DNA from: Acidobacteriota bacterium
GTDB taxonomy: Bacteria; Acidobacteriota; Blastocatellia; UBA7656
DNA length: 64,000 nucleotides
Direction: 5' to 3'
NCBI GenBank assembly: GCA_040754075.1
Contig: JBFMDH010000001.1
Location: forward strand, 166,262 to 230,261
The notes below the pieces were generated by a model, which saw nothing but the letters and a program-made list of their open reading frames with translations, searched no databases and had not been told where the DNA came from. The number at the start of each line of letters is the position of its first letter. Positions within the stretch are counted from its first letter, which is position 1. Positions 1-64,000 of this stretch are shown piece by piece. The position numbers were made by a program, and so were the translations under genes.

Positions 1-251
1 CGCGCATCGCCGGTTGTCGGGCGTGTAACGGGTGGAGGAGTTGGGGGGGGCAGAGGTTTCTCGGTATTCACAGGCGGTTCAGGGTCGCGTGAACGATTGG
101 GAGCAATGCGGGTTCGCGAATTGTTACGACCCGATTGCGCCAAAACCAACCCGCAAAACAGCGCGAGTGATAAAACAACACCTGTATAAGATTTTAATAG
201 CTTCTTCATTTTTACCTGCTCATTTGAGATTCAAGTTTTACAGCAATGGAA

Positions 252-1652
252 CTAGGATTCAAAAACTGTTGTGTCGAGTTCACTGAAAAAAACCTCGTGC
301 AATTTAGAAATGACCATTTCGACATCGCTTGCAGCCATCACGATGTTCATCATAATCGGCGATGAACCGTGCAATATCGCATTGACTGTGACGGCTTCCA
401 ATGCTTTAAAGACGCGACCGGCAAGCGTTGCATCTTCGTTAAGCTCGGTGCCAACCAGAGAAATAATCGCTTTGTCATGTTCAATGGTCGCGTTGGTGAA
501 TTTAGAAATTTCCGCGAGCAAGTCACGTTCGGTCGTTTCATCCATCGCCACGCTATCGACCGCAAAAGCCATATTCAATCCCGACACCGCTGTGATGAGC
601 GGCGCGACGCGGTGTTTAATCATTTCGTTGATGATGGTTTTTAGTGAATCTTCCGGCAAAAAGCTTTGTTCCTCTTCGCCGATGGTTTCAATGGTCGCGT
701 TAATCACCGTAATCGGGCGTTTATAGGCGATTGATTTAATCGCATTGGCGCAGCGTTGAACGCGCTCGGTGATTGCGGTGCCCGTCGCTTCAGGCGCTTT
801 GGAATTGTAAATATGCACCGGAATATTTTTTCGCGCCGCCGGGTGAATGGCTTTCGGATGCAAGACCTTGGCGCCGAAATAGGTGAGCGCCGCGGCTTCG
901 GTAAACGAACAGGTCTTGACGGTTTTTGCGCCTTTATAAATGCGCGGGTCGCAAGTCATCAGCCCCGAAACATCTTTCCAGATTTGAATATCATCGGCAT
1001 TCATTGCCGCGCCGATGATCGCTGCGGTGTAATCCGAGCCTTCAAATCCGAGGGTTGTGGTCGCGCCCTCGCGGGTTGAGCCGATGAAACCTTGGATCAC
1101 GGCTACCGTGTTGTCTTCCGCGAGCGGCACAATCACTTGCTGCAAATTGGCGTTAGTGATTTCAAAAATCGGTGATGCGCCGCCAAATCGTTCATCGGTT
1201 TTGATGAGTTCGCGGGCATCGAGAAGTCTGGTCTTTAACCCGCGTTCGGCAAAGGCATCGGCGACGATTGCCGACGACAGCAATTCACCATAGGCGAGAA
1301 TTTTATCCAGACCGCGCGGCGGCACTTCGCCTAAAATCGCTAACCCTTCAAGCAGTTTTTTCAACTCGGCGAAATATTTTTCGATTAAATCAAACGCGCT
1401 CCATTGAGTTTTAATCAACTGGCGCGCTTCGCTGGCGTGTCGCGCTTTCAAATCGGCAACGATGGCGAGAGTGGTTTTGGCATCACCCGCCGCCGAGGCT
1501 TTTGCCGCTTGCAGAAGTTTGCGCGTCGTCTTGCCCATTGCCGAAACCACGACCGTCGGGCGAAGCGCCACCCGCGCTTTAACAATCTCTGCGACTCGTT
1601 CGATGCAGGCGGCATCTTCCACAGAAGTGCCGCCAAATTTCATTACTATCAT
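252..1652 (-). CDS. lysC: aspartate kinase
   Basis: 466 aa ORF. N-terminus MIVMKFGGTSVEDAACIERV is the classic aspartokinase KFGGTS motif. C-terminal ACT-like region. Adjacent to asd. Confidence 0.93.
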   Translation of the reverse strand: MIVMKFGGTSVEDAACIERVAEIVKARVALRPTVVVSAMGKTTRKLLQAAKASAAGDAKTTLAIVADLKARHASEARQLIKTQWSAFDLIEKYFAELKKLLEGLAILGEVPPRGLDKILAYGELLSSAIVADAFAERGLKTRLLDARELIKTDERFGGASPIFEITNANLQQVIVPLAEDNTVAVIQGFIGSTREGATTTLGFEGSDYTAAIIGAAMNADDIQIWKDVSGLMTCDPRIYKGAKTVKTCSFTEAAALTYFGAKVLHPKAIHPAARKNIPVHIYNSKAPEATGTAITERVQRCANAIKSIAYKRPITVINATIETIGEEEQSFLPEDSLKTIINEMIKHRVAPLITAVSGLNMAFAVDSVAMDETTERDLLAEISKFTNATIEHDKAIISLVGTELNEDATLAGRVFKALEAVTVNAILHGSSPIMMNIVMAASDVEMVISKLHEVFFSELDTTVFES

Positions 1653-1657
1653 AGATT

Positions 1658-1691
1658 CAGTAGGCAGCCGGCAGTAGGCAGCAGGCAGTAG
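1658..1691. repeat. heptamer tandem array (AGTAGGC-type), left arm of the inverted pair flanking the four-helix-bundle gene
   Basis: cagtaggcagccggcagtaggcagcaggcagtag. Reverse complement of 2123-2152 matches about 26 of 30 positions by eye. Confidence 0.8.
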
Positions 1692-1728
1692 ACAATTTCA
1701 TTTTTGAGTTTATTGTTTCTTACCATTT

Positions 1729-2088
1729 CTACCTTTGAAGAGAATTAGAAAGCCCGTTAATTGAACGACCAATTTCTGATGTAAGCACGATTATGTTTTG
1801 TGAAGCCTGTGGCGGCAAATAACCGAGCCTTTCAGCTATCAGTATTTGCGTTTCGACTTCGCGCAGAGAACCATAAGCGATGGAGAGAAAGTGTGCAAAC
1901 TCTCCAGCAGACTTGCGTCCTTGCCCCTCCGCAATATTAGACGGAATAGATATGGCTGCTCTGCGAAGTTGGCTAGTTAATCCATAAATCTCTTCTTTGG
2001 GAAAATTCTTCGTCTCAGAATAAACTGCTTCAACTAAATCCATAGCTTTTTGCCAGACTATTAAATCTCTGTAATTCTGACTTGCCAT
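1729..2088 (-). CDS. four-helix-bundle protein (23S rRNA intervening-sequence protein family, TIGR02436-like)
   Basis: 119 aa. YRDLIVWQKAMDLVEAVY...LTSQLRRAAISIPSNIAEGQGR is the characteristic family signature. Confidence 0.85.
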   Translation of the reverse strand: MASQNYRDLIVWQKAMDLVEAVYSETKNFPKEEIYGLTSQLRRAAISIPSNIAEGQGRKSAGEFAHFLSIAYGSLREVETQILIAERLGYLPPQASQNIIVLTSEIGRSINGLSNSLQR

Positions 2089-2122
2089 ATTGATTGAAAG
2101 TTTTAATAAACCAAAAATAAAA

Positions 2123-2152
2123 CTGCCTACTGCTTACTGCCTACTGCCTACT
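2123..2152. repeat. heptamer tandem array (CTGCCTA-type), right arm; overlaps the asd stop codon
   Basis: ctgcctactgcttactgcctactgcctact. 7 nt period. Inverted relative to 1658-1691. Confidence 0.8.
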
Positions 2153-3203
2153 AATCCAGCATTCCCTGAGCTTTCATAATTTCCGCATTGAGGATTGCCG
2201 CGCCGGCCGCGCCGCGAACCGTATTATGCGACAAAACGACGAAACGAATATCGAACACCGGGCAAGTGCGAATGCGTCCGACAACGGCGCTCATGCCGTT
2301 GCCTGCGTCGCGGTCAAAGCGTGGTTGCGGGCGGTCGCGCTCGCTGGTGACGATAACCGGTTGGGCGGGCGCAAACGGCAATTTCAACTCCTGTGGCAAC
2401 GAACGGAAATTGGCAAGAACCTCTGCGACCTCGTCGGGGGTGGCTTTCTTTTCGAGTTCAACGGAAACGCATTCCATATGCCCGTCTTCAACGAAGACGC
2501 GATTGGTATGGGCGCTGATTTTGCAATCGGCAAAACGAATTTTATCGCCATCAAACGTGCCCATGATTTTCAACGGTTCGGTTTCGACTTTGTCTTCTTC
2601 GCCGCCGATAAACGGAATCACATTGCCGAGCATATCGATTGCCGAAAGTCCCGGATAGCCCGCGCCCGAAACCGCCTGCATCGTCGAAACGATCAAGCGG
2701 TTGACGCCGAACGCCTGATGTAGCGGCGCAATCGCCATCACCAAGCCGATGGTCGAGCAGTTCGGATTGGTGACGATTGCGCCGTTCCAGCCGCGCCGTT
2801 CTCGTTGGGTTTTAATTAAGCTGAGATGTTGGTGATTGACTTCGGGTACAAGCAAAGGCACGTCTTCATCCATGCGATGATTTTTTGAATTGCTCAAGAC
2901 GATGTAACCGGCGCGCGCGAACGCCTCTTCGACTTCGCCTGCAACCGAAGCGTCGAGTCCCGAAAAGACGACTTTGCAATTGAGGTTGGGTTCACAAGAT
3001 TTTACTTCTTTGTCTTTCAGCGCATCGGGGATGGGCGAATATTGTCGCCACAGGGTCGCGTCTTTGTAAGCTTTGCCCGCCGAACGGTCAGAGGCGGCGA
3101 GTTCCGCAGTTTCAAACCACGGATGATTTTCCAGTAATTTGACGAATTTCTGTCCGACCGCTCCGGTCGCGCCCAATATGCCTACAGGAATTTTGTTACT
3201 CAT
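2151..3203 (-). CDS. asd: aspartate-semialdehyde dehydrogenase
   Basis: 350 aa. N-terminal GILGATGAVGQ Rossmann motif, internal NPNCSTIGL active-site Cys region, SGAGYPG. Confidence 0.93.
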   Translation of the reverse strand: MSNKIPVGILGATGAVGQKFVKLLENHPWFETAELAASDRSAGKAYKDATLWRQYSPIPDALKDKEVKSCEPNLNCKVVFSGLDASVAGEVEEAFARAGYIVLSNSKNHRMDEDVPLLVPEVNHQHLSLIKTQRERRGWNGAIVTNPNCSTIGLVMAIAPLHQAFGVNRLIVSTMQAVSGAGYPGLSAIDMLGNVIPFIGGEEDKVETEPLKIMGTFDGDKIRFADCKISAHTNRVFVEDGHMECVSVELEKKATPDEVAEVLANFRSLPQELKLPFAPAQPVIVTSERDRPQPRFDRDAGNGMSAVVGRIRTCPVFDIRFVVLSHNTVRGAAGAAILNAEIMKAQGMLD

Positions 3204-3565
3204 AGATTCTCTCTTTATAAAGTGGTTGATGATTAAAGCTGCATTTAGATGCCGCCATCGAACCGGATGAAATGAAAATTAAGTGAATAAGCTTAGCGGT
3301 GATGTGTTGGCTCTGACAACTGACAATAGCGGTCAGAGCTATCGTTTGCAGGTTTTGGAAAAGCGTTTGGCAGACAGCGAGGAGGTTTTTGCTGTTTGAC
3401 TGAAATTTAATTTTCTTAATTCACCAGTTAAATTCATAACCTTTCCAAAACGCATTTCACTGAAGTCGCCGGATTATAGCCGATAATAAGCGGATTTTGA
3501 AAGCAAACTTCTGAATTTTTGCTTGTCACGCAATAAAAAATCGCAGCAGGTTTAATCGCCCGGCG

Positions 3566-4447
3566 TTATTGTTTGCGAATTTTGGCAAGGTGTTTCAAAA
3601 ACGTTTCAGCGTCTTTGGCTTTAAGCGCCAGCGCAAAAAGTTTTTCGAGCAAGGCGGCATCGTTGATAGTTGCGATTTTTGTTTCGATGTCGAGACCGGG
3701 AAATTTCTGCTCTACGAGCATCAGTAACGCTTTGGCAATGCCTTCGCGCTCGCCGATTTGTTCGCCTTCTTCAAGCACCATCTGATAGAAACTCGATTCT
3801 TTTAATTCTTGTAAGGGAATCATACCTTTCTCCAAAATCATTTCCAGCAAGCGGACTCGATTATAACGCAACCCGCCCGGCATAAGAAAGTGTACGCCTA
3901 AATCGCGTTGCTTCTGTTTGTCTTTCACAGCGCGGAGGAGTTTAGCGCCGACTCTTAAATCCTCCGCGTCGCCTTTCATCAGCGGAATGAACGGCAAAAT
4001 CCCTTCACGTTTGAGCGCCAGGAAATCTCTCGCTGAACACTCCCAGATTTTAGTCAGGCGAAATGATGATTCGATTTTAAGCGAACCGGCGCGAATAATG
4101 CCTGAATGTGGAACCGTTTTTGGTAAACCGCGTTTCGTTGGTAACAGAATATTGCTGTAAACCGGTAAGCGATATTTCATCCATAAACGCGCGTCATAAT
4201 CTGGCATTCGCTCAAGCAACTCGGCTTTCCATTCAATCTAGGCTTCAGGGTGTACAATGATCTCTTTACCTCCGCGTCGCACCAAATAAACCTGATCAGT
4301 GAGTAAAGTCGAAACACTCAATTCAAGCGGCAACGGTTCAATCTCTGCCCGTTCACCGGGTTTCAAGTAACCAAGAAGAATTAAAAGCGATTCGGCATCC
4401 TGTTCAGCAAAATATTTGAATGCCTGATCATAAGGTTTCGTGCTCAA
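3566..4447 (-). pseudogene. Rpn-family PD-(D/E)XK nuclease / putative transposase with DUF4351-like C-terminus, copy 1 (in-frame TAG, TTG start)
   Basis: ORFs 4238-4447 and 3566-4219 are in the same frame, separated by one TAG at 4238-4240 (...VHPEA*IEWKAELLERMPDYDARLW). The intact-looking paralogue at 13718-14302 reads VHPEAQTQWNDDVLTRMPEYDARLW at the same place. Confidence 0.7.
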
Positions 4448-5448
4448 GAGGATGCCAGCACAGTTTTTAATTTTTTGACCATCTCAACATAAATATCAAC
4501 CGCCTCAATCACATCTTTTTTGGCAATCTTTTCGCCTGCGGTGTGAGCATCGAGAATCGAACCGGGTCCATATAACAATGGCTTGCCCCAGTTGGTCAGC
4601 GCCGGAATGTCTGTGGTAAATGACACGACGGTTGTGTCATAGCCTTCGAGTTTTTCCATAAACACCGGCTCACATTGAAAACCGTATTCAATGGTGGCGC
4701 GGTGGTCGTTGATTCGTTCAATCAGTTTTCTCAATTCGCCGGTTTCCGTAACCACGCGAAACATGAGTTCAGCTTGCGCCGTTGGCGGAATCACGTTTGC
4801 CGCCACCCCGCCCGACATTAGTCCGATGTTCATGGTGGTTTCTCCGAGCGTTTCATTTTTCGGAAGTTCGGCACGGCGAAAATCGTTGAGAATATCCAAT
4901 AATTTTTCAATCGCCGATTCGCCCAGGTGCGGATAAGCCGAATGCGCCGCGCGACCCGAAGCCTTCAAAATGGCTCTCAGCGCCCCTTTCGAGCCGAGCG
5001 CCAGTTTCGATTCCGTCGGTTCGCCGTTAATCAGATAGTGGCAATGGTTCGGCAAATGGTTTGCCACTTTTGCGCCGATGCTGCCGTTTTCTTCGCCAAC
5101 CAGTAACAACATACCGAAATCGCTGACGCCTTCTGCAATCAGGCGCTCGCTGGCTTTAATCATCGAAGTCATCAAGCCTTTGGTATCGCAAGCGCCGCGC
5201 CCGTAAATGAACCGGTCATCTTCGCTGAGTTCAACATAAGGCGGCACGGTATCCGTGTGTGTCGAAAGCACCACGTCCGGTTCGCCGCGTTTGGCGTAAA
5301 GGTTCGGGCGATTGGTTTCGGCTTCCTGTAATTCGATGGAAAAGCCTATGCCTTCGAGATAGTTTGCCAGAAAATCAACCAACGTTTTTTCATTGCCGCT
5401 GATGGATTCGATGTTAATAAGTTGTCGGGTTAAATCGAGTGTGTCCAT
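4444..5448 (-). CDS. M20 family metallohydrolase (ArgE/DapE-like deacylase)
   Basis: Motifs HTDTVP, GRGACDTKG, VGEENGS. The likely true start is the internal ATG at 5448 (MDTLDLTRQLINIESISGNE). The longer track ORF adds 54 unconvincing residues. Confidence 0.8.
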   Translation of the reverse strand: MDTLDLTRQLINIESISGNEKTLVDFLANYLEGIGFSIELQEAETNRPNLYAKRGEPDVVLSTHTDTVPPYVELSEDDRFIYGRGACDTKGLMTSMIKASERLIAEGVSDFGMLLLVGEENGSIGAKVANHLPNHCHYLINGEPTESKLALGSKGALRAILKASGRAAHSAYPHLGESAIEKLLDILNDFRRAELPKNETLGETTMNIGLMSGGVAANVIPPTAQAELMFRVVTETGELRKLIERINDHRATIEYGFQCEPVFMEKLEGYDTTVVSFTTDIPALTNWGKPLLYGPGSILDAHTAGEKIAKKDVIEAVDIYVEMVKKLKTVLASS

Positions 5449-5678
5449 AAGTGAGGTTGTATGATTGCCTGCCCGGTGAACCGTGGTCAAGGATAAGCGC
5501 GATGATTTTCTGACAGCAGGTTTTGATTTAGAGAAGTGGATGAAATGGGCTAATGGAAAACGATTGGTATAGATTTCAATGTGGGCTTCCGCTGGGAAAT
5601 CAACCTTCACGATCAGCCCGGTCTTTTTCCATCAAACCGATTGATAATCAAACCGATTGTAAAGATTTTGCCGATAAA

Positions 5679-7232
5679 TCATTTTTCGTCACTTTGATTT
5701 TGTTCTTCTTCGGCTGAAATCAAACGTAGAACCGTCGTTTTATCGTCTTTATAAACCACTTTAAAAATCCGGCTGCGTTCGGTGATGTCGAGAAACTCTC
5801 GATGTTGATTATCGGTGAACACATATTCGGCTCCGAACCGTTCGCGAATCAAAATCGCCGCGTCGCTTCGACGACCAAGCGTGATGTCGGCGTAAAGATG
5901 CCATAACTCGCGGTCTTGGTCATAAAGATAAGTCGGGTCGAGTCCGGCAGTGTAGGCGTTATTCGGGCTGAAGTAAAAGAGCATCGGGAAATCATCCCAA
6001 TCAGTGTTAAAGACCAGCGTTCCGGGGGACGTGTTTTCCGCGAGCCATTTGCCTGCGCCTTCGTAAGCAAACGGGTCGGCTTCGCTGCTCACATCTTTGC
6101 AGGCTTGTGCGACGTTGATCATCATCGTCGCAAGCAAGGCAATAGCGAGAATGATTGAAACACTGATGGCGATAATCGAATCGCGGGTTCGCGTAAGCCA
6201 TGGGTGATTCAATTGCGGTTTGATGGTGAATGCGCCGAAGAGAATTGCAAACGGCGGAAAGTATTCGATGAACCGCCGCGATTTGAAAACCATGAGCATC
6301 AGCACAATGGCGATGAATAAAAAAAACAGCGGTTTCATATCTTCTGCGCGTTTGCGAAAGTCGAAGGCAATGAGCGCAGCGATGAAAATGATAAACGCGA
6401 GCGCGCTGCTGCCAATGAGCACCCACGAATCATAGGGATACCATTCGACGCCGACGTCGACCGTGTAATTTGCGGTCACTTTCATCAACAGGTGTTCGTA
6501 AAACAGTTTGAGATTGGTGGGGAAATAAGGGTTGATGATTAACCCGGCGATGATGCCGACGGTTGATGCCAGCACCGGACGAAAATCGAATTCACGCCTT
6601 GTTAAGTAAACGCAGGTTGAATAGCCAAGCGCCATCACCAGGGTGAGCGGGAATAGACTGTAAGCCCACACGAAAATGAAGGCGAGACACGCAAGCCACA
6701 AATTCTTGCGTTCCAAAATCAAGTGCGCGCCGATGCCCATCAAAATAATCGAGAGCGCGGGGGCGCGCGTCATGCTCAGGCGATAGAGAAAGGGTTCGGA
6801 ACTGGCGATGAGCGGCAACAGCCAGAGCCAGCGATAGGGGATGCGATACGCGACCAGCAAACCAAAAAGTGAAGTGAGCGCCAGGCTGGAAAAGGCTACA
6901 GCAGCCAGTTTCGCGCCAACGCGCAAATCTCCTAAGGTGAATGGCGAAAGCAACAGGTGATAAAGATAGTGATGGTCAACGTACTCATTTTCGTTGAGCG
7001 TCGTAAGCGGCAAGGCTTTGAATGATGGAAGGGCAGGGAAGGACTCTCTGAGCATCCGGCTCCAGCGAATGTGATAATAGCCGTCGTTATCGAGAATGGC
7101 TTTGCCGGAAAATTGAATCAACGCCATCACCGCCGAAATGACCAGAAAAGCGATGGCAATTTCTAACGCTGCAATTTTTCGCGAAGGCGCGAGCGTCTGA
7201 ACGGAAAGATTTTCTGTGAGCAATTCTTCCAA
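5679..7232 (-). CDS. polytopic membrane protein, possible GT-C-type (ArnT/PMT-like) glycosyltransferase
   Basis: 517 aa with many hydrophobic segments. First loop LDNDGYYHIRWSRML resembles the acidic-aromatic first-loop motif of GT-C enzymes. Assignment is tentative. Confidence 0.4.
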   Translation of the reverse strand: MEELLTENLSVQTLAPSRKIAALEIAIAFLVISAVMALIQFSGKAILDNDGYYHIRWSRMLRESFPALPSFKALPLTTLNENEYVDHHYLYHLLLSPFTLGDLRVGAKLAAVAFSSLALTSLFGLLVAYRIPYRWLWLLPLIASSEPFLYRLSMTRAPALSIILMGIGAHLILERKNLWLACLAFIFVWAYSLFPLTLVMALGYSTCVYLTRREFDFRPVLASTVGIIAGLIINPYFPTNLKLFYEHLLMKVTANYTVDVGVEWYPYDSWVLIGSSALAFIIFIAALIAFDFRKRAEDMKPLFFLFIAIVLMLMVFKSRRFIEYFPPFAILFGAFTIKPQLNHPWLTRTRDSIIAISVSIILAIALLATMMINVAQACKDVSSEADPFAYEGAGKWLAENTSPGTLVFNTDWDDFPMLFYFSPNNAYTAGLDPTYLYDQDRELWHLYADITLGRRSDAAILIRERFGAEYVFTDNQHREFLDITERSRIFKVVYKDDKTTVLRLISAEEEQNQSDEK

Positions 7233-7250
7233 AGCATTTTATTTGAACAA

Positions 7251-9587
7251 CTACTTCGCTTTTGCGACGGCTTGGGCGAGATGGGCTTTGACGGTTTCAA
7301 GTTGCGCAATGAATTGATTCGCCTGTTCGGTGCCGACGTCGCGGAGTTCTTTTTCAATGGCGTTGATGCGGTCGGTTAAAGTTTTGGCTTCGCGGGCGAC
7401 GGCGTTTTTGGAAAGGGATTTGTAAAATCCATCTTCGATACGACCGGCAAAAGTATCGACTTCGGCTCTGAGGTCGGCAACCAACGCGGCAAAAGTTGCG
7501 CGTTGCAAACGCATCAAGCGCTCTTCGCGTTCCTGCAAGGCTGCGGTTCGTTCGCCGAGTTCTTCGGTGCGGGCTTCGACCTGACGGGCGCGACGGTCTA
7601 ACTCTTTTTCCAAAGCTTCGGTGCGGGTCTCTGAACGCGATGCCTGTTCGGAGGCTTGCCCGGCTTGCTCTGCCGCGCGCGCCGCGCGGGTTTCCACATC
7701 GCCGAGTTTTGCGCCCAATTGTTTTTGCAATTCATCGGCTTTTTGATTGGTCGCTTCGACTGCGCCGAGTGCCTGACCTGCGCGAGCATCGGCAGATGAC
7801 GCGCGACCCTCAGCGGCAGCGGCGCGTGAATCCACCTGTGCGACTTGATTGGGCAACTGTGTCGTCGTCTGTTCGAGTTGCGACGACAGCCCCTTGAGCG
7901 CAGTGATTTCGCGGTTTTGCGTCATCAGGGTTTGATAGTGCTCTTTGAATCGTTTGTTGGTGGTGTATTCGTTTTCATCGAAGGCTTCATCAAGTTCGGC
8001 GATTTCATTAATGGCAGATGCTTCACTTTGCGGCAGGCGATTAACGGTTACGGCAGCGGTGCGACGATCAATAGTGGCTGCATTCTGAGGCGCGTCCGGA
8101 CGATTATCTGCCGAGCCGTTAAACAACAAATGGCTGCGCATCAAAGCCACCTGCGAAGGGGCGTTGAGTTTTCCGTTATGCCAAGCCAGCGCATAAACCA
8201 GCGCCCAGAATACGAAGACCACAATACCGGTTAGAATCACCAGCGCCATAAATGAGCGATGGGCTTTTTCCATCAAGGTGAACGGCTCATCGAAATAAGG
8301 CGTCGAGACAATTTCGCGGCGTTCGGGAAAATCGAAATAGCGTTCTTTCAATTTTTCAAAAACGCTTTTGTCCGGCGGTGCGGGCGTATACACCGGCTGC
8401 CCGTACTCTTGATTGGGATATTCCGAAGAAAATTCCGCAGGCGGAATGATTTCAACTTCCTGAACCGGTTTAGCGCGACGTGTGCGCCCGGTGGCGCTTT
8501 CAAAAACCGACAGCACGGGACCAATCAGGTAGTAGATTAAAAACAGCAGGGCATAAATTCCCAAATTGACCAATCCCCATTTGCGCATCGACCGATTCAC
8601 ATCGCCCAGGTAAGCGCGATAAATGTGTTCATCACGTTCACGCAAGAAAGGTTCGACTTGCCAGATGCCAAGCTCCGGTGTGGGCGTAGCAATAACGCGG
8701 GCTTCCTGTTCAATGCGGTCTTCGGAATAGATGCGATTGCGGTCAAGGTAATAAGTCAGCCAGTCGCGAAAGCCATCAGGGTCTTGCCCGCCGTTGACAT
8801 ATTCATCAACGACCTGCAAGCCGTTGCGCCAGGCGGCGTCGCTCGCGCTCAGTTTGGAAGTAATCCAGCGACCGGGACCGTTGCGCAGATAGGTTTCATA
8901 ATCGCCTTGAAATTTGGCATCGGAAAACAGCCAGTTGTTTTTGACAGCTTCACGATAAGCTTGCTCGGTTGTCCCTTGATTTTTAGCAAACAGGAAAAGC
9001 GATGATTTAACGGATACGGGATTTTTTTCTTTAACGTCGTATTTGAAAATAAAGATTGTCCAGCCAATTGAAAGCGCAAGAATGAAAATCGAGATCGGCA
9101 CGGTTTTGCGCCACGACCGAAAAAAACGACCGCTGAAAATGGCAGCAATGCTGAGCATCGGGGCGGCAAAGAAAAATAGAAAAACGAAAAGGTATAGAGA
9201 GACCGGCTCTTCGTGCGGCAAGGTTTTCGGCCACCAGCCGGGCGTTGGCGCGTACCTGGCAAAAAGCCAGGTTGCCAGCAAACAGATCAACAGAATGAGT
9301 TGTTGAAAGCCAACCAGCATCAAAAAGAGCGCCAGGCGTGCCCCCCACTTTGACGATGCCATGCGCCGCCAGAAGGTGCGCGTCAAGCGTTCATCAATTT
9401 CCTGTTTCAGTGCGGTGAGGTCTTCATCGGTGGCTTCGAGTTTGGTGTCGCCAAGTTCTTCTCTGAGGCGTGTCAGTTTATTGAGCGCCGCAAATTTTGC
9501 AAATGGTGAAAGGCTGCGCTCTTTATTGTCGAGCGCGACTAAATATTCGCGAATAATATCCGTATCCCTTGTGATAATGGTTTCCAT
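7251..9587 (-). CDS. large membrane protein with long C-terminal coiled-coil, function unknown
   Basis: 778 aa. Several TM segments in the first ~470 aa. The C-terminal ~250 aa is A/E/R/Q-rich with heptad-like repeats (ETRAARAAEQAGQASEQASRSETRTEALEKELDRRARQVEARTEELGERTAALQEREERL). Confidence 0.55.
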   Translation of the reverse strand: METIITRDTDIIREYLVALDNKERSLSPFAKFAALNKLTRLREELGDTKLEATDEDLTALKQEIDERLTRTFWRRMASSKWGARLALFLMLVGFQQLILLICLLATWLFARYAPTPGWWPKTLPHEEPVSLYLFVFLFFFAAPMLSIAAIFSGRFFRSWRKTVPISIFILALSIGWTIFIFKYDVKEKNPVSVKSSLFLFAKNQGTTEQAYREAVKNNWLFSDAKFQGDYETYLRNGPGRWITSKLSASDAAWRNGLQVVDEYVNGGQDPDGFRDWLTYYLDRNRIYSEDRIEQEARVIATPTPELGIWQVEPFLRERDEHIYRAYLGDVNRSMRKWGLVNLGIYALLFLIYYLIGPVLSVFESATGRTRRAKPVQEVEIIPPAEFSSEYPNQEYGQPVYTPAPPDKSVFEKLKERYFDFPERREIVSTPYFDEPFTLMEKAHRSFMALVILTGIVVFVFWALVYALAWHNGKLNAPSQVALMRSHLLFNGSADNRPDAPQNAATIDRRTAAVTVNRLPQSEASAINEIAELDEAFDENEYTTNKRFKEHYQTLMTQNREITALKGLSSQLEQTTTQLPNQVAQVDSRAAAAEGRASSADARAGQALGAVEATNQKADELQKQLGAKLGDVETRAARAAEQAGQASEQASRSETRTEALEKELDRRARQVEARTEELGERTAALQEREERLMRLQRATFAALVADLRAEVDTFAGRIEDGFYKSLSKNAVAREAKTLTDRINAIEKELRDVGTEQANQFIAQLETVKAHLAQAVAKAK

Positions 9588-9613
9588 ATGGTGATTAATA
9601 GTTCTTAGTTTAT

Positions 9614-9670
9614 AGCCCGTAGTCCGTAAGATGAAAAACGCTACGGGCTACGAACTACTGACTATGGACG
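9614..9670. repeat. short-period repeat hairpin directly downstream of the stop of the 9672-10478 gene
   Basis: agcccgtagtccgtaag ... gctacgggctacgaactactgactatggacg. agcccgtag pairs with ctacgggct. The right arm shows 7 nt periodicity (ctacggg ctacgaa ctactga ctatgga). The 15-mer agcccgtagtccgta recurs at 39651. Confidence 0.7.
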
Positions 9671-9671
9671 T

Positions 9672-10478
9672 TTAGTTCTTTAAATTTTGCTCCGCTTTCA
9701 ATTCTGCGCCATCAATTGCATCCAGATAGACCGTCCAGGATGGCGCATCGCCCAAAAGGATTTCCCAGGCGAGATGAATTTCCAGAGAATCCTTTTTAGC
9801 AACCGGCAATATAACCAATCCTTTGACGTGAACGTCTTTTAGATCATTAATGCGAAGTTGCTGGTCGTTGCCTGCCGCGTCCTTGTATGTGAACGTGCGA
9901 TTGACCAGTCGTTGTGCGGCTTCCTGGCGGTTAATCGTCGGGCTAAAGGGCAATTCGACAACCGGAATGAAACGGTCATCAAGTTGCAGCAAACGTCCGT
10001 CGTTATTGATAACCAGAGTGATTTCTCCGTATCCACCGGCGACCGGAAACGGAAAATCCGCCTGCTTGTAAGTCAAGCGATGGATGCCACCGGTATTATC
10101 GTTTTTGGTCAATGAGACCGTACCAGGTTGTGCACTTAACAACTCGCGCCATCGGTCAATAAAGCGCTTTGCCGCTTCACGAACCGGAACCGTTGTATCG
10201 CCCGTAAGCGGCGCATCGATGATTTTGATACCGCTTTCGATACCCGCAAGCGAGCGCGGCGTGTGGGTGATGGCATAAAATTGCGCCTCAGTCTCTTTCA
10301 AGTTGTACAATTCCAGCAACCGCCGCCACTCGCGTTCGGCTTGGACGAGACGTTGCGGAGAATCTTTAACGATTGCCGGATAATTTTTGGGCTTCGCACT
10401 CTTTGTTGTTTGAGCTGAAATGCTGCACCCTAACGCGCAAACAATTAAAATGGCGAGCAACGAACGAGATAAAATCAT
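9672..10478 (-). CDS. hypothetical lipoprotein / secreted protein
   Basis: Start chosen at the internal ATG giving MILSRSLLAILIVCALGCSISAQ (signal peptide with lipobox-like ALGC). No recognisable catalytic motif. Confidence 0.5.
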   Translation of the reverse strand: MILSRSLLAILIVCALGCSISAQTTKSAKPKNYPAIVKDSPQRLVQAEREWRRLLELYNLKETEAQFYAITHTPRSLAGIESGIKIIDAPLTGDTTVPVREAAKRFIDRWRELLSAQPGTVSLTKNDNTGGIHRLTYKQADFPFPVAGGYGEITLVINNDGRLLQLDDRFIPVVELPFSPTINRQEAAQRLVNRTFTYKDAAGNDQQLRINDLKDVHVKGLVILPVAKKDSLEIHLAWEILLGDAPSWTVYLDAIDGAELKAEQNLKN

Positions 10479-10884
10479 AATGAAATTACGCCCACACCGG
10501 GTGGGGATGTATAGCCGGGTGTACAACAGAAAAATCAAAAAAACAATTATTCATAATCATGGTGGGAAGTGGCAAGTGATGAAGCTAAATGTTGGTGAGC
10601 AAAATGCGCTGAAACGATTTATTTCAACGGGCGCTGAACCGGTTATTGGTAAAAAGCCGTTCTAATTCTCAATTCGGACAGCATCCCTTGAACTTTCGGG
10701 TGAACGCTATTTGCTCTCTCTCCGCCCAATCCGAGGATAAATTTTAACCTGTCGTTTACGGGCGCTTTAGATTTCGAGAGAAGACCAGAGGCTTTAAGCA
10801 GAGCGCAAGTTCTGCGTTGACCTGAGCGAATGGCAAAGCAACTTCTCAGTAACGGTTTGCGATTTGACATCGTTTCTTTTCAGT

Positions 10885-10913
10885 TTGACAATAAATTATG
10901 CGCAAAATAATAT
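10885..10913 (+). promoter_or_regulatory. sigma70-like promoter upstream of nuoA
   Basis: TTGACA (10885-10890), 17 nt spacer, TAATAT (10908-10913), about 48 nt upstream of the nuoA ATG. Confidence 0.5.
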
Positions 10914-10960
10914 GAGTGCGCTTTTAGTCACAATTCCAAATCAAAATTAAGGTTGAGCAA

Positions 10961-11377
10961 ATGACAAACGTAATCGGTTTATTGCTCCAGACACAAACAC
11001 CAACCTCTTCAACCAAAGCGCCGATTTATGGCTATATTCCCATTATTATCTTTTTCCTGATTGCCGCCTTGTTGCCGGTGGTGTTGCTTTTCGTCTCCAG
11101 ACTTCTGCATCGACGGGTCTTCGAGCGCCAGAAACTGATGCCCTATGAATGCGGCATTGACCCGATTGGCGATGCCCGTGACCGGTTTTCAGTGCGCTTT
11201 TATATCGTCGCTATGCTGTTTCTGGTCTTCGACGTCGAAGTGGTTTTTCTGTTTCCCTGGGCGGTCATTTACGACAAGCTGGCGCTTTTCGGGTTGATTG
11301 AAATGCTCATCTTTATCGGCATTCTGGTTATCGGTTATTATTATGCCTGGCGCAAGGGCGCACTCGAATGGGCGTAA
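10961..11377 (+). CDS. nuoA: NADH-quinone oxidoreductase subunit A
   Basis: 138 aa with 3 TM segments. YECGIDPIGDARDRFSVRFYIVAMLFLVFDVEVVFLFPWAV is the NuoA/ND3 signature. Confidence 0.93.
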   Translation: MTNVIGLLLQTQTPTSSTKAPIYGYIPIIIFFLIAALLPVVLLFVSRLLHRRVFERQKLMPYECGIDPIGDARDRFSVRFYIVAMLFLVFDVEVVFLFPWAVIYDKLALFGLIEMLIFIGILVIGYYYAWRKGALEWA

Positions 11378-11380
11378 ATA

Positions 11381-11549
11381 AATTGCGGATTGCGGATTGC
11401 CTGGATTTATAACTGGTTTTCACTTTCATGCCTAGATCACGGTTGCGCAGTAATAATGAAAGCCAGGAAAAAGAAATTGATTGATCTGCACACATCAAGC
11501 AAAGCAGAGATTTGAAAAAAGACAATCCGCATTTCGCAATCCGCAATTG
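11381..11549. repeat. inverted (ATTGCGG)n arrays enclosing a ~120 bp non-coding segment in the nuoA-nuoB spacer
   Basis: Left arm aattgcggattgcggattgcc (11381-11401). Right arm caatccgcatttcgcaatccgcaattg (11523-11549). Same repeat unit as 27362-27390 and 28280-28327. Confidence 0.8.
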
Positions 11550-11559
11550 AAAGGGTTTT

Positions 11560-12102
11560 ATGGCAAAAGAAGAAATTGTTGAATCTTCGAGCGGGATTAT
11601 TACTTCAACCGTTGATGCGGTGTTTAATTGGGCGCGCGCCTCGGCGCTCTGGCCGATGACCTTTGGGCTTGCCTGTTGCGCCATTGAGATGATGGCGACC
11701 GGCGCTTCACGTTTCGATTTAGACCGATTCGGAGCAGGGGTATTTCGTCCGAGTCCGCGTCAATCCGATTTGATGATTGTCGCAGGAACGCCGACACTCA
11801 AAATGGCACCGGTCATCAAGCGCGTCTGGGATCAGATGCCGGAACCGAAATGGTGCATTGCGATGGGCGCTTGTGCATCGACGGGCGGGCCGTTTCCGAC
11901 CTATTCGACCTTGCAAGGCGTTGACCGCATCGTTCCCGTCGATGTCTACATTCCGGGTTGTCCGCCGCGCCCCGAAGCTTTGATTTACGGCTTGATGCGT
12001 TTGCAGGACAAAATCATGCAGGAGCATCCGACGCGTTACGTTTTCTTTCAGGGCGATGTCAGCGAGGAAGAGGTCGAGGGCGCGGAAGCGGTGACCGCTT
12101 AA
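11560..12102 (+). CDS. nuoB: NADH-quinone oxidoreductase subunit B
   Basis: 180 aa. [26 protein letters not shown] and IPGCPPRPE are the N2 Fe-S cluster cysteine motifs. Confidence 0.95.
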
Positions 12103-12124
12103 CCAATTCGCAAATGAAAAGCTG

Positions 12125-12154
12125 GCGCAGGGGCTTGGTTCTCTGCGCTTTTTT
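12125..12154 (+). terminator. rho-independent terminator-like hairpin after nuoB
   Basis: gcgcagggg-cttggt-tctctgcgc stem (about 8-9 bp including G-U pairs) followed by tttttt. Lies 13 nt before the next start codon. Confidence 0.55.
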
Positions 12155-12166
12155 ATTGGGTAGAAG

Positions 12167-13306
12167 ATGAGCGACACAACCGCACTCGAAAAAAAAATAA
12201 TCGAACGCATCAACCGCGACGGCGCAATGAGCTTTCGCGATTTTATGCAACTGGCGCTTTATGATGCGGAACTTGGCTATTACAACACCGAGCGGTTGAA
12301 GATTGGCGCAACCGGTGATTATTACACCTCAAGCAATGTCCACCCGGCATTCGGCGCAATCCTCGCGCAAGTCTTCGTTCGGTTGTGGAAAGACCTCAGT
12401 AGTGACAACCCTGAAAATGCGAACAGCGAATATCTTGAGAGCGATACTGCCTCACCCTTGAACCTCGTTGAAATGGGCGCGGGAACCGGGCAACTGGCAT
12501 TCGATGTTTTAAGCGCCTTGCGTGATGAACACGCCGAAGGGTTTGCGCGCGCGAATTACACGATTATTGAACAAAGTCCGGTGATGCGCGCCAGACAACA
12601 GGAAAAGTTGAATGATTTCAGCGAGCGGGTTTGCTGGCAAACCTTTGCCGCGTTAAAGCCGACCGCCGGAATTTTCTTTTCCAATGAACTGGTTGATGCG
12701 ATGCCTGTGCATCGCTTGCGCTTTACCGGCGAAACCGTCGAAGAACTTTATGTAATCGTAGTTGACGAATCGCATCACCAACGTCTCGCCGTTGTCTGGG
12801 GCGCGCTTTCAAAACCGCAACTGGTTGAATATCTCAAACGTTCGCAGGCGAAATTTTTTCAAGGGCAAATGATCGAAGTCAATCTCGATGCCATTCACTG
12901 GTTGTGGGAAGTTTCCCGCGTGATGGAAAAAGGTTTTTTAGTGACCCTTGATTACGGCGACCTCGCGCCGCATCTCTATTCGGTTGAACGCCTGGAAGGC
13001 ACGCTCAGATGTTTTTACCGGCACACCTTGCGCGATAATCCGCTGGAACGTATTGGTGAACAAGACCTCACTGCCAGCGTCAATTTTTCGGCGCTGATTG
13101 ATTACGGGAAAGATTTCGGATTTGAACAGGTGAGTTACGAACGACAGACCAATTTTCTCTTTCGCAATGGGTTGATTGAACGCATCGCGGCAATGGAAAC
13201 GGGCGACACGATTGATGATTTACAGAAACGCCTGGCGATAAAAAATCTCTTTGTGCCCGGCGGCGTGAGCGATAATTTCCGCGTACTGGTTCAACGGAAA
13301 CCTTAG
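12167..13306 (+). CDS. SAM-dependent methyltransferase, MidA/NDUFAF7 (DUF185) family
   Basis: 379 aa. MSFRDFMQLALYDAELGYYN N-terminal family motif. VEMGAGTGQLAFDVL SAM-binding motif I. ELVDAMPVH. Confidence 0.8.
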   Translation: MSDTTALEKKIIERINRDGAMSFRDFMQLALYDAELGYYNTERLKIGATGDYYTSSNVHPAFGAILAQVFVRLWKDLSSDNPENANSEYLESDTASPLNLVEMGAGTGQLAFDVLSALRDEHAEGFARANYTIIEQSPVMRARQQEKLNDFSERVCWQTFAALKPTAGIFFSNELVDAMPVHRLRFTGETVEELYVIVVDESHHQRLAVVWGALSKPQLVEYLKRSQAKFFQGQMIEVNLDAIHWLWEVSRVMEKGFLVTLDYGDLAPHLYSVERLEGTLRCFYRHTLRDNPLERIGEQDLTASVNFSALIDYGKDFGFEQVSYERQTNFLFRNGLIERIAAMETGDTIDDLQKRLAIKNLFVPGGVSDNFRVLVQRKP

Positions 13307-13336
13307 GCGCTGGCAATTTGCCAGTTGCTGAAGGGT

Positions 13337-14302
13337 TTATTGACTTCGGGTTTTCTTTTTTCGTTCGGCAGCCGACGTTCGTTTATTTTTGCTGAGAATT
13401 TCAGAAAGTCGCTTTTTCAGCACGTCGGCGCTTGGCATATCCAGTAACTCTACGCACAGTTGTTGAAGCAGGGCGGCATTTTGAATGCGTTTGATTTCGG
13501 CTGAAACATTGAGATTGGGAAAACGTTTGGCGACCATCATCGTGAGCGATTCAGCCGCACCTTTAATTTCGCCTCGTCGTTCGCCTTTCTTTTCACCTCG
13601 TTTTTCGCCTTTCCTTTCACCTTCCTGCAACACCAGTTGATAGAAACTCGATTCTTTTAATTGTTCAATGGGAATCATACCTTTCTCCACAATCAACGCT
13701 AACAGGTCTTCACGATTCTAGCGCAACCCGCCAAGCATCAAAAAGTGTACGCCTAAATCACCTTTTAGCCGTTCATCTTTCACGCCGCGCAAAGCTTTTG
13801 CAGCAGCCTGTAATTCTTTCTCTCCGCCTTTCATTAGAGGAATAAAGGGCAATAAATTTTGGCGTGGCATTGCCAGTACGCGATGCGCAGGAATTTCCCA
13901 CAATTTCACCAATTTGAAGGCAGATTTGATTTCCAACACACCTGCCTGAATCCTTCCTGAGTCGGGCAAATAACCGGGCAGACCTTTTGGCGTCAGCATT
14001 AACACATAACTGAAAATTGGCAGACGATATTTCATCCACAATCGCGCATCATATTCGGGCATTCGCGTCAATACATCATCATTCCATTGCGTCTGGGCTT
14101 CCGGGTGAACAATAAATTTGCCTTTCGCATTCGTCACGCGATAGGTCTGGTCGGTTAAAATCGTTGAAGCGCTTAACTCCAGCGGCAATTTTTCAATCAC
14201 CGCCCTTTCATTTGCCTTGAGATGTCCGAGCAAAATTAACAGCGATTTTGCATCTTGTTCCGCCAAATATTTAAATGCCTGGTCGTAAGGTTTGCTGCTC
14301 AT
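13337..14302 (-). pseudogene. Rpn-family PD-(D/E)XK nuclease / putative transposase with DUF4351-like C-terminus, copy 2 (in-frame TAG)
   Basis: ORFs 13718-14302 and 13337-13696 share a frame and are separated by a single TAG at 13718-13720 (GVHFLMLGGLR*NREDLLALIVEKGMIP). Copy 1 has Tyr at that position (GGLRYNRVRLLEMILEKGMIP). Confidence 0.7.
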
Positions 14303-14311
14303 CGAAATCCT

Positions 14312-15838
14312 TTATGCGCGGTTGCGAACATATAACTCCGTCAAATGGTTTAACCGGTTGCTCAAGTGTTCATTCAAGGCATTGGCTTTATAACGCCATT
14401 GCCAGTTGCCCTGCTGACTGGCGGGCAGATTCATTCGCGCTTCGGAACCCAGTCCCAGAATATCCTGCATCGGAATAATTGCCGTATCGGCAACCGACGC
14501 AAGTACGGCGCGAATGAAATCCCAGTGAATCGCTTTGCCGCGAGTGTTCAAATAATCCATACAGAATCGCTTTTCGGCGGCGATCTGTTCGGCGCTGCGG
14601 GTTGAACCTTCACCCGCCTTGCTGTTAAACCAACCGACCGCCGTGTCATTGTCATGGGTTCCCGTATAAGCGACCGAATGCGGAATATAATTGTGCGGCA
14701 AATCGATGTTGGCGCGGTCGCGAAAGGCGAATTGAAAAATCCGCATACCAGGAAAACCGAAACCGTCGCGCAAGGCTTCAACATCGGGCGTTATCACGCC
14801 TAAATCTTCGGCGATGATCGGGAGTTCACCCAGCATTTCATTTAATCTCGTGAACAACGCTTTGCCGGGAACTTCGACCCAGCGCCCGTTCTTGGCGGTC
14901 TTATCGCGCGCCGGAACTTCCCAGGTCGCGCAGAAGCCGCGAAAATGGTCTATGCGAACGATGTCAACCGTGTTGAATGTCGCCTGCAATCGCTCAATCC
15001 ACCACTGGAATTTTGTCGCCTGCATCTTCTCCCAGTTGTAAATCGGATTGCCCCAGAGTTGCCCGGTCTTGCTGAAATAATCGGGCGGCACGCCGGCGAC
15101 CACCAAAGGTCTGCCCTTGGCGTCGAGTTTGAACAACTCAGGATTAGTCCACACATCTGCGGAATCATAAGCGATAAAAATCGGCACATCGCCGATGATT
15201 TTGATGCCTTTGTCATGACAATAATTTTTGAGCGCCCGCCACTCCTTGAAAAACAGAAATTGAAAAAAGCGATGGGCTTCGATTTTATCGTGTAATTTCT
15301 CGCGCGCCTCATTGATGGCTTTGGCGTCGCGCAAAGCGTATTGCGGTTTCCACTTATTCCAGGCGACGCCTTTATGCTGGTCTTTCAGGGCGCGAAACAA
15401 TGCATAATCATCAAGCCAGGGGGCGGCTTCCTGTCTGAACGCCAGAAAGGCTGCGCGCAGGTCGGTGTCGGTTGATTTTTTGAAATTGCTGTAGGCTCGC
15501 TCAAGTAATCCCATTTTGTAAGGAATCACCCAGCCGAAATCGATTTTTTCAACGGGGAATTTCGGCACGCCGCGCAAATCCTGCTTATCGAGCAAGCCTT
15601 CGGCGACGAGTTGTTCAGGGCTAACCAGCAAGGGATTTCCGGCAAAAGCGGAAAAACATTGATAAGGCGAGTCGCCATAACCTGTGGGTCCCAGCGGTAA
15701 AACTTGCCAGAGGCTTTGTTCGCTTGCCGCAAGAAAATCGATAAAACGATAGGCTTCGTCGCCTAAATCGCCAATGCCGAAACGGTTCGGTAAAGATGTC
15801 GGATGAAGTAAAATGCCACTGAGTCTAGGAAAACGCAT
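14312..15838 (-). CDS. malQ: 4-alpha-glucanotransferase (GH77 amylomaltase)
   Basis: 508 aa. GILLHPTSLPNRFGIGDLG...WQVLPLGPTGYGDSPYQCFSAFAGNPLL and the RIDHFRGF catalytic region. Confidence 0.93.
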   Translation of the reverse strand: MRFPRLSGILLHPTSLPNRFGIGDLGDEAYRFIDFLAASEQSLWQVLPLGPTGYGDSPYQCFSAFAGNPLLVSPEQLVAEGLLDKQDLRGVPKFPVEKIDFGWVIPYKMGLLERAYSNFKKSTDTDLRAAFLAFRQEAAPWLDDYALFRALKDQHKGVAWNKWKPQYALRDAKAINEAREKLHDKIEAHRFFQFLFFKEWRALKNYCHDKGIKIIGDVPIFIAYDSADVWTNPELFKLDAKGRPLVVAGVPPDYFSKTGQLWGNPIYNWEKMQATKFQWWIERLQATFNTVDIVRIDHFRGFCATWEVPARDKTAKNGRWVEVPGKALFTRLNEMLGELPIIAEDLGVITPDVEALRDGFGFPGMRIFQFAFRDRANIDLPHNYIPHSVAYTGTHDNDTAVGWFNSKAGEGSTRSAEQIAAEKRFCMDYLNTRGKAIHWDFIRAVLASVADTAIIPMQDILGLGSEARMNLPASQQGNWQWRYKANALNEHLSNRLNHLTELYVRNRA

Positions 15839-16081
15839 GAGTCCCTCTTATTGAATGAATTTGAAATGCGGCGCGATTATACAATCGGCAAATTTGGTTT
15901 GACAAAAGCGCCGTTGGGAAAGATGAAAATAAAAAGTTGGGAAGCAATTTTGCGCGCGATTAAACCGATAAATGCCAGGTGAACATTACCTTCGCGTCAG
16001 CAGGTGGATTCGCTTATCGTCAACGCGGCGCAAATATGATAAGTTGAGGCTGTTTGATGGCTTTCGTTTTTGAGAATTGAA

Positions 16082-16939
16082 ATGATAAATCCGGTAATCA
16101 AAAAAGCGCTGTTGTTATTTGCCCTGGTTCTGTCGGTTGCCGCTGCGAATTTCGCGCAAATCTCGAAGTTGCAATTTCCCCAGTCGAGTGGATATGTCAA
16201 TGATTTTGCCAATAAACTCAATCCGCAAACCCGGCAATCGCTTGAAAACCTGCTCACCAATTTTCGCAATCGAGCAAATATCGAAATCACTGTAGTGACC
16301 ATTCCCTTCGAGCAGATGAACGATTATCCGATTGAAGATTACACGCTCGAACTCGGCAGACGTTGGGGCGTCGGCAAGGCGTCCAACGAACCGGCGGCAG
16401 TGTTGTTGGTTGCCATCAAAGAAAAAGGCAGCGATGGCATGTATCATGGCGGCACGCGGCTTGAAATCAGCCGCCATCTTGAAGGCGATGTGCCCGACGG
16501 GCTTGCCGGTGAATTGATTCGGCGAATGCGTGTCGATTTTCAAAAAGGCAATTTTGACGGCGCATTAAATACCGGCGTGCAAACCATCCTTGCAACCATT
16601 GCCGAAAAACGCGGCATTTCGATGGAAGGCATCGACACCAACGCGGTCTATCGCCCACGAACGCGGCGACCATCAACCGGCATTTCACCCTCGACCATCA
16701 TCTTTATGATAATCGTCTTTTTTGTGGTGATGGCGATTTTGAGCCGCTTCGGGCGCGGGGGTGGCGGCGGTGGCGGTTACCGGCGTCGCGGTTCGGATTG
16801 GTGGGTCGGTCCGGTCATCTGGAGCGGCGGCGGGTCAGGCTGGGGTGGTTCCGGCAGTTCCAGCGATTCAGGCGGCGGTTGGGGCGGATTTGGCGGCGGC
16901 GGCGATTTCGGCGGCGGCGGCGCAAGCGATAGTTGGTAA
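16082..16939 (+). CDS. TPM-domain protein (YgcG-like) with TM segment and Gly-rich tail
   Basis: Signal peptide MINPVIKKALLLFALVLSVAAANFAQ. YVNDFANKLNPQTRQSLENLL is a typical TPM start. C-terminal TM segment, then GGGGGGGYRRRGSDWW...GGGWGGFGGGGDFGGGGASDSW. Confidence 0.8.
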   Translation: MINPVIKKALLLFALVLSVAAANFAQISKLQFPQSSGYVNDFANKLNPQTRQSLENLLTNFRNRANIEITVVTIPFEQMNDYPIEDYTLELGRRWGVGKASNEPAAVLLVAIKEKGSDGMYHGGTRLEISRHLEGDVPDGLAGELIRRMRVDFQKGNFDGALNTGVQTILATIAEKRGISMEGIDTNAVYRPRTRRPSTGISPSTIIFMIIVFFVVMAILSRFGRGGGGGGGYRRRGSDWWVGPVIWSGGGSGWGGSGSSSDSGGGWGGFGGGGDFGGGGASDSW

Positions 16940-17027
16940 ATGATGAAGGTTGCATGGGAAAGGGCGCGCAGCAATTGTCATTTTGAAAATAAATCGTATT
17001 GAATGATTTGAGAGGAGGGCATAAACC

Positions 17028-17738
17028 TTGGCTGATGAACTTTCGGAATTTGTCGATAAATTGGTAACCGCTCACGGCGGCAATTTGAAATCCATTGTGC
17101 TTTACGGCAAAGCCGTCGAGGGCGGGCAATTGGATGACGACGAGCGTAAAAAAGTTTTAGTCGTGCTTGAGGAAATTACTACTGAAGAGTTGAAAGCCGC
17201 GCACGAGGTTGCCGAATGGTGGCGCGAAGTCGGCAACCCTTTGCCCATCTATTTCACCGGGCAGGAAATTCGCGAATCATCCGATGTTTTTCCGATTGAA
17301 TTCATCGGGATGAGCCGCGTGCGCCACGTCGTATACGGGCAAGACCCGTTTGATGATTTGCAGATTCACACACACAATTTGCGTCATCAACTCGAATATG
17401 AATTGCGCGGTAAATTGATTCGCCTGCGTTCGCTCTATTTTCCCGCATCAAAAAATCCCAATCGCCTGACGGCGTTGATGGTCGATTCTCTGGAAAGCTT
17501 TGTCGAGCTATTCAAACACGTTTTGGAGATTTGCGGAATAGATGCGCCTATAGAGAAAAACGAAGTCTTACTAAAAATTGCCGATGCCTTGCATCTCGAT
17601 AAGCGCATCTTTGCGCGCATTGCCCAGTATAAAAAAGATGATGAGGTGTGGTTGGAATCGGAAACCAACGAAACCTTTTCGGCTTACCTGCGACTCATCG
17701 AACAGGTGATTCACGCCGTAGATAAACAGGCAAAATAG
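17028..17738 (+). CDS. hypothetical protein, possibly a nucleotidyltransferase-fold protein
   Basis: 236 aa. TTG start 8 nt after agaggaggg (Shine-Dalgarno). N-terminal LKSIVLYGKAVEG resembles a degenerate minimal-NTase G(S/K)x motif. Weak assignment. Confidence 0.3.
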   Translation: MADELSEFVDKLVTAHGGNLKSIVLYGKAVEGGQLDDDERKKVLVVLEEITTEELKAAHEVAEWWREVGNPLPIYFTGQEIRESSDVFPIEFIGMSRVRHVVYGQDPFDDLQIHTHNLRHQLEYELRGKLIRLRSLYFPASKNPNRLTALMVDSLESFVELFKHVLEICGIDAPIEKNEVLLKIADALHLDKRIFARIAQYKKDDEVWLESETNETFSAYLRLIEQVIHAVDKQAK

Positions 17739-17779
17739 AACGGCAAGGCAATGAATTTGTCTGTGATTGACCGGAGGCT

Positions 17780-18631
17780 TTAAGTCAATTTCACTTCTTC
17801 GAGTCCTTTGTCCGAGAGATAAAGTTTTTCGAGTTTTCCGGTCACGTATTCAAAGGCTTCATCAACCGAATCGGTTTTGAAGAAAATGTCGAGGTCTTGC
17901 GGGCTGACGACCCCCCATTTCACCAGCGCGTCAAAATTAATCACTTCATCCCAGAAGGTTTTGCCGAATAATAACACCGGCATGGTTTTGCCGGGCTTTT
18001 TGGTTTGTATCAAGGTGAGCACTTCAAAGAGTTCATCCATCGTGCCGAAACCGCCAGGAAAGGCAATCAAGGCTTTCGCCGGGTAAACGAACCAGAATTT
18101 GCGCATGAAAAAATAGTGAAAGTTGAAAACCAACTCACGCGAAACGTATTTATTCACATCCTGTTCGTGCGGCAATTCGATATTCAAGCCGATGGTTTTG
18201 CCGCGCGCCAGTGAAGCGCCGCGATTGGCGGCTTCCATCATGCCGCCCGACCCACCCGAACAGATAATGAAGTGATGTTGTCCGGTTAAACTTTTAGACC
18301 ATTCGGTGATGCGTCGCGCCAGGTCAACCGCATCCTGATAGTAACGCGACAGGTGAACGAGTTGCTCGGCTTTGGCAATCCGGTCTTGATATTCAGGCGA
18401 ATCGTCGTTTTGTTTTTGCAGTTCTGCAAGACGCGCCTCGGCGATGTCAGGCGCGACCGAACGCGCTGAGCCGAAAAAGACGATGGTGTCGCGCAGGTTG
18501 AAGCGGCGCAAACGGGCGCGCGGTTCCAGATACTCCGAAAGAATTCGCAAGGCTCGGGCTTCCGAGCTTTTCAAAAAATCGTCATTCAAATATGCCAGCG
18601 GCGGCATTTTGTCATTCAGCAAATCCGTCAT
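17780..18631 (-). CDS. LOG family protein (TIGR00730 Rossmann-fold nucleotide-binding; nucleoside 5'-monophosphate phosphoribohydrolase-like)
   Basis: 283 aa. PGGFGTMDELFE and SGGSGGMMEAANRGA are the LOG family signatures. Confidence 0.85.
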   Translation of the reverse strand: MTDLLNDKMPPLAYLNDDFLKSSEARALRILSEYLEPRARLRRFNLRDTIVFFGSARSVAPDIAEARLAELQKQNDDSPEYQDRIAKAEQLVHLSRYYQDAVDLARRITEWSKSLTGQHHFIICSGGSGGMMEAANRGASLARGKTIGLNIELPHEQDVNKYVSRELVFNFHYFFMRKFWFVYPAKALIAFPGGFGTMDELFEVLTLIQTKKPGKTMPVLLFGKTFWDEVINFDALVKWGVVSPQDLDIFFKTDSVDEAFEYVTGKLEKLYLSDKGLEEVKLT

Positions 18632-18647
18632 AGCCTACCTTTATTGG

Positions 18648-19370
18648 TTAAGATGAAAGCGTAAAAATTTCGTGCAGTAAATTCCAGGCTAAATATAAAC
18701 CGAAACCGATGCTAAAGAGTCCCGCCACGATGCGAATCGCGCGATTAAACGACGCGAATTTTTCTGCGGTGGCAACAAACGGCAAACCAATCATGGCGCT
18801 CATCAGCAGCATGCCGCCAACCGAACCGATGCCAAATATCGCGATGTAAGCCAAACCGAGCGCCACAGTTGGGACTGTGGTCAAGGCAATCAACATTAAC
18901 GCCGCGCTGCCTGCAAAACCGTGAACCATCCCGACCAGAAAGGGTTTGCGACCGATGCGTATGAGATGATGCTGATGATTGTGCTGGTTCTGCAAATGGA
19001 TGTGAACGTGTGAATGTTCGCCTTCGCTGTTGTGCTCGTGGATGTGGGAGTGAATGCTCACTGCCTGATTGCGAAAAGCCTGCCAGACGGCAAGCCCGCC
19101 AAGCGCAATTAACATCAACGCCACGGGCATTTCCATCCACGGTTCGATATGTTTCGGAATCGAAATTTTCAGCAACAAAACCACGATGCCAACGCCAAGC
19201 AGAGATGCCGTGTGACCAAGCCCCCAGAAGGTGCCAATCAGCGACGAGCGCCAGAGGCTTTTATGTTCGCTGACGATGGTTGAAACGGCGACCAGATGGT
19301 CTGCATCCAGGGCGTGCCGCAGCCCGTAAATAAATCCCAGGGATAATATGGCAATAACACTTTCATTCAT
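18648..19370 (-). CDS. NiCoT-like nickel/cobalt transporter family membrane protein with His-rich loop
   Basis: 240 aa. GLRHALDADHLVAV matches the NiCoT RHA(x)DADHI signature. Central loop HSHIHEHNSEGEHSHVHIHLQNQHNHQHH. Confidence 0.6.
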   Translation of the reverse strand: MNESVIAILSLGFIYGLRHALDADHLVAVSTIVSEHKSLWRSSLIGTFWGLGHTASLLGVGIVVLLLKISIPKHIEPWMEMPVALMLIALGGLAVWQAFRNQAVSIHSHIHEHNSEGEHSHVHIHLQNQHNHQHHLIRIGRKPFLVGMVHGFAGSAALMLIALTTVPTVALGLAYIAIFGIGSVGGMLLMSAMIGLPFVATAEKFASFNRAIRIVAGLFSIGFGLYLAWNLLHEIFTLSS

Positions 19371-19565
19371 TGATTCTGCTCCAGACAGAGAGTGTAACAG
19401 GATGAAGTTTTTTGTAAATCTCTTCTACGGTAAATCGCTCAGGAAAGATTTGTGAATAAAGGAATGGCTGAATTTTAAAGCAACTTTTTTAGCGCCAGAT
19501 GTCGTTGGATGAGCGGCGTGCCATATCAAAATGTCGCTCACCCAACGGAGATTGATTCACCGGAT

Positions 19566-20582
19566 TTAAGTGAAAGTGATGGGGAAAGGCATAAAGCACA
19601 GGAAAAAAACGATCAAAGCGATTGCCGCTAATATCTTTCTGCCTCTTCCCAACGGCTCTTCAACGGCAAGCGGCGGATGCCCGACTTTTAACAGGAACAG
19701 TAATACGAACGTCCACAAAAACCAGATGGGCGATTGATAGAGCGCATACGAAAGCACGGCGAGTGTCGCTACCGCCAGGACTACGCCTGTCGAGACCCAT
19801 TTGTGAATGCGCCGACCGAATACCGCGTACAAGACATGCCCGCCATCAAGTTGACCGACCGGGAAGAGATTTAATGCCGTAACCAGCAACGCGCCCCAGG
19901 TTGCCCAGTAGACAGGGTTCCAGTGAATCCATTCCGGGAGTCCGAAAATTTTATTGATCAGGATAAACAATACCGGGTCGTGAAATTGCATTCCGCCTGA
20001 GCCGATGGGGGTTGCCGCCTTTGCAAAAAACAATCCGATAAACGATGCCGGTAAAGCGAAAGCAAATCCGGCGAGCGGTCCGGCGATGCCAATATCAAAA
20101 AGCGCGCGGCGTGTGCGAATCGGTTCTTTGATTTTAATCACTGCGCCGAAGGTGCCAAACAGCGTAATCACCGGTGGCGCGGGAAGAAAAAACGGCAAAG
20201 TGGCGCGAATGCCATAATAACGACAGGCGAAATAGTGCCCGAGTTCGTGCGCCCCTAAAATCGTCAGCAAGGTGAAGGTGAAAACCAATCCGCTGATTAA
20301 GGGTTCGTAATTTCCGGCTTGGGTTGCGTGAATGACGGCAGTGACGGGCGCAAACAAAGCTCTGATGATGGAATCAGTTTGCTCGTCGATGCTGACCACC
20401 ATCGCCGCGCCGGTAATCATCGTCGTAATGATCGTGAAGAAGAGTAAAACGATATGAAGGAAAATGCGGCTTGGCGCTAGTTCTTCGGAGCGCTCCAGCG
20501 CGTAACGTTCATCACGTTGGGCGCGTTCAAGCTCAGGAAACAGATAAGGCTGATTGGTGCTTTCCACAAAAACAGGATACAA
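19566..20582 (-). CDS. site-2 protease family (M50) membrane metalloprotease
   Basis: 338 aa, polytopic. HELGHYFACRYYG (HExxH) and downstream LFPVGQLDGGH (NxxPxxxLDG-like) motifs. Confidence 0.85.
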   Translation of the reverse strand: MYPVFVESTNQPYLFPELERAQRDERYALERSEELAPSRIFLHIVLLFFTIITTMITGAAMVVSIDEQTDSIIRALFAPVTAVIHATQAGNYEPLISGLVFTFTLLTILGAHELGHYFACRYYGIRATLPFFLPAPPVITLFGTFGAVIKIKEPIRTRRALFDIGIAGPLAGFAFALPASFIGLFFAKAATPIGSGGMQFHDPVLFILINKIFGLPEWIHWNPVYWATWGALLVTALNLFPVGQLDGGHVLYAVFGRRIHKWVSTGVVLAVATLAVLSYALYQSPIWFLWTFVLLFLLKVGHPPLAVEEPLGRGRKILAAIALIVFFLCFMPFPITFT

Positions 20583-20614
20583 CTTTGGGATAGTTTGCTG
20601 TCAACAGCAGCGAG

Positions 20615-20649
20615 AAGGATGTTAGATGGTTGCATCACCTAACATCCTT
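20615..20649. other. 11 bp perfect hairpin between the HU/IHF gene and the M50 protease gene
   Basis: aaggatgttag (20615-20625) pairs with ctaacatcctt (20639-20649), 13 nt loop. No clear U-tract, so its role as a terminator is uncertain. Confidence 0.4.
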
Positions 20650-20657
20650 TAGGAAAT

Positions 20658-20921
20658 TCAGGATTGAAGTTCTTTGCCCGGTTTAAAGCGAATGGTTTTT
20701 CCCGGCGGAATATCTGTAACTTCGCCGGTGCGAGGATTACGACCGACGCCGCGTTTGCGTGGTTTGACAACGAACACCCCGAACCCGCGCAGTTCAATTC
20801 GCTCCCCTCTTTGCAAAGCATTTTTCATCGCTTCAAAAAGCGCTTCGACGGCAACTTCAGCTTTAATTTTTGGAACTCCGGTTTTGTCAGAAACTTCATT
20901 TACGATATCGAGCTTAATCAC
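20658..20921 (-). CDS. HU/IHF family DNA-binding protein
   Basis: 87 aa. RGFGVFVVKPRKRGVGRNPRTGEVTDIPPGKTIRFKPGKEL is the beta-arm signature (RNPxTGE). Confidence 0.9.
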   Translation of the reverse strand: MIKLDIVNEVSDKTGVPKIKAEVAVEALFEAMKNALQRGERIELRGFGVFVVKPRKRGVGRNPRTGEVTDIPPGKTIRFKPGKELQS

Positions 20922-20983
20922 GGTTAGCCTCCGTTTGACTTCGATTTAATAATTACTGAAAGCCATGATTGATGAAGGCTTGC

Positions 20984-21013
20984 ATTATAGGAACCGCTTT
21001 TAACGACTGTCAA
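20984..21013 (-). promoter_or_regulatory. sigma70-like promoter for the HU/IHF gene
   Basis: On the minus strand: TTGACA (complement of 21008-21013), 18 nt spacer, TATAAT (complement of 20984-20989), about 60 nt upstream of the start at 20921. Confidence 0.5.
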
Positions 21014-21266
21014 GAAAGTAAAAAAAAACTGCTGCAATCAGATTTGTTGAATCTGTAAGATGACTTTTTCGCTGAGTGAAAGCCGGATTCCTGAATGACA
21101 AATAAGCCTTTTCAGATGAGGCAAACTGGACGGAGCGGGTTTCGCAAATTTATCCGTCTTATCTGTTCCACCCGCTCAATCAATAAGTTTTACCTCTCGG
21201 TATTGAGTGATTGAATTTTTTGGTAGTGATTAATGGTAAACCTGCGCTCGACTGTAGAGAGAATTT

Positions 21267-21707
21267 TTAAACATCGGGGTCGGCGTTGCTCGCCTGTGCG
21301 CCGCCTTTATCTGCCCCGTGAATTTGCCGCGATTCATCGACATAGAATGAACGCTTGCCGGTCACGCCGTAACGTTCGGGAATCGCTGTCGCTTCAAAAC
21401 CGCCCGGACGCACGCGCACTTCAAAGCGATACCCGGTGAGTTTGCCGCGCGCGGGGTCGCTCATTGCCCCGCTTGCAATCAAGGTTTCAAGCGTCGCAAA
21501 CTGTCCGTCACCATTCAGCGCATAAGCCATTTCAGCCGTGACAATCGAACGCAAACGGGCAAGGGCAGCCGTTTCGTTAGCCGCAATCACCTGCGGCACT
21601 TGTTCGGGTCGATTGGTGTTTTTTGCATCGCTGCCAAAATTTTTTATCAGGCTGTCACATCCGGTTAAACTTAAAGCGAGCATCGCTATCAACAAGAATT
21701 TTTTCAT
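21267..21707 (-). CDS. hypothetical lipoprotein
   Basis: Start chosen at the internal ATG giving MKKFLLIAMLALSLTGCDS (lipobox LTGC). The central segment AALARLRSIVTAEMAYA resembles pilin-like acidobacterial proteins, but function is unknown. Confidence 0.5.
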   Translation of the reverse strand: MKKFLLIAMLALSLTGCDSLIKNFGSDAKNTNRPEQVPQVIAANETAALARLRSIVTAEMAYALNGDGQFATLETLIASGAMSDPARGKLTGYRFEVRVRPGGFEATAIPERYGVTGKRSFYVDESRQIHGADKGGAQASNADPDV

Positions 21708-21938
21708 CGGGGAGTCCTCAATCAGTTCGGATTTAAAACCGCAGGGGCAGCCGTCAATTTGCCAACATACTATTTTGAAAACCGGAATGCCGCAATACTT
21801 ATTCAATGGCATCCCTGACCGGATAAGCTAAATTTTTCTGTCAATCGCTTGACTAAAGCTGTAGACATAATTAGACCTGAATCTTGAATTGTCCCGGAAT
21901 GAAATCGCAAAACCGCCACGCGACAAAGGAGACTACGG

Positions 21939-22847
21939 ATGAAAGTTTTGATGACCGGGGTGACCGGGCTAATCGGCAAAGCGTTATGCGAGCGGCTCAA
22001 AAGTGAAGGGCATATCATCGTTGGACTTTCGCGTTCGCCGCAAAAGGTCAAAGGTTTAGCGGTTGATGAAATGCACGCCTGGGACACGCTTTCCTGCCCG
22101 CCGCCTGATGCTGCACTCGATGGCATTGATGCCGTGATTCACCTCGCGGGTGAACCGATTGCCGAAGGACGATGGACGGATGCAAAGAAAAAACGCATAC
22201 GCGATTCGCGTCTGGTCAGCACCAGAAATTTAGTTGAAGGGATGCGCGCGGCGTCCTCAAAACCGAGCGTTTTTTTGTGCAGTTCAGCAGTCGGCATTTA
22301 CGGTGACCGGGGCGATGAAGAGCTTGACGAACGCGCCCAAGCCGGTTCGGGATTTCTCGAAGACCTTTGCAAAGCCTGGGAAGCCGAAGCCGGACGCGCC
22401 AGAGAACTCGGCATTCGCGTCGTTGAAGTTCGCACGGGCGTGGTCTTAGCGACCGAAAGCGGCGCGCTTGCCAAGATGCTTCCGGCATTCAAGATGGGAG
22501 TTGCCGGCAGGCTCGGCAACGGGCGTCAATGGTTCCCGTGGATTCATCTTGATGACATCGTCGGATTGTATATTTTTGCGCTCAATACGCCGACGCTCAA
22601 TGAACCGATAAACGGCGTCGCGCCCGAATCAGTGACTAACGCGGAATTTACCAAACAACTTGGCAAAGCTTTACATCGTCCCGCCTTCATCCCGGTTCCG
22701 GCATTGGGGTTGAAGTTACTGTTTGGCGAAATGGCAGCCGTGTTAGTCGCCAGTCAACGGGCGATTCCGAAAACCGCGCTTGCCGCAGGCTACAAATTCA
22801 AATACGCCAGCCTTGCGCCTGCGCTTCAAAATTTAGTCGGGAAATGA
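21939..22847 (+). CDS. TIGR01777 (YfcH-like) NAD-dependent epimerase/dehydratase family protein
   Basis: 302 aa. MKVLMTGVTGLIGKAL Rossmann motif. C-terminal DUF1731-like GYKFKY. Confidence 0.8.
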   Translation: MKVLMTGVTGLIGKALCERLKSEGHIIVGLSRSPQKVKGLAVDEMHAWDTLSCPPPDAALDGIDAVIHLAGEPIAEGRWTDAKKKRIRDSRLVSTRNLVEGMRAASSKPSVFLCSSAVGIYGDRGDEELDERAQAGSGFLEDLCKAWEAEAGRARELGIRVVEVRTGVVLATESGALAKMLPAFKMGVAGRLGNGRQWFPWIHLDDIVGLYIFALNTPTLNEPINGVAPESVTNAEFTKQLGKALHRPAFIPVPALGLKLLFGEMAAVLVASQRAIPKTALAAGYKFKYASLAPALQNLVGK

Positions 22848-22942
22848 GACCGAAGGTTTATTGAATCTGTATTCGTTGTGTATGGATTTTGCCGCCATTT
22901 GGAATTTCCCCGCCTGGCGGCTCAATGGTTGACGGTGGAATG

Positions 22943-24232
22943 TCAAGGCGTACCCGAAGGCTTGTCGAATTTACTTTTCATCAATTCCCCTGCGCGGTCA
23001 TTGGAAATCGTAATGTTGGCTTCGACACGATTGCCGCTGCTTGAAGCTTTCAATTTTCCTAAAACCTCTTTGATGTCAGGGCTGACGTTTTTCCCGAAAT
23101 TGCGAATGCCCCAGACCAGTGTGTTTAATAATGCAACCTGATTTTTCGCTTCATCAGCAGACGGCGCGAAGGCAAAGATGGAAAGTTTGGCAATCTCTTT
23201 GGTCAAGGTGAGTTCAATCGAACAGGACGAAAGAATATGCAGCGGCCCAAGCGCGTGGGATTCGCCCAGTAAAAACAGCACTTTTTTTGCCTGCACATCG
23301 ACGTAATTATTGCCCGACGATTTGCTGACCGCGATGTTTGAAATGGAACCGTCTTTTTCAATCTTGAAGGTTAGCCGCAAATATAAATTGGTCGAATCCA
23401 CGTTGATGAACCCGACTTTATTCATTGCATAGATTTGCCCCAAGACCTCTTTGATTGGCGCTTCGTTGATTTCGCCGAATTTGGGCTTTTCATCGGTTTT
23501 CTGGTCATCAGTTTTAGCCTGTTCACCTGCTGCGGCTTTGTCTTTGGCTTCCTGTTCGGCTTTGGCAAGCTCAGCCTGCTTTTCTTCTTGGGCTTTCTTG
23601 CGCGCCTCTTCACGACGCCGGCGCTCTTCTTCCTCGCGACGACGGCGTTCTTCCTCTTCACGACGCTTGCGGTCACGCTCGCGTATTTCATCAAGCGACA
23701 TGGTGTTTTCAAGCGATTGTCTGGGAAGTTTCAACCGCGGCGGCAGCACCGCGACCAGTTTTTCATCATACTGGCGATAGGCTTTGTTTACCACGCGCAT
23801 ATTTTTGTACGGCGCAATAATCGACATCACTAGAACGTAGCCGAGATAAATGATGGCTACGGAATGCACGACGGTTGAAAGCACCAGCAGTTTTTTCAAC
23901 GGGCGACGTTTGACGGGTTTATCTATGAGCGCCACATCTGTAGTAAATGCTGCGACTTTATCTGCGGGTTTATAAATGTAGCCGAGATTGATGACATCCA
24001 AACTGAAGGCGCTTTTGAGGAATTGAATCGGGTGTTTGAAAACGTCGAGAACACGTTGAACGAAACTGCGCGGCAACCAGAGTTCAGGTCTATCCGGGAG
24101 AAAAACCGCTTTCAAATAAGCCGGGAGATTTTGCGCCTCTTTGGACAGGTTGCCAAATTCACGCGCCAGTCGCTTGAGGAGCATTTCGCGTTCAAGCATT
24201 GAAAAGATTTTTTCTTCTTGAATATGTTGCAT
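22943..24232 (-). CDS. membrane protein with TonB C-terminal-like domain and highly charged ER-repeat linker
   Basis: 429 aa, one TM segment. RKRREEEERRRREEEERRRREEARKKAQEEKQ linker. LTFKIEKDGSISNIAVSKSSGNNYVDVQAKKVL resembles a TonB_C domain, followed by an extra ~100 aa. Confidence 0.45.
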   Translation of the reverse strand: MQHIQEEKIFSMLEREMLLKRLAREFGNLSKEAQNLPAYLKAVFLPDRPELWLPRSFVQRVLDVFKHPIQFLKSAFSLDVINLGYIYKPADKVAAFTTDVALIDKPVKRRPLKKLLVLSTVVHSVAIIYLGYVLVMSIIAPYKNMRVVNKAYRQYDEKLVAVLPPRLKLPRQSLENTMSLDEIRERDRKRREEEERRRREEEERRRREEARKKAQEEKQAELAKAEQEAKDKAAAGEQAKTDDQKTDEKPKFGEINEAPIKEVLGQIYAMNKVGFINVDSTNLYLRLTFKIEKDGSISNIAVSKSSGNNYVDVQAKKVLFLLGESHALGPLHILSSCSIELTLTKEIAKLSIFAFAPSADEAKNQVALLNTLVWGIRNFGKNVSPDIKEVLGKLKASSSGNRVEANITISNDRAGELMKSKFDKPSGTP

Positions 24233-24429
24233 ATACTGCCCGCTCGCTTTCGACCAGCAGTTTCTAATTTAGAAGTCTAACAACTGTGGCCGGTTTTTGT
24301 CACTCTCCACCTGTTACTCCGCTTATTGAACGCCTTCCAGGTAACAACAGTTCATCTTTAGTTGCTCAGCGCAAGAGACGCAAACGGGCTGTCAGTTTAT
24401 CTCTAATGGGTTGGTGCAGTTTAGCGCAT

Positions 24430-25305
24430 TTAAACGGCGAGAGCCATACCTAATGAATCGGTTATTTCCCAGGCGGAATCATCATGCAGGACGCGCGAGA
24501 CGAGCGCCGTGTGGACGCCATGCCCGGTGCGTTCGGCTTCAACGTGTCCGAGCACAGGCATACCGAATAGAGCGAGGTCGCCCATGATGTCTAAAATTTT
24601 ATGACGCACAAATTCGTCGGCAAAGCGCAAACCTTCCGAATTCATCACGCCGCCTTCGGGTGTGAGCACTACGGCGTTTTCCAATCCGCCGCCGCGAATC
24701 AACCCGGCATCGCGCAGGGCTTCGACTTCGGCGAGAAATCCGAAAGTGCGGGCGGCGGCAATCTCTCTGGCGAAATGACCGTTGACCACTTCCAGAGTGC
24801 GGCGTTGGGTGCCGACCATCGCATGGGGGAATTCAATTAGACAGGAGATGGAAAATTGATTGGCAGGGCTGATGCTCATGCAACGATTGGCGTCGTGAAC
24901 TTCGACGCGCTTGAGGATACGAAGAAACTGGCGCGGCGCTTCAAGTGTCGCCGTGCCTGCCTGTTCAATCAGTTCAATGAACGGTTCGGCGCTGCCATCA
25001 AGAATCGGCACTTCCAGGGAATCGAGTTCAATAATGCAGTTATCGATATGCGAACCGGAAAGCGCCGACAGCAGATGTTCGACAGTGGCAATCATGACGC
25101 CCTGTTTCATTAAGGTCGTGGCATAACTCACACGCGCCACATATTGCGGCGCGGCTTGAATTTCAAAGTTGTTCAAATCGGTGCGGCGAAAAACAAAACC
25201 CGTGTAGGCGGGAGCGGGTTTTAATGTGAGATTAACTTTTTCACCGGTGTGCAATCCGTGTCCGCTAATTGAAACTGCACTCGCAAGCGTCGTTTGATGA
25301 ATCAA
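24430..25305 (-). CDS. lpxC: UDP-3-O-acyl-N-acetylglucosamine deacetylase
   Basis: IHQTTLASAVSISGHGLHTGEKVNLTLKPA, ATVEHLLSAL, HKILDIMGDLAL. Start set to the TTG at 25305 preceded by agagg. The longer track ORF adds a non-homologous N-terminus. Confidence 0.88.
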   Translation of the reverse strand: MIHQTTLASAVSISGHGLHTGEKVNLTLKPAPAYTGFVFRRTDLNNFEIQAAPQYVARVSYATTLMKQGVMIATVEHLLSALSGSHIDNCIIELDSLEVPILDGSAEPFIELIEQAGTATLEAPRQFLRILKRVEVHDANRCMSISPANQFSISCLIEFPHAMVGTQRRTLEVVNGHFAREIAAARTFGFLAEVEALRDAGLIRGGGLENAVVLTPEGGVMNSEGLRFADEFVRHKILDIMGDLALFGMPVLGHVEAERTGHGVHTALVSRVLHDDSAWEITDSLGMALAV

Positions 25306-25488
25306 ATCAGTGCCTCTTGAAATTAAATTTACCTGCAAATATAGAGCAACGATAAGGCAACCATTGTACCAGTTAAAAAAGCAGTGATGCCTGCGGAAAA
25401 ATAAGGACTTAATCACAGATGAGAGAGTTCGACTGTTGCAATAAAGCAACAACCGTGTGGTGAGCAGACACAAAAGGATTCGGAGGTA

Positions 25489-25537
25489 TTTTAACTTTTA
25501 ACTTTTGTCTTTTTAATTTTGCCTTTTAACTTTTCAT
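25489..25537. repeat. (TTTTAAC)-type heptamer array abutting the stop codon of the M20 peptidase gene
   Basis: ttttaac ttttaac ttttgtc tttttaa ttttgcc ttttaac ttttcat. Strict 7 nt phasing. A shorter related run lies at 49055-49091. Confidence 0.75.
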
Positions 25538-26950
25538 TCATTTCGCGCCTGCGACATCAACGACTGCGCGCCAGATAAATTCGACGAATTTGCCTAAGCC
25601 GTCGATAGATAAACGTTCATCGTTGCCATGAACATTTGTCGGGAAGCGGTCATTAACGACGCTGCCGAGTCCGTAAGCCTGCACCCCTTTGGCGCGCAGT
25701 TGCGCCGAATCGGTCGCGCCTGTAAGCATACTCGGAAGCGTCACTGCGGTTGGAAACATTTTCTGTTGTGCGCGTTCGAGGGCTTGAAACATTTCTGTCG
25801 TAACCCCTGATGGCGCGGGCGCGGGTCTTCCGCGTCCTGACGGCGCAACCACTTCAACTGTCGAGTCGTCAATCAGCTTTTTCAAACTTTCCACCAGTGC
25901 GGGAATGTTTTCGTCGGGAACCGCGCGCACATCGAGGGTCGCTTCGGCATCGCCCGGTATCACGTTTGAACGAAAGCCGCCTTTAATAATCGTCGGCACA
26001 ATCGAGGTGCGAATCATCGAATAATATTGCGGATATTTAGCCCAGAGCTTTTCCTGTACTTTCGGGTCTTCAAGGTGCGTAAACAGATAAGCATCTTCGG
26101 GCGAACTGATTTTTGCGAGACGTTTAAAAAATTCGCGAGTGGTTTCATTGAGTCGCATAGGCACGAGCCAGTTGCCGACTTTAGCGACTGCCGCCGCGAG
26201 ATGGGTAATCGCATTATCCATTCGCGGCACCGACCCATGTCCGCTCGTTCCTCGCCCAATGAGCCGCATCCCACGCGGGACTTTTTCAGTGGTTGCAACA
26301 TTGACGCTGATGACTTTGTCACCGACCTCACGAATGCCGCCGCCTTCGTTCAAGGCAAACTCGCATTCGATTTTGTCCCAATGTTCATTAACCATATAAT
26401 CAATGCCGACGCGGGTCGTGCCTTCTTCACCGGCTTCAGCAAGAAAAATCACATCGCGGTCAAGCGGCATCTTCATTCGATGAAGCATCAGAAAAACTTC
26501 AAGACAAGCGATGGTCATGCCTTTGTCGTCGGATGCGCCGCGCCCGTAAATAAAACCGTCTTTGATAACCCCGCCAAACGGATCAACCGTCCATTTATCG
26601 CGTTCAACGCCGACCACATCAATATGCCCCATCAATAGAAGCGGGCGCTTTTTGCCGTTGCCTTTGAGTCGCGCCACAATATTGCCGCGCCCTTTTTCAA
26701 GTTCAAAAATTTCCGAAGCGATGCCTTCACGGTCGAATATGGCTTTCAGGTACTCAGCGCCTTTGGTTTCATTGCCCGGCGGATTGCTGGTATCAACTTT
26801 GACGAAACCCGCGAGCATCTGCACCGCTTCATCCCGCGCCTTGTTGAAGTCGGGCGCGGTGGTTTTTTGCAATGCAGAGGCGAGTGCGGATGAAGCGATG
26901 AGCAGAAAAACGGTTGCCGTGGCAACGACCAACTGAAAGCGTGAACGCAT
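25538..26950 (-). CDS. secreted M20/M25/M40 family peptidase
   Basis: 470 aa with a signal peptide. MGHIDVV, GRGASDDKG, AEAGEEG metal-ligand motifs. Confidence 0.85.
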   Translation of the reverse strand: MRSRFQLVVATATVFLLIASSALASALQKTTAPDFNKARDEAVQMLAGFVKVDTSNPPGNETKGAEYLKAIFDREGIASEIFELEKGRGNIVARLKGNGKKRPLLLMGHIDVVGVERDKWTVDPFGGVIKDGFIYGRGASDDKGMTIACLEVFLMLHRMKMPLDRDVIFLAEAGEEGTTRVGIDYMVNEHWDKIECEFALNEGGGIREVGDKVISVNVATTEKVPRGMRLIGRGTSGHGSVPRMDNAITHLAAAVAKVGNWLVPMRLNETTREFFKRLAKISSPEDAYLFTHLEDPKVQEKLWAKYPQYYSMIRTSIVPTIIKGGFRSNVIPGDAEATLDVRAVPDENIPALVESLKKLIDDSTVEVVAPSGRGRPAPAPSGVTTEMFQALERAQQKMFPTAVTLPSMLTGATDSAQLRAKGVQAYGLGSVVNDRFPTNVHGNDERLSIDGLGKFVEFIWRAVVDVAGAK

Positions 26951-27361
26951 AATTTCTCCTTAAATAAATGGGATGAACACAAGCCAATTCCGAATCGGTC
27001 AAAAGAAGATAATTCGCCGATACAAAAAGGTCAAAGTGATGTGAGGTTTTCGCGGCATAAAATAAAAATGATTTAAAATGCCTGTAATAATTGAGGTTTT
27101 GCTGCCGAGTAAAAATGGCACACTCGTTGCTCTGGTTGAGTACGGAAGCTTGAGGCACTTGTTAAGGTGCTTTCTTACGGAGCCATCATGCGGAACCGGT
27201 GTTTGCACGAATGATTCGCACATTGCTCATCGCAATCGCGGCAGGAACCTCACCTCTTTGCGCGGATGAACAATAGTGCAACGTCTGTTGCAAAACCTAA
27301 CGAAGAAGAACCCTCTCTACTCTTTTAAGTTCCGGTACGACGCATGATGGCGCCGCTTTCT

Positions 27362-27390
27362 CAATTGCGGATTGCGGATTGCGGATTGCC
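27362..27390. repeat. (ATTGCGG)4 heptamer array, left arm flanking the GIY-YIG cassette
   Basis: caattgcggattgcggattgcggattgcc. Near-perfect inverted match to 28280-28313. Confidence 0.85.
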
Positions 27391-27492
27391 GCTGCCAACT
27401 CATTCACCTTCACTTAAATATTTAACCCCGACAACCAAACATAGACTTGCCATCGCTAACGCTAAATTTAGTGACTAAAGGTGCAAGATATT

Positions 27493-28116
27493 CTACGCTT
27501 CAAAAAGTTCAGGTAACCCATATAAAAGAACTGTAGAGGTACTATTAACTAAAAACGGTTTCTCTTCGATCCAACGAGGAGCAAGAGCCATACCTTTATC
27601 TGGAATGGTACTAATAGGTTCTTCTGCTGAATAAAGTAAATTCATAATGGCTGCTTCTATTCTTGCAAGACTTCTACGTTCAGTGTTCAAAGGAGCAAGA
27701 AATATCCGAAAAGCAGAAAGCAAAGATTCTATTGGAAGTTCCAGTTCTTGATAACGAGAGTGAAACAATTGCTTCATTTCAGGAGTATTCGTAGACTTGC
27801 CCATCCACATACCATGCCAAAGTTCAACCCTCTTACCATTTTGCAAACTCTCAGGATCAAAAATTGTATAGGTTCCTTTTCTATAAGTGGCTATGTGTTC
27901 TTTAAGTCGCTTTTTAAAGGGTCTTGTAGTCCAGCCAGCCATATAGATTAAATACCCATTATTGTGTTCAACAGTAAAAAGATAAATTCCTGATTGCTCA
28001 ACTACTGGAGATTTTAAAAACAACTCTCCTTCACAACCTTGTAAAACTAGCGGACCTTTCCATGAAAGTAAGTAACTATCATGATCAGTATCATTGAGCA
28101 TAATTTTATTTGCCAC
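27493..28116 (-). CDS. GIY-YIG nuclease-domain protein, otherwise uncharacterised
   Basis: 207 aa. SGIYLFTVEHNNGYLIYMAGWTTRPFKKRLKEH fits GIY-(x9-11)-YxG-x-T-x(5-6)-R-x3-H, as in I-TevI and UvrC N-domains. The gene is visibly AT-richer than its flanks (by eye). Confidence 0.55.
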   Translation of the reverse strand: MANKIMLNDTDHDSYLLSWKGPLVLQGCEGELFLKSPVVEQSGIYLFTVEHNNGYLIYMAGWTTRPFKKRLKEHIATYRKGTYTIFDPESLQNGKRVELWHGMWMGKSTNTPEMKQLFHSRYQELELPIESLLSAFRIFLAPLNTERRSLARIEAAIMNLLYSAEEPISTIPDKGMALAPRWIEEKPFLVNSTSTVLLYGLPELFEA

Positions 28117-28175
28117 CTATCGACACAAAGCCGCCGAACTTCTATTTGAGAGCGGCTTACAAAATAATTCGCTGA

Positions 28176-28239
28176 GGTTGAGCAAGCGGTCTTTGACTAC
28201 GTCGTTATGACTTACTTGGTTGAGCAATCGGTCTTTGAC
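28176..28239. repeat. two direct copies of a 22-mer (ggttgagcaaNcggtctttgac), 42 bp apart
   Basis: 28176-28197 ggttgagcaagcggtctttgac and 28218-28239 ggttgagcaatcggtctttgac. The reverse complement recurs twice at 61083-61129. Confidence 0.75.
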
Positions 28240-28279
28240 CGCGTAAGGAATCGCAATCAAAGACCACTTGTGCGGCGCT

Positions 28280-28327
28280 CAATCCGCAATCCGCATTTCG
28301 CAATCCGCAATTGGAAAATCCGCAATT
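28280..28327. repeat. (CCGCAAT)n heptamer array, right arm; overlaps the serS stop codon
   Basis: caatccgcaatccgcatttcgcaatccgcaattggaaaatccgcaatt. Confidence 0.85.
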
Positions 28328-29609
28328 ATTTGATGATTTCCAATCCATCCAGATAAGGGCGCAGGGCTTCGGGTACAGCAACAGAGCCATCCGCCTGTTG
28401 ATAGTTTTCTAAAATTGCTAACCACGTTCGACCGATTGCCAAGCCCGAACCGTTCAAGGTATGCGCGAATTCCGGTTTGGCATTCGGTTCACGACGAAAG
28501 CGAATCTGCGCGCGGCGGGCTTGAAAGGCTTCGCAATTCGAGCACGAAGAGATTTCGCGGAAGGTTCCCTGACTCGGCAACCAGACTTCGATGTCATAAG
28601 TTTTTGCTGCCGAAAATCCCATATCGCCGGTCGATAGCACAATCGTGCGATATGGCAAACCTAATGCTTCAAGAATCGCTTCGGCGTTGCGCGTCAACTG
28701 TTCGAGTTCTTCGTAAGACTCTTCGGGTTTGGTGATTTTGACGAGTTCGACTTTATCGAATTGGTGCTGGCGAATTAAGCCTTTGGTGTCTTTGCCGTAG
28801 CTTCCGGCTTCCGAACGAAAGCATGGCGTATAGGCGGTCATTTTAATTGGCAAATTCGCGCCGTCCAAAATTTCATCGGCATAAATATTGGTCACCGGGA
28901 CTTCGGCAGTGGGAATCAAATAAAAATTCCGGTCGTCGGTGAGTTTGAATAAATCGCCTTCAAATTTGGGTAATTGCCCGGTGCCAAACAAGCTGTTGGC
29001 ATTGACAATGAACGGTGGCAAGACTTCCGTGTAGCCATGTTTTTTAGTGTGAAAATCCAGGCAGAAATTAATCAAGGCGCGTTCGAGTCGCGCGCCAAGT
29101 CCGGTGAGGATGGCAAAACGCGCGCCGGTGATTTTCGCGGCGCGTTCAAAATCGACGATACCAAGCCGCACGCCAAGGTCTGCGTGATCTAATGGTGTGA
29201 AGCCGAATTGGCGCGGTTCGCCCCAACGTTTGATTTCTTGATTTGCCGATTCATCTACGCCTACCGGAACGCTGTCGTGCGGCAGGTTGGGCACGTTGAC
29301 CAGTAAAGTTCTTAGCCCTTCTTCAACGTGTGTGACTTCGCTTTCGGTTGCGGTGATCTGTTCGACCAGTTCGCGAACCGCAGCGCGACGGGCTTCGGCT
29401 TCTTCCTTTTGCCCGGCTTTCATCATCTTGCCGATTTCCTGGCTTTCGCGATTGCGCGTCGCGTTTAAATCATCGCGTTTAGTAACTAACTGGCGGCGAC
29501 GCAAGTCGAGTTCATTAAATTCACTCAGCGCATCAAGCGGAAAATTGCGCGCTTCGAGTTTCTGTTTGACCAGTTCAAAATTATTGCGAACGTAAATGAC
29601 ATCAAGCAT
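28326..29609 (-). CDS. serS: serine--tRNA ligase
   Basis: 427 aa. N-terminal coiled-coil [23 protein letters not shown]. Class II motifs [25 protein letters not shown]. Confidence 0.95.
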
Positions 29610-29738
29610 CAGTAGCCTCTTTCAGGGAAAAGATAAAACGATAAAGTAAGACAGGGCGTAAAGGGGTGTCAAATTGCGGTACGTCACAATTGCTTATGAT
29701 GTTGCGCGAGTTTGCCGCCAGTCGTTAGGATAGTCGGG

Positions 29739-30626
29739 ATGATTGAACAGGCACAACTGTCGAACGAAGAAAGTTTTTCTCTTTCAAACGAAGAAGCATT
29801 TTCGCTGCGTCAACGCGACATCGAAACAGCGGATGGCATCGCGCGCATTGCCTATATCGTTTGTGAACCAATGGAAGAAGCCGGTTTTTTGAACGCTTTC
29901 AGCACCCGGCTTGGCGGCGTGAGTTCGCTTCCTGCAAATGCCCTCAACCTGACGAACTTTAAAGGCGACACGCCGGAAAACGTCAAAGAGAATCGCCATC
30001 GATTTCTTGAAGCCATCGGCGCAGAGGGGATGCCCGTCATCACCATGCGACAGACCCACTCGACTGAAAGAGGCTTCATTGATTCGGCAGATGAAGCCTT
30101 AAAAGAGCCGCCGGGTTGTGATGCGCTGGTGTCGAAACTGAAAAACGTTTTGCTTGCCGTGCAAACCGCCGACTGTGCGCCGGTGTTGATTGCCGATACG
30201 AAATCGAAGGCGATGGCGGCGATTCACGCCGGTTGGCGTGGCACCGCGGGGCGCATCGTCGAACGCGCGGTTGCCGATTTGATGCGCCTCGGCGTAAACC
30301 CGCGTGATTGCATCGCGGCGATTGGTCCGTGCGCCTCGGCAGAGTTTTATGAAGTCGGCGCAGAGGTCATCGACCGTTATAAAAAAGAGTTCGGCTACTG
30401 GAAAGAATTGCTGGTGAATTTCAAAGCGGATGGCAAATGCCATTTGGATGTTCGCGCCGCCAATGTTCAACAATTGAAATTCTGCGGCTTTGATGAAGAA
30501 CAAATTTTCGTTGCCCCCTTTTGCACGATGGCGAGAAACGACCTGTTCTTCTCTTATCGTTTGGAAGCGGGTGGTGAACCGATGAAGGTCGGCAGATTAC
30601 TTTCGGTGATTGGCAGAGCGAAATAA
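29739..30626 (+). CDS. pgeF: peptidoglycan editing factor PgeF / YfiH (DUF152 laccase-domain protein)
   Basis: QTHSTE, TADCAPVL, HAGWRG motifs. Start chosen at the first ATG (29739). Also contains a small internal duplication SNEESFSLSNEEAFSL. Confidence 0.85.
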   Translation: MIEQAQLSNEESFSLSNEEAFSLRQRDIETADGIARIAYIVCEPMEEAGFLNAFSTRLGGVSSLPANALNLTNFKGDTPENVKENRHRFLEAIGAEGMPVITMRQTHSTERGFIDSADEALKEPPGCDALVSKLKNVLLAVQTADCAPVLIADTKSKAMAAIHAGWRGTAGRIVERAVADLMRLGVNPRDCIAAIGPCASAEFYEVGAEVIDRYKKEFGYWKELLVNFKADGKCHLDVRAANVQQLKFCGFDEEQIFVAPFCTMARNDLFFSYRLEAGGEPMKVGRLLSVIGRAK

Positions 30627-30730
30627 AAGCAAATTATTCGTCATCGGTATTAAATTCTTGCGGCGGATGTAGATTTGCTGCAATCAGCAACCTGCGTAGA
30701 TTTATTACTTCTTCTCGATTCAACCGCAAT

Positions 30731-31077
30731 TCATTTATTGTTGCTCTTCCCGTAGCCGTCAATCCGATAAGTAATGTCGAATCCATTCCATGCAAAATGT
30801 TTCTTCCATTTTTGTTTTCTGGGATTATATAGTGGCACTACTTTCCCTGTTTGGAAGTCATAGCCGCCAATTTTGGCATGTTTATAGCCGTTACATCCTT
30901 GGCAAGCAAAGGCAAGATTAGCCAAAACGGTTTTGCCGCCCTGTTGTCGAGGTTTGATATGCTCAACGGCAAAAGAAGATAGTGAGTAATTGGCAGGGCT
31001 GTAACAATACTCACAATACTTTTTGCTCGTTTTTCTACGAACCGTTTTTGCTGAACTGTGACGCGCTTTTCAGACAT
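30731..31077 (-). pseudogene. HNH endonuclease, frameshifted
   Basis: Frame a: MSEKRVTVQQKRFVEKRAK. After the A-run near 31020-31024 the homologous reading continues in another frame: YCEYCYSPANYSLSSFAVEHIKPRQQGGKTVLANLAFACQGCNGYKH (HNH CxxC...H...N...CxxCN). The track shows it as two overlapping ORFs. Confidence 0.7.
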
Positions 31078-31471
31078 AAGCCGGAGGTCTAATGCCCAGA
31101 CTATCCATCAACTCATCCACTGAAACCTGACGAATTTGAGCAAGTTTTATTAAGGCTTCGAGACGGCGCACGTTTAATTGCTCTTGCTCTTTAACTAATG
31201 GTAACAACTCCTGATACTCTTTTTCAGTGATGGTCTCTTCTTGTAGTTTACTGTACAGTTTGTTGTACCGCCGCTGTTTATCTTTTGGGAATGCCTCTTT
31301 TATTTTGAGCAATAGTGCAGATTCGCGTTTTGACGGGCGCGGAGCTTTGCGGCGTGCCTGAACTTTCAAAACCTCTCCGGCAAATTTATCCAACTCTTGA
31401 GTGCTCAATTGCTCCACGGCTTGCAAAAGCTCGTCTGCGGAAAGTTTCGCTTGCACTTGAATGACTGGCAT
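31070..31471 (-). CDS. hypothetical protein, partner of the HNH gene
   Basis: Start chosen at the ATG at 31471 (MPVIQVQAKLSADELLQAVEQLS) preceded by ggagaacc. Overlaps the HNH start by 8 nt. Helical, charged, no recognised domain. Confidence 0.45.
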   Translation of the reverse strand: MPVIQVQAKLSADELLQAVEQLSTQELDKFAGEVLKVQARRKAPRPSKRESALLLKIKEAFPKDKQRRYNKLYSKLQEETITEKEYQELLPLVKEQEQLNVRRLEALIKLAQIRQVSVDELMDSLGIRPPAYV

Positions 31472-31484
31472 TGGTTCTCCTAAG

Positions 31485-32543
31485 CTAAGCGCCTTCTTTT
31501 TTGGCAAAGTAACCGCGACGATGACGCACGGTTAAATCTTTGCGATTTTTGACGCGCACAACAATCGTGCGAAATGACCCGTCCTGGGCTTCGTTCGATG
31601 ATTGATAGGTCAGGATATTATGCGAACGCAGGTCTTCATCAATCTGTGCGTAGGCTTCATCCAAATCCTTTTCACTGCGCGGCACGAATGAACGCCCGCC
31701 GGTCTCGCTGGCAATCTTCTTCAAATCACCCGAAGCAATGCCCGTCGAGCCGCTGATGCCGATGGTGTAGATGATCACTTCATGTCGCCAGGCTTTTTCG
31801 ATGGCTTCGCGCATTTTGATGTGGCTGTCGGTATCCTGCCCGTCGGTGAGCAAAATAATTACGCGGCGTCCGGCTTCACCGCTGAGCAATTCGCCTGAGG
31901 TTGAATAAATCGCATCGTACATCGCCGTCGCGCCGATGTGTGAACCGCCGTTGATCGGTGGCGTGCCTCTGCCGCTTGGGATTGCCGATGGCGCAACCGG
32001 TATGCGAACGTCATCAAGCGCGCGTTCCAGTTTCTGCATATTTGAAGTCAGGTCTTGCACCAGTTCGGATTCATGTTGAAAAGTCACCACGGCGGCTAAA
32101 TCTTTTTTCGGGCGCAAAATTCTCTCAAAGAATTTTTTCCCCGCAGAAATTTGAATCGGCAAAGTAAATTCCTGGCTGCCTGAAATATCAATCAACATGG
32201 CGATGGTGAGCGCTGCATCGGTTTGCCGGTCAAACGATTCAACCTGTTGCGGCTTGCCGTCTTCGAGGATTTCGAGGTCTTCTTTTTTCAAATCGTTGAC
32301 ATAGCGATTCGATTTTTCCGTAACCGTAAACGGCACGGTAACCAGTTGGGTGCCGAGTTTGATTATCTGACCGTCGTCCTCATCATCCGATTTTTTATTT
32401 TTATCGTCAGCTTTTTGGTTTTTATTTTCCTGATTTTTTTTCTCGGATTGTGGATTGAAATTGGCGCTGGTAATGGACAGCGATGAAAACAGCACTGCCA
32501 CAAATAACACTCCTGCAATGACTAAAAACTTCTGATACTTCAT
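31485..32543 (-). CDS. secreted VWA-domain protein (acidobacterial VWFA-related family, TIGR03436-like), paralogue 1
   Basis: 352 aa with signal peptide. IAMLIDISGSQ (MIDAS DxSxS). ILLTDGQDTDS. C-terminal HRRGYFA. Confidence 0.85.
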   Translation of the reverse strand: MKYQKFLVIAGVLFVAVLFSSLSITSANFNPQSEKKNQENKNQKADDKNKKSDDEDDGQIIKLGTQLVTVPFTVTEKSNRYVNDLKKEDLEILEDGKPQQVESFDRQTDAALTIAMLIDISGSQEFTLPIQISAGKKFFERILRPKKDLAAVVTFQHESELVQDLTSNMQKLERALDDVRIPVAPSAIPSGRGTPPINGGSHIGATAMYDAIYSTSGELLSGEAGRRVIILLTDGQDTDSHIKMREAIEKAWRHEVIIYTIGISGSTGIASGDLKKIASETGGRSFVPRSEKDLDEAYAQIDEDLRSHNILTYQSSNEAQDGSFRTIVVRVKNRKDLTVRHRRGYFAKKEGA

Positions 32544-33619
32544 TTCTTTTCATCTCTCGGCGCGTAATAGCCGCGACGATGCACCAAACGAACATCGTCA
32601 CGATTATTCACACGAACTTCTATGCGACGAAAACTGCCGTCGCGGTTGGGGTTGGATGGCGTGTAAGCCACCAGGTATTGGCTGCGCATTTCGTTTTCGA
32701 TTTGCCGAAAATCTTCCATTAAATCATCCGCGCCCTGCGGAAAATAGGCGCGTCCGCCAGTCTCTTCCGATAACCGTTTCAAGACATCTTCGCGCACCCC
32801 TTCAAAGCGGAAACGGTCGCCGATGCCGATGGAATAGATCACCACCCCGGCTTTCCAGGCGCGGTCAATGGCATCGTCGAGTTTGCGATTGCTGGCATTA
32901 TCAACGCCGTCTGTAAGCAAGATAATCGCGCGGCGCACGATGGAATCATCTGTGGTGCGCGCGCGATATTCATCACGCGCCAGAATTTCATCGGCGGTCA
33001 CATAAATCGCATCATAGAGCGCAGTCGCCTGTCTGCGAGTTGAGGCATTATTGAACCGGCGCGAGTATTGAATTTCATCCAAAGCGCGTTGCAAAGATTC
33101 CACACGCGAAGAAAGCCCCTGCACCAGATCGACGTCATCCTGAAAGGTGAGAATCGCCGCAGAGTCTTTGCCCTGGCGAATAATCGAGCGCAAAAACTCG
33201 CTCGCCGCCGTCTTTTCTTTCGGGAAAGTGTATTCCTGACTGCCCGACAAATCCATCAGGATGGCGATGTTGATTGGCAGCGTCGATTCGCGTTTGAATG
33301 CGAAAAGGGTTTGCGGTTTGCCGTCTTCAAAAATCGTGACCTCTTCTTGTTTAAGGTCGCTCACGATGCGATTGTTTTTATCGACGGCGCTGAAAAAAAG
33401 ATTGACCAGGTCGGCTCCGAGTTTCACCACTTCATCACTCGTAGGGATTTCTTCGGGCTTCGCGTCGGTTTTTTGCGGCGGTTGAGTGGCAGGTTTATTT
33501 TTCTGCGCATCCGCCGCAGAAGATTTCGGCGCAGGCTTGGTTGGTGATTTTTGCCCCTGAGCCAATAAAGCAGGTGCGATGACGGCAACTAATACGATGA
33601 CAGCGATTGATTTTTTCAT
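32540..33619 (-). CDS. secreted VWA-domain protein (TIGR03436-like), paralogue 2
   Basis: 359 aa with signal peptide. IAILMDLSGSQ. ILLTDGVDNAS. C-terminal HRRGYYA. 4 nt overlap with paralogue 1. Confidence 0.85.
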   Translation of the reverse strand: MKKSIAVIVLVAVIAPALLAQGQKSPTKPAPKSSAADAQKNKPATQPPQKTDAKPEEIPTSDEVVKLGADLVNLFFSAVDKNNRIVSDLKQEEVTIFEDGKPQTLFAFKRESTLPINIAILMDLSGSQEYTFPKEKTAASEFLRSIIRQGKDSAAILTFQDDVDLVQGLSSRVESLQRALDEIQYSRRFNNASTRRQATALYDAIYVTADEILARDEYRARTTDDSIVRRAIILLTDGVDNASNRKLDDAIDRAWKAGVVIYSIGIGDRFRFEGVREDVLKRLSEETGGRAYFPQGADDLMEDFRQIENEMRSQYLVAYTPSNPNRDGSFRRIEVRVNNRDDVRLVHRRGYYAPRDEKK

Positions 33620-33641
33620 CCTTTAAAAACCTCAACTCCGG

Positions 33642-33719
33642 TTATTGGTCACTGGTCATTGGTCATTTGTAGAAGGCTTGACAAATCACTAATGACAAAG
33701 GACAACTGACGAATGACTA
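33642..33719. repeat. inverted (TTGGTCA)-type heptamer arrays; overlaps the stop codon of VWA paralogue 3
   Basis: ttattggtcactggtcattggtcatttg ... caaatcactaatgacaaaggacaactgacgaatgacta. Confidence 0.75.
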
Positions 33720-34661
33720 ATAAACATACCCCTGCTTGTGATAAAGGTCGCCCTCAGCATTGAGGAGCTTGACTTTGATTTTGCGTTCTTTGCCGGTTTT
33801 ATCCTGATTGCTCGGCGTGTAATAGACCACATATTCGCGGCGCAAATCTTCTGCGACTTCGGTAAACGAACGGAATAATTCAGCCTTTTGCGAGGGCAGG
33901 AAGACCTGTCCGCCGGTGGCTTCGCAAAGCATTTCCAATTCTTTATCGGGGTCTGCTGCCACTGTGCCCGCGCCGGTGCCGGTGAAATTTTTGGTGCTGA
34001 TTCCGAAAATCGTCACATCAAAACGTTGAGCGATTTCAATGGCATCTTTCAAGCTTTTATCGCTTGCGGTATCTTCGCCATCCGAAAGAATCACCAGAAT
34101 TCGCCGCGCTTCGCTATCGGGAACCGTCGCCATTTTCTCTTCAATGACCCGATAGACGCCGTCAAACAGTTTAGTGTAGCCGCTGGCTTTCAACTGTTTA
34201 ATGGCTTTGGAAATCTGCTCCAGCGAAGCCGTGAAATCCTGATGCAATTCGACATCGGAATCGAAACTGGCGACCAGAACTCTATCCTTTCGACGATAAG
34301 AAGTAACCGTAGCTGCGAAATCATCGGCGGCTTCTTTTTCAACCGGCAGTTTGAGTTTTACGCTGTTGCTGGTGTCGATCAAAATTCCGACATTGAGCGG
34401 CAATTCGCTGGGCGATACGAATTTGTTAATCGCCTGCTTTTTACCATCTTCGTAAATTTCAAAATTCGATTGCGCCAATCCGCCCAGGAATTTGGCTTTG
34501 CGTTTTACAGTAATCGGCAGACGCACTTCGGTAATGCCGATACCGATTTGTTTGTCATCATTTTTCTTGTCCTGGGTTGGTGGCTTTTGTGAAAAAGCCA
34601 AAGCATTGGTTAAAGCAACGAAAAAGGTGACGAGAAGTGAGATTACAATGGCGCGTTTCAT
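33717..34661 (-). CDS. secreted VWA-domain protein (TIGR03436-like), paralogue 3
   Basis: Start at the internal ATG (MKRAIVISLLVTFFVALTNALAFSQ). VGILIDTSNS. VILSDGEDTAS. C-terminal HKQGYVY. Confidence 0.8.
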   Translation of the reverse strand: MKRAIVISLLVTFFVALTNALAFSQKPPTQDKKNDDKQIGIGITEVRLPITVKRKAKFLGGLAQSNFEIYEDGKKQAINKFVSPSELPLNVGILIDTSNSVKLKLPVEKEAADDFAATVTSYRRKDRVLVASFDSDVELHQDFTASLEQISKAIKQLKASGYTKLFDGVYRVIEEKMATVPDSEARRILVILSDGEDTASDKSLKDAIEIAQRFDVTIFGISTKNFTGTGAGTVAADPDKELEMLCEATGGQVFLPSQKAELFRSFTEVAEDLRREYVVYYTPSNQDKTGKERKIKVKLLNAEGDLYHKQGYVY

Positions 34662-34850
34662 AAGTTTTTGGTTTAAGAGAAGCCTCCGGGTTACTCGTAT
34701 CTGATGCACGGAAATTTAATGCAAGATGCTCAAGTAAGAAAAAATTATAGTTTGCCGGTTTGGAAAGTGACAAGCGGGAGAATCGTTCAGCAGATTTGGG
34801 GTATATCAGTCATCGACGAAAAATCAATGTGCTTCTTATTAATGGACATT

Positions 34851-34974
34851 CCCAGCGGATGCGGCGGATTGCGCGGATGAAGACGGATTTTTAAAGCGGA
34901 TGATGATTATCGGTCAAATTTCAGTGATTCAAGCAATCTGCGCCTAGCCGCCGCATCCGCTCAATCCGCTGGGG
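34851..34974. repeat. ~125 bp element bounded by 17 nt terminal inverted repeats (CCCAGCGGATGCGGCGG / CCGCCGCATCCGCT..GGG), MITE/REP-like
   Basis: 34851-34867 cccagcggatgcggcgg. 34948-34974 ccgccgcatccgct[caatccgct]gggg. The same 17-mer occurs at 48927-48943. Confidence 0.65.
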
Positions 34975-35147
34975 AATTCAAATTGAAATAAGAAATCTCA
35001 AGGGCTTCCAGCAGAAAACTTCAAACCCAGCTATTGGATCTTCGCATACACCTTTAACCTTACAATTTTCTTGCGGCGGTTGTGGGTTCGGACAGTTGTT
35101 TGCGTGTGACGAAAAGCGTGTGCTAGCATCCACGTCTTAGGAGTTAT

Positions 35148-36422
35148 ATGACAGTACAATCCAGTCCTATTGAAAAGACCAATCTTGCAAACGGTCTTAC
35201 CATCATCACCGAAAAAATGGCTCACGTTCGTTCCGCTTCCGTAGGCATATGGGTGCGCTCAGGGTCGCGCCACGAACAAGCGGAACTCAATGGCATTTCA
35301 CATTTCATCGAACATGCCTTATTTAAAGGCACCCAGAAAAGAAATTCGCGGCAGATTGCCGTTGAAGGCGATGCCATCGGCGGCAATGTCGATGCCTTCA
35401 CCAGCCGCGAAGTCGCCTGTTATCACTTTCGCGCTTTGGACGCGCATGTTCCGCGCGCCTTCGATTTGCTCGCCGATTTAGTGACCGCGCCGTTATTTGC
35501 AAATGAAGAACTCGACCGCGAACGCAAAGTCGTGCTCGAAGAAATCAACATGGTCGAAGACACGCCCGATGACCTGGTGCACGAAGTCTTCAATGCCAAC
35601 TTCTGGCCTAACCATCCGTTGGGTCGCTCTATCTTAGGAACCTCGGATACGCTGGCGACCTTTGATCACACTCGCGTGATGGAACATTTCAAACGCGTCT
35701 ACATCCCGCGCAATCTGGTTGTCGCGGGCGCAGGCAATATCGAACATCAAGAGTTTGTCGAAATGGTTGCCGGTTATTTCAACGATTTGCCGGATACGAC
35801 GGTTGAATTGAATAAAACCTCGCCAACCGTTGCCTGGCCGCGCATCACCATTAATAAAGAGCTGGAACAAGCGCATCTCGTGCTAGGCACCAGTTGCCCG
35901 TCGCTACTTCACCAAGACCGTTATGGCGTCAACATCCTTGCAGTGATTTTGGGCGGCGGCATGAGTTCGCGGCTTTTTCAAAGTATTCGCGAAGAGCATG
36001 GGCTTGCCTATTCGGTTTTCGCGGGTGTCAGTTCTTACACGGATGCCGGTTGCCTGTCGATGTACGCGGCGACTTCGCCTGAGCGGATGAGTAAAGCGAT
36101 TCGTTTGAGTATCGAAGAGTTCAGAAAATGCAAAGTCGAAGCGGTTTCCGAAGATGAGTTGCAACGCGCCAAAGACCAGTTGAAAGTTTCCATTATGCTC
36201 AGCCTGGAATCCTGTTCGGCGCGCATGAGCAACCTGGCGCGACAGGAGATTTTTTACGGCAAACAATTTTCGCTTGATGAAATTTTGCAACGCATTGAAA
36301 AAGTTACTGCCGATGATGTGCAACGCATCGCCAATCAGGTTTTCAACGGAAATGGTCTGGCGATGACCGCCATCGGGCAACTCGAAGATTTTGAAATCGC
36401 AGAAGACATGCTTACGGTTTAG
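35148..36422 (+). CDS. M16 family (pitrilysin/insulinase-like) zinc peptidase
   Basis: 424 aa. GISHFIEHALFKGT (inverted zincin HxxEH). Confidence 0.88.
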   Translation: MTVQSSPIEKTNLANGLTIITEKMAHVRSASVGIWVRSGSRHEQAELNGISHFIEHALFKGTQKRNSRQIAVEGDAIGGNVDAFTSREVACYHFRALDAHVPRAFDLLADLVTAPLFANEELDRERKVVLEEINMVEDTPDDLVHEVFNANFWPNHPLGRSILGTSDTLATFDHTRVMEHFKRVYIPRNLVVAGAGNIEHQEFVEMVAGYFNDLPDTTVELNKTSPTVAWPRITINKELEQAHLVLGTSCPSLLHQDRYGVNILAVILGGGMSSRLFQSIREEHGLAYSVFAGVSSYTDAGCLSMYAATSPERMSKAIRLSIEEFRKCKVEAVSEDELQRAKDQLKVSIMLSLESCSARMSNLARQEIFYGKQFSLDEILQRIEKVTADDVQRIANQVFNGNGLAMTAIGQLEDFEIAEDMLTV

Positions 36423-36429
36423 TTCTCAG

Positions 36430-36501
36430 GTAATGAGTGATGAGTGATGAGTGATGAGTTTAATACTCCCCGCTCATTACTCATTACTCATTACTCATCA
36501 C
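36430..36501 (+). repeat. inverted heptamer arrays forming a long hairpin favoured on the plus-strand RNA
   Basis: gtaatgagtgatgagtgatgagtgatgag (36430-36458), 14 nt loop, ctcattactcattactcattactcatcac (36473-36501). About 25 of 29 Watson-Crick pairs plus three G-U pairs that would be C-A mismatches on the opposite strand. Confidence 0.75.
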
Positions 36502-36509
36502 CTTAAAAG

Positions 36510-37304
36510 ATGAGAGTCATCATTCTTGGCAGCGGCAGTTCCGGTAACGCGCTTTACATTGAAGCGGGCGAAACCCGCGCGCTCGTTGACGTCGGACTCT
36601 CTGCCAAGGAGACGGCGCGACGCCTCACCGAAACGGGCATTGACCCGACACGCATCAACGCCATCGTCGTTACCCACGAACACGCCGACCACATCAAAGG
36701 CGTGCGGGTGTTTTCCAAAACCGCCAGCGCGCCGGTCTTCATTTCCGAAGAGACGCGAATGATGAGCAATTTTGGTGGCAAATCCGAAGATATACGTTGG
36801 GGACAGGTCATTACTTCAAGCGAGCCTTTTCAAATCGGTAGCCTCGATTTTCACCCGTTCACGATTCCCCACGACGGCATTGATACCTTTGCTTACACGG
36901 TTGAATCGGCGGGCGTGAAAATTGGCATCGTCACAGACCTTGGGTATATCACGCAACTGGTAGCGCAAAAACTGCTCGGTTGCAAAATGATTGTCATTGA
37001 ATCCAATCACGACCGCGATATGCTGAAAGTCGGTCCTTACCCCTGGCATTTGAAACAACGCATAGCCAGTAAAACCGGGCACCTGTCGAACGATGAAACC
37101 TCAAGATGGTTGAAAGAAGATTTCGACGGCGAGGCGGAATATATTGTGCTTGCACATCTATCGAAGCAGTGCAATCACCCGGAGCTTGCGAGACTAGCGG
37201 CATTGCAATCGCTTGGCGAACGCGGCTCACTATTTTTTCAAGACGCCGAACGCCGCGTCAAAGTCGCTGCCCAAGACCACGCGAGCGAGTGGTTTGAATT
37301 TTGA
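36510..37304 (+). CDS. MBL-fold metallo-hydrolase
   Basis: 264 aa. VVTHEHADH (HxHxDH). Confidence 0.85.
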   Translation: MRVIILGSGSSGNALYIEAGETRALVDVGLSAKETARRLTETGIDPTRINAIVVTHEHADHIKGVRVFSKTASAPVFISEETRMMSNFGGKSEDIRWGQVITSSEPFQIGSLDFHPFTIPHDGIDTFAYTVESAGVKIGIVTDLGYITQLVAQKLLGCKMIVIESNHDRDMLKVGPYPWHLKQRIASKTGHLSNDETSRWLKEDFDGEAEYIVLAHLSKQCNHPELARLAALQSLGERGSLFFQDAERRVKVAAQDHASEWFEF

Positions 37305-37528
37305 AATTACTTCGGCACATTTCTGCGGTTGTGATATGCGCGCTGATTGCAGCAGGATTTGTGGTTATTGGTGATTGGCTATACCCCGTTCAAACACTGG
37401 CGCAGCAATTGATTTCCGAAAGTTTTGAAACCGTAGGTGTTCTGGAACGATTTCGATATTTGTGGGGCGCAGTCTTCGCGGCTCTTTGCTTTATTTATTT
37501 TTTCTGGAATCAAAGGTGTAATGTTTGA
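37301..37528 (+). CDS. small hypothetical membrane protein
   Basis: 75 aa with two hydrophobic segments. TTG start overlapping the upstream stop. No homology recognised. Confidence 0.3.
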   Translation: MKLLRHISAVVICALIAAGFVVIGDWLYPVQTLAQQLISESFETVGVLERFRYLWGAVFAALCFIYFFWNQRCNV

Positions 37529-37584
37529 ATAGAAAAACGATTTAAAACTGGCACATGCAAAGAAGAAATTGGGAGAGCGGTTTT

Positions 37585-37941
37585 ATGGAGTATTCGGTCA
37601 TCGTTGAAAATCATAATGGCGTTTGGCGGGCGGTGATTCCGGCGCTTTCTGACCTCTCGGCAGAAGGCGCGTCGGAAGCAGAAGCGGTTGACCGAGCCAA
37701 ACAAGCGGCAGAGAAGTTTCTCGCCTCAGTGAAGATCAAAACGATTGCAGTTAATGTATCCAAGGACGCAGAACCAAGACCGGATAGCCCCCAAGCGTGG
37801 CTACGGGATGCCGGAGCATTTGTTGGCGATGAAGCAGCCATGCTGCAACACATAGAAGAAATTTACGCGGAAAGACAAAGACAGCAAAAAGAGGCGGAGT
37901 TAGAAGAGACACTAACGGGAACGGATAAACCGGCAGCATGA
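37585..37941 (+). CDS. HicB-like (UPF0150) antitoxin-type protein
   Basis: MEYSVIVENHNGVWRAVIPALSDLSAEGASEAEAVDRAKQAAEKFL is a typical HicB N-domain pattern. ATG at 37585 preceded by gggagag. 4 nt ATGA overlap with the PIN gene. Confidence 0.65.
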   Translation: MEYSVIVENHNGVWRAVIPALSDLSAEGASEAEAVDRAKQAAEKFLASVKIKTIAVNVSKDAEPRPDSPQAWLRDAGAFVGDEAAMLQHIEEIYAERQRQQKEAELEETLTGTDKPAA

Positions 37942-38360
37942 AAATCTATGTTTTAGACACAGATATTTGCGGTTTTGTGCAAAGTTCTCACTCGAATACG
38001 CTTCAACAACTGATGTCACTTCCCGCAGAGGCTGTAGTGGTTACCACAATTATTACTTTCGGAGAAGACTTGAGCGGTTGGCTTCCCGCTTGTCGCCATG
38101 CCAAAGATGGCATAACCCGCAGCAAAGCTTTTGCGCGATTACAGAACGGTTTGAAATTTTACTTGAAGCGTCGCTGCTTACCTTTCGATGATGCGGCGGT
38201 GGTTATTTTTGACAAACTGAAATCGCTTAAACTACATATTGGAAATAATGATTTGAGCATTGCAGCCATTACCCTGGCGGTCGGTGGCATTCTCGTAACT
38301 CGCAATGCCAAAGATTTCCAACGCATCCCTGATTTACCATTGGAAGATTGGACAGTATGA
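37938..38360 (+). CDS. vapC: PIN-domain toxin (VapC family)
   Basis: 140 aa. MKIYVLDTDI (first acidic residue), internal GNNDLSIAA and VTRNAKDF are typical VapC motifs. Confidence 0.8.
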   Translation: MKIYVLDTDICGFVQSSHSNTLQQLMSLPAEAVVVTTIITFGEDLSGWLPACRHAKDGITRSKAFARLQNGLKFYLKRRCLPFDDAAVVIFDKLKSLKLHIGNNDLSIAAITLAVGGILVTRNAKDFQRIPDLPLEDWTV

Positions 38361-39652
38361 TTTCACGATATACACGCCCGCAAATGGGCGCGATTTGGAC
38401 AGAACAGAATCGCTTTCAAAAATGGCTCGATGTGGAAATCGCCGTCTGCGAAGTTCACGCAGAGATGGGCACGATTCCCGAAGCTGCCGTCGCCGAAATC
38501 AAACAGAAAGCGGCTTTTTCGGTTGAGCGTATCAAGGAAATTGAAACCCTCACACGCCACGATGTCATCGCGTTTACCACTGCGCTTGCTGAAAACATCG
38601 GCGAAACTTCACGCTTTGTGCATTACGGACTCACTTCATCGGATGTTGTGGATACGGCAAATGCGCTGCTGCTGCGTGATGCCGCAAAACTCATCCTTGA
38701 TGATTTAGCTCAACTCGGTGAAGCGTTGCGCCGTCGCGCCTTTGAACACAAAGACACCGTGATGATTGGTCGCACGCATGGCATGCACGCGGAACCGACG
38801 ACGTTTGGTTTAGTGCTGGCGCTCTACTTTGCCGACAATCAACGCAACCTCGAACGCCTGCGGCGGGCATTGGAAACCATCAGCTACGGGAAAATATCGG
38901 GCGCGGTCGGCACCTTCGCCAATCTCGACCCCGAAGTTGAAGAGCGCGTCTGCCAGAAACTCGGACTAAATTTCGCGCCGATTTCCACGCAGGTGATTCA
39001 ACGCGACCGCTACGCCGAATTTCTTTCAACGCTTGCCATCATTGCCGCATCAATCGAAAAAATCGCACTGGAAATCCGCCACCTGCAACGCACCGAAGTT
39101 CGCGAAGCGCAGGAGCCATTTTCAAAAGGGCAAAAAGGTTCATCGGCAATGCCGCATAAACGCAACCCGGTGACCTGCGAACAACTCTGCGGCTTATCAA
39201 GAGTGGTTCGCGCCAATGCCGGTGCGGGATTCGAGAATGTCGCGCTGTGGCACGAACGCGATATTTCGCATTCATCGGTCGAGCGCGTGATTCTCGCCGA
39301 TTCATCCATTCTGGTCGATTATATGCTCGCGAAAGCTCATTGGTTGATTGATGGGCTGGTGGTTTTCGATAAGCGTATGCGTTATAACTTTGAATCGCTC
39401 GGCGGCGTGACTGCAAGCGGGCAAATTTTATTGGAACTCACCCGCAAAGGCGTTTCGCGCGAAGATGCTTATGCGATTGTGCAACCGCTGGCGATGCGCG
39501 TCTGGGATGAAGGCGCGAAATTCAATGAACTGGTTTTACAAGATGAGCGTGTGACCGCGAAACTCACACGCGAAGAAATCGAAGCCGTTTTTGATGTCCA
39601 ACATCAATTGCGGAATGTGGAAAAAATTTTTACAAGAGTTTTTTGTCAGTAG
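38357..39652 (+). CDS. purB: adenylosuccinate lyase
   Basis: MISRYTRPQMGAIWTEQNRFQKWLDVE. SSAMPHKRNP signature loop. Start ATG at 38357 overlaps the vapC stop (ATGA). Confidence 0.95.
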   Translation: MISRYTRPQMGAIWTEQNRFQKWLDVEIAVCEVHAEMGTIPEAAVAEIKQKAAFSVERIKEIETLTRHDVIAFTTALAENIGETSRFVHYGLTSSDVVDTANALLLRDAAKLILDDLAQLGEALRRRAFEHKDTVMIGRTHGMHAEPTTFGLVLALYFADNQRNLERLRRALETISYGKISGAVGTFANLDPEVEERVCQKLGLNFAPISTQVIQRDRYAEFLSTLAIIAASIEKIALEIRHLQRTEVREAQEPFSKGQKGSSAMPHKRNPVTCEQLCGLSRVVRANAGAGFENVALWHERDISHSSVERVILADSSILVDYMLAKAHWLIDGLVVFDKRMRYNFESLGGVTASGQILLELTRKGVSREDAYAIVQPLAMRVWDEGAKFNELVLQDERVTAKLTREEIEAVFDVQHQLRNVEKIFTRVFCQ

Positions 39653-39657
39653 CCCGT

Positions 39658-39685
39658 AGTCCGTAGTTGTTTTCAACTAAGGACT
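39658..39685 (+). terminator. 12 bp stem / tttt-loop hairpin right after the purB stop
   Basis: agtccgtagttg-tttt-caactaaggact (11 of 12 pairs). No downstream U-tract, so it may act in processing or stability rather than termination. Confidence 0.4.
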
Positions 39686-39713
39686 CCAGACTCCAGACTC
39701 CAGACTCCAGACT
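39682..39713. repeat. (GACTCCA)4 heptamer array between purB and purS
   Basis: gactccagactccagactccagactccagac. Confidence 0.8.
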
Positions 39714-39722
39714 TCTTGAGAT

Positions 39723-39968
39723 ATGAAAGCAAAAATCTACGTCACCTTGAAACCATCCGTGCTTGACCCGCAGGGCAAAGCGATTCATCACGCCGTTGAA
39801 ACCATCGGCTATTCGGGTATTGCCGATGTTCGACAGGGCAAATATTTTGAAATCACGCTCGATGGCGGGTTGTCTTCCGACGAAGCGCGCGCCCAGATTG
39901 AGCGGATAGCGAAAGATGTGTTGTCGAATCCGGTTATCGAAGATTATCGAGTTGAGTTGGAAACTTAA
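39723..39968 (+). CDS. purS: phosphoribosylformylglycinamidine synthase subunit PurS
   Basis: 81 aa. MKAKIYVTLKPSVLDPQGKAIHHA... is a typical PurS sequence. Confidence 0.92.
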   Translation: MKAKIYVTLKPSVLDPQGKAIHHAVETIGYSGIADVRQGKYFEITLDGGLSSDEARAQIERIAKDVLSNPVIEDYRVELET

Positions 39969-40119
39969 ACATAAGTTTGAGACAATAGCCCTTACCGAAT
40001 CTCGTAAACCGAACGGTAAATCTGAACCGTTTAGAATTTGAGGTCTGAAAGACCTTTAGCCTTCGCGGTCAACCATACTGCGTCTAAACGAATAAAATTT
40101 TTCGGAAGAGGAAGAACGA

Positions 40120-40827
40120 ATGAAATTCGGCGTTGTCGTGTTTCCGGGTTCCAATTGCGACCACGATACCTACCACGTAATCAGCAAAGTCATCGGTCAA
40201 CCGGTCAATTTCATCTGGCATAAAGAAAATTCCATCGGCGAATATGATGCGATCATTCTGCCCGGCGGATTTTCCTATGGCGATTATTTGCGCACCGGCG
40301 CGATTGCCCGTTTCAGTCCGGTGATGGGCGCGGTGAAAGCGTTCGCTGCACAGGGCGGCATCGTGATGGGCATTTGCAATGGCTTTCAGATTCTCTGCGA
40401 AGCCGGGTTACTCCCCGGCGCGTTGATGCGCAATGCCAATCTGAAATTTATTTGCGAACACATCAATATGCGGGTTGAAACGACTGATACACCGTACACG
40501 GCGCTTTGTCAGAAAGGGCAGGTGCTGTCGGTTCCCATCGCGCACGGCGACGGCAATTATTTTTGCGACGCGGCGACTTTGGAAGAACTGAGGCGCGAAA
40601 ACCGCATCATCTTTCGTTATTCGGACGCTAACGGCAATCTCACCGCCGAATCAAATGTGAACGGCTCGCTTGAAAGCATCGCCGGCATCTGCAACCGCGA
40701 ACGTAACGTGCTTGGGTTGATGCCGCACCCCGAACGCGCCAGCGAAGAGATATTAGGCAGCAACGACGGTCGCATCATTTTCCGTTCGCTGGCATACACG
40801 CTTGCCGAACTGGCGAAAGCATCGTAA
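40120..40827 (+). CDS. purQ: phosphoribosylformylglycinamidine synthase subunit PurQ (glutaminase)
   Basis: 235 aa. [25 protein letters not shown] (nucleophile Cys), MPHPER. Confidence 0.95.
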
Positions 40828-40840
40828 AAATAAAGCGATT

Positions 40841-41125
40841 ATGGCAAAAGTTACAGTTAAGGTTAAAAAAGGGAGTGGAACGCAGCCAAGAAAAAAGATA
40901 AGGGAACTTGGCGAACAATTGGATTTGAATGAGAGCCTTAATTCATTGGTTGCTGCCATGCACGACTTTGAAGCCAAATACGGTATGAGTACCCTTGAAT
41001 TTTATGTCCGTTTTGTCGCTGGTAAAATGGGTGACAGCCGTGATTTCATCAAATGGGCAGGTAGTTTTGACCTTTACCAAAATTTATTAAACACACATTT
41101 TCATCAAAATAGTAAAGCAGTTTAA
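40841..41125 (+). CDS. hypothetical small protein, putative antitoxin-like partner of the DUF6516-like gene
   Basis: 94 aa from the ATG at 40841 (MAKVTVKVKKGSG...YGMSTLEFYVRFVAGKMGDSRDFIKWAGSFDLY). Inserted between purQ and purL. Confidence 0.4.
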   Translation: MAKVTVKVKKGSGTQPRKKIRELGEQLDLNESLNSLVAAMHDFEAKYGMSTLEFYVRFVAGKMGDSRDFIKWAGSFDLYQNLLNTHFHQNSKAV

Positions 41126-41209
41126 CCAGATAAAACTCGTTGCTGATGCTTCTCTTGACACTGACCATACACTACTTGCGCAACACACTTGATTAGGAAG
41201 TGAAGAGAG

Positions 41210-41632
41210 ATGAGAAGCATTCTCCAATATTTTGACCGCATTTCAGACATCATAGAATACAGCGAAGCAGAACTTGCTGAAATTGAATTTGAGCAAATCG
41301 ACTCAATTAGCGGAATGATCGATGGGGTCTTGTACTTTCACGACCATTCCCGGTTGGAGTTTACAGAAATCGTTACCATCCAAAAATCGTATGCACATAA
41401 CCGGTTATATCGCTATCAATACATTCAAGCCGAAGAAGCGATTTTTCGATACGACAATGCGCCACATCATCCGGATTTAGTAAACTTTCCGCATCATAAG
41501 CATATAGGTCGAAAAAAGGTTTCATCAACTGAGCCAACTTTGGCGCAAGTTTTAGATGAAATTTCCAAATGGATTAAAGATTCAGCCTTCCCTTTAAAGA
41601 AAGCACGCAAACAGCCACGAACTGGAAAATAA
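41210..41632 (+). CDS. DUF6516-like protein (TumE-type toxin family, tentative)
   Basis: 140 aa. FRYDNAPHHPDLVNFPHHKH motif as I recall it for DUF6516/TumE. Assignment is from memory, not a search. Confidence 0.45.
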   Translation: MRSILQYFDRISDIIEYSEAELAEIEFEQIDSISGMIDGVLYFHDHSRLEFTEIVTIQKSYAHNRLYRYQYIQAEEAIFRYDNAPHHPDLVNFPHHKHIGRKKVSSTEPTLAQVLDEISKWIKDSAFPLKKARKQPRTGK

Positions 41633-41740
41633 ATGAGACTACGAGCGCCTCTAATCCCTCTCGCCTTGATAAAGCCGCGCCTCGTCGGGTAGCATAACGC
41701 TTACCAATTCCACCCTGGAAAGATTTTACGACACACCATT

Positions 41741-44029
41741 ATGAACGAACCGAATATAACCCCTGAACTTATTCATTCCCACGGTATCACTGACGAAGAA
41801 TACGAGCGCATCAAAACGCTTTTGGGGCGCGAACCGAATTTTACCGAACTCGGCATCTTCTCGGTGATGTGGTCGGAACATTGTTCTTATAAATCTTCGC
41901 GGGTTCATCTGAAACGTCTGCCCACCGAAGGCGAATGCGTATTACAAGGACCGGGCGAAAATGCCGGTATCGTTGACATCGGCGGCAATCTGGCTGCCGC
42001 CTTCAAAATCGAATCGCACAACCATCCGTCATTCATTGAACCCTATCAAGGCGCAGCCACAGGCGTCGGCGGCATTCTGCGCGATGTCTTCACGATGGGC
42101 GCGCGACCCGTCGCCGCAATGAACTCTCTGCATTTCGGGCAACTCAACGCTACAGCAGGGGCAAGCGAAGAAGAGCGAAAAACCATTGCGCGCAATCGTT
42201 CGATTCTTTCAGGCGTGGTCAAAGGCATAGGCGATTACGGCAACGCCTTCGGAGTGCCGACCATCGGCGGCGAAGTGCGCTTTGCCGATTGTTATTCGCG
42301 AAATCCGCTTGTCAATGCCTTCACGCTCGGCATCGTCGCGCACGATAAAATTTTTTACGGCACCGCCTCAGGCGTCGGCAATCCCGTCATCTATGTTGGC
42401 GCAAAGACCGGACGCGACGGCATACACGGCGCGACCATGGCTTCGGAAGAATTCGATGAAGCATCGGAAGCCAAACGCCCGACCGTGCAGGTCGGCGACC
42501 CCTTCTTAGAAAAACTGCTGCTGGAAGCCTGCCTTGAAGCCATGCGCGCAGGCGCTATCGTCGGCATACAGGATATGGGCGCGGCGGGACTCACGAGTTC
42601 ATCCTGCGAAATGGGCGCGCGTTCGGGAACCGGCGTCGAAATCGATGTTGACCTGGTGCCGCAACGCGAAACCGGAATGACGGCTTACGAGATGATGCTT
42701 TCGGAATCGCAGGAACGCATGCTGATTGTCGCTAAGTCAGGTCACGAACGCGCCGTCATCGAAATTTTCAAGAAGTGGGAACTCGATGCGGTGGTCATCG
42801 GTCGCGTCACCGACGATCAGATGCTCAGGGTCAAACAGGGCGGCAAAGTGGTTGCCGAAATTCCCAACACCGCGCTCACGGACGAAGCGCCGAAATATAA
42901 CCGACCGATTAAAAAGCCCGATTTTACAGGCGAAATCCCTAGTGTCGAACAAGTCGAAAAGACAGCGGCGGAACTCGATGCCACATTTATGAAAATCATC
43001 GCCTCGCCAAACATCGCTTCAAAAGAGTGGGTCTATCATCAGTACGACCACATGGTTCGCACCAACACTGTGGTGATGCCGGGTTCGGATGCGGCGGTCA
43101 TTCGCGTGAAAGAAAAACGCTGCGGTCTGGCGATGACGTTGGATTCCAATGCGCGTTATTGCGAAGCCGACCCGCGCGAAGGCGCAAAACTCGTGATTGC
43201 CGAAGCCTGTCGCAATCTGGTGGCAAGCGGCGCAAGACCTCTGGCGCTGACCAATTGTTTGAACTTCGCGTCGCCTGAACGCCCGGAAGTGATGTGGCAA
43301 TTTTCCGAAACCATAGACGGAATGCGCGAAGCCTGCGAAGCATTCAATACACCTGTGACCGGCGGCAATGTCAGTTTTTATAATGAAACCGAAGGGCGCG
43401 GCATACATCCAACGCCGGTTATCGGCATGGTTGGCAAAGTTTATGATTTGAAGCAGGTCACGCAGCAATGGTTCAAAGCCGAAGACCGCGCGATTATTCT
43501 ATTTGGCAAAACCGAAAACGATTTGGGCGTCAGTGAATATGCGCTTGCTACACGCGGCAAAGCCGATGGCGCGGTGCCAAAAATCGATTTGCAGTTGGAA
43601 AAACGTTTGCAGGATGCCTGTTTTAAAGCCATCACCGAAGGTTTGGTCGAATCGGCGCATGACCCTTCGGATGGCGGACTTGCGGTGGCGCTTGCCGAGA
43701 GTTGTTTTTCAAGTTACCGGCGCGATGCTATTGGGTGCGAAGTCAACCTTGAAGGCGAACTCTCGCAGGCGGCGTTATTATTTGCCGAAACGCCGTCGCG
43801 CATGGTGCTGGCTGTTGCCGCCGAAAATGTCGAGAAAGTATTGGAAATCGCCCGCGAATACGCTATCGAAGCCACGATCATCGGACGCGCCACCGGCAAA
43901 GCGTTAAAAATTTCCGTCAAGGGTGAACCCATCATCAACCGCAAAGTCTCCGAAGTTGAAGCCATCTGGCGCAATGTCTTGCCGCAAGTGTTAGAGACCG
44001 CTTCGATGATTGCCGCCGAACAACGATGA
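41741..44029 (+). CDS. purL: phosphoribosylformylglycinamidine synthase subunit PurL
   Basis: 762 aa. [37 protein letters not shown]. Confidence 0.96.
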
Positions 44030-44124
44030 TTGATATGAAGCGTAGGTAAAACCTCGACTCAAAGTAATAATTTTTCAGCAAGAGACGTTGCCTGAAAGCC
44101 TGAGCAATATGCCGGATTTTAACC

Positions 44125-45075
44125 ATGCAGAATGTTAAGCCGAAATTTTCTGTGAAGTATTGGCGATACGCAATCATCGTTTTATCGGGTTTGAGTTCGC
44201 TGGTGTATGTCTATCCGTTTCGGCAAAACGCCCAGTCAAGCATTGAATACAATCCGGCGGTTCAACTCACTACGCTGGAAAATCGAACCATCAATGAAAG
44301 CAGCGGTATTGCGGCATCACATCGCAACCCGGGAATTCTGTGGACGCATAACGATAGCGGCGATGATGCGTTCGTTTATGCCTTCGATAAAAGCGGAAAA
44401 AATCGCGGGGTTTTCAAAATCACCGATGCCAAAGCGATTGATTGGGAAGACCTCGCCAGTTGGAAAGACCCGAAATCCGGCAAGGCATACCTGTACCTTG
44501 GCGACATCGGCAATAATGCAAAAAAACGCCCGTTTTTAACCATCTATCGCGTCGAAGAACCGAAAATCAGCGAAAGGGATTCAGCTAGCAGCAGACAAAA
44601 TCCCATTCCCACAGCCAAAGCCCAAGCCATCAACCTCAAATACCCGGATGGGAATTTCGACGCCGAAACCTTGATGGTGCATCCGGCGACCGGCGATTTG
44701 TACATCATCACTAAAATAATGGGCGCAGCGGCAAAGGTCTTTAAACTTAAAGCGCCGTTTATGCAGAAAGAAGCGACCCTTGTGCAGGTCGGTGAAGTGC
44801 AGGTTCAAAATCCGATGAAAGGATTTTTTACCGGCGGCGATATTGCGCCTGATGGTCGCCGCGTCGCATTGTGCGATTATCTGAGCGGGTTTGAACTCTC
44901 TTTGCCCGATACAAAAGGCATTGAGTTTGACGAAATCTGGAAACAACCGGTGAAGCTTATTAACCTCGGCGCGCGCAAACAGGGCGAAGCGATTTGTTAT
45001 AGCGCGGATGGCAAATCACTCTTGGCAACCAGTGAAGGCGCGCCTTGCCCGTTGATTGAGATTACGCGCAAATAA
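44125..45075 (+). CDS. hypothetical secreted protein (possible beta-propeller)
   Basis: 316 aa. N-terminal hydrophobic segment YAIIVLSGLSSLVYVY. NESSGIAASHRNPGILWTHNDSGD. No confident family call. Confidence 0.4.
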   Translation: MQNVKPKFSVKYWRYAIIVLSGLSSLVYVYPFRQNAQSSIEYNPAVQLTTLENRTINESSGIAASHRNPGILWTHNDSGDDAFVYAFDKSGKNRGVFKITDAKAIDWEDLASWKDPKSGKAYLYLGDIGNNAKKRPFLTIYRVEEPKISERDSASSRQNPIPTAKAQAINLKYPDGNFDAETLMVHPATGDLYIITKIMGAAAKVFKLKAPFMQKEATLVQVGEVQVQNPMKGFFTGGDIAPDGRRVALCDYLSGFELSLPDTKGIEFDEIWKQPVKLINLGARKQGEAICYSADGKSLLATSEGAPCPLIEITRK

Positions 45076-45103
45076 TTATCAAGATATTAAACCATTCATT
45101 TTT

Positions 45104-45610
45104 ATGACCCTCATACGCAAAGAGCAACCCCAAGACCTTGCCGCTATTTATCAAGTCGTCGAACAGGCGTTCGGGCAAGCCGATGAAGCGAAACTGGTTG
45201 ACCGCTTGCGCGCAAACGGCAAAGCGGTGGTTTCATTGGTTGCCATCAAAGACCGGCGCGTCGTCGGGCATATTCTGTTTAGCGAGGTGACATTCGCTTC
45301 GGCTCTGTGTGATGTGAAAGCCATCGGGCTTGCGCCAATGGCGGTGTTGCCTCAGTTGCAGAATCAAGGCATTGGCTCGCAGTTGGTTAAAGCCGGACTT
45401 GATGAATGCCGCGAGCTTGGTTACGAAGTCGTAGTGGTGCTCGGTCATGCGAAATACTATCCGCGATTCGGGTTTGTGCCTTCGGTGCAATACCACATCA
45501 AAAGCCAATACGCCGTGCCGGATGACCATTTTCTGGTGATGGAACTTCGCCAAGGCGCGCTCAACAAGTGTTCGGGCATTGTGGGCTATCAGCCGGAATT
45601 TAATGAGTGA
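45104..45610 (+). CDS. GNAT family N-acetyltransferase
   Basis: Start at the ATG at 45104. VLPQLQNQGIGSQLVKAGL (acetyl-CoA Q/RxxGxG/A motif) and YYPRFGF tail, typical of YhbS-like GNATs. Confidence 0.8.
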   Translation: MTLIRKEQPQDLAAIYQVVEQAFGQADEAKLVDRLRANGKAVVSLVAIKDRRVVGHILFSEVTFASALCDVKAIGLAPMAVLPQLQNQGIGSQLVKAGLDECRELGYEVVVVLGHAKYYPRFGFVPSVQYHIKSQYAVPDDHFLVMELRQGALNKCSGIVGYQPEFNE

Positions 45611-45806
45611 TAGGGAAGCCCATCGCTAATAATTTCCGTTCAAGCAAAACTCCTATTGCGGCAGCAAACCGGTTGATTTCGTTTGACTAACCTCGACCTT
45701 TGTATGTTCGCCTTTTTCGTTGGTAATGACGCGGCAAAACGATTGCGCGTTGAAATCGGATGAAGCAGAATGGTTGTGTCATCTCTTGAGCAATAGAAGG
45801 AAAACC

Positions 45807-46064
45807 ATGACGCACAAAGTTTCTATAGAGCTACCGGATTCGGCGTTCGCGGCGTTGCGGAAATCGCCCGATGAATTTGTCCGTGAAATGCGACTTGCGG
45901 CAGTCGTCAAATGGTATGAACTCGGCGAACTATCGCAAAGCAAAGCCGCCGAAATTGTCGGGTTGAGTCGCGCCGAATTTATCAATGTGTTGTCACGTTT
46001 TCGCGTCTCGCCGTTGCAATACACAGCGGAAGAATTACAAGAGGAATTAGCCGGTGAAGATTGA
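45807..46064 (+). CDS. UPF0175 family antitoxin-like protein
   Basis: 85 aa. LRLAAVVKWYELGELSQSKAAEIVGLSRAEFINVLSRFRVSP is typical of UPF0175. Overlaps the downstream gene by 11 nt. Confidence 0.7.
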   Translation: MTHKVSIELPDSAFAALRKSPDEFVREMRLAAVVKWYELGELSQSKAAEIVGLSRAEFINVLSRFRVSPLQYTAEELQEELAGED

Positions 46065-46542
46065 GAGCGTCGTCATAAATGCCTCGCTCTTGATCGTGCT
46101 GTTCAAAAGCGGAATGGGAGATTTGCTGCCGCAACTTTTCAGGGAAATTTATATTCCCGAAGCCGTATGGCAGGAAATCATCGCAGGCGGCGCACAGGAT
46201 ACTGCCGCGCAAAATTTATCTTCCGCGACCTGGGCGCAGCGCGTTACGGTTTCCGTGACCAACCCAATTATCACAGCTTGGAATTTAGGAGCAGGCGAAT
46301 CAGAAGTCTTGAGTTATGCTCTTGAAAACCCCGGTTATCGCGCAATGGTTGATGACGCGGCAGCGCGCGCTTGCGCGAAAACTTTAAACATACCGACGCT
46401 TGGCACAGGCGGCGCAATCGTGTTGGCGAAAAACCGCAACTTGATTGATTCCGTTACTCAAGCATTAGAGGCTTTGCAAAACTCAGGATTATGGCTATCT
46501 GAAAACATTATTCGATTGCTCAAGCAACAAGCCGACGAATAA
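46054..46542 (+). CDS. DUF3368-type PIN-like nucleic-acid-binding protein
   Basis: 162 aa. Pattern VINASLLI...LGAGESEV...DDAAAR...LNIPTLGTGG. Canonical partner of UPF0175. Confidence 0.65.
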   Translation: MKIESVVINASLLIVLFKSGMGDLLPQLFREIYIPEAVWQEIIAGGAQDTAAQNLSSATWAQRVTVSVTNPIITAWNLGAGESEVLSYALENPGYRAMVDDAAARACAKTLNIPTLGTGGAIVLAKNRNLIDSVTQALEALQNSGLWLSENIIRLLKQQADE

Positions 46543-46652
46543 CACTTCTATGCTGCGAAAAAACGACAAGGGTTATTGAACAACCGAACCTTTGAAGTTG
46601 AGGCTATACAGTTGATTGCTTGCCAAACTATGTACTAAGAGGCGCAAGTTCA

Positions 46653-47528
46653 ATGAACCGGAAAAAGTTTTTCATACTGGTTGCCGTGTTTTTCACATTA
46701 GGGCTAGCGACCTTTACCGCAGCTTCCTATTTTTTCGCCATGCAGTTCATCTCTCCGGCAAATTGCGCCATCGGCGATGCGCCGCAGGAATTTGCGTTTC
46801 CGATTAAAAACGTATCCTTTACCACCGAGGACGGACTCGCGATTCGCGGCTGGTATGCGCCCGATGAAAAAACGCGCACGGCAATCATTCTGTTGCACGG
46901 GCACAGAGGCAATCGCTGGCAGATGTATGACACCGCGAAGATGCTCAGGCGCGCTGGCTACGGCGTGTTGCTCTATGATGCGCGCGCTACCGGTGAAAGC
47001 GAAGGCAAGGCGATTTCCATCGGTTACTTTGAAACCAAAGATTTAATCGCTGCGGTTCGCTTCTTGCGCGAACAGGGAGTTGAGCGCATCGCCTGTCTTG
47101 GTCAATCACAAGGCGGCGCAACCATTCTGATGGCTGCGGCAAAACTTGACGGTGTAAAATGCGTCATCGCGCAAAGCTCTTATGACACTATCTGCCGGGC
47201 GATTGACCGCCGCTATCGTGAGTATCTGCACATTCCGGGCTGGCTTGGCGGCTCACTCATGAAATTTTTTGCCGAACAAAAACTCGGTATCAGCGCCGAG
47301 CAAATCAGTCCGCTTCGCGAAATCAAGAATCTGCCTTGCCCGGTGTTGATTATCGCGGGAGAAAACGATACCAAAACCTGGGCGAAGGATACGCGGGAAC
47401 TATTCGAGGCGGCAAATGCGCCGAAAGATTTGTGGATGATGGAGGGTGCGGGGCACGAAGACCTCTATGCGTTAAGACCACAGGAATATGAAAAACGGGT
47501 TCTGGAATTTTTGAAAAAGTATTTGTAA
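46653..47528 (+). CDS. alpha/beta hydrolase
   Basis: N-terminal TM/signal segment. LLHGHRGN, nucleophile elbow LGQSQGG, C-terminal GAGHEDL. Confidence 0.8.
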   Translation: MNRKKFFILVAVFFTLGLATFTAASYFFAMQFISPANCAIGDAPQEFAFPIKNVSFTTEDGLAIRGWYAPDEKTRTAIILLHGHRGNRWQMYDTAKMLRRAGYGVLLYDARATGESEGKAISIGYFETKDLIAAVRFLREQGVERIACLGQSQGGATILMAAAKLDGVKCVIAQSSYDTICRAIDRRYREYLHIPGWLGGSLMKFFAEQKLGISAEQISPLREIKNLPCPVLIIAGENDTKTWAKDTRELFEAANAPKDLWMMEGAGHEDLYALRPQEYEKRVLEFLKKYL

Positions 47529-47615
47529 ACGCGCGGTAAATACCCGTCGCTTTCATTCAACACATTCCCTTGCCTCTGATACAATCCTTCGGACAACACC
47601 AGCAAGGAGATTCGC

Positions 47616-48728
47616 ATGAGTAGAGCAAACGGGGCGACTGCTGCGGGTACGCAAAAGTATGTCGAGCGAATGAATGGAACGGCTGCCACCAACCATTTTC
47701 GCAGGCAACAGAATTTGTGCCTGTCTTCCATAGGGCTTGGCACCTATCTCGGTCACTGGGATGACGCAACCGACAAAATGTATGTTGAATCGATCAAACG
47801 CGCCATCGAACTCGGTTGCAATGTGATTGATTCGGCAATCAACTATCGCTTTCAACGCAGCGAACGGGCGATTGGCGCGGCGCTCAAACAGTTATTCGAT
47901 GCGGGCAAAGCCTCGCGGGATGAAATCATTATTGCCACCAAAGGCGGCTATTTTCCTTTCGACGGAGAGCCGCCAACGGATGCTCGCGGCTGGATTATGG
48001 AAAACCTCATCAATACCGGGGCGGCGCAGGTTTCCGACATTGTCGCGGGCAGCCATTGTATGTCGCCAAGCTATCTGGAAAATCAACTCTCGCAGAGTTT
48101 GAAAAACCTCGGTCTTGAAACCATTGATGTTTATTACATTCATAATCCCGAAACCCAGCTTGACGGCGTAAGCCGCAATGAATTTTTAAATCGCCTTCGC
48201 GCCGCTTTTGAATTTCTCGAACAGGCTGTAAGCGATGGTCGGATTCAATTTTATGGCGTGGCGACGTGGAACGGGTTTCGCCAACCGCAACAGGCGCGCG
48301 GCTATCTTTCGCTTGCTGAACTTGTGGAAATCGCCGAAGACCTTGCCGGTGAGGCGCACCATTTTCGGGTCATTCAATTGCCGCACAACTTAGCGATGCC
48401 CGAAGCCTTGACCGCAGATAATCAACCACTTGATGGTGAAACCGTGCCCCCATTGATTGCCGCAGAAAAACTTGGACTAACGGTGATGTGCAGCGCCTCG
48501 ATGATGCAATCGCGGCTTGCGCAAGGTTTGCCGCCGTTTGTTGCCGAGGCGTTTGACAATTTACACACGGACGCGCAACGCGCCATTCAATTCGTGCGTT
48601 CGACGCCCGGGGTGACGACGGCTTTGATTGGTATGAGCCAACGGTCGCACGTTGAAGAAAATTTGATGGTAGCAAAAATGCCACCTGCGCCGATTGAAGA
48701 TTTTATGAAACTCTTTTCGGGGAATTAA
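47616..48728 (+). CDS. aldo/keto reductase
   Basis: 370 aa. GCNVIDSAINYRFQRSERAIG, IDVYYIHNP. AAGGAG Shine-Dalgarno 7 nt upstream. Confidence 0.85.
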   Translation: MSRANGATAAGTQKYVERMNGTAATNHFRRQQNLCLSSIGLGTYLGHWDDATDKMYVESIKRAIELGCNVIDSAINYRFQRSERAIGAALKQLFDAGKASRDEIIIATKGGYFPFDGEPPTDARGWIMENLINTGAAQVSDIVAGSHCMSPSYLENQLSQSLKNLGLETIDVYYIHNPETQLDGVSRNEFLNRLRAAFEFLEQAVSDGRIQFYGVATWNGFRQPQQARGYLSLAELVEIAEDLAGEAHHFRVIQLPHNLAMPEALTADNQPLDGETVPPLIAAEKLGLTVMCSASMMQSRLAQGLPPFVAEAFDNLHTDAQRAIQFVRSTPGVTTALIGMSQRSHVEENLMVAKMPPAPIEDFMKLFSGN

Positions 48729-48815
48729 TCTCCGGTTGAGTTTGATAGAACCGGCATATGCATTTTTAAAGGTCTAAGGGAACGCTATCGGGCATTGGTT
48801 TGAATGCTGATTTTT

Positions 48816-48943
48816 CAGCGGACATGGCAGATGCAGCGGATTTGCTGGATTGCCTGAATCCTTGAAATTTAAATTTGACGGATGAAAATAACCATACGCT
48901 TAAAAATCTGTCATCATCCGCAGTATCCGCCGCATCCGCTGGG
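48816..48943. repeat. second copy of the GCGGAT-rich inverted-repeat element, upstream of the AAA+ cluster
   Basis: Left arm cagcggacatggcagatgcagcggatttgctggattgcc (degenerate). Right arm ends in ccgccgcatccgctggg (48927-48943), identical to the reverse complement of 34851-34867. Confidence 0.6.
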
Positions 48944-49091
48944 AAGCTGACCTTGATAGCCGGCAGATTGATTTTTCGTATGCACATTACCGGGAAAAGA
49001 TTTTTGTAGCGAGCATTGACGATGAAATAACTTCACGAGGACTGATTAGCGCAGCACTTACTTTCTATTTTTAACTTTTAATTTTTCATTT

Positions 49092-52000
49092 ATGCCGGAA
49101 TATTCCTTTCGTCTGACAATTATTTTTCAGACTTTTGAAAATGACACTGAGCTTGCCGAAGCTCTTTTTTTTCCCGAAATCTCCCGATTTGGCGATAAAG
49201 CGAAAAAATTAGAGAACGCGGTTAAGGAAAATGTCGTGCGCCTTGTCGAAGAAGACGATGCGCTCGCGCTCTATCGTCGTCACTTTACGAGCGAGCCTGA
49301 ACTTGGTGAAGCGCGCGTCACCGTCAATCCGCCACCGAAATCCATCGCCTGGCAAAAGCCGATTGATCTTACTTTTCAAATCCTGCTCTTTACGCATGGC
49401 GAAGACCTGTACATCGCTCACCTTCCACAACTTGGTATCGAAATCATTGGCAGAAACCGGGAAGAACTTGAAGAGAAAATTCCCGCAGAAATTCACGCGC
49501 ATCTCTTACGCATCAAAAAAAATCGCTCACTTGGCGAATTGTTCTGGTTGCAACGCGCCAAAGCGATTCGCCTGGCGCGAACCACTTTTGACGCGACCAT
49601 TCGCACGCCGAAACAGATAGCCAAAAGTCAGTATGCCGCTGACGAAGAGAAAAAATCCGAGCTTGAAAAAGTGGCGACCGATTTAGTCAAAGAGCATTTA
49701 CCGGAGGCTTTTGAGATAGACGAAACCGTCACCCGCATTGCAGACGCGCTTGGCGGTCGCCATCCGCGCAGTGTTTTACTGGTCGGCAAATCGGGCGTCG
49801 GCAAAACCGCTGCGGTGTATGAACTGGTGCGCCGTCGCGCGGCGTTTCGTCTGAGTCGCACACCGTTTTACGCAACCAGCGGCTCGCGACTGGTTGCCGG
49901 CATGTCAGGTTTTGGCATGTGGCAGGAACGTTGCGGCAAAGTCTGGCGCGAGGCTGCAAAACAAAAAGCGATTCTGCATTTCGGCAATCTGCTCGAACTG
50001 ATGGAAGTTGGCAAAAGCACGGCGAACAATCAGGGTATCGCGTCATTCTTTCGCCCCTACATCAGTCGTGGCGATTTGCTCTGCATTGCCGAATGCGCGC
50101 CTGAACAATTGCCCATCATTGAACGCGAAGCGCCAAATCTGCTTGACGCTTTTTTGCAAATTAAAGTTGATGAACCGACAGTTGAACGCGGTTCGGCAAT
50201 TCTGCTGCATTATGCGATTGCGCAAAGCGGGCGCGAGTCGCCGGTTGACCTCGAAGCGATTGAAACGATTGATCGGTTGCATCGCCGCTATGCGACTTAT
50301 TCAGCCTATCCCGGTCGCCCTTTGCGGTTTTTGAAAAATTTATTGCAGGATCGCAAAGGCGGTTCCATCAATGCCGCGATGGTCACTGCGCGTTTTTCCG
50401 AAGAGACCGGTTTGCCGCTATTTTTACTGAACGATGACCTGCCGCTCGATTTAGCGGCGACGCAGAAATTTTTCAGTGAACGGGTCATCGGACAAGCGAG
50501 CGCCGTTGAGTTGGTGGTTAATTTACTGGCGACCGTCAAAGCGCGGCTCACGCGAGCCGGAAAACCGATTGCGTCGTTGATGTTCATCGGGCCCACCGGC
50601 GTTGGCAAAACCGAAATGGCAAAGGCGCTTGCCGAATTCTTATTTCAAAATCGCAATCGCCTGATTCGTTTCGATATGAGCGAATATGCCGATGTGAATT
50701 CCATCGGGCGACTGATTGGCGGCGCGTGGGGAAAAGAAGGCTTGCTTACCGCGAAGGTGCGCGAACAACCGTTTGCGGTGATTCTGCTTGATGAATTTGA
50801 GAAAGCCCATCCGTCATTTTTCGATTTGTTGTTGCAGGTTCTGGGCGAAGGTCGTTTGACCGATGCGATGGGGCGGGTTGCCGATTTTACCAACGCGGTG
50901 GTGATTATGACTTCCAATCTCGGCGCGGAAACTTATAAACGCAATGCGCTGGGGTTTCGTGACGCGACGGATGCCACTGCGCAGGCTCGCGAACATTTTA
51001 TGAAAGCGGTGCAGGCATTTGTGCGTCCCGAATTTTTCAACCGCATCGACCGTATCGTGCCGTTTACACCGCTTGATGAAGCGACCGTATTGAAAATTGC
51101 CCATCGTGAACTGCAACAGATTACGCGACGCGATGGCATTTTCTATCGCGGGGTTGAATTAAATATTACCGAGCAGGTGGCTGAGCGATTGGCGCGAATC
51201 GGCTACGATGCGCGGTATGGGGCGCGACCTCTGAAACGCGCCATCGAACGAGAATTGCTGGTGCCGATTTCCGAAGCGTTGAATTTGCAAACCCTCGATG
51301 TCGGTTTACAGGCGGAGGTGACTGTCGAAGGCGATGAATTGAGTGTAGCGGTGCGCCTTAAAACCGATGAAGCCGGGCGCGTGATTTCCAAATCGTCGAA
51401 GAGCGCGCCGTTTGCCGAACTGGTAAAACAGGCGGCGAAACTCCGCCGCGATGCGCAGAACCTGCGTGGCAGTATCTTTGTTCAGGAGATTCAAAACGAA
51501 ATATTCAACCTTGAACGACTGGCGATGCGGCTTGCGAAAAATAAAACAAAAAATAAATGGCAAGACCCGGCGCAAGCTACAAGCCTTGCGCGGTTGCCCG
51601 ATTTGAAAAATAAATTACAGGCGCTTGAGGTATTCGTCACCCAAACGGCGCAATTTGAAGACGCCGTGTTGTTCTGTTTTTACGGCAAGGAGACCGGCGA
51701 TAAAAACGGTTTGCAGGCGCAACTTGCCGGGATGCAAAAACAGTGGACGGCGCGGTTGTTGGAAATTTACGGATTGCAATTTAAAAAGCCGGATGCGGTG
51801 ACGGTGGCGCTCTATTCGGAAAATGCCAACTGGTTATTTGAACTGGCGCGTGCCTATTTTGAAATCGCGAAACAAATCATGGCGAACGTCGAGGTTGTGG
51901 AATTTGCGGTGCCGTCGCATCAGGAAAGCGAAGCGATAAAGCTTCGCGTCAAAGCCGGTGAAAAAGTTGAGGTTTTTAATTTGCTGGGGCGCGTGACCAT

Positions 52001-52394
52001 TAAACGCCAGGTGAAAAAGCCGGAGGAATTTTTATCCGCGCCGAACGCGCAAACCGTTGGTATCGTGTTGGGCATAGCGGGTGAAATGGTGTTTCCGAGA
52101 TTTGAACCCGAACATGATTTGCACGCCATGACGGTTGCCAAACAAACCCATAACTGTTTGGTACATACCAGTGAAGCGCGCCTCGAAGATTACCTGCCGG
52201 TGAAAGAATTGGATAAACGCGGCAGCATCAAGCATCAGGACGCGCGACGCCTTTATAACCGCGACGACAGCTCGGTTGAAGATTTGTCGCTTGAAGAGAA
52301 ATTTTACTTAGACCGTGATAATTTAGTTGCGGTTGTGCATCAGGCGATTGAACGCCGCTTGCTCAAAAGCGCGCAAGGATTGCTGGATGAATGA
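49092..52394 (+). CDS. atypical ClpA/ClpC-like double-AAA+ ATPase with novel N-domain and C-terminal release-factor-like module (paralogue 1)
   Basis: 1100 aa.
- NBD1: Walker A GKSGVGKT; Walker B position reads AILHFGNLLEL (no acidic pair).
- NBD2: GPTGVGKT, ILLDEFEKAH, TSNLG, GARPLKRAIEREL.
- LGF at aa 620-622, at the ClpA IGL-loop position.
- C-terminal aa ~775-1100 aligns with RF1/RF2 motifs (see findings). Confidence 0.85.
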   Translation: MPEYSFRLTIIFQTFENDTELAEALFFPEISRFGDKAKKLENAVKENVVRLVEEDDALALYRRHFTSEPELGEARVTVNPPPKSIAWQKPIDLTFQILLFTHGEDLYIAHLPQLGIEIIGRNREELEEKIPAEIHAHLLRIKKNRSLGELFWLQRAKAIRLARTTFDATIRTPKQIAKSQYAADEEKKSELEKVATDLVKEHLPEAFEIDETVTRIADALGGRHPRSVLLVGKSGVGKTAAVYELVRRRAAFRLSRTPFYATSGSRLVAGMSGFGMWQERCGKVWREAAKQKAILHFGNLLELMEVGKSTANNQGIASFFRPYISRGDLLCIAECAPEQLPIIEREAPNLLDAFLQIKVDEPTVERGSAILLHYAIAQSGRESPVDLEAIETIDRLHRRYATYSAYPGRPLRFLKNLLQDRKGGSINAAMVTARFSEETGLPLFLLNDDLPLDLAATQKFFSERVIGQASAVELVVNLLATVKARLTRAGKPIASLMFIGPTGVGKTEMAKALAEFLFQNRNRLIRFDMSEYADVNSIGRLIGGAWGKEGLLTAKVREQPFAVILLDEFEKAHPSFFDLLLQVLGEGRLTDAMGRVADFTNAVVIMTSNLGAETYKRNALGFRDATDATAQAREHFMKAVQAFVRPEFFNRIDRIVPFTPLDEATVLKIAHRELQQITRRDGIFYRGVELNITEQVAERLARIGYDARYGARPLKRAIERELLVPISEALNLQTLDVGLQAEVTVEGDELSVAVRLKTDEAGRVISKSSKSAPFAELVKQAAKLRRDAQNLRGSIFVQEIQNEIFNLERLAMRLAKNKTKNKWQDPAQATSLARLPDLKNKLQALEVFVTQTAQFEDAVLFCFYGKETGDKNGLQAQLAGMQKQWTARLLEIYGLQFKKPDAVTVALYSENANWLFELARAYFEIAKQIMANVEVVEFAVPSHQESEAIKLRVKAGEKVEVFNLLGRVTIKRQVKKPEEFLSAPNAQTVGIVLGIAGEMVFPRFEPEHDLHAMTVAKQTHNCLVHTSEARLEDYLPVKELDKRGSIKHQDARRLYNRDDSSVEDLSLEEKFYLDRDNLVAVVHQAIERRLLKSAQGLLDE

Positions 52395-52550
52395 TTGTTT
52401 GAATTAAAAAAATAAACCGCAGAGGATGCCAGGGGGTAACAGAGGAGGACAGAGAACTCGAAGTAAATTACGGTTTTTACTCTGCGTCGTTTGCGATGTC
52501 GAGAATGGGCAATTATCAATAACTCATAGTAAAAGCAATTTAAAACCGCT

Positions 52551-55500
52551 GTGAACATAACGCTTCCGATTTACATTCAAAAACCTGCGCCGCAAGACAC
52601 CTTGCCGCCGACGCATATTCTGCGCCCGCTGTTTTTCCCCTATATCGAAGTGCAGGGCGAAGACCTCAATCGCGCCGTCACCAAGCTGGCGCAAAAGATT
52701 CGCCACGAGTGTGACCGACTCGGTAAGGCGATGCGTCACGACCAACTTTCAAAATTTGGTTTCGCGCCTGACCTCGAAGACCGCTTTTTGAAACTCACGC
52801 TCGACCTCGGCAGTCGAAAAGCCGAGTGCAATTTTCTATTTGTCGTCATGCAAACGGTGGGGCGCAAAATTGCTTTTACTCCGGCGCTTGCCGATTTATG
52901 GTTTGAGATTCATCGCGGCGAAACCTTAGTCAACCGCGCCACCGAAGTTCTGTCGCATTACTTTCGCCAGAAACAGAAACGCGAAGGCAACGATGCCCTG
53001 AGACCCGAAGCCTTTTCGGTCAGCGGTAAAGCCTGGGTAACGACGCTCGACATCAGCATCAATCCACCGGCGCGCGCGCCCAAGCTTGTGCAAAATCTCT
53101 TTGCCCTGCTTGGCGAAGCGCCGCAGATGGATGGCGCGGAAGAACTCAATCGCGTCGGGCGATGCCTCGATTATCTTTACCCGGACGATTTGCAGCGGGT
53201 GATTTTTCGGGAGACGGAAACTGAAGCCTTGACCGCGATTTTGAAATCGCAGGACAAACGCCCGGTGCTGTTAATCGGCGAACGCCTGGTCGGAAAGACG
53301 GCGATCATTCACGAATATGTGCATCGCGCTGTGAGCCAACGTCACTCGAAATTCGACGCGAAAAATCAAGTGTGGTTGATTGCGCCGCAACGGTTGATTT
53401 CGGGAATGTCTTACGTCGGGCAGTGGGAAAACCGTCTGCTGGCGATTTTGAAAGTTGCGAAAAAAAAGCAACACATTCTCTACTTCGATGATTTGCTCGG
53501 ACTCTATCAAGCCGGGCAGAGCGCCAGTTCTTCTCTAAGCGTTGCCGATGTTTTAAAACCTTATGTAGAAAAACGCGAAGTGCGCATCCTTGGCGAAATC
53601 ACTCCCGAAGCCTTTCGGGTATTTCAGGAACGCGACCGCGGCTTTGCCGATTCCTTTCATCTGTTGCCGGTCAAAGAACCCGATGAAGATAAAACCTTTC
53701 GCATTCTTCTGCATTTGATGCGCGAGCTTGAGCGCAAACATCGCGCCACTTTTTCTACGGATGTTTTTCCGACAGTGATGGATGTGCAGCGACGCTACAC
53801 ACGCGATGCGGTGTTCCCCGGCAAGGCGGCGATTTTCCTGCAACAACTCGCCGTCAAATATCGCCACGAGCGCGTCACCCGCGATGAAGTATTACAGGAG
53901 TTTCACGCGAAAAGCGGTTTCAGCTTGAATTTTTTGAATGATGAAAACAAACTCACACGGCAAGAGGTAATCGAAGCGGTCGGCAATACGGTCATCGGGC
54001 AGGAGGCGGCGCTTGCTGCCTGTGCGGATGTGGTGTCGATGGCAAAGGCGCGGCTCAATGACCCAGACCGCCCGCTCGCGTCGTTTCTGTTTTTAGGACC
54101 CACAGGGGTTGGCAAAACCCAATGCGCGAAATCGCTTGCGGCATATCTGTACGGCGATGGCGATAAACTTATTCGTTTCGATATGAATGAATATTCGTCG
54201 CCCTATGCGGTGGCAAGACTGGTCGGCACATTCCATCAACCCGAAGGATTGCTCACCAGCGCCGCGCGGCGGCAACCGTTTTCGGTAGTGTTGTTTGATG
54301 AAATCGAAAAGGCGCACCCGGATGTTTTCAATCTTTTATTGCAGGTAATGGGTGACGGGCGGCTTACGGATGCGCTCGGACGAACGGTCGATTTTACCAA
54401 CGCGATGGTCATTTTAACCTCGAACCTCGGCGTCAAAGAGGCTGCGAAAAATCTGGGCTTTCATCGTGACAGAGAACGCGATGGGCAGGTTTATACGCAA
54501 GCCGCCGAGAAATTTTTCAAGCCGGAATTTTTCAATCGCCTCGACCGCATCGTGCCGTTTGCAAGGCTCGGACGCGAAGAGGTGATGCAGATTGCCGAAG
54601 GGTTGATTCAACAGGTTTTTGCGCGTGAAGGATTGGTGCGCCGCAAATGTATTTTACAGGTGGATGAACGGGCAATGGCGCGCATTGTTGAGGAAGGTTA
54701 TCACCCACAACTCGGAGCGCGCGCCCTGAAACGCCTGCTTGAACGCGAGTTGACCCAACCGGTGGCAAGACAACTTGCGACTCTTAAACCCGATGCGCCC
54801 ACGCTCATTAAAGTTTATCCGGCGGCAAGTGAGCTAAAAGTTACGGTCGATTCATTGAAAGGCGCAACGTTGAATGATGAGAGCGCAAGGTTGATTGAAG
54901 GGGTTGCGCCAAAACAGATTGTTGAGCTTGCGGAAGCCGCAGTTGACCGCATTGAATCGCAGGCGGCAAAGATGAGTCCGCAAGGGCTGATCAATCCCGA
55001 TGCCGTGGATGCTACACAACTCGCCTATTTTCAAATTCGCGAACAGGCGCGCCGGGCGCGTGAACTTTGTGAAAAGGTCGCGGCAAAAATCAAACCAACC
55101 GGAAAGCCACTGGTGTCGCGTTCACGCGGTCGCAGCATTGCGGCTTCGCAATTCACTTTGCGTCAGGTAAGCGTCGGAGATTTATGGCAACGATTGATTG
55201 AAGCGGGTGATGTGCGTCAGTTGATGCGCGAACTGCTAACCACTGCCCAACCCTATGGTGAACGCCTCGAAGATTACCTTTCAGAGTTAACGCGCGAGAC
55301 CGCCTTGCTTGAGGTGATTGCGCAAAGCAACGATGAGGTTTCAACCCATCAGGCATTGATGTTGATTCAATCGCTGGACGAAGCCTTTAAAGTCGAGCGT
55401 GAACGGCTGGCAAAAATTTATCACGAACTCTTTACCTATAAACTGGGAAGCCGCGCAGAGTTATTGACCGGCAATCAGGAGGCGGCGGCTTTGCACAGCG

Positions 55501-55877
55501 ATGCCGTGTTGATTCAAGGCGTAAATGTGTTGGCGCTGGCTAAACCCGAAACCGGCGCTCACCTGTTTTACACGGCTAAAGAACAACTCGTGCCGTTGCA
55601 AATTCACGTCTTGCCGGTAATTGACCATTCCGCAGCCGCGACGATTCGCCGGTTTGCTGAAAGTCAGAAGAGGCGATTAAGCGAGCCGGTCGATACCAAC
55701 GAAACCGATTTAAACGAGGCATCGGTTATTCGGGTTTATGAAGAGAACGGCGCGACGCTTGATTTACGCTCAGGACTGATGACGCTCAAGATGCCGACGA
55801 CGAAAGAACTGCGCGCCTTGTTACTTGCGGCTTTGCCATTGCCAATGGAGATGCAATCGGTAGTCGGTAGCCGGTAG
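52551..55877 (+). CDS. atypical ClpA/ClpC-like double-AAA+ ATPase with novel N-domain and C-terminal release-factor-like module (paralogue 2)
   Basis: 1108 aa, GTG start.
- NBD1: GERLVGKT; Walker B ILYFDDLL.
- NBD2: GPTGVGKT, VLFDEIEKAH, TSNLG, GARALKRLLEREL.
- LGF at aa 635-637.
- C-terminal aa ~785-1108 is RF-like (ETGAHLF, IRVYEENGATLDLRSG). Confidence 0.85.
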   Translation: MNITLPIYIQKPAPQDTLPPTHILRPLFFPYIEVQGEDLNRAVTKLAQKIRHECDRLGKAMRHDQLSKFGFAPDLEDRFLKLTLDLGSRKAECNFLFVVMQTVGRKIAFTPALADLWFEIHRGETLVNRATEVLSHYFRQKQKREGNDALRPEAFSVSGKAWVTTLDISINPPARAPKLVQNLFALLGEAPQMDGAEELNRVGRCLDYLYPDDLQRVIFRETETEALTAILKSQDKRPVLLIGERLVGKTAIIHEYVHRAVSQRHSKFDAKNQVWLIAPQRLISGMSYVGQWENRLLAILKVAKKKQHILYFDDLLGLYQAGQSASSSLSVADVLKPYVEKREVRILGEITPEAFRVFQERDRGFADSFHLLPVKEPDEDKTFRILLHLMRELERKHRATFSTDVFPTVMDVQRRYTRDAVFPGKAAIFLQQLAVKYRHERVTRDEVLQEFHAKSGFSLNFLNDENKLTRQEVIEAVGNTVIGQEAALAACADVVSMAKARLNDPDRPLASFLFLGPTGVGKTQCAKSLAAYLYGDGDKLIRFDMNEYSSPYAVARLVGTFHQPEGLLTSAARRQPFSVVLFDEIEKAHPDVFNLLLQVMGDGRLTDALGRTVDFTNAMVILTSNLGVKEAAKNLGFHRDRERDGQVYTQAAEKFFKPEFFNRLDRIVPFARLGREEVMQIAEGLIQQVFAREGLVRRKCILQVDERAMARIVEEGYHPQLGARALKRLLERELTQPVARQLATLKPDAPTLIKVYPAASELKVTVDSLKGATLNDESARLIEGVAPKQIVELAEAAVDRIESQAAKMSPQGLINPDAVDATQLAYFQIREQARRARELCEKVAAKIKPTGKPLVSRSRGRSIAASQFTLRQVSVGDLWQRLIEAGDVRQLMRELLTTAQPYGERLEDYLSELTRETALLEVIAQSNDEVSTHQALMLIQSLDEAFKVERERLAKIYHELFTYKLGSRAELLTGNQEAAALHSDAVLIQGVNVLALAKPETGAHLFYTAKEQLVPLQIHVLPVIDHSAAATIRRFAESQKRRLSEPVDTNETDLNEASVIRVYEENGATLDLRSGLMTLKMPTTKELRALLLAALPLPMEMQSVVGSR

Positions 55878-55885
55878 CCGGTTAT
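55858..55885. repeat. (CGGTAGC)-type heptamer array overlapping the last codons and stop of AAA+ paralogue 2
   Basis: cggtagt cggtagc cggtagc cggttat. Encodes ...SVVGSR*. Confidence 0.75.
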
Positions 55886-55941
55886 GTGTTTAGTGGTTGA
55901 ATAGAGCGAGGAAGGCTTATGATAAAAAACCGGAGGTAATT

Positions 55942-56553
55942 ATGAGGAACTTCATGTACTGCTTTTTATTTTTATCAAGCCTTTTGACCTTATTGTTGAT
56001 GGTCACGCCGACCGCGAAAGCCTGTACACGCGCCGGCCCGTTTACGTTTAATGAGTTATTCGATAATGCAGAGGTGATTGTGCGGGCTACCGCCGTTAAG
56101 TATGCAAAGGTTCCTGATAATCCGAATATGCGGACAACGGGAGAGCCGGATTCAATTATTCAATTCAAGGTTGAAGAAATACTGAGAGGCAAAAACCTCG
56201 CGAGTACCATCCTGCTCAATGGTTATTTGAGTGATAGTGATGATTACAACGAACAGCCTGTACCTTATACCTTCGTCCGTCCGAATGGTCGCGATGGAAG
56301 TTGCTTTGCGAATACCTATAAACAAGGCGGGCAATTTCTCTTGTTTTTAAAAAAAGTCGACAGTGAATATACGCCCAATATCAGCGCACTTGGCCCAACC
56401 AATGAACAATTGCGAGATGAAAACGACCCCTGGTTGAAATGGGTTAAAGAGCATTTGAAAACCGAAACGAAGCGCAAGCCGCGACTTGCGCTGAACTGGA
56501 AATCACAATTCATAATCGAACACCTCTTCGATAGGGATTGGATATTGGTTTAG
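55942..56553 (+). CDS. hypothetical secreted protein embedded in the AAA+ cluster
   Basis: ATG at 55942 preceded by ggagg. MRNFMYCFLFLSSLLTLLLMVTPTAKAC signal peptide. No recognised domain. Visibly AT-richer than the flanking AAA+ genes (by eye). Confidence 0.55.
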   Translation: MRNFMYCFLFLSSLLTLLLMVTPTAKACTRAGPFTFNELFDNAEVIVRATAVKYAKVPDNPNMRTTGEPDSIIQFKVEEILRGKNLASTILLNGYLSDSDDYNEQPVPYTFVRPNGRDGSCFANTYKQGGQFLLFLKKVDSEYTPNISALGPTNEQLRDENDPWLKWVKEHLKTETKRKPRLALNWKSQFIIEHLFDRDWILV

Positions 56554-56643
56554 CCATTCAGGGACATCAAAAAACGGGCAAGGATATTTGAGGTGTTGAG
56601 ATTGAACCTCCTTCGCCCGCTCTTATAAACGTTAAAGGAAAGA

Positions 56644-58950
56644 ATGCCGAGTTTTCGTTTTCCAATTTTAATCTGGGAAGACCACGAAGGATATTTTACC
56701 GCGTGTCCGGTCGAGGGTTTTTATAACACTTTTGCGGGAATAGGTCGCAGTGCCAGTGAAGCGGTTTTTCAATTGAAAGAATTTCTCGCTTATCACTACG
56801 AGAAAAACCCCTGGGCAGCGCCGCCCGATTTTCACGACGCCAAACTCATCGAATTTCGCGCTGATGTGCGCCCGGAATATCGCATTGAAGAAATTGTCGG
56901 CGACCGCAAACAAAAAAATATTTACCCGACCGAAGAAACCCTCGCCTTGCGTTTTGCCTGTGTACACGGCAAACAGCAAGCCGGATTGCTCATCTGTGTG
57001 CTGCCGCTTTTCGGCATACAATTTTATTACTACGATGAAAAGAAACTGAAAGAACTGGCGGTCACCTATGTGCAGGAGAGTTTCAAAGGTCTTGCCCCAC
57101 AACAACTCACAAGATTCTTACCGCCTAAAAATTATCGACTTGATGAAATCGTCATCAATGTTTCACGCAAAGAAACCAGATACGAATACCAACCCTCGCT
57201 TGACACCTTGAACGAAATTGCCGAACCCCTCGGCGACAAACGATTGCGCAGACAATTTTCCGCCGCCTGGGAGCGTGACACGGAAGTTAGAGACCTCGCC
57301 CAGCGCATCGGCAAAGAGAAAGCCAACGTCATCATCGTCGGCGACAGCGGCATCGGTAAAACCACTTTGCTGGTGAACGCGGTGCGTGAAGTTGAACAGC
57401 ATATGATTGCGGGCGATGACGAAGAAAACGCCGGGCGCAAAGCCAGACACCGATTTTATTTGACCAGCGGCGCGCGCATCATCGCAGGGATGCGCTATCT
57501 CGGTCAGTGGGAAGAGCGGGTTGAATCGCTCATTGATGAGCTTGCGGAAATCAATGGCGTGTTATGCGTCGGCAGCATTTTGGACTTAATCCTTGCAGGC
57601 GGTGAAGTGAGCGCCAGCATCGCGGCATTTTTACAGCCCTTTCTGCAACGCGGCGAATTGCAACTCGTAGGCGAAGCGACGCCCACCGAACTCGATGCCT
57701 GCCGAAGATTATTGCCGGGATTTGCCAGCCTGTTTCAAATTCTCAATCTGCAACCGTTCAATCGCGCCCAGGCGATTGCGATTTTGCAACGCGCTTCGGA
57801 AACTTATCAGCGCAATTATCGCATTGAGGCGGCAAGCATCCTGCCGGAACTCGTCTATCGTTTGTTCAATCGCTTCTCGCCTTATCAGGCATTCCCCGGA
57901 AAAGCCATTGCCTTTCTGCATTCGGCATTTGAACGCGCCGAACTTGAACATAAAACGGCAATCACCGGCGAAGACCTGATTCAAAAGTTTGTGCGGCAGA
58001 CCGGACTCCCCGAACTTTTTTTACGCGATGAATTGCCGCTCAACCAGTATGACATCGTTGAATTTTTTGAACAGCAGGTCATCGGGCAACGCGCCGCCTG
58101 TGAAGTTGCGGCAAATCTGGTGACTACATTCAAAGCCGGGTTGAACGACCCGCAACGCCCGATTGGGGTGTTGCTGTTTTGCGGGCCGACCGGGGTTGGC
58201 AAAACCCAACTCGCAAAAGCGATTTCGGAATACCTGTTCGGACAAGGCGAAGAACGCAACCGCTTAATCCGGCTCGATATGAGCGAATATGGCGATTTCG
58301 GCGCGGCAGAACGTTTGATTACCAAGCCCAATGGCGAGCCGAGCGATTTGATTCAGCGGGTACGCCAGCAACCATTCGTTGTGGTGTTGTTCGATGAAAT
58401 CGAAAAAGCCGACGTAGCGGTTTTCGATGCGTTGCTCAGTGTTTTCGATGAAGGGCGCATCACCGACCGTTACGGGCGAACCACTTCATTTCGCAGCGCC
58501 ATCATTATCGCGACGTCGAACATCGGCGCAGATAAAACCGCGAGCATCGGATTCGATGGTCACAATGTGCGCGGTTTTGCCGCGGAGGTGATGACTTTCT
58601 TTCGCCCGGAATTTTTTAATCGCCTGGATGCGGTTGTCGGTTTTCGCGCGCTCGACGAAGAAGCGATTCTCAACGTAACGCGCAAAGAATTAGCTGAGAT
58701 TGCCAAACGCGAAGGGATAAACGCCTCGAATACCAGATTAATTTGGACAGAACGATTAATTGAATATATGGCGAAAGCCGGTTATGACGCGCGATATGGC
58801 GCGCGCCCTTTGCAACGCACCATTGAACAGATGATCGTTGCGCCGCTTTCGCGATTCCTGCTTGAACACCTGATGAGCAAAGGCAAAACCATTCAAGCCG
58901 ATTTCCTCAATGGCGAAATCCGTTTTTCAACTACGGAACATACGGAATAG
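56644..58950 (+). CDS. atypical ClpA/ClpC-like double-AAA+ ATPase with novel N-domain, no C-terminal extension (paralogue 3)
   Basis: 768 aa.
- NBD1: GDSGIGKT; Walker B position reads GVLCVGSILDL.
- NBD2: GPTGVGKT, VLFDEIEKAD, TSNIG, GARPLQRTIEQ.
- IGF at aa 635-637. Confidence 0.85.
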   Translation: MPSFRFPILIWEDHEGYFTACPVEGFYNTFAGIGRSASEAVFQLKEFLAYHYEKNPWAAPPDFHDAKLIEFRADVRPEYRIEEIVGDRKQKNIYPTEETLALRFACVHGKQQAGLLICVLPLFGIQFYYYDEKKLKELAVTYVQESFKGLAPQQLTRFLPPKNYRLDEIVINVSRKETRYEYQPSLDTLNEIAEPLGDKRLRRQFSAAWERDTEVRDLAQRIGKEKANVIIVGDSGIGKTTLLVNAVREVEQHMIAGDDEENAGRKARHRFYLTSGARIIAGMRYLGQWEERVESLIDELAEINGVLCVGSILDLILAGGEVSASIAAFLQPFLQRGELQLVGEATPTELDACRRLLPGFASLFQILNLQPFNRAQAIAILQRASETYQRNYRIEAASILPELVYRLFNRFSPYQAFPGKAIAFLHSAFERAELEHKTAITGEDLIQKFVRQTGLPELFLRDELPLNQYDIVEFFEQQVIGQRAACEVAANLVTTFKAGLNDPQRPIGVLLFCGPTGVGKTQLAKAISEYLFGQGEERNRLIRLDMSEYGDFGAAERLITKPNGEPSDLIQRVRQQPFVVVLFDEIEKADVAVFDALLSVFDEGRITDRYGRTTSFRSAIIIATSNIGADKTASIGFDGHNVRGFAAEVMTFFRPEFFNRLDAVVGFRALDEEAILNVTRKELAEIAKREGINASNTRLIWTERLIEYMAKAGYDARYGARPLQRTIEQMIVAPLSRFLLEHLMSKGKTIQADFLNGEIRFSTTEHTE

Positions 58951-59094
58951 AGAGCACGGAACAACCGGAAGGATATTTATCAAATCAAGTTCCGGCACAT
59001 CTTCTTTTTAACGATTACCAGCGATGAGTAAAACAATTTCCAATCTTCATTTGATTTTTTTTCGTTTGTTCCGTTATTTCCGTTTGTTCCGTAC
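58931..59094. repeat. inverted ACGGAAC/GTTCCGT-rich short-period arrays after AAA+ paralogue 3 (overlaps its stop codon)
   Basis: ctacggaacatacggaatagagagcacggaacaaccggaagg (58931-58972) and ttcgtttgttccgttatttccgtttgttccgtac (59060-59094). The period is looser (7-10 nt). Confidence 0.65.
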
Positions 59095-59163
59095 TCCTGG
59101 TTTTAATATTTCTGTTGCAGTTTGCGTTGTGCTCATCATTGGTTTGAAGGGAAAATAGTTGCT

Positions 59164-60423
59164 ATGGATAAATTCAGAATTATCGGTGGGCGTCCGCTTG
59201 AAGGTCGCGTGGCAATCAGCGGGGCGAAAAATTCGGCGTTGCCGTGTATGGCTGCGGCTCTGCTCACGGCTGAAAATGTCACGCTTCATAATCTGCCGTA
59301 TGTGCGCGACATCATCACCATGCGGCGATTGCTCGAAGATTTAGGGTGCACGGCATTGATGCCCGAACTGCGCACCCTGAAAATCAATGCCTCAAAGGTC
59401 GAACTCTTTGAAGCGCCTTATGAACTGGTGAAAACCATGCGCGCATCGGTGCTGGCGTTGGGTCCACTGCTGGCGCGATTTGGCGAAGCGCGGGTGAGTT
59501 TGCCCGGTGGTTGCGCGATTGGACAACGCCCGATTGATTTGCATCTCGCGGGCTTTGAAAAACTCGGCGCAGTCGTATCGCTCGAAGGCGGCGACGTGGT
59601 GGCGCGCGCTGAAAGGCTTCGCGGCGCAGAAATTGATTTTGATACGGTGACCGTCACCGGCACGGAAAATTTAATGATGGCGGCGGCGCTCGCCGAAGGC
59701 GAAACCATTTTAAACAATGCAGCGCGTGAGCCTGAGATCGTTGACCTCGCGGAACTCCTGAACAAAATGGGCGCGCGTATCGAAGGCGCGGGTCGCAGTT
59801 CGATGCGCATTCAAGGCGTGAAAACTTTGGGCGGCGCGGAACACACGATTATTCCCGATAGAATCGAAGCCGGTACATTTATCGCAGCGGCGGCGATAAC
59901 CGGCGGCGAACTCGAAATCACCAACTGCAATCCGCAACACATTCACGCCGTCATCTATAAATTGCGCGATACCGGCGTCGTCATCGAAGAAACCAATGCC
60001 TTTTCGCTGAGAGTCAAAGCAGCTCAGCTTTTGCGACATTCGGATGTGACGACGCTGGCGCACCCCGGTTTTCCAACCGACATGCAGGCGCAGTACATGG
60101 CATTGATGACGCTTGCAGAAGGGACGAGTGTGATTACCGAAACCATTTTTGAAAATCGCTTTATGCATGCGTCGGAGTTACTCAGAATGGGCGCGAAGAT
60201 TAAAATCAGCGGGCGGCAGGCGATTGTCGAAGGCAACGAAAAATTGACGGGCGCGAAAATGCAGGCGTCGGATTTGCGGGCGTCGGCGTCATTGGTGATT
60301 GCCGCGCTTGCGGCAGAAGGCGAATCCATCATTGACCGCGTCTATCACATCGACCGGGGCTATGAAAAAATCGAAGAGAAATTACGCGCTGTCGGCGGAC
60401 GAATCGAACGCTTCAGGAGTTAG
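59164..60423 (+). CDS. murA: UDP-N-acetylglucosamine 1-carboxyvinyltransferase
   Basis: MDKFRIIGGRPLEGRVAISGAKNSALP. PGGCAIGQRPIDLH (active-site Cys loop). Start at the ATG at 59164. Confidence 0.95.
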   Translation: MDKFRIIGGRPLEGRVAISGAKNSALPCMAAALLTAENVTLHNLPYVRDIITMRRLLEDLGCTALMPELRTLKINASKVELFEAPYELVKTMRASVLALGPLLARFGEARVSLPGGCAIGQRPIDLHLAGFEKLGAVVSLEGGDVVARAERLRGAEIDFDTVTVTGTENLMMAAALAEGETILNNAAREPEIVDLAELLNKMGARIEGAGRSSMRIQGVKTLGGAEHTIIPDRIEAGTFIAAAAITGGELEITNCNPQHIHAVIYKLRDTGVVIEETNAFSLRVKAAQLLRHSDVTTLAHPGFPTDMQAQYMALMTLAEGTSVITETIFENRFMHASELLRMGAKIKISGRQAIVEGNEKLTGAKMQASDLRASASLVIAALAAEGESIIDRVYHIDRGYEKIEEKLRAVGGRIERFRS

Positions 60424-60429
60424 AAAAAT

Positions 60430-60545
60430 AGTCGGCAACCGGCAACAGGCGATAGGCAGTTAAAACGCCAAATAAATCCTTTTCCTTTGAAAAATCTTTA
60501 TAAACTGAATTTTTACTGTCTGCTGTCTACTGCCTACTGCCTACT
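60430..60545. repeat. inverted GGCA/CTGCCTA-type heptamer arrays after murA (same family as 1658-2152)
   Basis: agtcggcaaccggcaacaggcgataggcag (60430-60459) ... ctgtctgctgtctactgcctactgcctact (60516-60545) followed by tttgttt. ctactgcctactgcctact is identical to 2134-2152. Confidence 0.75.
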
Positions 60546-60601
60546 TTTGTTTGACTGTACAAAGGTTCGTGTTTGATAATCGTCGCGAGGGATAATTACG
60601 A

Positions 60602-60955
60602 ATGGCAGAACAAGACACTATATTTCACAAAATCATCACAGGCGATGCGCCAGCGCAAATTGTTTACGAAGACGAAGAAGTTGTCGCTTTTAAAGACGTC
60701 AATCCGCAAGCCCCCGTGCATATTATTTTGATTCCACGCAATACTGACCCGGAATCGCTCAATGATGTTTCGCGAGCTGACGAGCGAGTTTTGGGGCACT
60801 TGTTATTTGCCGCCGCCAAAGTCGCCAATAAAGAAGGTATTGCCGAAAGCGGTTATCGTGTGGTCATCAACACAGGCGCGGCTGCCGGTCAAAGCGTTGA
60901 TTATTTGCACGTTCATTTACTGGGTGGGCGCGATATGACCTGGCCTCCGGGCTAA
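60602..60955 (+). CDS. HIT family (HinT-like) nucleotide hydrolase
   Basis: 117 aa. IFHKIITGDAPAQIVYEDEEVVAFKDVNPQAPVH and the histidine triad HVHLLGG. Confidence 0.9.
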   Translation: MAEQDTIFHKIITGDAPAQIVYEDEEVVAFKDVNPQAPVHIILIPRNTDPESLNDVSRADERVLGHLLFAAAKVANKEGIAESGYRVVINTGAAAGQSVDYLHVHLLGGRDMTWPPG

Positions 60956-60979
60956 AATTTCTGCACTACAAATGCAAAT

Positions 60980-61017
60980 AAAAAAGCGGGGAATCATCAC
61001 CAGTCCCCGCTTTTTTT
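60980..61017. terminator. bidirectional rho-independent terminator between convergent HIT and M28 genes
   Basis: A-run, agcgggga (60985-60992), 11 nt loop, tccccgct (61004-61011), then ttttttt. Confidence 0.8.
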
Positions 61018-61082
61018 ATTTGTGGCGGTCGCCAAATGATTTGTTGGGTTAAACGGTCGGTTGATGCGCAACCTGTCACGCG

Positions 61083-61129
61083 GTCAAAGACCGCTTTCTC
61101 AACAATCAGTTAAAGACCGCTTTCTCAAT
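61083..61129. repeat. two direct copies of the 21-mer gt(c/t)aaagaccgctttctcaa(c/t), 26 bp apart
   Basis: 61083-61103 and 61109-61129. The reverse complement gttgagaaagcggtctttgac differs at one position from 28177-28197. Confidence 0.75.
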
Positions 61130-61148
61130 AATGAGTTTTCCGGTGGTT

Positions 61149-62840
61149 TTACAATTTGCCTGAACTACCTTTGCCGACGCGCGGCCCTTTGTTGTCACGC
61201 ATCGGAGCTTTATCGTTGTTGGCAACCATCCTGCCGATTTCATAGGCGTACTGCGCAATGTTTGCCATCTTTTCATACTCGATTTTTTCAGGCGCATCGG
61301 TATTGGCATGATAATCGGGATGCAACCCCGTAGTTAAAAAGATAATCGGCACGCCTTTTGCCGCGTAGCTGTAATGGTCGCTGCGATAATAAATCTGTTC
61401 AGGGTCAGCCGGGTCATTGAATTCATAATTCAAATTGAGCGGTTTGCTTAACGCTTTGTTGGCATCAACCGTGAGGTTGTGAAACTGCGTGCTGATGCGG
61501 TCGGAACCGACACAGTAGACCGTACTCGTTTCTTCGGATTTGTTATCGCGGTTGCGACCAATCATATCGATGTTGACCTGGGCGACGATTTTTTCAACCG
61601 GCACAGTCGGAAAATCAACATAGTAACGCGAACCCCATAAGCCTTTCTCTTCGCCACTGTGCCAAACGAAAATCACCGAGCGTTTCGGTTTCGCGGTCGT
61701 TGCAAACGCTTTGGCAACGCCGAGAATGCCGACGGTTCCCGAACCATCATCATCCGCGCCATTCCAGATGCGGTCTGCGCCAGCGCCTTCCGTAATGCGC
61801 CCCTGACCTCTGGCTAAGCGCGCGCCTTTTTCAGTCTGTTTGATTTCGGCTTCCGAATAACCGACGTGGTCATAATGCGCGCCGAAAGCCACATAGGTAT
61901 CTTTCAATTTCGCATCTGTGCCTTCGATAATGCCGACCACGTTGCGCGTGTACTGGGTGCGCACGATGCGATAATCGGCATCGAGGTTGAAGGTGAATTT
62001 GACATTTTTCAAAGTGAAACTCGGCAGCGGTTCGCCTTTTGCGGCTTTGTCTTTGAGGTCGGCATATTTCACATCTGCGGCGCTCAGTAAAAATTCATAG
62101 AACTCATCGTTTACCGAAACCGCTGGCGGGACGGGTTTATCGAGTTTTTCGGCAATCGTGAAATCCGGCGCGTCAGGATTCGCCTGGGCATTTTGCGGCG
62201 CTTGACCGCCGCCCGGAAAATTACCCTGCACGCCGATACTGGCAATCGCGCCCTGAGTGATGGCTTCGCGCGAACGCCCGAATAACACGCGCCTTGCCGA
62301 ACCGGTCATGGCTTTCGGTCCGGTTTGACTCATCCACACGGCAACTTTGCCGCGCAAATCTTTACCGGCGAAATCATTGTACGAAGTGTTCGGCGCGTTG
62401 ATGCCGTAACCGATGAATTCAATCTGGTCTGCGGTGAAGGTGCGTTTGCCACCGACATTCGCGGGAAAGTTAATGCCTTCTTTATTTTTGAAAGTGCGCG
62501 ACTCGCCGTTCACTTCAACGGTGAGGGTGGATTGGTTATCGCTTTTGACGCCGAGCACCGCGACCCGTTGATAATAAGAGCCGTTGGTGCCGCCGGGTTT
62601 GACGCCCCAGGATTTGAGTTGCCCGGCGATGTAGGCGGCAGCAATGCCGAGTCCTTCGCTGAAGGTGTTACGACCTTCGAGTTCGTCTGATGCGAGATAG
62701 CCGAGCCATTCTTTCAAATCGTCAGCTTTTACGGTGCCGCGACCATTGGCGCTATTTTTATCCGCTGCGGTTGAAAAAGCGAGCGACGAAATTAAAGCCA
62801 GTAACACGAATGTCGCCGCAAATTTATTGATGCGATTCAT
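61149..62840 (-). CDS. secreted M28 family aminopeptidase with PA domain
   Basis: 563 aa with signal peptide. GADDDGSGTVGILGVAKAF and WHSGEEKGLWGS metal-ligand motifs. Confidence 0.88.
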   Translation of the reverse strand: MNRINKFAATFVLLALISSLAFSTAADKNSANGRGTVKADDLKEWLGYLASDELEGRNTFSEGLGIAAAYIAGQLKSWGVKPGGTNGSYYQRVAVLGVKSDNQSTLTVEVNGESRTFKNKEGINFPANVGGKRTFTADQIEFIGYGINAPNTSYNDFAGKDLRGKVAVWMSQTGPKAMTGSARRVLFGRSREAITQGAIASIGVQGNFPGGGQAPQNAQANPDAPDFTIAEKLDKPVPPAVSVNDEFYEFLLSAADVKYADLKDKAAKGEPLPSFTLKNVKFTFNLDADYRIVRTQYTRNVVGIIEGTDAKLKDTYVAFGAHYDHVGYSEAEIKQTEKGARLARGQGRITEGAGADRIWNGADDDGSGTVGILGVAKAFATTAKPKRSVIFVWHSGEEKGLWGSRYYVDFPTVPVEKIVAQVNIDMIGRNRDNKSEETSTVYCVGSDRISTQFHNLTVDANKALSKPLNLNYEFNDPADPEQIYYRSDHYSYAAKGVPIIFLTTGLHPDYHANTDAPEKIEYEKMANIAQYAYEIGRMVANNDKAPMRDNKGPRVGKGSSGKL

Positions 62841-63089
62841 AGATTCTCCTTAGCAAAAAGATGCGCGATGCCAGATGATTGTCTTAGAAGATGCAAATCA
62901 GAAGACTTCAAATGATTGCCGTTACCTTCCTGATTCCTGACATCTATGCGATTACAGCCAGCTTTTAATGATTGCAGTAAACAGCTTGTACGCTGACAGA
63001 AGGCATAAGGATACAAAAAATCTTGAATGCGGCACAATCATTCGCTCGTTGAATAAACCCTGCAAGTTGGTTATGCTGCACGCCACCAA

Positions 63090-64000
63090 ATGGCACAGCA
63101 CGACGAGGAAAAATTATCCGCTGAGTTTCGCAACGCCGAAGAGCGCATCGCAGCCCGCAGCGATGTCTTCAAAAAAGAGCTTGGGCTATGGGATTTGGTG
63201 TTAACTCAGATTCTTTTCATTGTCGGACTCGGTTGGGTTGGCGCGGCGGCAAAACTCGGTCACGCCCATGTGCTGTTGTGGCTCACCGCCATTGCCCTTT
63301 TTTATATTCCTTCGGCAATCGTGGTGATTCATCTCAATAAACTGATGCCGCTGGAAGGCGGTTTATATCAGTGGGCGAAATTCGGCTTCAATGAATTCGT
63401 CGGCTTTCTGGTCGCCTGGAATCTCTGGCTCTATGTGATTTTATTGACTTCGGAAATCGGTCTGCAATTTGCCACCAATCTCTCATATGCAACCGGCGCG
63501 AAATGGATGGCGGGCAGCAAATGGTTTATTACCGCTGCCAGTATTTTCGTCATTGCGACGCTGACTTTGGTTTCAATCCTCGGACTTGGCGTCGGTAAAT
63601 GGGTGCATAATGCGGGCGGTGTGATGATGATTATTATATTTGCGGCGCTCATCGCTTTGCCGTTTTTGAATGTCGCGAAAGGGACGATTCCTGCTTATAA
63701 CCCGCTGGAAATCAGCATCCCGGCAGTGACGCTACTCAATTTAAATATTTTGGGCAAGATGGGATTTGGCGCGCTCGGCGGCTTCGAGTATATGGCGACC
63801 TTTGCGGGCGAATGTCGCGACCCGGTGCGCAGCATCAATCGTTCGGTCATCATTGCTGCGCCGATCATCGCCGTGATGTTTATTCTGGGAACGAGTTCGA
63901 TGTTGGCTTTGATTCCGATTGATGAGATTGATTTGATTGGTCCGATTCCGCAGGCATTAAGCATCGGTTTTCAACCCTTCGGCATTGCAGTGCGTGTAGT
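63090..64000 (+). CDS. APC superfamily amino acid permease (5' partial; runs off the window)
   Basis: This reading frame is not in the supplied track. It is open from the ATG at 63090 (stop at 63054 upstream) to the window end. It reads MAQHDEEKLSAEFRNAEERIAARSDVFKKELGLWDLVLTQILFIVGLGWVG...MPLEGGLYQWAKFGFNEFVGFLVAWNLW, a typical APC pattern with many TM segments. Confidence 0.75.
   Translation, partial: MAQHDEEKLSAEFRNAEERIAARSDVFKKELGLWDLVLTQILFIVGLGWVGAAAKLGHAHVLLWLTAIALFYIPSAIVVIHLNKLMPLEGGLYQWAKFGFNEFVGFLVAWNLWLYVILLTSEIGLQFATNLSYATGAKWMAGSKWFITAASIFVIATLTLVSILGLGVGKWVHNAGGVMMIIIFAALIALPFLNVAKGTIPAYNPLEISIPAVTLLNLNILGKMGFGALGGFEYMATFAGECRDPVRSINRSVIIAAPIIAVMFILGTSSMLALIPIDEIDLIGPIPQALSIGFQPFGIAVRV

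Follow-up and report, generated by a model that had tools for sequence, protein, structure and literature searches.

Organization of the locus

The window (the whole analysed stretch of DNA, 64,000 nucleotides) carries on its + strand three paralogous genes encoding AAA+ proteins, designated W1, W2 and W3 (paralogues 1, 2 and 3). The W1 gene (49092..52394) encodes a protein of 1100 aa, in which the Pfam domains AAA_2 (aa 491-654, E = 7e-45) and ClpB_D2-small (aa 661-735, E = 2e-14) were identified. The NCBIfam ClpB and ClpA models also match W1, far below their equivalog cut-offs, and in public records proteins of this type are named just "AAA family ATPase" or "ClpA". From the N- to the C-terminus, W1 is composed of an apparently novel N-domain, a degenerate D1 module, an active D2 module, the D2-small domain, a flexible linker and a tail resembling release factors (RFs). 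W1 is a ClpA-like two-ring AAA+ protein with a diverged homologue of bacterial class-I release factors at its C-terminus, and this architecture, a ClpA-like unfoldase joined to an RF lacking the GGQ domain, was previously unannotated.

The W2 gene (52551..55877, + strand) encodes a protein of 1108 aa that follows the N-domain/D1/D2 plan of W1, shares 37% identity with it over the core and ends in an RF-like tail of its own. The product of the W3 gene (56644..58950, + strand; 768 aa) was assigned the same plan with the aid of Pfam and is tail-less. Between W2 and W3 there is an ORF of 218 aa with a signal-peptide-like N-terminus (55897..56553, + strand), for which no family matches were found. 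It is a window-only insertion, found at this locus alone among 81 loci, and probably lies outside the three-ATPase system.

W1 heads a conserved cluster whose products carry, in order, a type 1 tail, a type 2 tail (RF-like too) and no tail. Orthologues of W1 are present at 77 of the 81 loci, W3 holds the third position in at least 44 sources, and the order W1-W2-W3 is retained in most of 80 genomes of Acidobacteriota, Planctomycetota and Verrucomicrobiota. The distribution is patchy, the Acidobacteriota and Planctomycetota copies are about 65% identical, and the flanking genes differ between genomes; in Blastocatellia the cluster lies in conserved synteny between housekeeping genes, with an aldo-keto reductase gene upstream and aroA downstream. 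No translation-related gene and no ClpP gene occur among the conserved neighbours of the cluster, and no clpP gene was found nearby. Several toxin-antitoxin genes are located upstream of the cluster within the window. Both the three-gene cluster and the RF-like tail of W2 are additions to the initial annotation, which was made from the sequence alone.

The N-domain and the AAA+ motor

All three paralogues share an N-terminal domain of about 205 aa (49092..49706 in W1, + strand), whose relationship among them was recognized by hhalign (probability of 94% for W1 against W3 and 81% for W1 against W2). A Pfam search with aa 1-200 of W1 gave no match, hence no Clp_N domain (double Clp repeat), and a profile of 39 N-domain sequences yielded zero matches in PDB sequences or Pfam. 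Judged by these sequence comparisons, the N-domain of the three paralogues is novel; in ClpA and ClpC its place is taken by Clp_N.

The core motifs of both AAA+ modules were located by aligning W1 with the E. coli proteins ClpA and ClpB (D1, 49785..50000; D2, 50589..50963; both on the + strand). D1 of W1 contains a Walker A motif (GKSGVGKT, aa 232-239) and a pore-loop region, AGMSGFGMWQER (aa 269-280). The Walker B motif of a catalytic D1 reads hhhhDE, whereas that of W1 reads ILHFGN (within ILHFGNLLEL, aa 294-303), with G-N replacing the expected D-E. Within the W1 family the G is present in 71 of 73 sequences and the N in 54 of 73. The D1 Walker B residues of paralogue families 1, 2 and 3 are G-N, D-D and E-N, respectively, so that, in contrast to ClpA/ClpC, this motif is degenerate in each of them; in the window, W2 reads F-D-D and W3 reads G-S, as against E-N in its family.

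D2 of W1, like that of ClpA/ClpC, has intact Walker A (GPTGVGKT, aa 500-507) and Walker B (ILLDEFEKAHP, aa 564-574) motifs, and its Walker B is also intact in W2 and W3. Compared with the GYVG loop of ClpA/ClpB, the pore loop in D2 of W1 (GGAWGKEG, aa 543-550) has 5 aa fewer and reads G-G-A-W-G in place of the canonical pore-1 G-Y-V-G. This shortening is common to all three paralogues, and the absence of the canonical sequence makes classical threading of substrates uncertain.

W1 shares with Clp/Hsp100 class I its pair of AAA+ modules, the second of which (D2) is of the AAA_2 type and is followed by a D2-small domain. The ClpB-type M-domain is absent from the motors, which are ClpA-like also in this respect. 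At the position of the ClpP-docking loop (IGL in ClpA, VGF in ClpC) an x-G-F tripeptide was found: LGF in W1 (within aa 619-624), LGF in W2 and IGF in W3. The G-F is kept in more than 80% of each paralogue family, and the first residue is hydrophobic in just about 55-65% of members. W1 further differs from ClpA/ClpC in its membership of a set of three paralogues in a single operon and in its RF-like C-terminal extension of 330-350 aa.

The C-terminal release factor-like module

The tail of W1 is connected to D2-small by a flexible linker (51327..51404, aa ~746-771, + strand), recognized by low pLDDT; values of 61-69 over the first 20 residues of the AlphaFold2 tail model indicate a flexible tether. 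The module begins at about aa 772 in the model and spans aa ~772-1100, comprising RF domains 1, 2 and 4. When 177,635 PDB sequences were searched by hmmsearch with a profile of 53 tails, RF2 and RF1 occupied all ten top places (E = 3.3e-6 to 1e-3), in three collinear pieces (profile 34-193 with RF2 2-162, 226-266 with RF1 158-199, and 274-330 with RF1 304-367). An hhalign comparison of a 98-sequence tail profile with E. coli RF1 and RF2 aligned tail positions 26-339 collinearly with RF2 4-365 (probability 92%, P = 5.7e-7). The AlphaFold2 model, built on the tail alignment, reached a pLDDT of 94.8 and a pTM of 0.89, and in a Foldseek search of PDB places 1-43 were taken by class-I RFs only (E down to 3e-9, probability 1.0).

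Sequence identity between the tail and RFs is 10-19%. By hmmscan, W1 has no match to the Pfam models PCRF (PF03462) or RF-1 (PF00472) at E <= 1, and none of the 53 family tails matches them even at E <= 10, which sets the tail apart from RF1 and RF2; its RF similarity is detectable solely by family profiles and structure comparison. The initial annotation had proposed an RF-like module with domains 1, 2 and 4 at 51414-52394 (aa 775-1100). The profile and fold searches bear this out, including its four motif alignments, which agree with those computed by hhalign and hmmsearch, and the end that it gave stands, while the start lies slightly earlier. Of the checks that it had suggested, structure prediction with Foldseek came out in its favour and the Pfam search did not.

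The tail of W2 (54816-55874, + strand) was identified with a deep profile, A5, and is more diverged than that of W1. In a search of PDB this profile gave RF2 in all eight top places (E about 1e-4), and hhalign related the W2 tail to W1 tails with P = 6e-6 and P = 8e-5.

As in RF1/RF2 (PrfA, PrfB), the tail of W1 consists of a helical domain 1, the 'GTPase-interacting' bundle, and then a domain 2/4 beta-sheet superdomain, that of 'codon recognition', in unchanged order and with features typical of class-I RFs (an N-terminal helical bundle, E-x-G-x-H and R-x-Y-N ... D); unlike these stand-alone factors, it is fused C-terminally to an AAA+ protein of 750 aa. Domain 1 (51405..51773, aa ~772-894, + strand) was delimited from the model helices (H23-43, H46-71, H77-114 and H122-145) and from the alignment of its profile with RF2. 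It contains the family-conserved LRR..Q (R785, R786) and N802. Its charge is mildly basic (mean +3), in contrast to the strongly acidic domain 1 of RF1 (-12) and RF2 (-19), and with this reversal RF-type contacts may be lost.

Domain 2 (51786..52178, aa ~899-1029, + strand), assigned from profile alignments, conservation and the model, includes Y922, which corresponds to the Y of the RF motif 'RMY', and CLVHTS. It also holds a lineage-specific insertion absent from RF1/RF2 (aa 941-988 in W1; 30-110 aa across the family). The E-x-G-x-H strand (aa 1007-1011) reads E-H-D-L-H in W1. Domain 4 (52245..52391, aa 1052-1100, + strand) was located by its profile match to RF1 and contains R-R-x-Y-[DN]...D, the counterpart of the RF motif 'RTYNF..RVTDHR' with its R-x-Y-N and the D of 'TDHR'. 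Within the tail family, E1007 and R1053 are present in 98 of 98 sequences, H1011 in 97, D1064 in 89 and Y1055 in 81; G1009, Y922 and E910, which are conserved in RFs, are also kept. These conserved residues might reflect the fold core rather than rRNA contacts.

RF1 and RF2 read stop codons with the Gly-rich alpha-5 tip, the PxT/SPF loop and the His of 'HTS', none of which is conserved in the tail. The Gly-rich tip of the alpha-5 G-x-x-E is deleted, with the Glu retained in 74 of 98 sequences; nothing except F1013 is conserved in the loop from H1011 to C1022, and H1025 is likewise unconserved.

Class-I RFs carry a domain 3 with the GGQ peptidyl-hydrolase loop, which the tail lacks. The His of E-x-G-x-H and the Arg of R-x-Y lie 43 aa apart in W1, against 127 aa (RF1) and 126 aa (RF2) in the E. 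coli factors, so about 83 residues are missing; across the family the distance is 40-49 aa, plus one representative outlier at 109. The GGQ tripeptide is absent throughout the W1 protein, and 'IGGQ' occurs in the linker of just 6 of 98 relatives, where it is not conserved. Here the alignments uphold what had been noted from the sequence, namely the absence of the GGQ domain and of any GGQ tripeptide and the lack of conservation of PxT/SPF; only the size given for the missing part, about 110 residues, proved too large.

At the insertion site of RF domain 3 lies a 22-aa linker, RLEDYLPVKELDKRGSIKHQDA (52179..52244, + strand), defined by the family consensus and by spacing. This Arg-rich replacement is 22-24 aa long in the family, with the consensus Y-x-P-P-x-G-[IVL]-E-R-R-G-x-I, and is among the best-conserved stretches of the tail, the rest of which shows about 26% pairwise identity. 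Overall, the tails (25-27% pairwise identity) diverge at about twice the rate of the motor (57-61%). R785, R786, N802 and the Y-PP-G-RRG linker are conserved sites specific to the family, with no RF counterpart.

Putative function

The suggestion of the initial annotation that the tail directs the ATPase to ribosomes is plausible and a reasonable inference. We consider the chances about even that W1-W3 constitute a D2-driven motor whose RF-like tails probe the ribosomal A site for ATP-driven remodelling. W1, W2 and W3 would assemble as one hexameric motor powered by D2 and probably mixed, as the presence of three paralogues in one operon suggests. The tails, on their flexible linkers, would serve as probes of the A site and decoding centre, docking on ribosomes where RF1/RF2 bind. 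Lacking both GGQ and the residues that read stop codons, they would require no stop codon and leave the peptide unreleased, and so would mark out ribosomes whose A site is accessible (stalled, non-stop, idle or hibernating). Marked ribosomes would then undergo ATP-driven remodelling, in which a ribosome-bound protein or nascent chain might be extracted or unfolded, or the subunits dissociated; the conserved x-G-F suggests possible hand-over to ClpP.

An N-terminal fusion is geometrically possible, since established structures of RFs on the ribosome have the domain 1 N-terminus exposed to solvent close to the base of the stalk. A ribosomal role is also favoured by the fact that the residues kept by the tails are those conserved in RFs, by the retention of a separately diverged second RF-like tail in W2, and by the preservation of gene order across phyla. 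Against it, the variable insertion in domain 2 could clash inside the A site, and the loss of decoding residues, the changed charge of domain 1 and the lack of a conserved translation neighbour call for caution.

Archaeal and eukaryotic ribosome rescue by Dom34/Pelota-ABCE1 and Vms1-Cdc48 combines an RF-derived A-site module, catalytically dead in Dom34/Pelota, with an ATPase acting on stalled ribosomes by remodelling or splitting them. The logic proposed for W1, an RF-derived module coupled to an ATPase, would be analogous. These systems are not homologous to W1: they have the aeRF1 fold, with ABC or Cdc48 ATPases on separate polypeptides, while W1 joins a bacterial-type RF scaffold covalently to a Clp-type motor. 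We tentatively suggest, with more doubt than conviction, that the cluster encodes a new bacterial ribosome-surveillance machine, a heteromeric Clp-type unfoldase with catalytically dead RF probes that possibly feeds ClpP. Its probes would not depend on a stop codon to sense the A-site state, and nascent chains or bound factors would be extracted or degraded, or stalled or hibernating ribosomes dismantled. Such a machine could, equally tentatively, be regarded as the bacterial equivalent, in fused form, of Dom34-ABCE1 or Vms1-Cdc48.

The RF-derived fold might instead have been exapted within an otherwise ordinary Clp-type unfoldase/protease, where it would bind substrates or adaptors or serve in assembly, its RF ancestry being merely history. 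We regard this as rather unlikely, although the loss of every known decoding residue, the charge reversal of domain 1, the new family-specific sites and the neighbourhood without translation genes all speak for it. So does the rapid evolution of the tails, which is typical of peripheral specificity domains of Clp ATPases. However, two paralogues and several phyla keep the full RF scaffold except for domain 3, the RF-conserved residues of the domain 2/4 superdomain are nearly invariant, and gene context points to no alternative partner.

A conflict or defence system, in which the tails would be decoys or sensors for attacks on translation by phages or toxins, with the ATPases shutting down or rescuing ribosomes during infection, seems improbable. 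The patchy distribution together with the identity between phyla suggests horizontal transfer, and the variable flanking genes, the toxin-antitoxin genes upstream and the fast-evolving, sensor-like end domains would fit; moreover, Burroughs and Aravind argued for an origin of several RF paralogues in conflicts of this kind (PMC6514570). Yet PADLOC returned only generic, partial AAA-domain matches (DolB, PDC-M37B), with no defence model recognized beyond the ATPase domain, neither the 72,556 plasmids nor the 50,697 phage records searched contained a match to the tail, no effector domain (nuclease, protease or pore-forming) was found, and in Blastocatellia the cluster is syntenic between housekeeping genes.

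More remote still, at the level of an outside chance, is the idea that the tail preserves an RF codon-recognition domain predating the insertion of the hydrolase domain. That the tail is an unrelated alpha/beta domain resembling RFs by chance or convergence is hardly credible, despite the low identity and the position of single sequences below the Pfam models, because release factors and nothing else top PDB-wide searches by three independent methods, domains 1, 2 and 4 align collinearly, identical motifs are conserved in the tail family and in RFs, and the W2 tail family hits RF2 independently.

Significance

Rescue of ribosomes and quality control in bacteria are thought to use tmRNA, ArfA, ArfB, PrfH, RqcH, HflX and similar factors. 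Among these, PrfH (RF-H) and ArfB/ICT1 act on problem ribosomes and, like the W1 tail, are RF-derived with part of the RF architecture lost. The tail, with domains 1, 2 and 4, is complementary to them: PrfH lacks domain 1 and keeps GGQ domain 3, and ArfB is domain 3 alone. A 2019 survey of the RF family lists, among the relatives it covers, no member devoid of the hydrolase domain or joined to an AAA+ motor (PMC6514570), and our literature search found no case of a hydrolase-less RF relative or of an RF-AAA+ motor fusion. Routine annotation is blind to homology of this kind.

The hosts of the cluster, Acidobacteriota and the Planctomycetota-Verrucomicrobiota group, are abundant and poorly studied. 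If the tails bind ribosomes, the cluster would provide a new way of bringing an unfoldase or protease to the translation machinery; if they do not, it would nonetheless show clearly how a core translation factor was taken apart and put to another use as an accessory domain.

Identification of the paralogue 1 family

The gene of paralogue 1 was confirmed as an open reading frame of the forward strand (positions 49092-52394) encoding a protein of 1100 amino acids (aa), in which the Pfam domains AAA_2 (aa 491-654) and ClpB_D2-small (aa 661-735) were distinguished. The initial annotation described the C-terminal part of this protein (aa ~775-1100; the tail as referred to here spans aa ~772-1100) as a module resembling class-I release factors (RFs; RF1 and RF2) and devoid of the GGQ domain, and proposed a comparison of aa 775-1100 with the Pfam families PCRF and RF-1. 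Run with the single sequence, this comparison was negative: aa 775-1100 had no Pfam match, the whole protein showed no match to PCRF or RF-1 even at E ≤ 1, and NCBIfam and Pfam searches with the whole protein and with aa 775-1100 identified neither of the two families. None of 53 family tails, each searched singly against Pfam, matched PCRF or RF-1. A single tail sequence gave zero matches among PDB sequences, and the only PDB match of a 3-sequence tail profile, a lipocalin, was judged to be a chance hit.

A word-indexed protein search returned two or three relatives per query (two for the tail). The family was recovered when a 3-sequence profile was run exhaustively with HMMER against 1.84 billion representative proteins: 473 clusters scored E ≤ 1e-3, of which 347 reached E ≤ 1e-10. 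Members of full length are similar in size (~1040-1170 aa), and their tail lies at the same place (~aa 770-1100), so the architecture is common to the family. Where a name is given in public records, they are called “AAA family ATPase” or “ClpA”. Genomic loci were successfully retrieved by a genome scan with patterns specific for D1, one of the two AAA+ modules (D1 and D2); a scan with tail patterns found no loci.

Release factor homology of the tail

A profile built from 53 tail sequences was compared with all 177,635 distinct PDB sequences, and the best ten matches were all RF2 or RF1 (E-values between 3.3e-6 and 1e-3). The alignment consisted of three collinear segments: profile positions 34-193 with RF2 2-162 (domain 1 and the beginning of domain 2), 226-266 with RF1 158-199 (domain 2 core), and 274-330 with RF1 304-367 (domain 4). 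When a 98-sequence tail profile was aligned by hhalign with RF1 and RF2, taken from the E. coli genome, the probability was 92% (P = 5.7e-7), and tail positions 26-339 were placed on RF2 4-365 with domain 3 skipped. These alignments reproduced the four motif correspondences between the tail and RFs that had originally been drawn from the sequence of paralogue 1.

Structure prediction, also proposed in the initial annotation, depended on the alignment used. The AlphaFold2 model of the tail based on three sequences was unusable (pLDDT 50), and that based on 53 sequences reached a pLDDT of 94.8 and a pTM of 0.89. In a Foldseek search of the PDB with the tail model, hits 1-43 were all class-I RFs (RF1, RF2, mtRF1 and mtRF1a), with E-values down to 3e-9 and a probability of 1.0; the best TM-scores (0.43-0.46) were obtained with compact or pre-accommodated RF2. 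Paralogue 1 is a ClpA-like ATPase whose fused tail is derived from an RF and lacks the hydrolase domain.

Release factor features retained and lost

The invariant or nearly invariant residues of the tail family are residues that RFs conserve too. Y922 of paralogue 1 corresponds to the tyrosine of the RF motif RMY, E1007-x-G1009-x-H1011 to E.G.HR (paralogue 1 itself has D at position 1009), and R1053-x-Y1055-[DN] together with D1064 to RTYNF..RVTDHR. The spacing between H1011 and R1053 is 43 residues in paralogue 1 and 40-49 in the family (with a single outlier of 109), and the equivalent His-Arg stretch of the E. coli factors comprises 127 residues (RF1) or 126 residues (RF2). This shorter spacing indicates that about 83 residues, i.e. 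the hydrolase domain, are missing from the tail. Domain 3 is replaced by a linker that is well conserved, Y-x-P-P-x-G-[IVL]-E-R-R-G-x-I-(5)-R-R.

The absence of GGQ from paralogue 1 was borne out, and the tripeptide occurs in none of the three paralogues of the window. The sequence IGGQ in the linkers of some relatives (including proteins P0014, P0070 and P0144 and loci L022, L023 and L046) was considered as a GGQ remnant and rejected; it is probably a coincidence, since the family does not conserve it, GGQ being present in 6 and the Gln in 41 of 98 relatives.

The codon-reading elements are not conserved in the tail family. The Gly-rich tip of helix alpha-5 is deleted and its Glu alone survives (74 of 98 members), while the loop holding PxT or SPF is variable across the family, in agreement with what had been noted for paralogue 1. 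The tail of paralogue 1 has the His of HTS, which is not characteristic of the family. An insertion of variable length (30 to 110 aa among family members; aa 941-988 in paralogue 1) is present in domain 2.

According to Burroughs and Aravind, the bacterial hydrolase domain is an insert inside the codon-recognition domain, and all RF relatives that they list retain it (PMC6514570). The tail is an RF scaffold minus this insert. No hydrolase-less form is included in that survey, the most complete one of RF relatives (PMC6514570), and a full-text search of the literature revealed no report of an AAA+ protein fused to an RF. Paralogue 1 can be classed as a Clp/Hsp100 unfoldase bearing an accessory domain of a new sort, and its tail as a new truncated RF paralogue.

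A second tail and the three-gene cluster

Paralogue 1 is adjoined by paralogue 2 (52551-55877; 1108 aa), with which it shares 37% identity over the motor. Paralogue 2 also ends in an RF-like tail (54816-55874; 350 aa), more diverged than that of paralogue 1, in which RF-like motifs were recognized by eye (GVNVLALAKPETGAHLF and IRVYEENGATLDLRSG, compared with IRSYVLDDSRIKDLRTG of RF2). Used as a single sequence or as a 4-sequence profile, this tail gave no significant match. With a 36-sequence profile of tails collected from genomes, the best eight PDB matches were all RF2 (E about 1e-4), profile positions 79-253 being aligned with RF2 5-189. Domain 3 is absent here as well, and the linker is longer (30-63 aa). 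The two tail families were joined by hhalign (P = 6e-6 and P = 8e-5). A second RF-derived tail is present on the neighbouring paralogue. Paralogue 3 (56644-58950; 768 aa) has no tail.

The scan with D1 patterns identified 149 relatives, of which 80 loci were taken for comparison. They originate from Blastocatellia and Pyrinomonadaceae (Acidobacteriota), with many from Planctomycetota and some from Verrucomicrobiota and Lentisphaerae. The gene order tail-1, tail-2, tail-less is conserved in most of the compared loci, and these genes form a conserved cluster. With the window included, tail type 1 was found in 77 of 81 sources, the N-terminal domain (N-domain) of paralogue 2 in 58 of 81 and that of paralogue 3 in 44 of 81. 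Truncated contigs account for many of the remaining loci; in about eleven loci, gene 1 stands alone despite sufficient downstream DNA.

Of the genes that flank the cluster, none is conserved in over 10 of the 81 loci, and clpP was not found nearby. In a Pirellulaceae metagenome-assembled genome (MAG), a genuine prfA gene (RF1) is situated immediately upstream of the cluster (locus L036, 7236-8336, - strand); as this adjacency was seen in only 1 of 81 loci, it is probably a coincidence. Between paralogues 2 and 3 of the window there is an ORF of 218 aa (55897-56553) with a signal-peptide-like N-terminus, which has no counterpart in the 80 related loci and no family match.

The window shares synteny with Blastocatellia MAG092 over the stretch bounded by an aldo-keto reductase gene on one side and by aroA and HIT on the other (74-97% aa identity), and thus represents a chromosomal stretch of a Blastocatellia bacterium. 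No Rfam families were identified in it, and promoter and terminator scans gave background levels only. Toxin-antitoxin-type genes are dispersed among its purine biosynthesis genes (purB-like, purQ and purL): a VapC-like PIN toxin preceded by a small ORF (37555-38360), a TumE toxin (41210-41632) and a UPF0175-DUF3368 pair (45720-46542). A 316-aa ORF without Pfam or NCBIfam match (44125-45075) is located between purL and a GNAT acetyltransferase gene.

Motor modules and the N-terminal domain

Alignment with E. coli ClpA and ClpB revealed a ClpA-like plan without an M-domain. In all three paralogues the D1 Walker A motif is intact, and both Walker motifs of D2 are canonical. The D1 Walker B motif has degenerated in a paralogue-specific and conserved manner: it reads G-N in paralogue 1 (49971-50000; G in 71 of 73 sequences), D-D in paralogue 2 (53475-53504; 47 of 48) and E-N in the paralogue 3 family, with G-S in the window protein (57559-57588). 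This pattern, combined with a canonical D2, suggests from sequence a division of labour in a mixed ring.

The D2 pore loop (50718-50741 in paralogue 1) is 5 aa shorter in all three proteins than the GYVG loop of ClpA/ClpB. The IGL loop of ClpA is the ClpP-docking loop. At its position the tripeptides are LGF (paralogue 1, within 50946-50963), LGF (paralogue 2) and IGF (paralogue 3); G-F is found in >80% of each paralogue family, and only about 55-65% of members have a hydrophobic first residue.

In place of Clp_N the proteins carry a novel N-domain of ~205 aa (49092-49706, 52551-53207 and 56644-57273, respectively), which is common to the three paralogues (hhalign 94% and 81%) and has no Pfam or PDB sequence relatives. 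Its motif A.vPaLGIEV appears HicB-like by eye. Pairwise identity is 57-61% for the motor and 25-39% for N-domains and tails.

Possible role of the cluster

From the complementary degeneration of D1 and the fixed gene order, we infer that the three paralogues would form one motor, probably a mixed ring. The RF-derived tails would dock at the RF site, i.e. the A site and decoding centre, needing no stop codon and releasing no peptide. In this way a remodelling motor powered by D2, and possibly linked to ClpP, would be recruited to ribosomes whose A site is accessible. We regard the chances for and against this reading as evenly balanced.

Domain 1 of the paralogue 1 tail family is mildly basic (mean charge +3), in contrast to the strongly acidic domain 1 of RF2 (-19) and RF1 (-12). 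Reuse of the RF fold for a non-ribosomal interaction is conceivable, and we consider it rather unlikely. A conflict or defence role is improbable: defence-system models gave only generic ATPase matches with the cluster, and the tail had no match in plasmid or phage collections. That the resemblance to RFs arose by chance is extremely improbable.

The proposed delivery of a remodelling motor to ribosomes by RF-derived tails would follow a logic similar to that of Dom34/Pelota-ABCE1 and Vms1-Cdc48, neither of which is homologous to it. If the tails are shown to bind ribosomes, the cluster could represent a novel kind of machine for ribosome surveillance.

Follow-up and report, generated by a model that had tools for sequence, protein, structure and literature searches.

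Three clustered Clp/Hsp100 paralogues of Acidobacteriota and other phyla with a conserved x-G-F loop homologous to the ClpP-docking loop of ClpA and ClpC and with release-factor-like domains on two subunits

In ClpC of S. aureus, a Phi-GF motif that reads AGF docks in the H-sites of ClpP, and the G672D/F673D substitutions abolish ClpP binding, which makes the glycine and the phenylalanine the determinants and allows the first residue to be Ala; the P-loops are flexible and visible in cryo-EM of ClpC/ClpP (PMC12521514). The Phi-GF loop has been used in published work to tell ClpC from ClpB (PMC10149685). The loop of ClpA, grafted onto ClpB in the engineered BAP protein, suffices for ClpP coupling (PMC5540906), so that a ClpB-like D2 needs no more than this loop to become coupled. 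In ClpI of Actinomycetota, a sequence-defined Hsp100 intermediate between ClpB and ClpC, an LGF-like loop likewise predicts ClpP coupling (PMC10149685).

We analyzed a stretch of 64,000 nucleotides of Acidobacteriota DNA (the window), which encodes on the forward strand three in-frame Clp/Hsp100 paralogues with pairwise identities of 35-37%: paralogue A (49092..52394, 1100 aa), paralogue B (52551..55877, 1108 aa) and paralogue C (56644..58950, 768 aa). From the ORFs and Pfam, together with an AF2 model for A and family column counts for B and C, we delineated an N-terminal domain, D1, D2 and a release-factor-like (RF-like) C-terminal domain in A and B; C stops directly after D2-small and has no RF-like domain. 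Pfam detected AAA_2 (E 1e-37 to 1e-47) and ClpB_D2-small in each protein (aa 491-654 and 661-735 in A), and the D1 modules were recognized by their Walker A motif and by alignment to the D1 of ClpB and ClpA. All three have the two-ring layout of class-I Clp/Hsp100 proteins, namely tandem AAA modules of which the second is an AAA_2 followed by D2-small. Paralogue A is identical to a protein from an Acidobacteriota MAG at NCBI, has full-length orthologues (n=120), and gave an AF2 model with a mean pLDDT of 88.5.

A preliminary description of this DNA, made from the letters alone, had placed an (L/I)GF tripeptide in each paralogue at the position of the ClpP-docking loop of ClpA and ClpC. Translation returned LGF in A (50949..50957, + strand, CTGGGGTTT, aa 620-622), LGF in B (54453..54461, + strand, CTGGGCTTT, aa 635-637) and IGF in C (58546..58554, + strand, ATCGGATTC, aa 635-637), with the flanking peptides exactly as quoted there. 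The tripeptides lie 8-10 residues downstream of the sensor-1 TSN and 17-22 residues upstream of PEFFNR, and the helix-loop-helix after sensor 1 measures 10+3+18 residues in ClpA and 10+3+22, 9+3+20 and 8+3+17 in the trio. The loop TSNLGAETYKRNALGF of the trio is very similar to TSNVGASELKRNKYVGF, the corresponding loop of B. subtilis ClpC. HMMER aligned "krnaLGFrd" of A on "erksIGLih", the ClpA loop contained in BAP, in agreement with a homologous position, and ranked the BAP chimera (PDB 5ofo, 4d2q) as the best PDB match owing to this loop, above native ClpB, which reads "rFGEld" at the aligned position; BAP differs from the trio as an artificial chimera with the ClpB N-domain, M-domain and canonical pore loops. 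The trio thus carries the predicted hallmark of a ClpP partner, a Phi-G-F/L at the apex of the flexible loop that joins sensor 1 to PEFxNR in the ClpP-proximal module.

Using DSSP on the AF2 model of A, we assigned the tripeptide to a 16-residue coil (the P-loop, 50916..50963, + strand, aa 609-624) that runs from the sensor-1 strand to helix 625-643, and aa 620-623 (LGFR) form the only segment with a pLDDT below 50 in the 1100-aa model. The tripeptide of A therefore sits in a flexible coil of surface type, neither helical nor buried, which agrees with the flexible P-loops of the ClpC/ClpP cryo-EM. To quantify conservation, distinct orthologue loops (185 for A, 51 for B and 41 for C) were counted by MAFFT column analysis. 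Overall, Gly occupies the second position in 275 of 277 loops and Phe or Leu the third in 267 of 277. By family, the counts are G 183/185, F 161/185 and L 20/185 for A, G 51/51, F 45/51, L 3/51 and W 2/51 for B, and G 41/41 and F 37/41 for C; G621 of A is unvarying in 119 orthologues. The first position is L, I, V, M or F in 58% of the A family, 43 of 51 B loops (84%) and 35 of 41 C loops (85%), and is non-hydrophobic (A, P, T, K, Q, S, R) in about 40% of A-family sequences. The G-F pair is thus kept across phyla in all three families, as a conserved island between highly variable flanking columns, and the (L/I)GF pattern first proposed has to be widened at its first position to x-G-F with a mostly hydrophobic x. 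Neither of the two outcomes set beforehand as counting against the loop assignment, a buried or helical segment and a lack of conservation, was observed.

Outside the loop, the trio departs from described Clp proteins in several modules. The N-terminal domain of A (49092..49691, + strand, about 200 aa) comprises two beta-beta-beta-alpha-type repeats in the AF2 secondary structure, and the N-domains of A, B and C are mutually alignable and hence homologous. Clp_N identity was ruled out, there being no Pfam Clp_N match; Pfam searches with the isolated N- and C-terminal domains returned nothing significant, and the N-domain profile had a single PDB match, the 67-aa protein TTHA1756 (2yzt, E 3.9e-4). 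This domain is unclassified, with a fold unrelated to Clp_N. In D1 of A (49704..50471, + strand), family column counts support a Walker A GKSGVGKT and a pore loop GFGMW, and the Walker B, ILHFGNLLEL, is degenerate and misses its acidic pair. Walker B is degenerate in D1 of all three paralogues, reading DD in B, where the pore loop is YVGQW, and the Y/F-Phi-G pore motif is located in D1 of B and C rather than in D2. Judged by these motifs, D1 is predicted to be incapable of ATP hydrolysis by the canonical mechanism. Unlike in ClpB, D1 in the model of A has no M-domain (the long coiled-coil insertion is absent), which makes a DnaK-coupled disaggregation of the ClpB type unlikely.

The D2 module of A (AAA_2; 50562..51053, + strand) was defined from Pfam, alignment and column counts. 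Walker A, Walker B (DE), sensor 1, Arg finger and sensor 2 of D2 are unvarying in the three families, so that D2 appears by its motifs to be an intact motor. In A, B and C, the D2 pore loop has 5 residues fewer than in ClpB, and the canonical GYVG of the pore-1 loop in the ClpP-proximal ring is missing: A has GGAWGKEG in place of GAPPGYVGYEEGG, with a poorly conserved G-x-(F/G/W)-G in its family, B has GTFxxPEG (GTFHQPEG here), and C has no conserved aromatic.

We then compared the trio with described families. NCBIfam scores of A, B and C were 286-378 bits against cut-offs of 993-1232 for the ClpA, ClpB and ClpC families. Membership of ClpA (TIGR02639 / PRK11034) was rejected at 286-373 bits with a cut-off of 993 and no Clp_N, and that of ClpB (TIGR03346) at 323-378 bits with a cut-off of 1232, no coiled-coil insertion and a Phi-GF loop present; membership of ClpC was rejected because Clp_N and UVR are absent in Pfam and the N-domain fold is unrelated. 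The trio scores at least as high to ClpB as to ClpA, which counts against a protease-coupled reading. With ClpA, it shares an N-domain-D1-D2 layout that lacks an M-domain, a helix-loop-helix of nearly equal length after sensor 1 and the exactly aligned I/L-G-L/F tripeptide, and differs by the degenerate D1 Walker B, the missing D2 GYVG, the three obligate paralogues and the RF-like domain in A and B. In structural comparison, the complete A model came closest to ClpC protomers taken from ClpC-ClpP complexes, and the motif range of the trio includes the AGF of ClpC; ClpC/ClpC1 of Firmicutes and Actinomycetota has Clp_N repeats, a short M-domain/UVR and a MecA-type adaptor context that the trio lacks, whereas the trio has an inactive D1 and an extra C-terminal domain. 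ClpI occurs as a single gene, whose product has intact ATPase modules and an M-domain resembling that of ClpC (PMC10149685); it has no taxa and no accessory domains in common with the trio. Assignment as an anti-phage defence ATPase was discarded, as PADLOC gave only partial AAA_2-core matches to PDC-M37B/DolB and the loci have no conserved defence-type neighbours. The trio represents a family of Clp-type protein-unfolding ATPases that crosses phyla and is a variant of known machinery; in a search of open-access papers and bioRxiv it was undescribed, and no fusion of RF-like and Clp parts was found there either.

The C-terminal domains of A (51360..52391, + strand, aa 757-1100) and B (54840..55874, + strand), of about 345 aa and directly behind D2, show the PCRF superdomain fold of class-I release factors (domains 1, 2 and 4). 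Profile comparison assigned ETGAHLF...IHVLPV...VIRVYEENGATLDLRSG of B to this fold; the B-family profile matched RF2 at E 1.3e-7, and hhalign of the B and A C-terminal domain profiles gave a probability of 85%. The Pfam PCRF match is faint (4 of 42 members, all E >= 0.015). GGQ was looked for in A and B and is absent, with about 34 profile positions in the family where RF2 has 117 residues, and the stop-codon tripeptide PxT/SPF is absent from the family consensus. Compared with RF1/RF2 and PrfH, the domain thus lacks PxT/SPF and the roughly 83 residues matching domain 3 (GGQ), has an insertion of about 38 residues and is fused behind an AAA+ D2. Being placed at the D2-small end, on the ClpP-proximal side, it could occlude or repurpose the ClpP-facing side. 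The RF-like domains had not been mentioned in the preliminary description.

To assess the genomic context, 810 flanking ORFs from 84 related loci were clustered, and no neighbour family beyond the trio was shared among them (HtrA-like genes occur near the trio in only 5 of the 84 loci). The order A-B-C is conserved in 34 of the 48 loci having enough flanking DNA, and 4-nt overlaps are found at many of the gene junctions; taken with the lack of any other conserved neighbour, this supports co-expression and co-assembly. As reported from the start, the window has no clpP (tblastn with the E. coli ClpP sequence, best E 0.6), and none was found within 10 kb of the trio family in the 84 loci. Because the genes for ClpA and ClpC mostly lie apart from clpP, the missing linkage is weak evidence against coupling.

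On this basis, putative coupling to ClpP is the best reading of the trio from sequence and model. The earlier proposal of protease-coupled unfoldases rather than ClpB-type disaggregases is supported in its first half by loop homology, conservation, the missing M-domain and the ClpC structural matches; the picture of a conventional unfoldase is less secure, given the degenerate D1 Walker B and the short D2 pore loop without GYVG. Points against ClpP coupling are the often non-hydrophobic first loop residue of the A family, the D2 pore loop beside the putative ClpP face, which has no GYVG, the D1 unfit for canonical ATP hydrolysis and the large RF-like domains on the ClpP-proximal side of A and B. 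Building on what is established for the trio (loop homology and flexibility, conservation of motif and operon, the motif status of D1 and D2, the RF-like fold), we regard as on balance probable a ClpA/ClpC-like, hetero-oligomeric double-ring AAA+ machine whose xGF loops dock on ClpP and whose RF-like domains hint at translation-linked targeting. A, B and C would be subunits of one machine, most likely a hetero-oligomeric ring, in which D2 would hydrolyse ATP as the motor and D1, catalytically degenerate, would bind nucleotide and present conserved aromatic pore loops. On its D2 face, each subunit would expose a flexible P-loop tipped by Phi-G-F, which is homologous to the ClpA IGL and ClpC (A/V/L)GF loops, and these tips most likely insert into the H-sites, the hydrophobic pockets of a ClpP tetradecamer whose gene would lie at another place in the genome. 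Proteins captured in this way would be threaded, in the presumed direction, and degraded by ClpP instead of being refolded; targeting would rely on the family-specific N-domains and on the RF-like domains of A and B, which may point to a translation- or ribosome-linked client.

Two other AAA+ arrangements offer analogies: Pex1/Pex6, a heterohexameric type-II AAA+ of paralogous subunits with inactive D1 and active D2, and the eukaryotic Vms1-Cdc48, where an RF-like module without canonical GGQ chemistry is associated with an AAA+ unfoldase. Neither has a sequence relationship with the trio beyond the AAA+ fold. A more specific version, which we consider improbable, has a trio heterohexamer act on ribosomes that are stalled or damaged, docking the GGQ-less RF-like domains of two of its three subunits in the A site, extracting a translation-associated polypeptide and feeding it to ClpP via the xGF loops; if true, bacteria would possess a ribosome-associated quality-control protease uniting the roles of eukaryotic Vms1/Dom34-like RF mimics and Cdc48.

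Among the alternatives, the strongest, although unlikely, is that the x-G-F loop docks on a partner other than ClpP (a peptidase other than ClpP, the ribosome, or a hydrophobic groove on the RF-like domain of the subunit next to it) and that the trio is a ClpP-independent remodeller or extractor, for instance acting on a translation complex. The RF-like domains immediately behind D2 in A and B, the non-canonical D2 pore loops, the relaxed first loop residue in the A family and the absence of clpP linkage across the 84 loci would all suit such a partner. However, position, length and G-F determinants of the loop are those of proven ClpP-docking loops (PMC12521514), the AF2 model leaves the loop of A, its least confident part, undocked from A's own C-terminal domain, and C carries the motif without an RF-like domain. 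A purely structural role of the G-F pair, in helix-loop-helix capping or D2 protomer packing of a stand-alone unfoldase or chaperone, is improbable: ClpB too has a Gly in this column (rFGEld in E. coli, mVGKns in plant ClpB1), so that part of the G-F pattern is ancestral to the fold, but the Phe/Leu is missing from ClpB and 96% conserved in the trio family, a packed residue would be expected at confident pLDDT rather than below 50, and the residues flanking G-F vary freely. Coincidence or annotation artefact without selection, favoured only by the low complexity of a three-residue pattern, has negligible probability and is ruled out by conservation, the tripeptide occupying the same aligned column in three 35%-identical paralogues and 277 orthologue loops from several phyla.

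In sum, we favour the trio as a probable partner of ClpP that is heteromeric and carries a putative translation-linked module. Should the loops indeed bind ClpP, the trio would add a fourth kind to the known ClpP partners ClpX, ClpA and ClpC/E, present in many Acidobacteriota, Planctomycetota and Verrucomicrobiota, and its construction from three dedicated paralogues, with a D1 ring that is inactive and pore loops that are unusual, would widen the design space of AAA+ proteases. The RF-like domains on two subunits point to an unreported connection of the ribosomal A site with regulated proteolysis. The family is masked by automated annotation as "ClpA" or "ClpC". Its carriers span at least five phyla and include Acidobacteriota, Planctomycetota, Verrucomicrobiota, Sericytochromatia and Limnocylindria; the trio is present in the complete genomes OZ252034.1, OZ242279.1, OZ260084.1, OZ244207.1 and JADJRK010000001.1, and one cultured carrier, Verrucomicrobium sp. 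BvORR106, is found among the matches.

The window encodes three consecutive long ORFs on the plus strand, A (49092-52394, 1100 aa), B (52551-55877, 1108 aa) and C (56644-58950, 768 aa), each matching Pfam AAA_2 followed by ClpB_D2-small, with pairwise identities of 35-37%. The NCBIfam ClpB and ClpA models scored roughly equally on them, and orthology to ClpA, ClpB or ClpC was ruled out since NCBIfam scores (286-378 bits) fell below the cut-offs (993-1232). A is a 100% match to the NCBI entry “MAG: AAA family ATPase [Acidobacteriota bacterium]”, and among the matches listed it has at least 120 full-length orthologues (45-73% identity), from Acidobacteriota/Blastocatellia-type MAGs throughout. 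Family proteins are publicly annotated as “AAA family ATPase” or “ClpA/ClpC”. Full-text searches of open-access papers and bioRxiv returned no description of the trio or of an RF-like/Clp fusion, the nearest precedent in approach being ClpI of Actinomycetota, a bioinformatically defined class (PMC10149685). We rate what is new here as a Clp/Hsp100 ATPase with ClpP-type P-loops (loops between sensor 1 and the PEFFNR helix of D2, the second AAA module), belonging to the known Clp/Hsp100 type.

The preliminary description had placed an (L/I)GF tripeptide at the ClpP-docking loop of all three proteins and predicted protease-coupled unfoldases. Translation gave LGF in A (aa 620-622, 50949-50957), LGF in B (aa 635-637, 54453-54461) and IGF in C (aa 635-637, 58546-58554), with flanking peptides exactly as quoted there. 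We queried all PDB chain sequences with A using phmmer and obtained as best match the engineered chimera BAP (5ofo), a ClpB with a grafted ClpA P-loop (PMC5540906), native ClpB ranking lower. The alignment sets “nlgaetykrnaLGFrdatd” of A over “nlgvreterksIGLihqdns” of BAP, which puts LGF on the ClpA IGL, at the claimed position. At this site native E. coli ClpB reads “rFGEld” and plant ClpB1 “mVGKns”, so that the Gly is common to ClpB but the third hydrophobic residue is not. In A, B and C the tripeptide lies 8-10 residues after the sensor-1 Asn and 17-22 residues before PEFFNR, a spacing that resembles ClpA. The tripeptide is used in the literature to tell ClpP partners from ClpB (PMC5540906, PMC10149685). 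In the MecA/ClpC/ClpP structure, where the motif is defined as Phi-GF (AGF in S. aureus ClpC), it docks in the ClpP H-sites on a long, very flexible P-loop, and the S. aureus ClpC changes G672D/F673D abolish ClpP binding (PMC12521514).

To collect relatives, we used an N-domain+D1 profile specific to the family (D1 being the first AAA module) to scan a single genome from each species, confirming 228 relatives and retrieving loci for 80 of them, from Acidobacteriota, Planctomycetota, Verrucomicrobiota (including the isolate Verrucomicrobium sp. BvORR106), Sericytochromatia and Limnocylindria. ORFs were assigned to A, B or C by comparison and their loops aligned. The G-F pair was retained in all three families: among 185 distinct A-family loops, 183 have G, followed by F (161) or L (20); all 51 B-family loops have G, then F (45), L (3) or W (2); and all 41 C-family loops have G, then F (37) or Y (2). 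The expected hydrophobic first residue held less well. It is L/I/V/M/F in 43/51 B-family and 35/41 C-family loops, but hydrophobic in only 58% of A-family loops (L38 V27 A22 F18 P16 I15 T12 M10, plus others). Ala is experimentally tolerated there in S. aureus ClpC (PMC12521514), the unusual residues being P, T, K, Q and S. As the columns flanking the tripeptide are highly variable in every family, the G-F pair stands out as a selected island, the pattern of a docking peptide; a chance origin of the tripeptides is excluded.

We modelled full-length A with AlphaFold2 using 119 orthologues (mean pLDDT 88.5). In this model aa 609-624 form a coil that joins the sensor-1 strand (603-608) to a helix (625-643), and pLDDT falls below 50 only at aa 620-623 (LGFR), so the tripeptide is predicted to be neither buried nor helical. 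With this and the conservation among orthologues, the preliminary prediction held up against both conditions set to refute it. The loop shows no packing on the protein's own C-terminal domain, and as modelled it behaves like known P-loops. That the G-F pair is kept for a purely structural role seems improbable to us, as this fits poorly with the predicted disorder and ClpB does without the Phe. When the complete model was searched against the PDB with Foldseek, ClpC protomers from ClpC-ClpP complexes came out on top, with ClpB interleaved. The model has no long coiled-coil insertion in D1 and therefore no ClpB- or ClpC-type M-domain.

D2 is canonical in all three families, with GPTGVGKT, hhhDE, TSN, the NR Arg finger and the GAR sensor 2 all invariant. 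D1 keeps Walker A and has a degenerate Walker B, hhhh-G-N in A (49971-50000), hhhh-D-D in B (53475-53504) and, as a family, hhhh-(E/D)-(N/S) in C (57559-57588), where the window's C carries G-S instead of the E/D-N/S of most orthologues; judging from these motifs, the D1 ring probably binds nucleotide without hydrolysing it. Its pore loops are conserved and aromatic (GFGMW in A, (Y/F)-V-G-Q-W in B, Y-L-G-Q-W in C). The D2 pore-1 loop (A aa 540-553, ~50709-50750; B aa 556-569; C aa 557-570) falls 5 residues short of that in ClpB/ClpA and has no GYVG, reading G-x-(F/G/W)-G with a poorly conserved aromatic in A and G-T-F-x-x-P-E-G in B, and having no conserved aromatic residue in C; the canonical Y-(V/L)-G motif is in D1 of B and C rather than in D2. 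Such D2 pore loops are atypical for a ClpP-proximal ring, the main internal caution against a conventional unfoldase.

The N-domains (~200 aa; A 49092-49691, B 52551-53150, C 56644-57243) are homologous to one another, consist of beta-rich repeats and match no Pfam family. Their profile had one PDB match, the 67-residue T. thermophilus TTHA1756 (2yzt, E 3.9e-4), whose fold we assume may be HicB/UPF0150-like, and a Clp_N identity was rejected. A (51360-52391) and B (54840-55874) end in domains of ~345 aa, absent from C, that independent methods identify as class-I release-factor look-alikes comprising domains 1, 2 and 4. The isolated extension of A was modelled with pLDDT 94.3 and pTM 0.89, and its top 44 Foldseek matches in the PDB were all RF1/RF2/mtRF1 (E down to 1.6e-8). 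Its profile HMM matched T. thermophilus RF2 (E 1.6e-7) over residues 2-160, 171-191 (“EaGvHrlvr”) and 308-327 (“RsY...D”); that of B independently matched RF2 (E 1.3e-7), and the two domains aligned with an hhalign probability of 85%. The best-conserved residues in A (E1007, G1009, H1011, R1053, D1064) correspond to the release-factor motifs E-x-G-V-H-R and R-T-Y-N...D. Unlike class-I release factors, these RF-like domains lack the ~83 residues corresponding to domain 3, and GGQ and a PxT/SPF consensus are absent. Queried with the C-terminal domain, HMMER found only 373 relatives among 1.84 billion cluster representatives (E <= 1e-3), and all full-length ones (~1080-1170 aa) carry the domain at the C-terminus, making the fusion the rule and the family rare. 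This GGQ-less module is the more surprising feature and lies outside what the preliminary description had found.

The order A-B-C occurs in 34 of the 48 loci whose sequence extends 6.5 kb or more downstream of A, with 4-nt overlaps at 12 A/B and 6 B/C junctions. Together with ancient paralogue divergence, conserved order and translational coupling suggest that A, B and C form a hetero-oligomer. The absence of clpP from the window was borne out, tblastn found no ClpP in the 84 related loci, and clustering of all their flanking ORFs revealed no other common gene family. We lean towards a ClpA/C-like, heteromeric double ring with D2 as its motor, whose six flexible Phi-GF loops would dock onto a ClpP barrel encoded elsewhere, so that threaded polypeptides would be degraded, clients being chosen by the N-domains and RF-like domains. 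In the main rival reading, which we consider less likely, these loops would bind a surface other than ClpP (a neighbour's RF-like domain, the ribosome or another peptidase) and the machine would be a remodeller. More speculatively, the RF-like domains could dock in the A site of stalled ribosomes; as they follow directly on D2-small, at the ClpP-proximal face, joint engagement of ClpP and ribosome is hard to picture.

The trio is not always contiguous, as A stands alone in ~8/48 loci with enough flanking DNA (L002/L012, L010, L011, L020, L046, L058) and in locus L029 C precedes A by ~6 kb. In related loci B and C mostly abut or overlap; in the window a 218-aa ORF lies between them (55897-56553, +), with an N-terminal hydrophobic, signal-peptide-like segment ending ...TAKAC, no Pfam, NCBIfam or PADLOC match and no counterpart in the 84 related loci. 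This ORF seems to be an insertion into the operon specific to the lineage. Around the trio, the window carries housekeeping or unrelated genes (purL/purQ-like, GNAT, hydrolase, aldo-keto reductase, EPSP-synthase family, M28 peptidase), among which, upstream of the trio, lie a TumE-toxin-family ORF (41210-41632, +) and a DUF3368 ORF (46054-46542, +), probably toxin-antitoxin-type genes, neither seen linked to the trio in other genomes. In L067, from a Limisphaerales MAG, a ClpC-like gene of conventional type, whose loop reads MGF (“TSNVGAETIRKGTTMGFGP...”), was called on the opposite strand (16078-18570, minus) across part of the C region, perhaps through a quirk of ORF calling or assembly. Four contigs (L010, L012, L022, L064) bear the labels of “uncultured Clostridia”, “Actinomycetota” or “Akkermansia muciniphila” MAGs, yet their A proteins are closest to Blastocatellia/Verrucomicrobia sequences, so that mis-binning or mislabelling is likely.

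Follow-up and report, generated by a model that had tools for sequence, protein, structure and literature searches.

Three genes in a stretch of Acidobacteriota DNA of 64,000 nucleotides (the window, from whose first letter all positions are counted) form a conserved operon and encode P1, P2 and P3, members of an undescribed double-ring branch of the Clp/Hsp100 ATPases. Judging from their sequences, they most likely form a hetero-oligomeric unfoldase that is driven by the second ATPase ring (D2) and works possibly with ClpP and possibly with ribosomes. To our knowledge, every characterized Hsp100/Clp unfoldase is a homohexamer in which both ATPase rings work. The present branch breaks with this plan by a first ring (D1) with a dead Walker B motif, selected across MAGs labelled as three phyla, by three specialized subunits in a fixed gene order, by atypical pore loops in what is probably the sole active ring, and by a tandem HicB-like domain together with a release-factor body devoid of GGQ, neither of which is known from Clp ATPases. 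No published description of the branch was found by full-text literature searches. The members found all come from uncultured Acidobacteriota, Planctomycetota and Verrucomicrobiota, and this would account for the branch having been overlooked.

Architecture of the three proteins

The P1, P2 and P3 open reading frames are all intact. The layout of the triplet is long/long/short, with the following features.

49092..52394, plus strand: P1 (group G1), 1100 aa; tandem HicB-like N-domain, D1, D2 and release-factor-like C-extension
49092..49601, plus strand: P1 N-domain, aa 1-170; two tandem β-β-β-α-β modules, predicted HicB-like fold
49785..49808, plus strand: P1 D1 Walker A GKSGVGKT, aa 232-239, with K238 (MAFFT alignment)
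49905..49931, plus strand: P1 D1 pore-1 loop SGFGMWQER; Gly at the ClpB Tyr251 position, Phe at +1
49971..49994, plus strand: P1 degenerate D1 Walker B ILHFGNLL, aa 294-301 (phmmer to ClpB, MAFFT)
49983-49988, plus strand: P1 G298-N299, replacing the Walker B D-E
50139..50156, plus strand: P1 LLDAFL, with D-A at the canonical D1 Arg-finger positions, ClpB R331/R332 (alignment)
50589..50612, plus strand: P1 D2 Walker A GPTGVGKT; Lys invariant among orthologues
50718..50741, plus strand: P1 shortened D2 pore-1 loop GGAWGKEG, with a 5-residue gap in the HMMER alignment; ClpB counterpart GAPPGYVGYEEGG
50781..50810, plus strand: P1 canonical D2 Walker B ILLDEFEKAH (D567, E568); D-E invariant
50946..50957, plus strand: P1 A-L-G-F loop at the position of the ClpP-docking IGL loop of ClpA (HMMER alignment)
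51300..52391, plus strand: P1 C-extension (aa 737-1100), resembling domains 1, 2 and 4 of class-I release factors and lacking the GGQ domain
52551..55877, plus strand: P2 (group G2), 1108 aa; architecture as in P1
53277-53300, plus strand: P2 D1 Walker A GERLVGKT
53475-53498, plus strand: P2 D1 Walker B ILYFDDLL
54225-54248, plus strand: P2 D2 pore loop GTFHQPEG
54450-54461, plus strand: P2 NLGF loop
54795..55874, plus strand: P2 C-extension (aa 749-1108), resembling release factors in its sequence profile
55897..56553, plus strand: 218-aa open reading frame with a signal-peptide-like N terminus
56644..58950, plus strand: P3 (group G3), 768 aa; HicB-like N-domain, D1 and D2, no C-extension
57340-57363, plus strand: P3 D1 Walker A GDSGIGKT
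57559-57582, plus strand: P3 D1 Walker B VLCVGSIL
58321-58344, plus strand: P3 D2 pore loop TKPNGEPS
58543-58554, plus strand: P3 SIGF loop

In each of the three proteins, Pfam detects ClpB_D2-small as well as AAA_2 (E 7e-45 to 6e-37), on aa 491-735 in P1, and D1 aligns to the D1 of ClpA, ClpB and ClpC. With two AAA+ modules, the second composed of AAA_2 and D2-small, they belong to the class I (double-ring) Hsp100/Clp proteins. P1 is matched at 100% by the NCBI entry "AAA family ATPase [Acidobacteriota bacterium]". The core aligns to the ClpA model TIGR02639 in a single contiguous stretch (aa 177-743 to model positions 154-732) and likewise to the ClpA structure 1ksf (aa 213-747 to 195-737). 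The alignments to ClpB are split in two and skip ClpB residues ~400-510, that is, the coiled-coil M-domain, which is absent from P1, P2 and P3. By sequence, the core is ClpA-like and without an M-domain. A search of aa 1-200 for Clp_N in Pfam returned nothing, even at E = 10.

The 218-aa open reading frame between P2 and P3 has no match in Pfam, NCBIfam or PADLOC, and no gene is called at its place in the related triplets L001, L005 and L006. It lies outside the conserved system.

The first ATPase ring

The earlier note had read the D1 Walker B motifs as ILHFGNLL, ILYFDDLL and VLCVGSIL, and this register is right. In phmmer searches against PDB chains, P1 "kqka.ILHFGNLLeLMEVGKS" is aligned to Escherichia coli ClpB "kqegnvILFIDELHTMVGAGK", P2 "ILYFD|DLLGLYQAGQ" to Thermus thermophilus ClpB "ILFID|ELHTVVGAGK" and P3 "VLC|VGSILDLILAGG" to Staphylococcus aureus ClpC "ILF|IDELHTLVGAGG". 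MAFFT, run with an E. coli ClpB sequence that agrees with the HMMER alignments, yields the same Walker B columns. Realignment thus left the register unmoved, and no hhhhDE motif emerged from it. The counterparts of ClpB D278-E279 are G298-N299 in P1, D-D in P2 and G-S in P3, so that the acidic pair, as had been claimed, is gone from P1 and P3 at the coordinates given above, and P2 keeps an Asp-Asp pair without the catalytic Glu. An alternative hhhhDE near the site was rejected: the sole acidic residues nearby lie four positions after that of the Walker B Asp (+4; E302 in P1 and D/E in G3, compared with Gly in G2), and no Asp precedes them.

These substitutions are fixed throughout the orthologues of each gene, as seen in sets of 120 per gene (3 x 120, 45-100% identity). 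At the D278/E279 positions, G1 carries Gly in 117/120 and Asn in 113/120, G2 carries Asp in 117/120 at either position, and G3 carries D/E in 99/120 followed by N/S in 117/120. Within G3, the G-S seen in P3 is uncommon, and D/E-N prevails (D 50, E 49, G 13; N 93, S 24; n=120). The catalytic Glu of the D1 Walker B motif is found in 0/360 orthologues across the three groups. Both canonical D1 Arg fingers (ClpB R331/R332) are lost as well, replaced by D/E/Q and A/V in G1 and by D and L/V in G2 and G3. Neither the canonical hhhhDE nor an Arg finger at these positions is hence left in P1, P2 or P3.

The Walker A motif is retained in the three paralogues, as previously noted, with its Lys kept in 119-120/120 orthologues per group (119/120 in G1). 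Herein, the P2 motif is deviant, having lost the middle Gly (GERLVGKT); L, M or Q stands there in 108/120 orthologues. The claim that D1 also keeps a pore-loop aromatic holds for P2 and P3, which retain the Tyr, and not for P1, where Gly occupies the Tyr251 position with Phe at +1. Gly is likewise found there in 118/120 G1 orthologues, with F/Y at +1.

Mean pairwise identity among orthologues is 56-63% in D1 and 66-69% in D2, compared with 31-49% in the N- and C-domains. D1 is thus still under strong purifying selection, and by this conservation its pattern of losses is more than chance and is not decay.

The second ATPase ring

In D2, the Walker A Lys, the Walker B D-E, the sensor-1 Asn, the Arg finger and the sensor-2 Arg are invariant (360/360). 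The proposal that D1 binds nucleotide without hydrolyzing it and that D2 is the motor is supported by the sequences and gains from the orthologues: no D1 Glu is seen in any of the 360, the D1 Arg fingers are lost with the Walker A Lys kept, the D2 catalytic residues are complete, and D1 is nearly as conserved as D2.

The pore-1 loop of D2 is five residues shorter in P1, P2 and P3 than the GYVGY loop of ClpB. The strings reported earlier, AWGKEG, FHQPEG and KPNGEP, are correct and all lie within this shortened loop. The G1 consensus is GG[VTIA][FW]GxEG, that is, G-φ-Ar-G, and the G2 loop reads GTFxQPEG; P1 and P2 have one aromatic residue each, and the G3 loop has none. The aromatic-hydrophobic-Gly motif of GYVG type, typical of the ClpA and ClpB translocases, is thus absent. 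Pore loops without the canonical Tyr would be odd for a processive translocase, which counts against the favored explanation.

The x-G-F loop

A hydrophobic-Gly-Phe tripeptide (LGF in P1 and P2, IGF in P3), of the [LIV]-G-[FL] type borne by ClpA, ClpC and ClpX on the side of their last AAA+ module that faces ClpP, is located at the ClpP-docking position (G621-F622 in P1). HMMER aligns the P1 loop to the ClpA loop "KSIGL" in the ClpB-ClpA chimera 5ofo, and the loop aligns also to the AGF of S. aureus ClpC. The Gly is conserved in 120, 119 and 120 and the Phe in 107, 103 and 117 of 120 orthologues in G1, G2 and G3, respectively, and this near-invariant G-F sits inside an otherwise variable loop.

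The N-terminal domain

Structures were predicted for the N-domain and the C-domain of P1. The predicted N-domain adopts the fold of the HicB N-domain, and hhalign shows the N-domains of G3 and G1 to be homologous (probability 90%, E 1.7e-6). The domain shares 8-13% of its sequence with the HicB antitoxin itself, and a Pfam search finds no match. The N-domain also differs from the antitoxin in being a tandem pair at the N terminus of an ATPase and in lacking a C-terminal DNA-binding domain, running straight into D1. No hicA-like gene adjoining the triplet is called in the loci inspected.

The C-terminal extension

By Foldseek comparison with the PDB, the predicted C-domain has the fold of a class-I release factor, with helical domain 1 and the domain 2/4 superdomain. 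With the P2 extension profile, seven of the eight PDB matches are RF2 (best E 0.0064), including "ViRiYeee.gsvlDlRsGL" against RF2 "qIRSYVLDkNYVKDHRTGL". The P1 and P2 extensions are weakly related to one another, with an hhalign E of 1.4e-4 over 127 columns in the larger local alignments; small alignments gave a 42-column match with E 0.0073 and a probability of 5%. The case for homology between the two extensions thus depends more on the matches that each of them has to release factors. The homology of the C-domain to release factors, in turn, rests on the fold and on marginal sequence scores.

The GGQ domain (domain 3) is missing: the C-extension has no RF-1 Pfam match and no conserved GGQ, and the "CLVxTSE" strand (RF "RIHTS") and "RRxYN" (RF "RTYNF") are separated by ~25-30 residues, compared with ~110 in RF1. 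A reading of "G-x-Q-x-x-R-R-x-Y-N" as a degenerate GGQ was discarded, as HMMER places it at the RF1 domain-4 motif "RNRTYNFPQGRVTDHR". The stop-codon tripeptide PxT/SPF is not seen in the G1 consensus "FTxxKxxxxCLV" after G-L-H, a call that is tentative because the alignment is weak there. A profile search with the C-domain in 1.84 billion protein representatives returned 744 clusters. The top 150 matches, as listed, have the domain at the C terminus of ~1100-aa proteins or on fragments; there is no stand-alone architecture and no canonical release factor among these 150. A survey of release-factor evolution (PMC6514570) leaves Clp unmentioned, and its mentions of AAA+ proteins concern Cdc48 alone.

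Operon and distribution

Loci were scanned in one genome per species (185,579) with the D1 alignment as query, and hits were required to carry AGM[ST]GFGM or [HQF][FL]GNL[LVI]ELM. The system was found in at least 92 species, a lower bound biased toward G1-like sequences because the scan needs one of these two motifs. G1, G2 and G3 occur in the same order and on the same strand in 40/58 informative loci, in MAGs labelled Acidobacteriota, Planctomycetota and Verrucomicrobiota; L001 and L004-L006 likewise carry the triplet in order. Homologues occur, among others, in Gemmataceae and Prosthecobacter. The triplet has no other conserved neighbor. The paralogues are 35-37% identical to one another, and the triplication is therefore old.

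Proposed machine

P1, P2 and P3 would co-assemble, in the simplest form as a (P1-P2-P3)x2 heterohexamer. This is suggested by the fixed gene order and by subunit features that are specific and complementary. Herein, D1 would bind ATP as a structural cofactor and serve as an assembly and substrate-entry collar, with the pore Tyr retained in P2 and P3. D2 would be the sole motor and would grip the substrate via the shortened pore-1 loops. As the x-G-F loop is nearly invariant at the docking position of ClpA and ClpC, the ring may dock on ClpP and pass substrate into it. Targeting would be provided by two new accessory parts, the tandem HicB-like N-domain in all three subunits and the release-factor-like module in P1 and P2.

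In the most speculative step, the release-factor-like module would anchor the complex to ribosomes or to a release factor as its partner. In archaea and eukaryotes, ribosome rescue and quality control involve Dom34/Pelota with ABCE1 and Vms1 with Cdc48. The tail of the two long subunits hints at work on ribosomes. A more specific version, which we put forward tentatively and regard as doubtful, is that the GGQ-less modules on four of the six subunits recognize the A site when a ribosome has stalled or is damaged, and that D2, perhaps with ClpP, then pulls out and degrades the nascent chain or a stuck factor. By analogy, and with the same reserve, such a machine might be a fused bacterial counterpart of Dom34/Pelota-ABCE1 or Vms1-Cdc48. 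If the module truly binds ribosomes, the system would be a new bacterial route of ribosome rescue or cotranslational quality control, and an uninserted "codon-recognition domain" would be added to the evolutionary history of release factors.

Alternative explanations

The triplet could instead encode three separate homohexameric Clp ATPases, each with an inactive D1 and substrates of its own, linked for co-regulation alone; this is a possible but not a likely arrangement. The characterized bacterial Hsp100/Clp ATPases are homohexamers, and every paralogue has a full D2 active site with its own Arg finger and therefore needs no neighbor of another type. In 11/58 loci, moreover, G1 occurs without G2 or G3 within 6-8 kb, so G1 may act alone in some lineages. 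However, these loci are scattered inside the G1 tree and are not basal, and the G1-G2-G3 order is fixed in three labelled phyla despite the age of the triplication. The features are also complementary: the D2 pore loops of G1 and G2, and not that of G3, carry an aromatic residue, and G1 and G2 alone have the release-factor-like tail. These points speak for co-assembly.

Similarly unlikely, yet worth weighing, is a remodeler or disaggregase that is independent of ClpP, like ClpB or ClpG, in which the x-G-F loop and the release-factor-like and HicB-like parts bind other partners. ClpB models give the best overall HMM scores, no clpP gene adjoins the operon in the triplet neighborhoods inspected, and the C-extensions of ~350 aa lie near the would-be ClpP face of D2, where they could interfere with docking. 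Against this stand the absence of both the M-domain and Clp_N and the near-invariant G-F exactly at the docking tripeptide of ClpA and ClpC, which E. coli ClpB lacks there. Nor do the weakened pore loops suggest a strong disaggregase.

It is improbable that D1 is still an ATPase by way of non-canonical residues and that both rings are motors. Candidates for such a role exist. The ClpB-A313 position, two residues before sensor-1, holds Glu in all 360 sequences (120/120 per group; E334 in P1, within AECAP), and conserved Arg residues are found four to eight positions upstream of the lost fingers, at ClpB positions 324 (G1), 327 and 320 (G2) and 323 and 324 (G3). Any of these or the +4 acidic residue of G1 and G3 could have a part in non-canonical hydrolysis, and the D-D pair of P2 might permit slow hydrolysis; the strong conservation of D1 fits as well. 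The catalytic base of AAA+ proteins, however, directly follows the Walker B Asp, a place where G1 reads G-N in 113-117/120, and from two positions within the sensor-1 strand, a side chain would presumably not reach the γ-phosphate in the normal case. Equivalent positions are also degenerate in the inactive rings of other double-ring AAA+ proteins, such as D1 of Pex1/Pex6 (PMC9265785).

An antiphage or conflict system, with the AAA+ proteins as sensor or effector next to domains of toxin-antitoxin type, is very unlikely. The PADLOC models PDC-M37B and DolB do match (E 1e-33 to 1e-22), the predicted N-domain fold is that of the HicB antitoxin, and toxin-antitoxin genes occur around the triplet and, in L004 alone among the loci inspected, inside it. 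Yet the PADLOC matches are confined to the generic AAA_2 core of D2 (aa 456-636), no effector such as a nuclease or toxin is encoded in the operon, the flanking genes are housekeeping genes that differ from genome to genome, and the small toxin-antitoxin genes between the subunits in L004 are no part of the conserved triplet. An alignment artefact or decaying, pseudogene-like paralogues, to which one might be led by D1 matching, and weakly, generic P-loop Pfam models alone, is rejected by the agreement of three independent HMMER alignments with MAFFT, by the intact reading frames and by substitutions fixed in 120 orthologues at 56-63% D1 identity.

Comparison with known systems

In ClpA, most of the work falls to D2, and D1 mainly supports assembly. 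Like ClpA, which has no M-domain, and ClpC, which has a short one, the proteins possess two AAA+ modules, a canonical D2 with its D2-small domain and, where ClpP docks, a loop of the hydrophobic-Gly-Phe/Leu kind that follows sensor-1; their D1-D2 aligns contiguously to ClpA. Unlike ClpA and ClpC, they have lost the D1 Walker B Glu and Arg fingers, their D2 GYVG loop is shortened, a tandem HicB-like domain stands in place of Clp_N, two subunits bear a release-factor-like tail, and there are three operon paralogues as opposed to one gene. With 297, 373 and 286 bits for P1, P2 and P3, they score far below the TIGR02639 (ClpA) equivalog cut-off of 993.

With ClpB and Hsp104, they share the top HMM scores and PDB matches and D2 motifs of the same kind. 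They differ by having neither M-domain nor Clp_N, by the presence of the x-G-F loop and by scores of 326, 378 and 323 bits against TIGR03346 (ClpB), whose equivalog cut-off is 1232. Their D1 is without the catalytic residues that ClpB requires in both rings. Unlike RF1, RF2 and PrfH, the release-factor-like module is fused to an AAA+ ATPase and lacks GGQ.

ClpI of Actinomycetota is likewise a Clp class recognized by bioinformatics alone, with a variable N-domain and subclasses with and without LGF motifs (PMC10149685). It differs by its phylum, by the intact ATPase modules and the M-domain that are described for it, and by having no release-factor-like or HicB-like domain.

The closest functional parallel is found in Pex1/Pex6 and other type II AAA+ proteins, for example NSF with its D2, in which one tier is described as a scaffold that binds nucleotide without hydrolyzing it; in Pex1/Pex6, specialized paralogues form a heterohexamer whose other tier is the motor (PMC9265785, PMC4490564). 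This likeness to Pex1/Pex6 is one of function and not of family membership: Pex1/Pex6 and NSF are eukaryotic and belong to the classical AAA+ clade, Pex1/Pex6 comprises two paralogues compared with three here, and co-assembly is suggested here, indirectly, by the gene order (40/58 loci). Next to Pex1/Pex6 and NSF, the present branch offers a natural experiment on the role of a silent AAA+ ring.

Gene organization and family placement

Three paralogues of Clp/Hsp100 type, P1, P2, and P3, are encoded in the window and, as far as sequence shows, probably constitute a Clp family of three subunits, not yet described, whose first ring is silent.

49092-52394, + strand: P1, 1100 aa, first of the tandem three
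52551-55877, + strand: P2, 1108 aa
55897-56553, + strand: small ORF between P2 and P3, 218 aa, signal-peptide-like N terminus; no family match
56644-58950, + strand: P3, 768 aa

P1–P3 belong to the Hsp100/Clp superfamily. The second AAA+ module (D2) of all three matches Pfam AAA_2 and ClpB_D2-small, and the first (D1) gives only weak, generic P-loop matches. The nearest NCBIfam models are ClpB and ClpA, with 286–378 bits against cut-offs of 993–1232, and P1–P3 fall outside both definitions by their scores, in the N- and M-domains, and at the D1 catalytic residues and the D2 pore loop. Over D1–D2, the paralogues share 35–37% identity. An NCBI protein named "AAA family ATPase [Acidobacteriota bacterium]" is identical to P1, and, at genome level, the nearest relatives are found in Blastocatellia MAGs.

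Three-gene operon and distribution

The long/long/short gene order on one strand is common to the window and the contigs carrying orthologues; triplet contigs include L001 (1.3-Mb, Blastocatellia), L004 (4.5-Mb, metagenomic), and L005 and L006 (Gemmataceae). When one genome from each of 185,579 species is scanned with two D1 motifs specific to G1, the orthologue group of P1 (G2 and G3 being those of P2 and P3), relatives appear in at least 92 species. The 80 loci listed all stem from MAGs, labeled mostly as Acidobacteriota (Blastocatellia, Pyrinomonadaceae), Planctomycetota (Gemmatales, Pirellulales, Tepidisphaerales, Phycisphaerales), and Verrucomicrobiota (Prosthecobacter). Several MAG records with clear family members (among L002/L014 on CAZBMZ010000001.1, L012, L013, L016, L028, L031, and L060) are titled "uncultured Clostridia," "Heliobacteriaceae," "Alcaligenaceae," or "Alphaproteobacteria"; since their G1 sequences fall among Acidobacteriota- and Planctomycetota-labeled ones in the tree, these titles look unreliable.

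Among the 58 loci with enough downstream sequence, the order is G1–G2–G3 in 40, G1–G2 in five, and G3 upstream in two, with G1 alone in 11. The latter are dispersed across the G1 tree; hence, the triplet is the older state. No conserved neighbor gene other than the triplet members was found. L004 carries PDDEXK_3, PIN with DUF2281, and DUF433 genes (small mobile or toxin–antitoxin) between its subunits, and no gene is called at the position of the 218-aa ORF in the triplets of L001, L005, and L006. Together with this ORF, the small genes of L004 thus make the intergenic gaps of the operon seem insertion-tolerant. For a fixed triplet of old paralogues, each subunit with features of its own, co-assembly of P1, P2, and P3 is probably the best explanation. 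Three homohexamers instead of one hetero-assembly, as might be imagined for loci with G1 alone, are a rather unlikely reading of this triplet.

Other small genes in the window

37938-38360, + strand: PIN-like ORF, likely toxin–antitoxin, overlapping the start of a purB-like ORF at 38348
40120-40827: presumed purQ
40802-41632, + strand: two small ORFs interrupting an apparent purine-biosynthesis gene run
41210-41632, + strand: the second of these, a match to the TumE toxin family of Pfam (E 5e-24)
41741-44029: presumed purL
45720-46542, + strand: UPF0175 and DUF3368 pair, likely toxin–antitoxin genes

The purQ and purL assignments are taken from reading the sequences, as are the presumed PIN-like and purB identities. 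The stretch 40802-41632 looks like a toxin–antitoxin pair inserted in a housekeeping operon, and small modules of addiction type seem abundant in this region.

ClpA-like core and x-G-F loop

D1–D2 aligns with ClpA in one contiguous alignment (TIGR02639; PDB 1ksf), and alignments with ClpB are interrupted at the position of its M-domain. In each of the three paralogues, sensor-1 of D2 is followed by an almost invariant x-G-F loop.

50946-50957, + strand: loop of P1
54450-54461, + strand: loop of P2
58543-58554, + strand: loop of P3

In HMMER alignments, "krnALGFrd" of P1 pairs with the ClpA loop "rkSIGLih" in the ClpB–ClpA chimera 5ofo, and "sIGFd" of P3 with "fAGFg" of Staphylococcus aureus ClpC. 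The loop is variable except for its Gly (120, 119, and 120 of 120 in G1, G2, and G3) and Phe (107, 103, and 117 of 120); h-G-[FLYM] is present in 85, 113, and 111 of 120, respectively. By these alignments, its position and form are those of the ClpP-docking tripeptide of ClpA/ClpC. No clpP gene is linked to the operon in the inspected neighborhoods, as would suit a ClpP-independent remodeller; beside a tripeptide so conserved, such a remodeller seems doubtful.

A putatively silent first ring above a competent second ring

49785-49808, + strand: P1 D1 Walker A, GKSGVGKT
49971-49994, + strand: P1 D1 degenerate Walker B, ILHFGNLL
50091-50093: invariant D1 Glu, P1 E334
53595-53597: invariant D1 Glu, P2 E349
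57673-57675: invariant D1 Glu, P3 E344

The coordinates of the earlier note, which claimed loss of the Walker B acidic pair in two of three paralogues, are exact. In phmmer alignments to PDB sequences, ILHFGNLL of P1 pairs with ILFIDELH of Escherichia coli ClpB, ILYFDDLL of P2 with ILFIDELH of Thermus thermophilus ClpB, and VLCVGSIL of P3 with ILFIDELH of S. aureus ClpC. MAFFT alignment with E. coli ClpB (its sequence consistent with the HMMER alignments) gives identical columns, and the register shift named as a possible refutation is seen in none of the three paralogues. ClpB D278/E279 therefore corresponds to G/N in P1, D/D in P2, and G/S in P3, which bears out the loss in P1 and P3 and a D-D pair without Glu in P2. 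For each gene, 120 orthologues were collected and motif columns tabulated.

Residues at the D1 Walker B positions, of 120 orthologues per group
Group; ClpB D278 position; ClpB E279 position
G1 (P1-like); G 117; N 113
G2 (P2-like); D 117; D 117
G3 (P3-like); D 50, E 49, G 13; N 93, S 24

The catalytic Glu is present in 0 sequences of G1, G2, or G3, and P3 itself, with G-S, represents a minority form of its group. The two canonical D1 Arg fingers (ClpB R331/R332), whose loss goes unremarked in the earlier note, are replaced in all groups, so that no subunit can give its neighbor a canonical finger. The D1 Walker A Lys is retained in 119–120 of 120 per group; in P2, this Walker A has lost its middle Gly (GERLVGKT). 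The Tyr of the D1 pore-1 loop persists in G2 (Y 96, F 19 of 120) and G3 (Y 119 of 120); in P1, Gly occupies the Tyr251 position and Phe follows one residue later.

The D2 pore-loop strings had been quoted correctly for P1, P2, and P3; by HMMER placement, the D2 pore-1 loops are five residues shorter than GYVGY. All 360 sequences share the Walker A Lys of D2, the D-E of its Walker B, the Asn of sensor-1, the Arg finger, and the Arg of sensor-2. Mean pairwise identity is 56–63% in D1, 66–69% in D2, and 31–49% in the N- and C-domains. This is the signature of a putative nucleotide-binding, non-hydrolysing D1 ring kept by selection over a fully competent D2 motor ring; motif conservation across 3 × 120 orthologues supports, as far as sequence reaches, the original proposal of D1 binding without hydrolysis and D2 as sole motor.

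An invariant Glu (360/360 orthologues) occupies the ClpB A313 position (Ala in ClpB), two residues ahead of the sensor-1 Thr in D1, and conserved Arg residues lie 4–8 positions upstream of the lost fingers. These could be relocated catalytic residues. With the Walker B Glu gone throughout, a D1 active by such non-canonical residues is nevertheless quite improbable.

Accessory domains

49092-49601, + strand: N-domain of P1
52551-53180, + strand: N-domain of P2 (weaker)
56644-57243, + strand: N-domain of P3
51300-52391, + strand: C-extension of P1, aa 737–1100 (structure model)
54795-55874, + strand: C-extension of P2, aa 749–1108 (sequence profile)

P1 and P2 each end in a C-terminal extension of 350 residues, which P3 does not have; neither there nor in the N-terminal 200 residues does Pfam give a match. 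The AlphaFold2 model of P1 1–205 (pLDDT 85.9) consists of two tandem β-β-β-α-β modules. The N-domains are tandem HicB-antitoxin–like folds replacing the Clp_N domain, more weakly so for P2; homology links the G1 domain with that of G3 (hhalign E 1.7e-6), and that of G2 is only weakly related (E 1.5e-3).

The P1 and P2 C-extensions are, by structure model and sequence profile, respectively, related to domains 1, 2, and 4 of class-I peptide release factors (RFs). All 39 Foldseek matches at E ≤ 1e-3 are RF1, RF2, or mtRF1 (best E 1.7e-8). The G1 profile finds RF1 or RF2 in five of seven PDB matches, weak and colinear, and pairs with the RF motifs W..LL..Y, L.R.Y..A, I.G..AY....E.G.H, and RTYN..Q..V.D; the G2 profile finds RF2 in seven of eight (best E 0.0064). 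PCRF is the sole Pfam family matched by more than one C-extension member. From the strand matching RF "RIHTS" to the domain-4 motif, there are only ∼25 to 30 residues, compared with the ∼110-residue GGQ domain of RF1; hence, the catalytic domain is absent. The C-domain has the class-I fold, lacks GGQ, and seems to lack the codon-recognition features. Among 1.84 billion representatives, a search by profile places the module in 744 clusters; in the best 150 matches listed, it is C-terminal, in ∼1100-aa proteins or in fragments. No other feature of the locus is as unexpected as this kinship with release factors, which lies outside the scope of the earlier note.

Proposed mechanism

The analysis directly shows the motif states and how far they are conserved, as well as the operon and the folds. 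In the proposed mechanism, ATP-bound, non-hydrolysing D1 modules would hold the ring together and make an entry collar, D2 would be the only motor, with its unusual short pore loops, and the three subunits would assemble jointly. The x-G-F loops would dock ClpP, and the HicB-like and release-factor–like domains would choose the target. As the most speculative step, the GGQ-less release-factor body might dock in the ribosomal A site, making the machine a bacterial analogue, in fused form, of Pelota/Dom34 with ABCE1 or of Vms1 with Cdc48, which is a tentative and rather improbable idea. That the operon would be a defence system is very improbable.

Comparison with known systems

Full-text literature searches found no description of this three-gene Clp family. 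A release-factor survey (PMC6514570) leaves Clp unmentioned, its AAA+ mentions concerning Cdc48 only. Neither accessory domain, HicB-like or release-factor–like, is known from any other Clp ATPase. ClpI, a recently named Clp class, differs from P1–P3 in that it is described as having intact ATPase modules and an M-domain (PMC10149685). The proposed workings of the machine come closest to ClpA in core layout (D1 assembly, D2 motor, ClpP loop) and to Pex1/Pex6 in combining a silent ring with specialised paralogous subunits (PMC9265785, PMC4490564).
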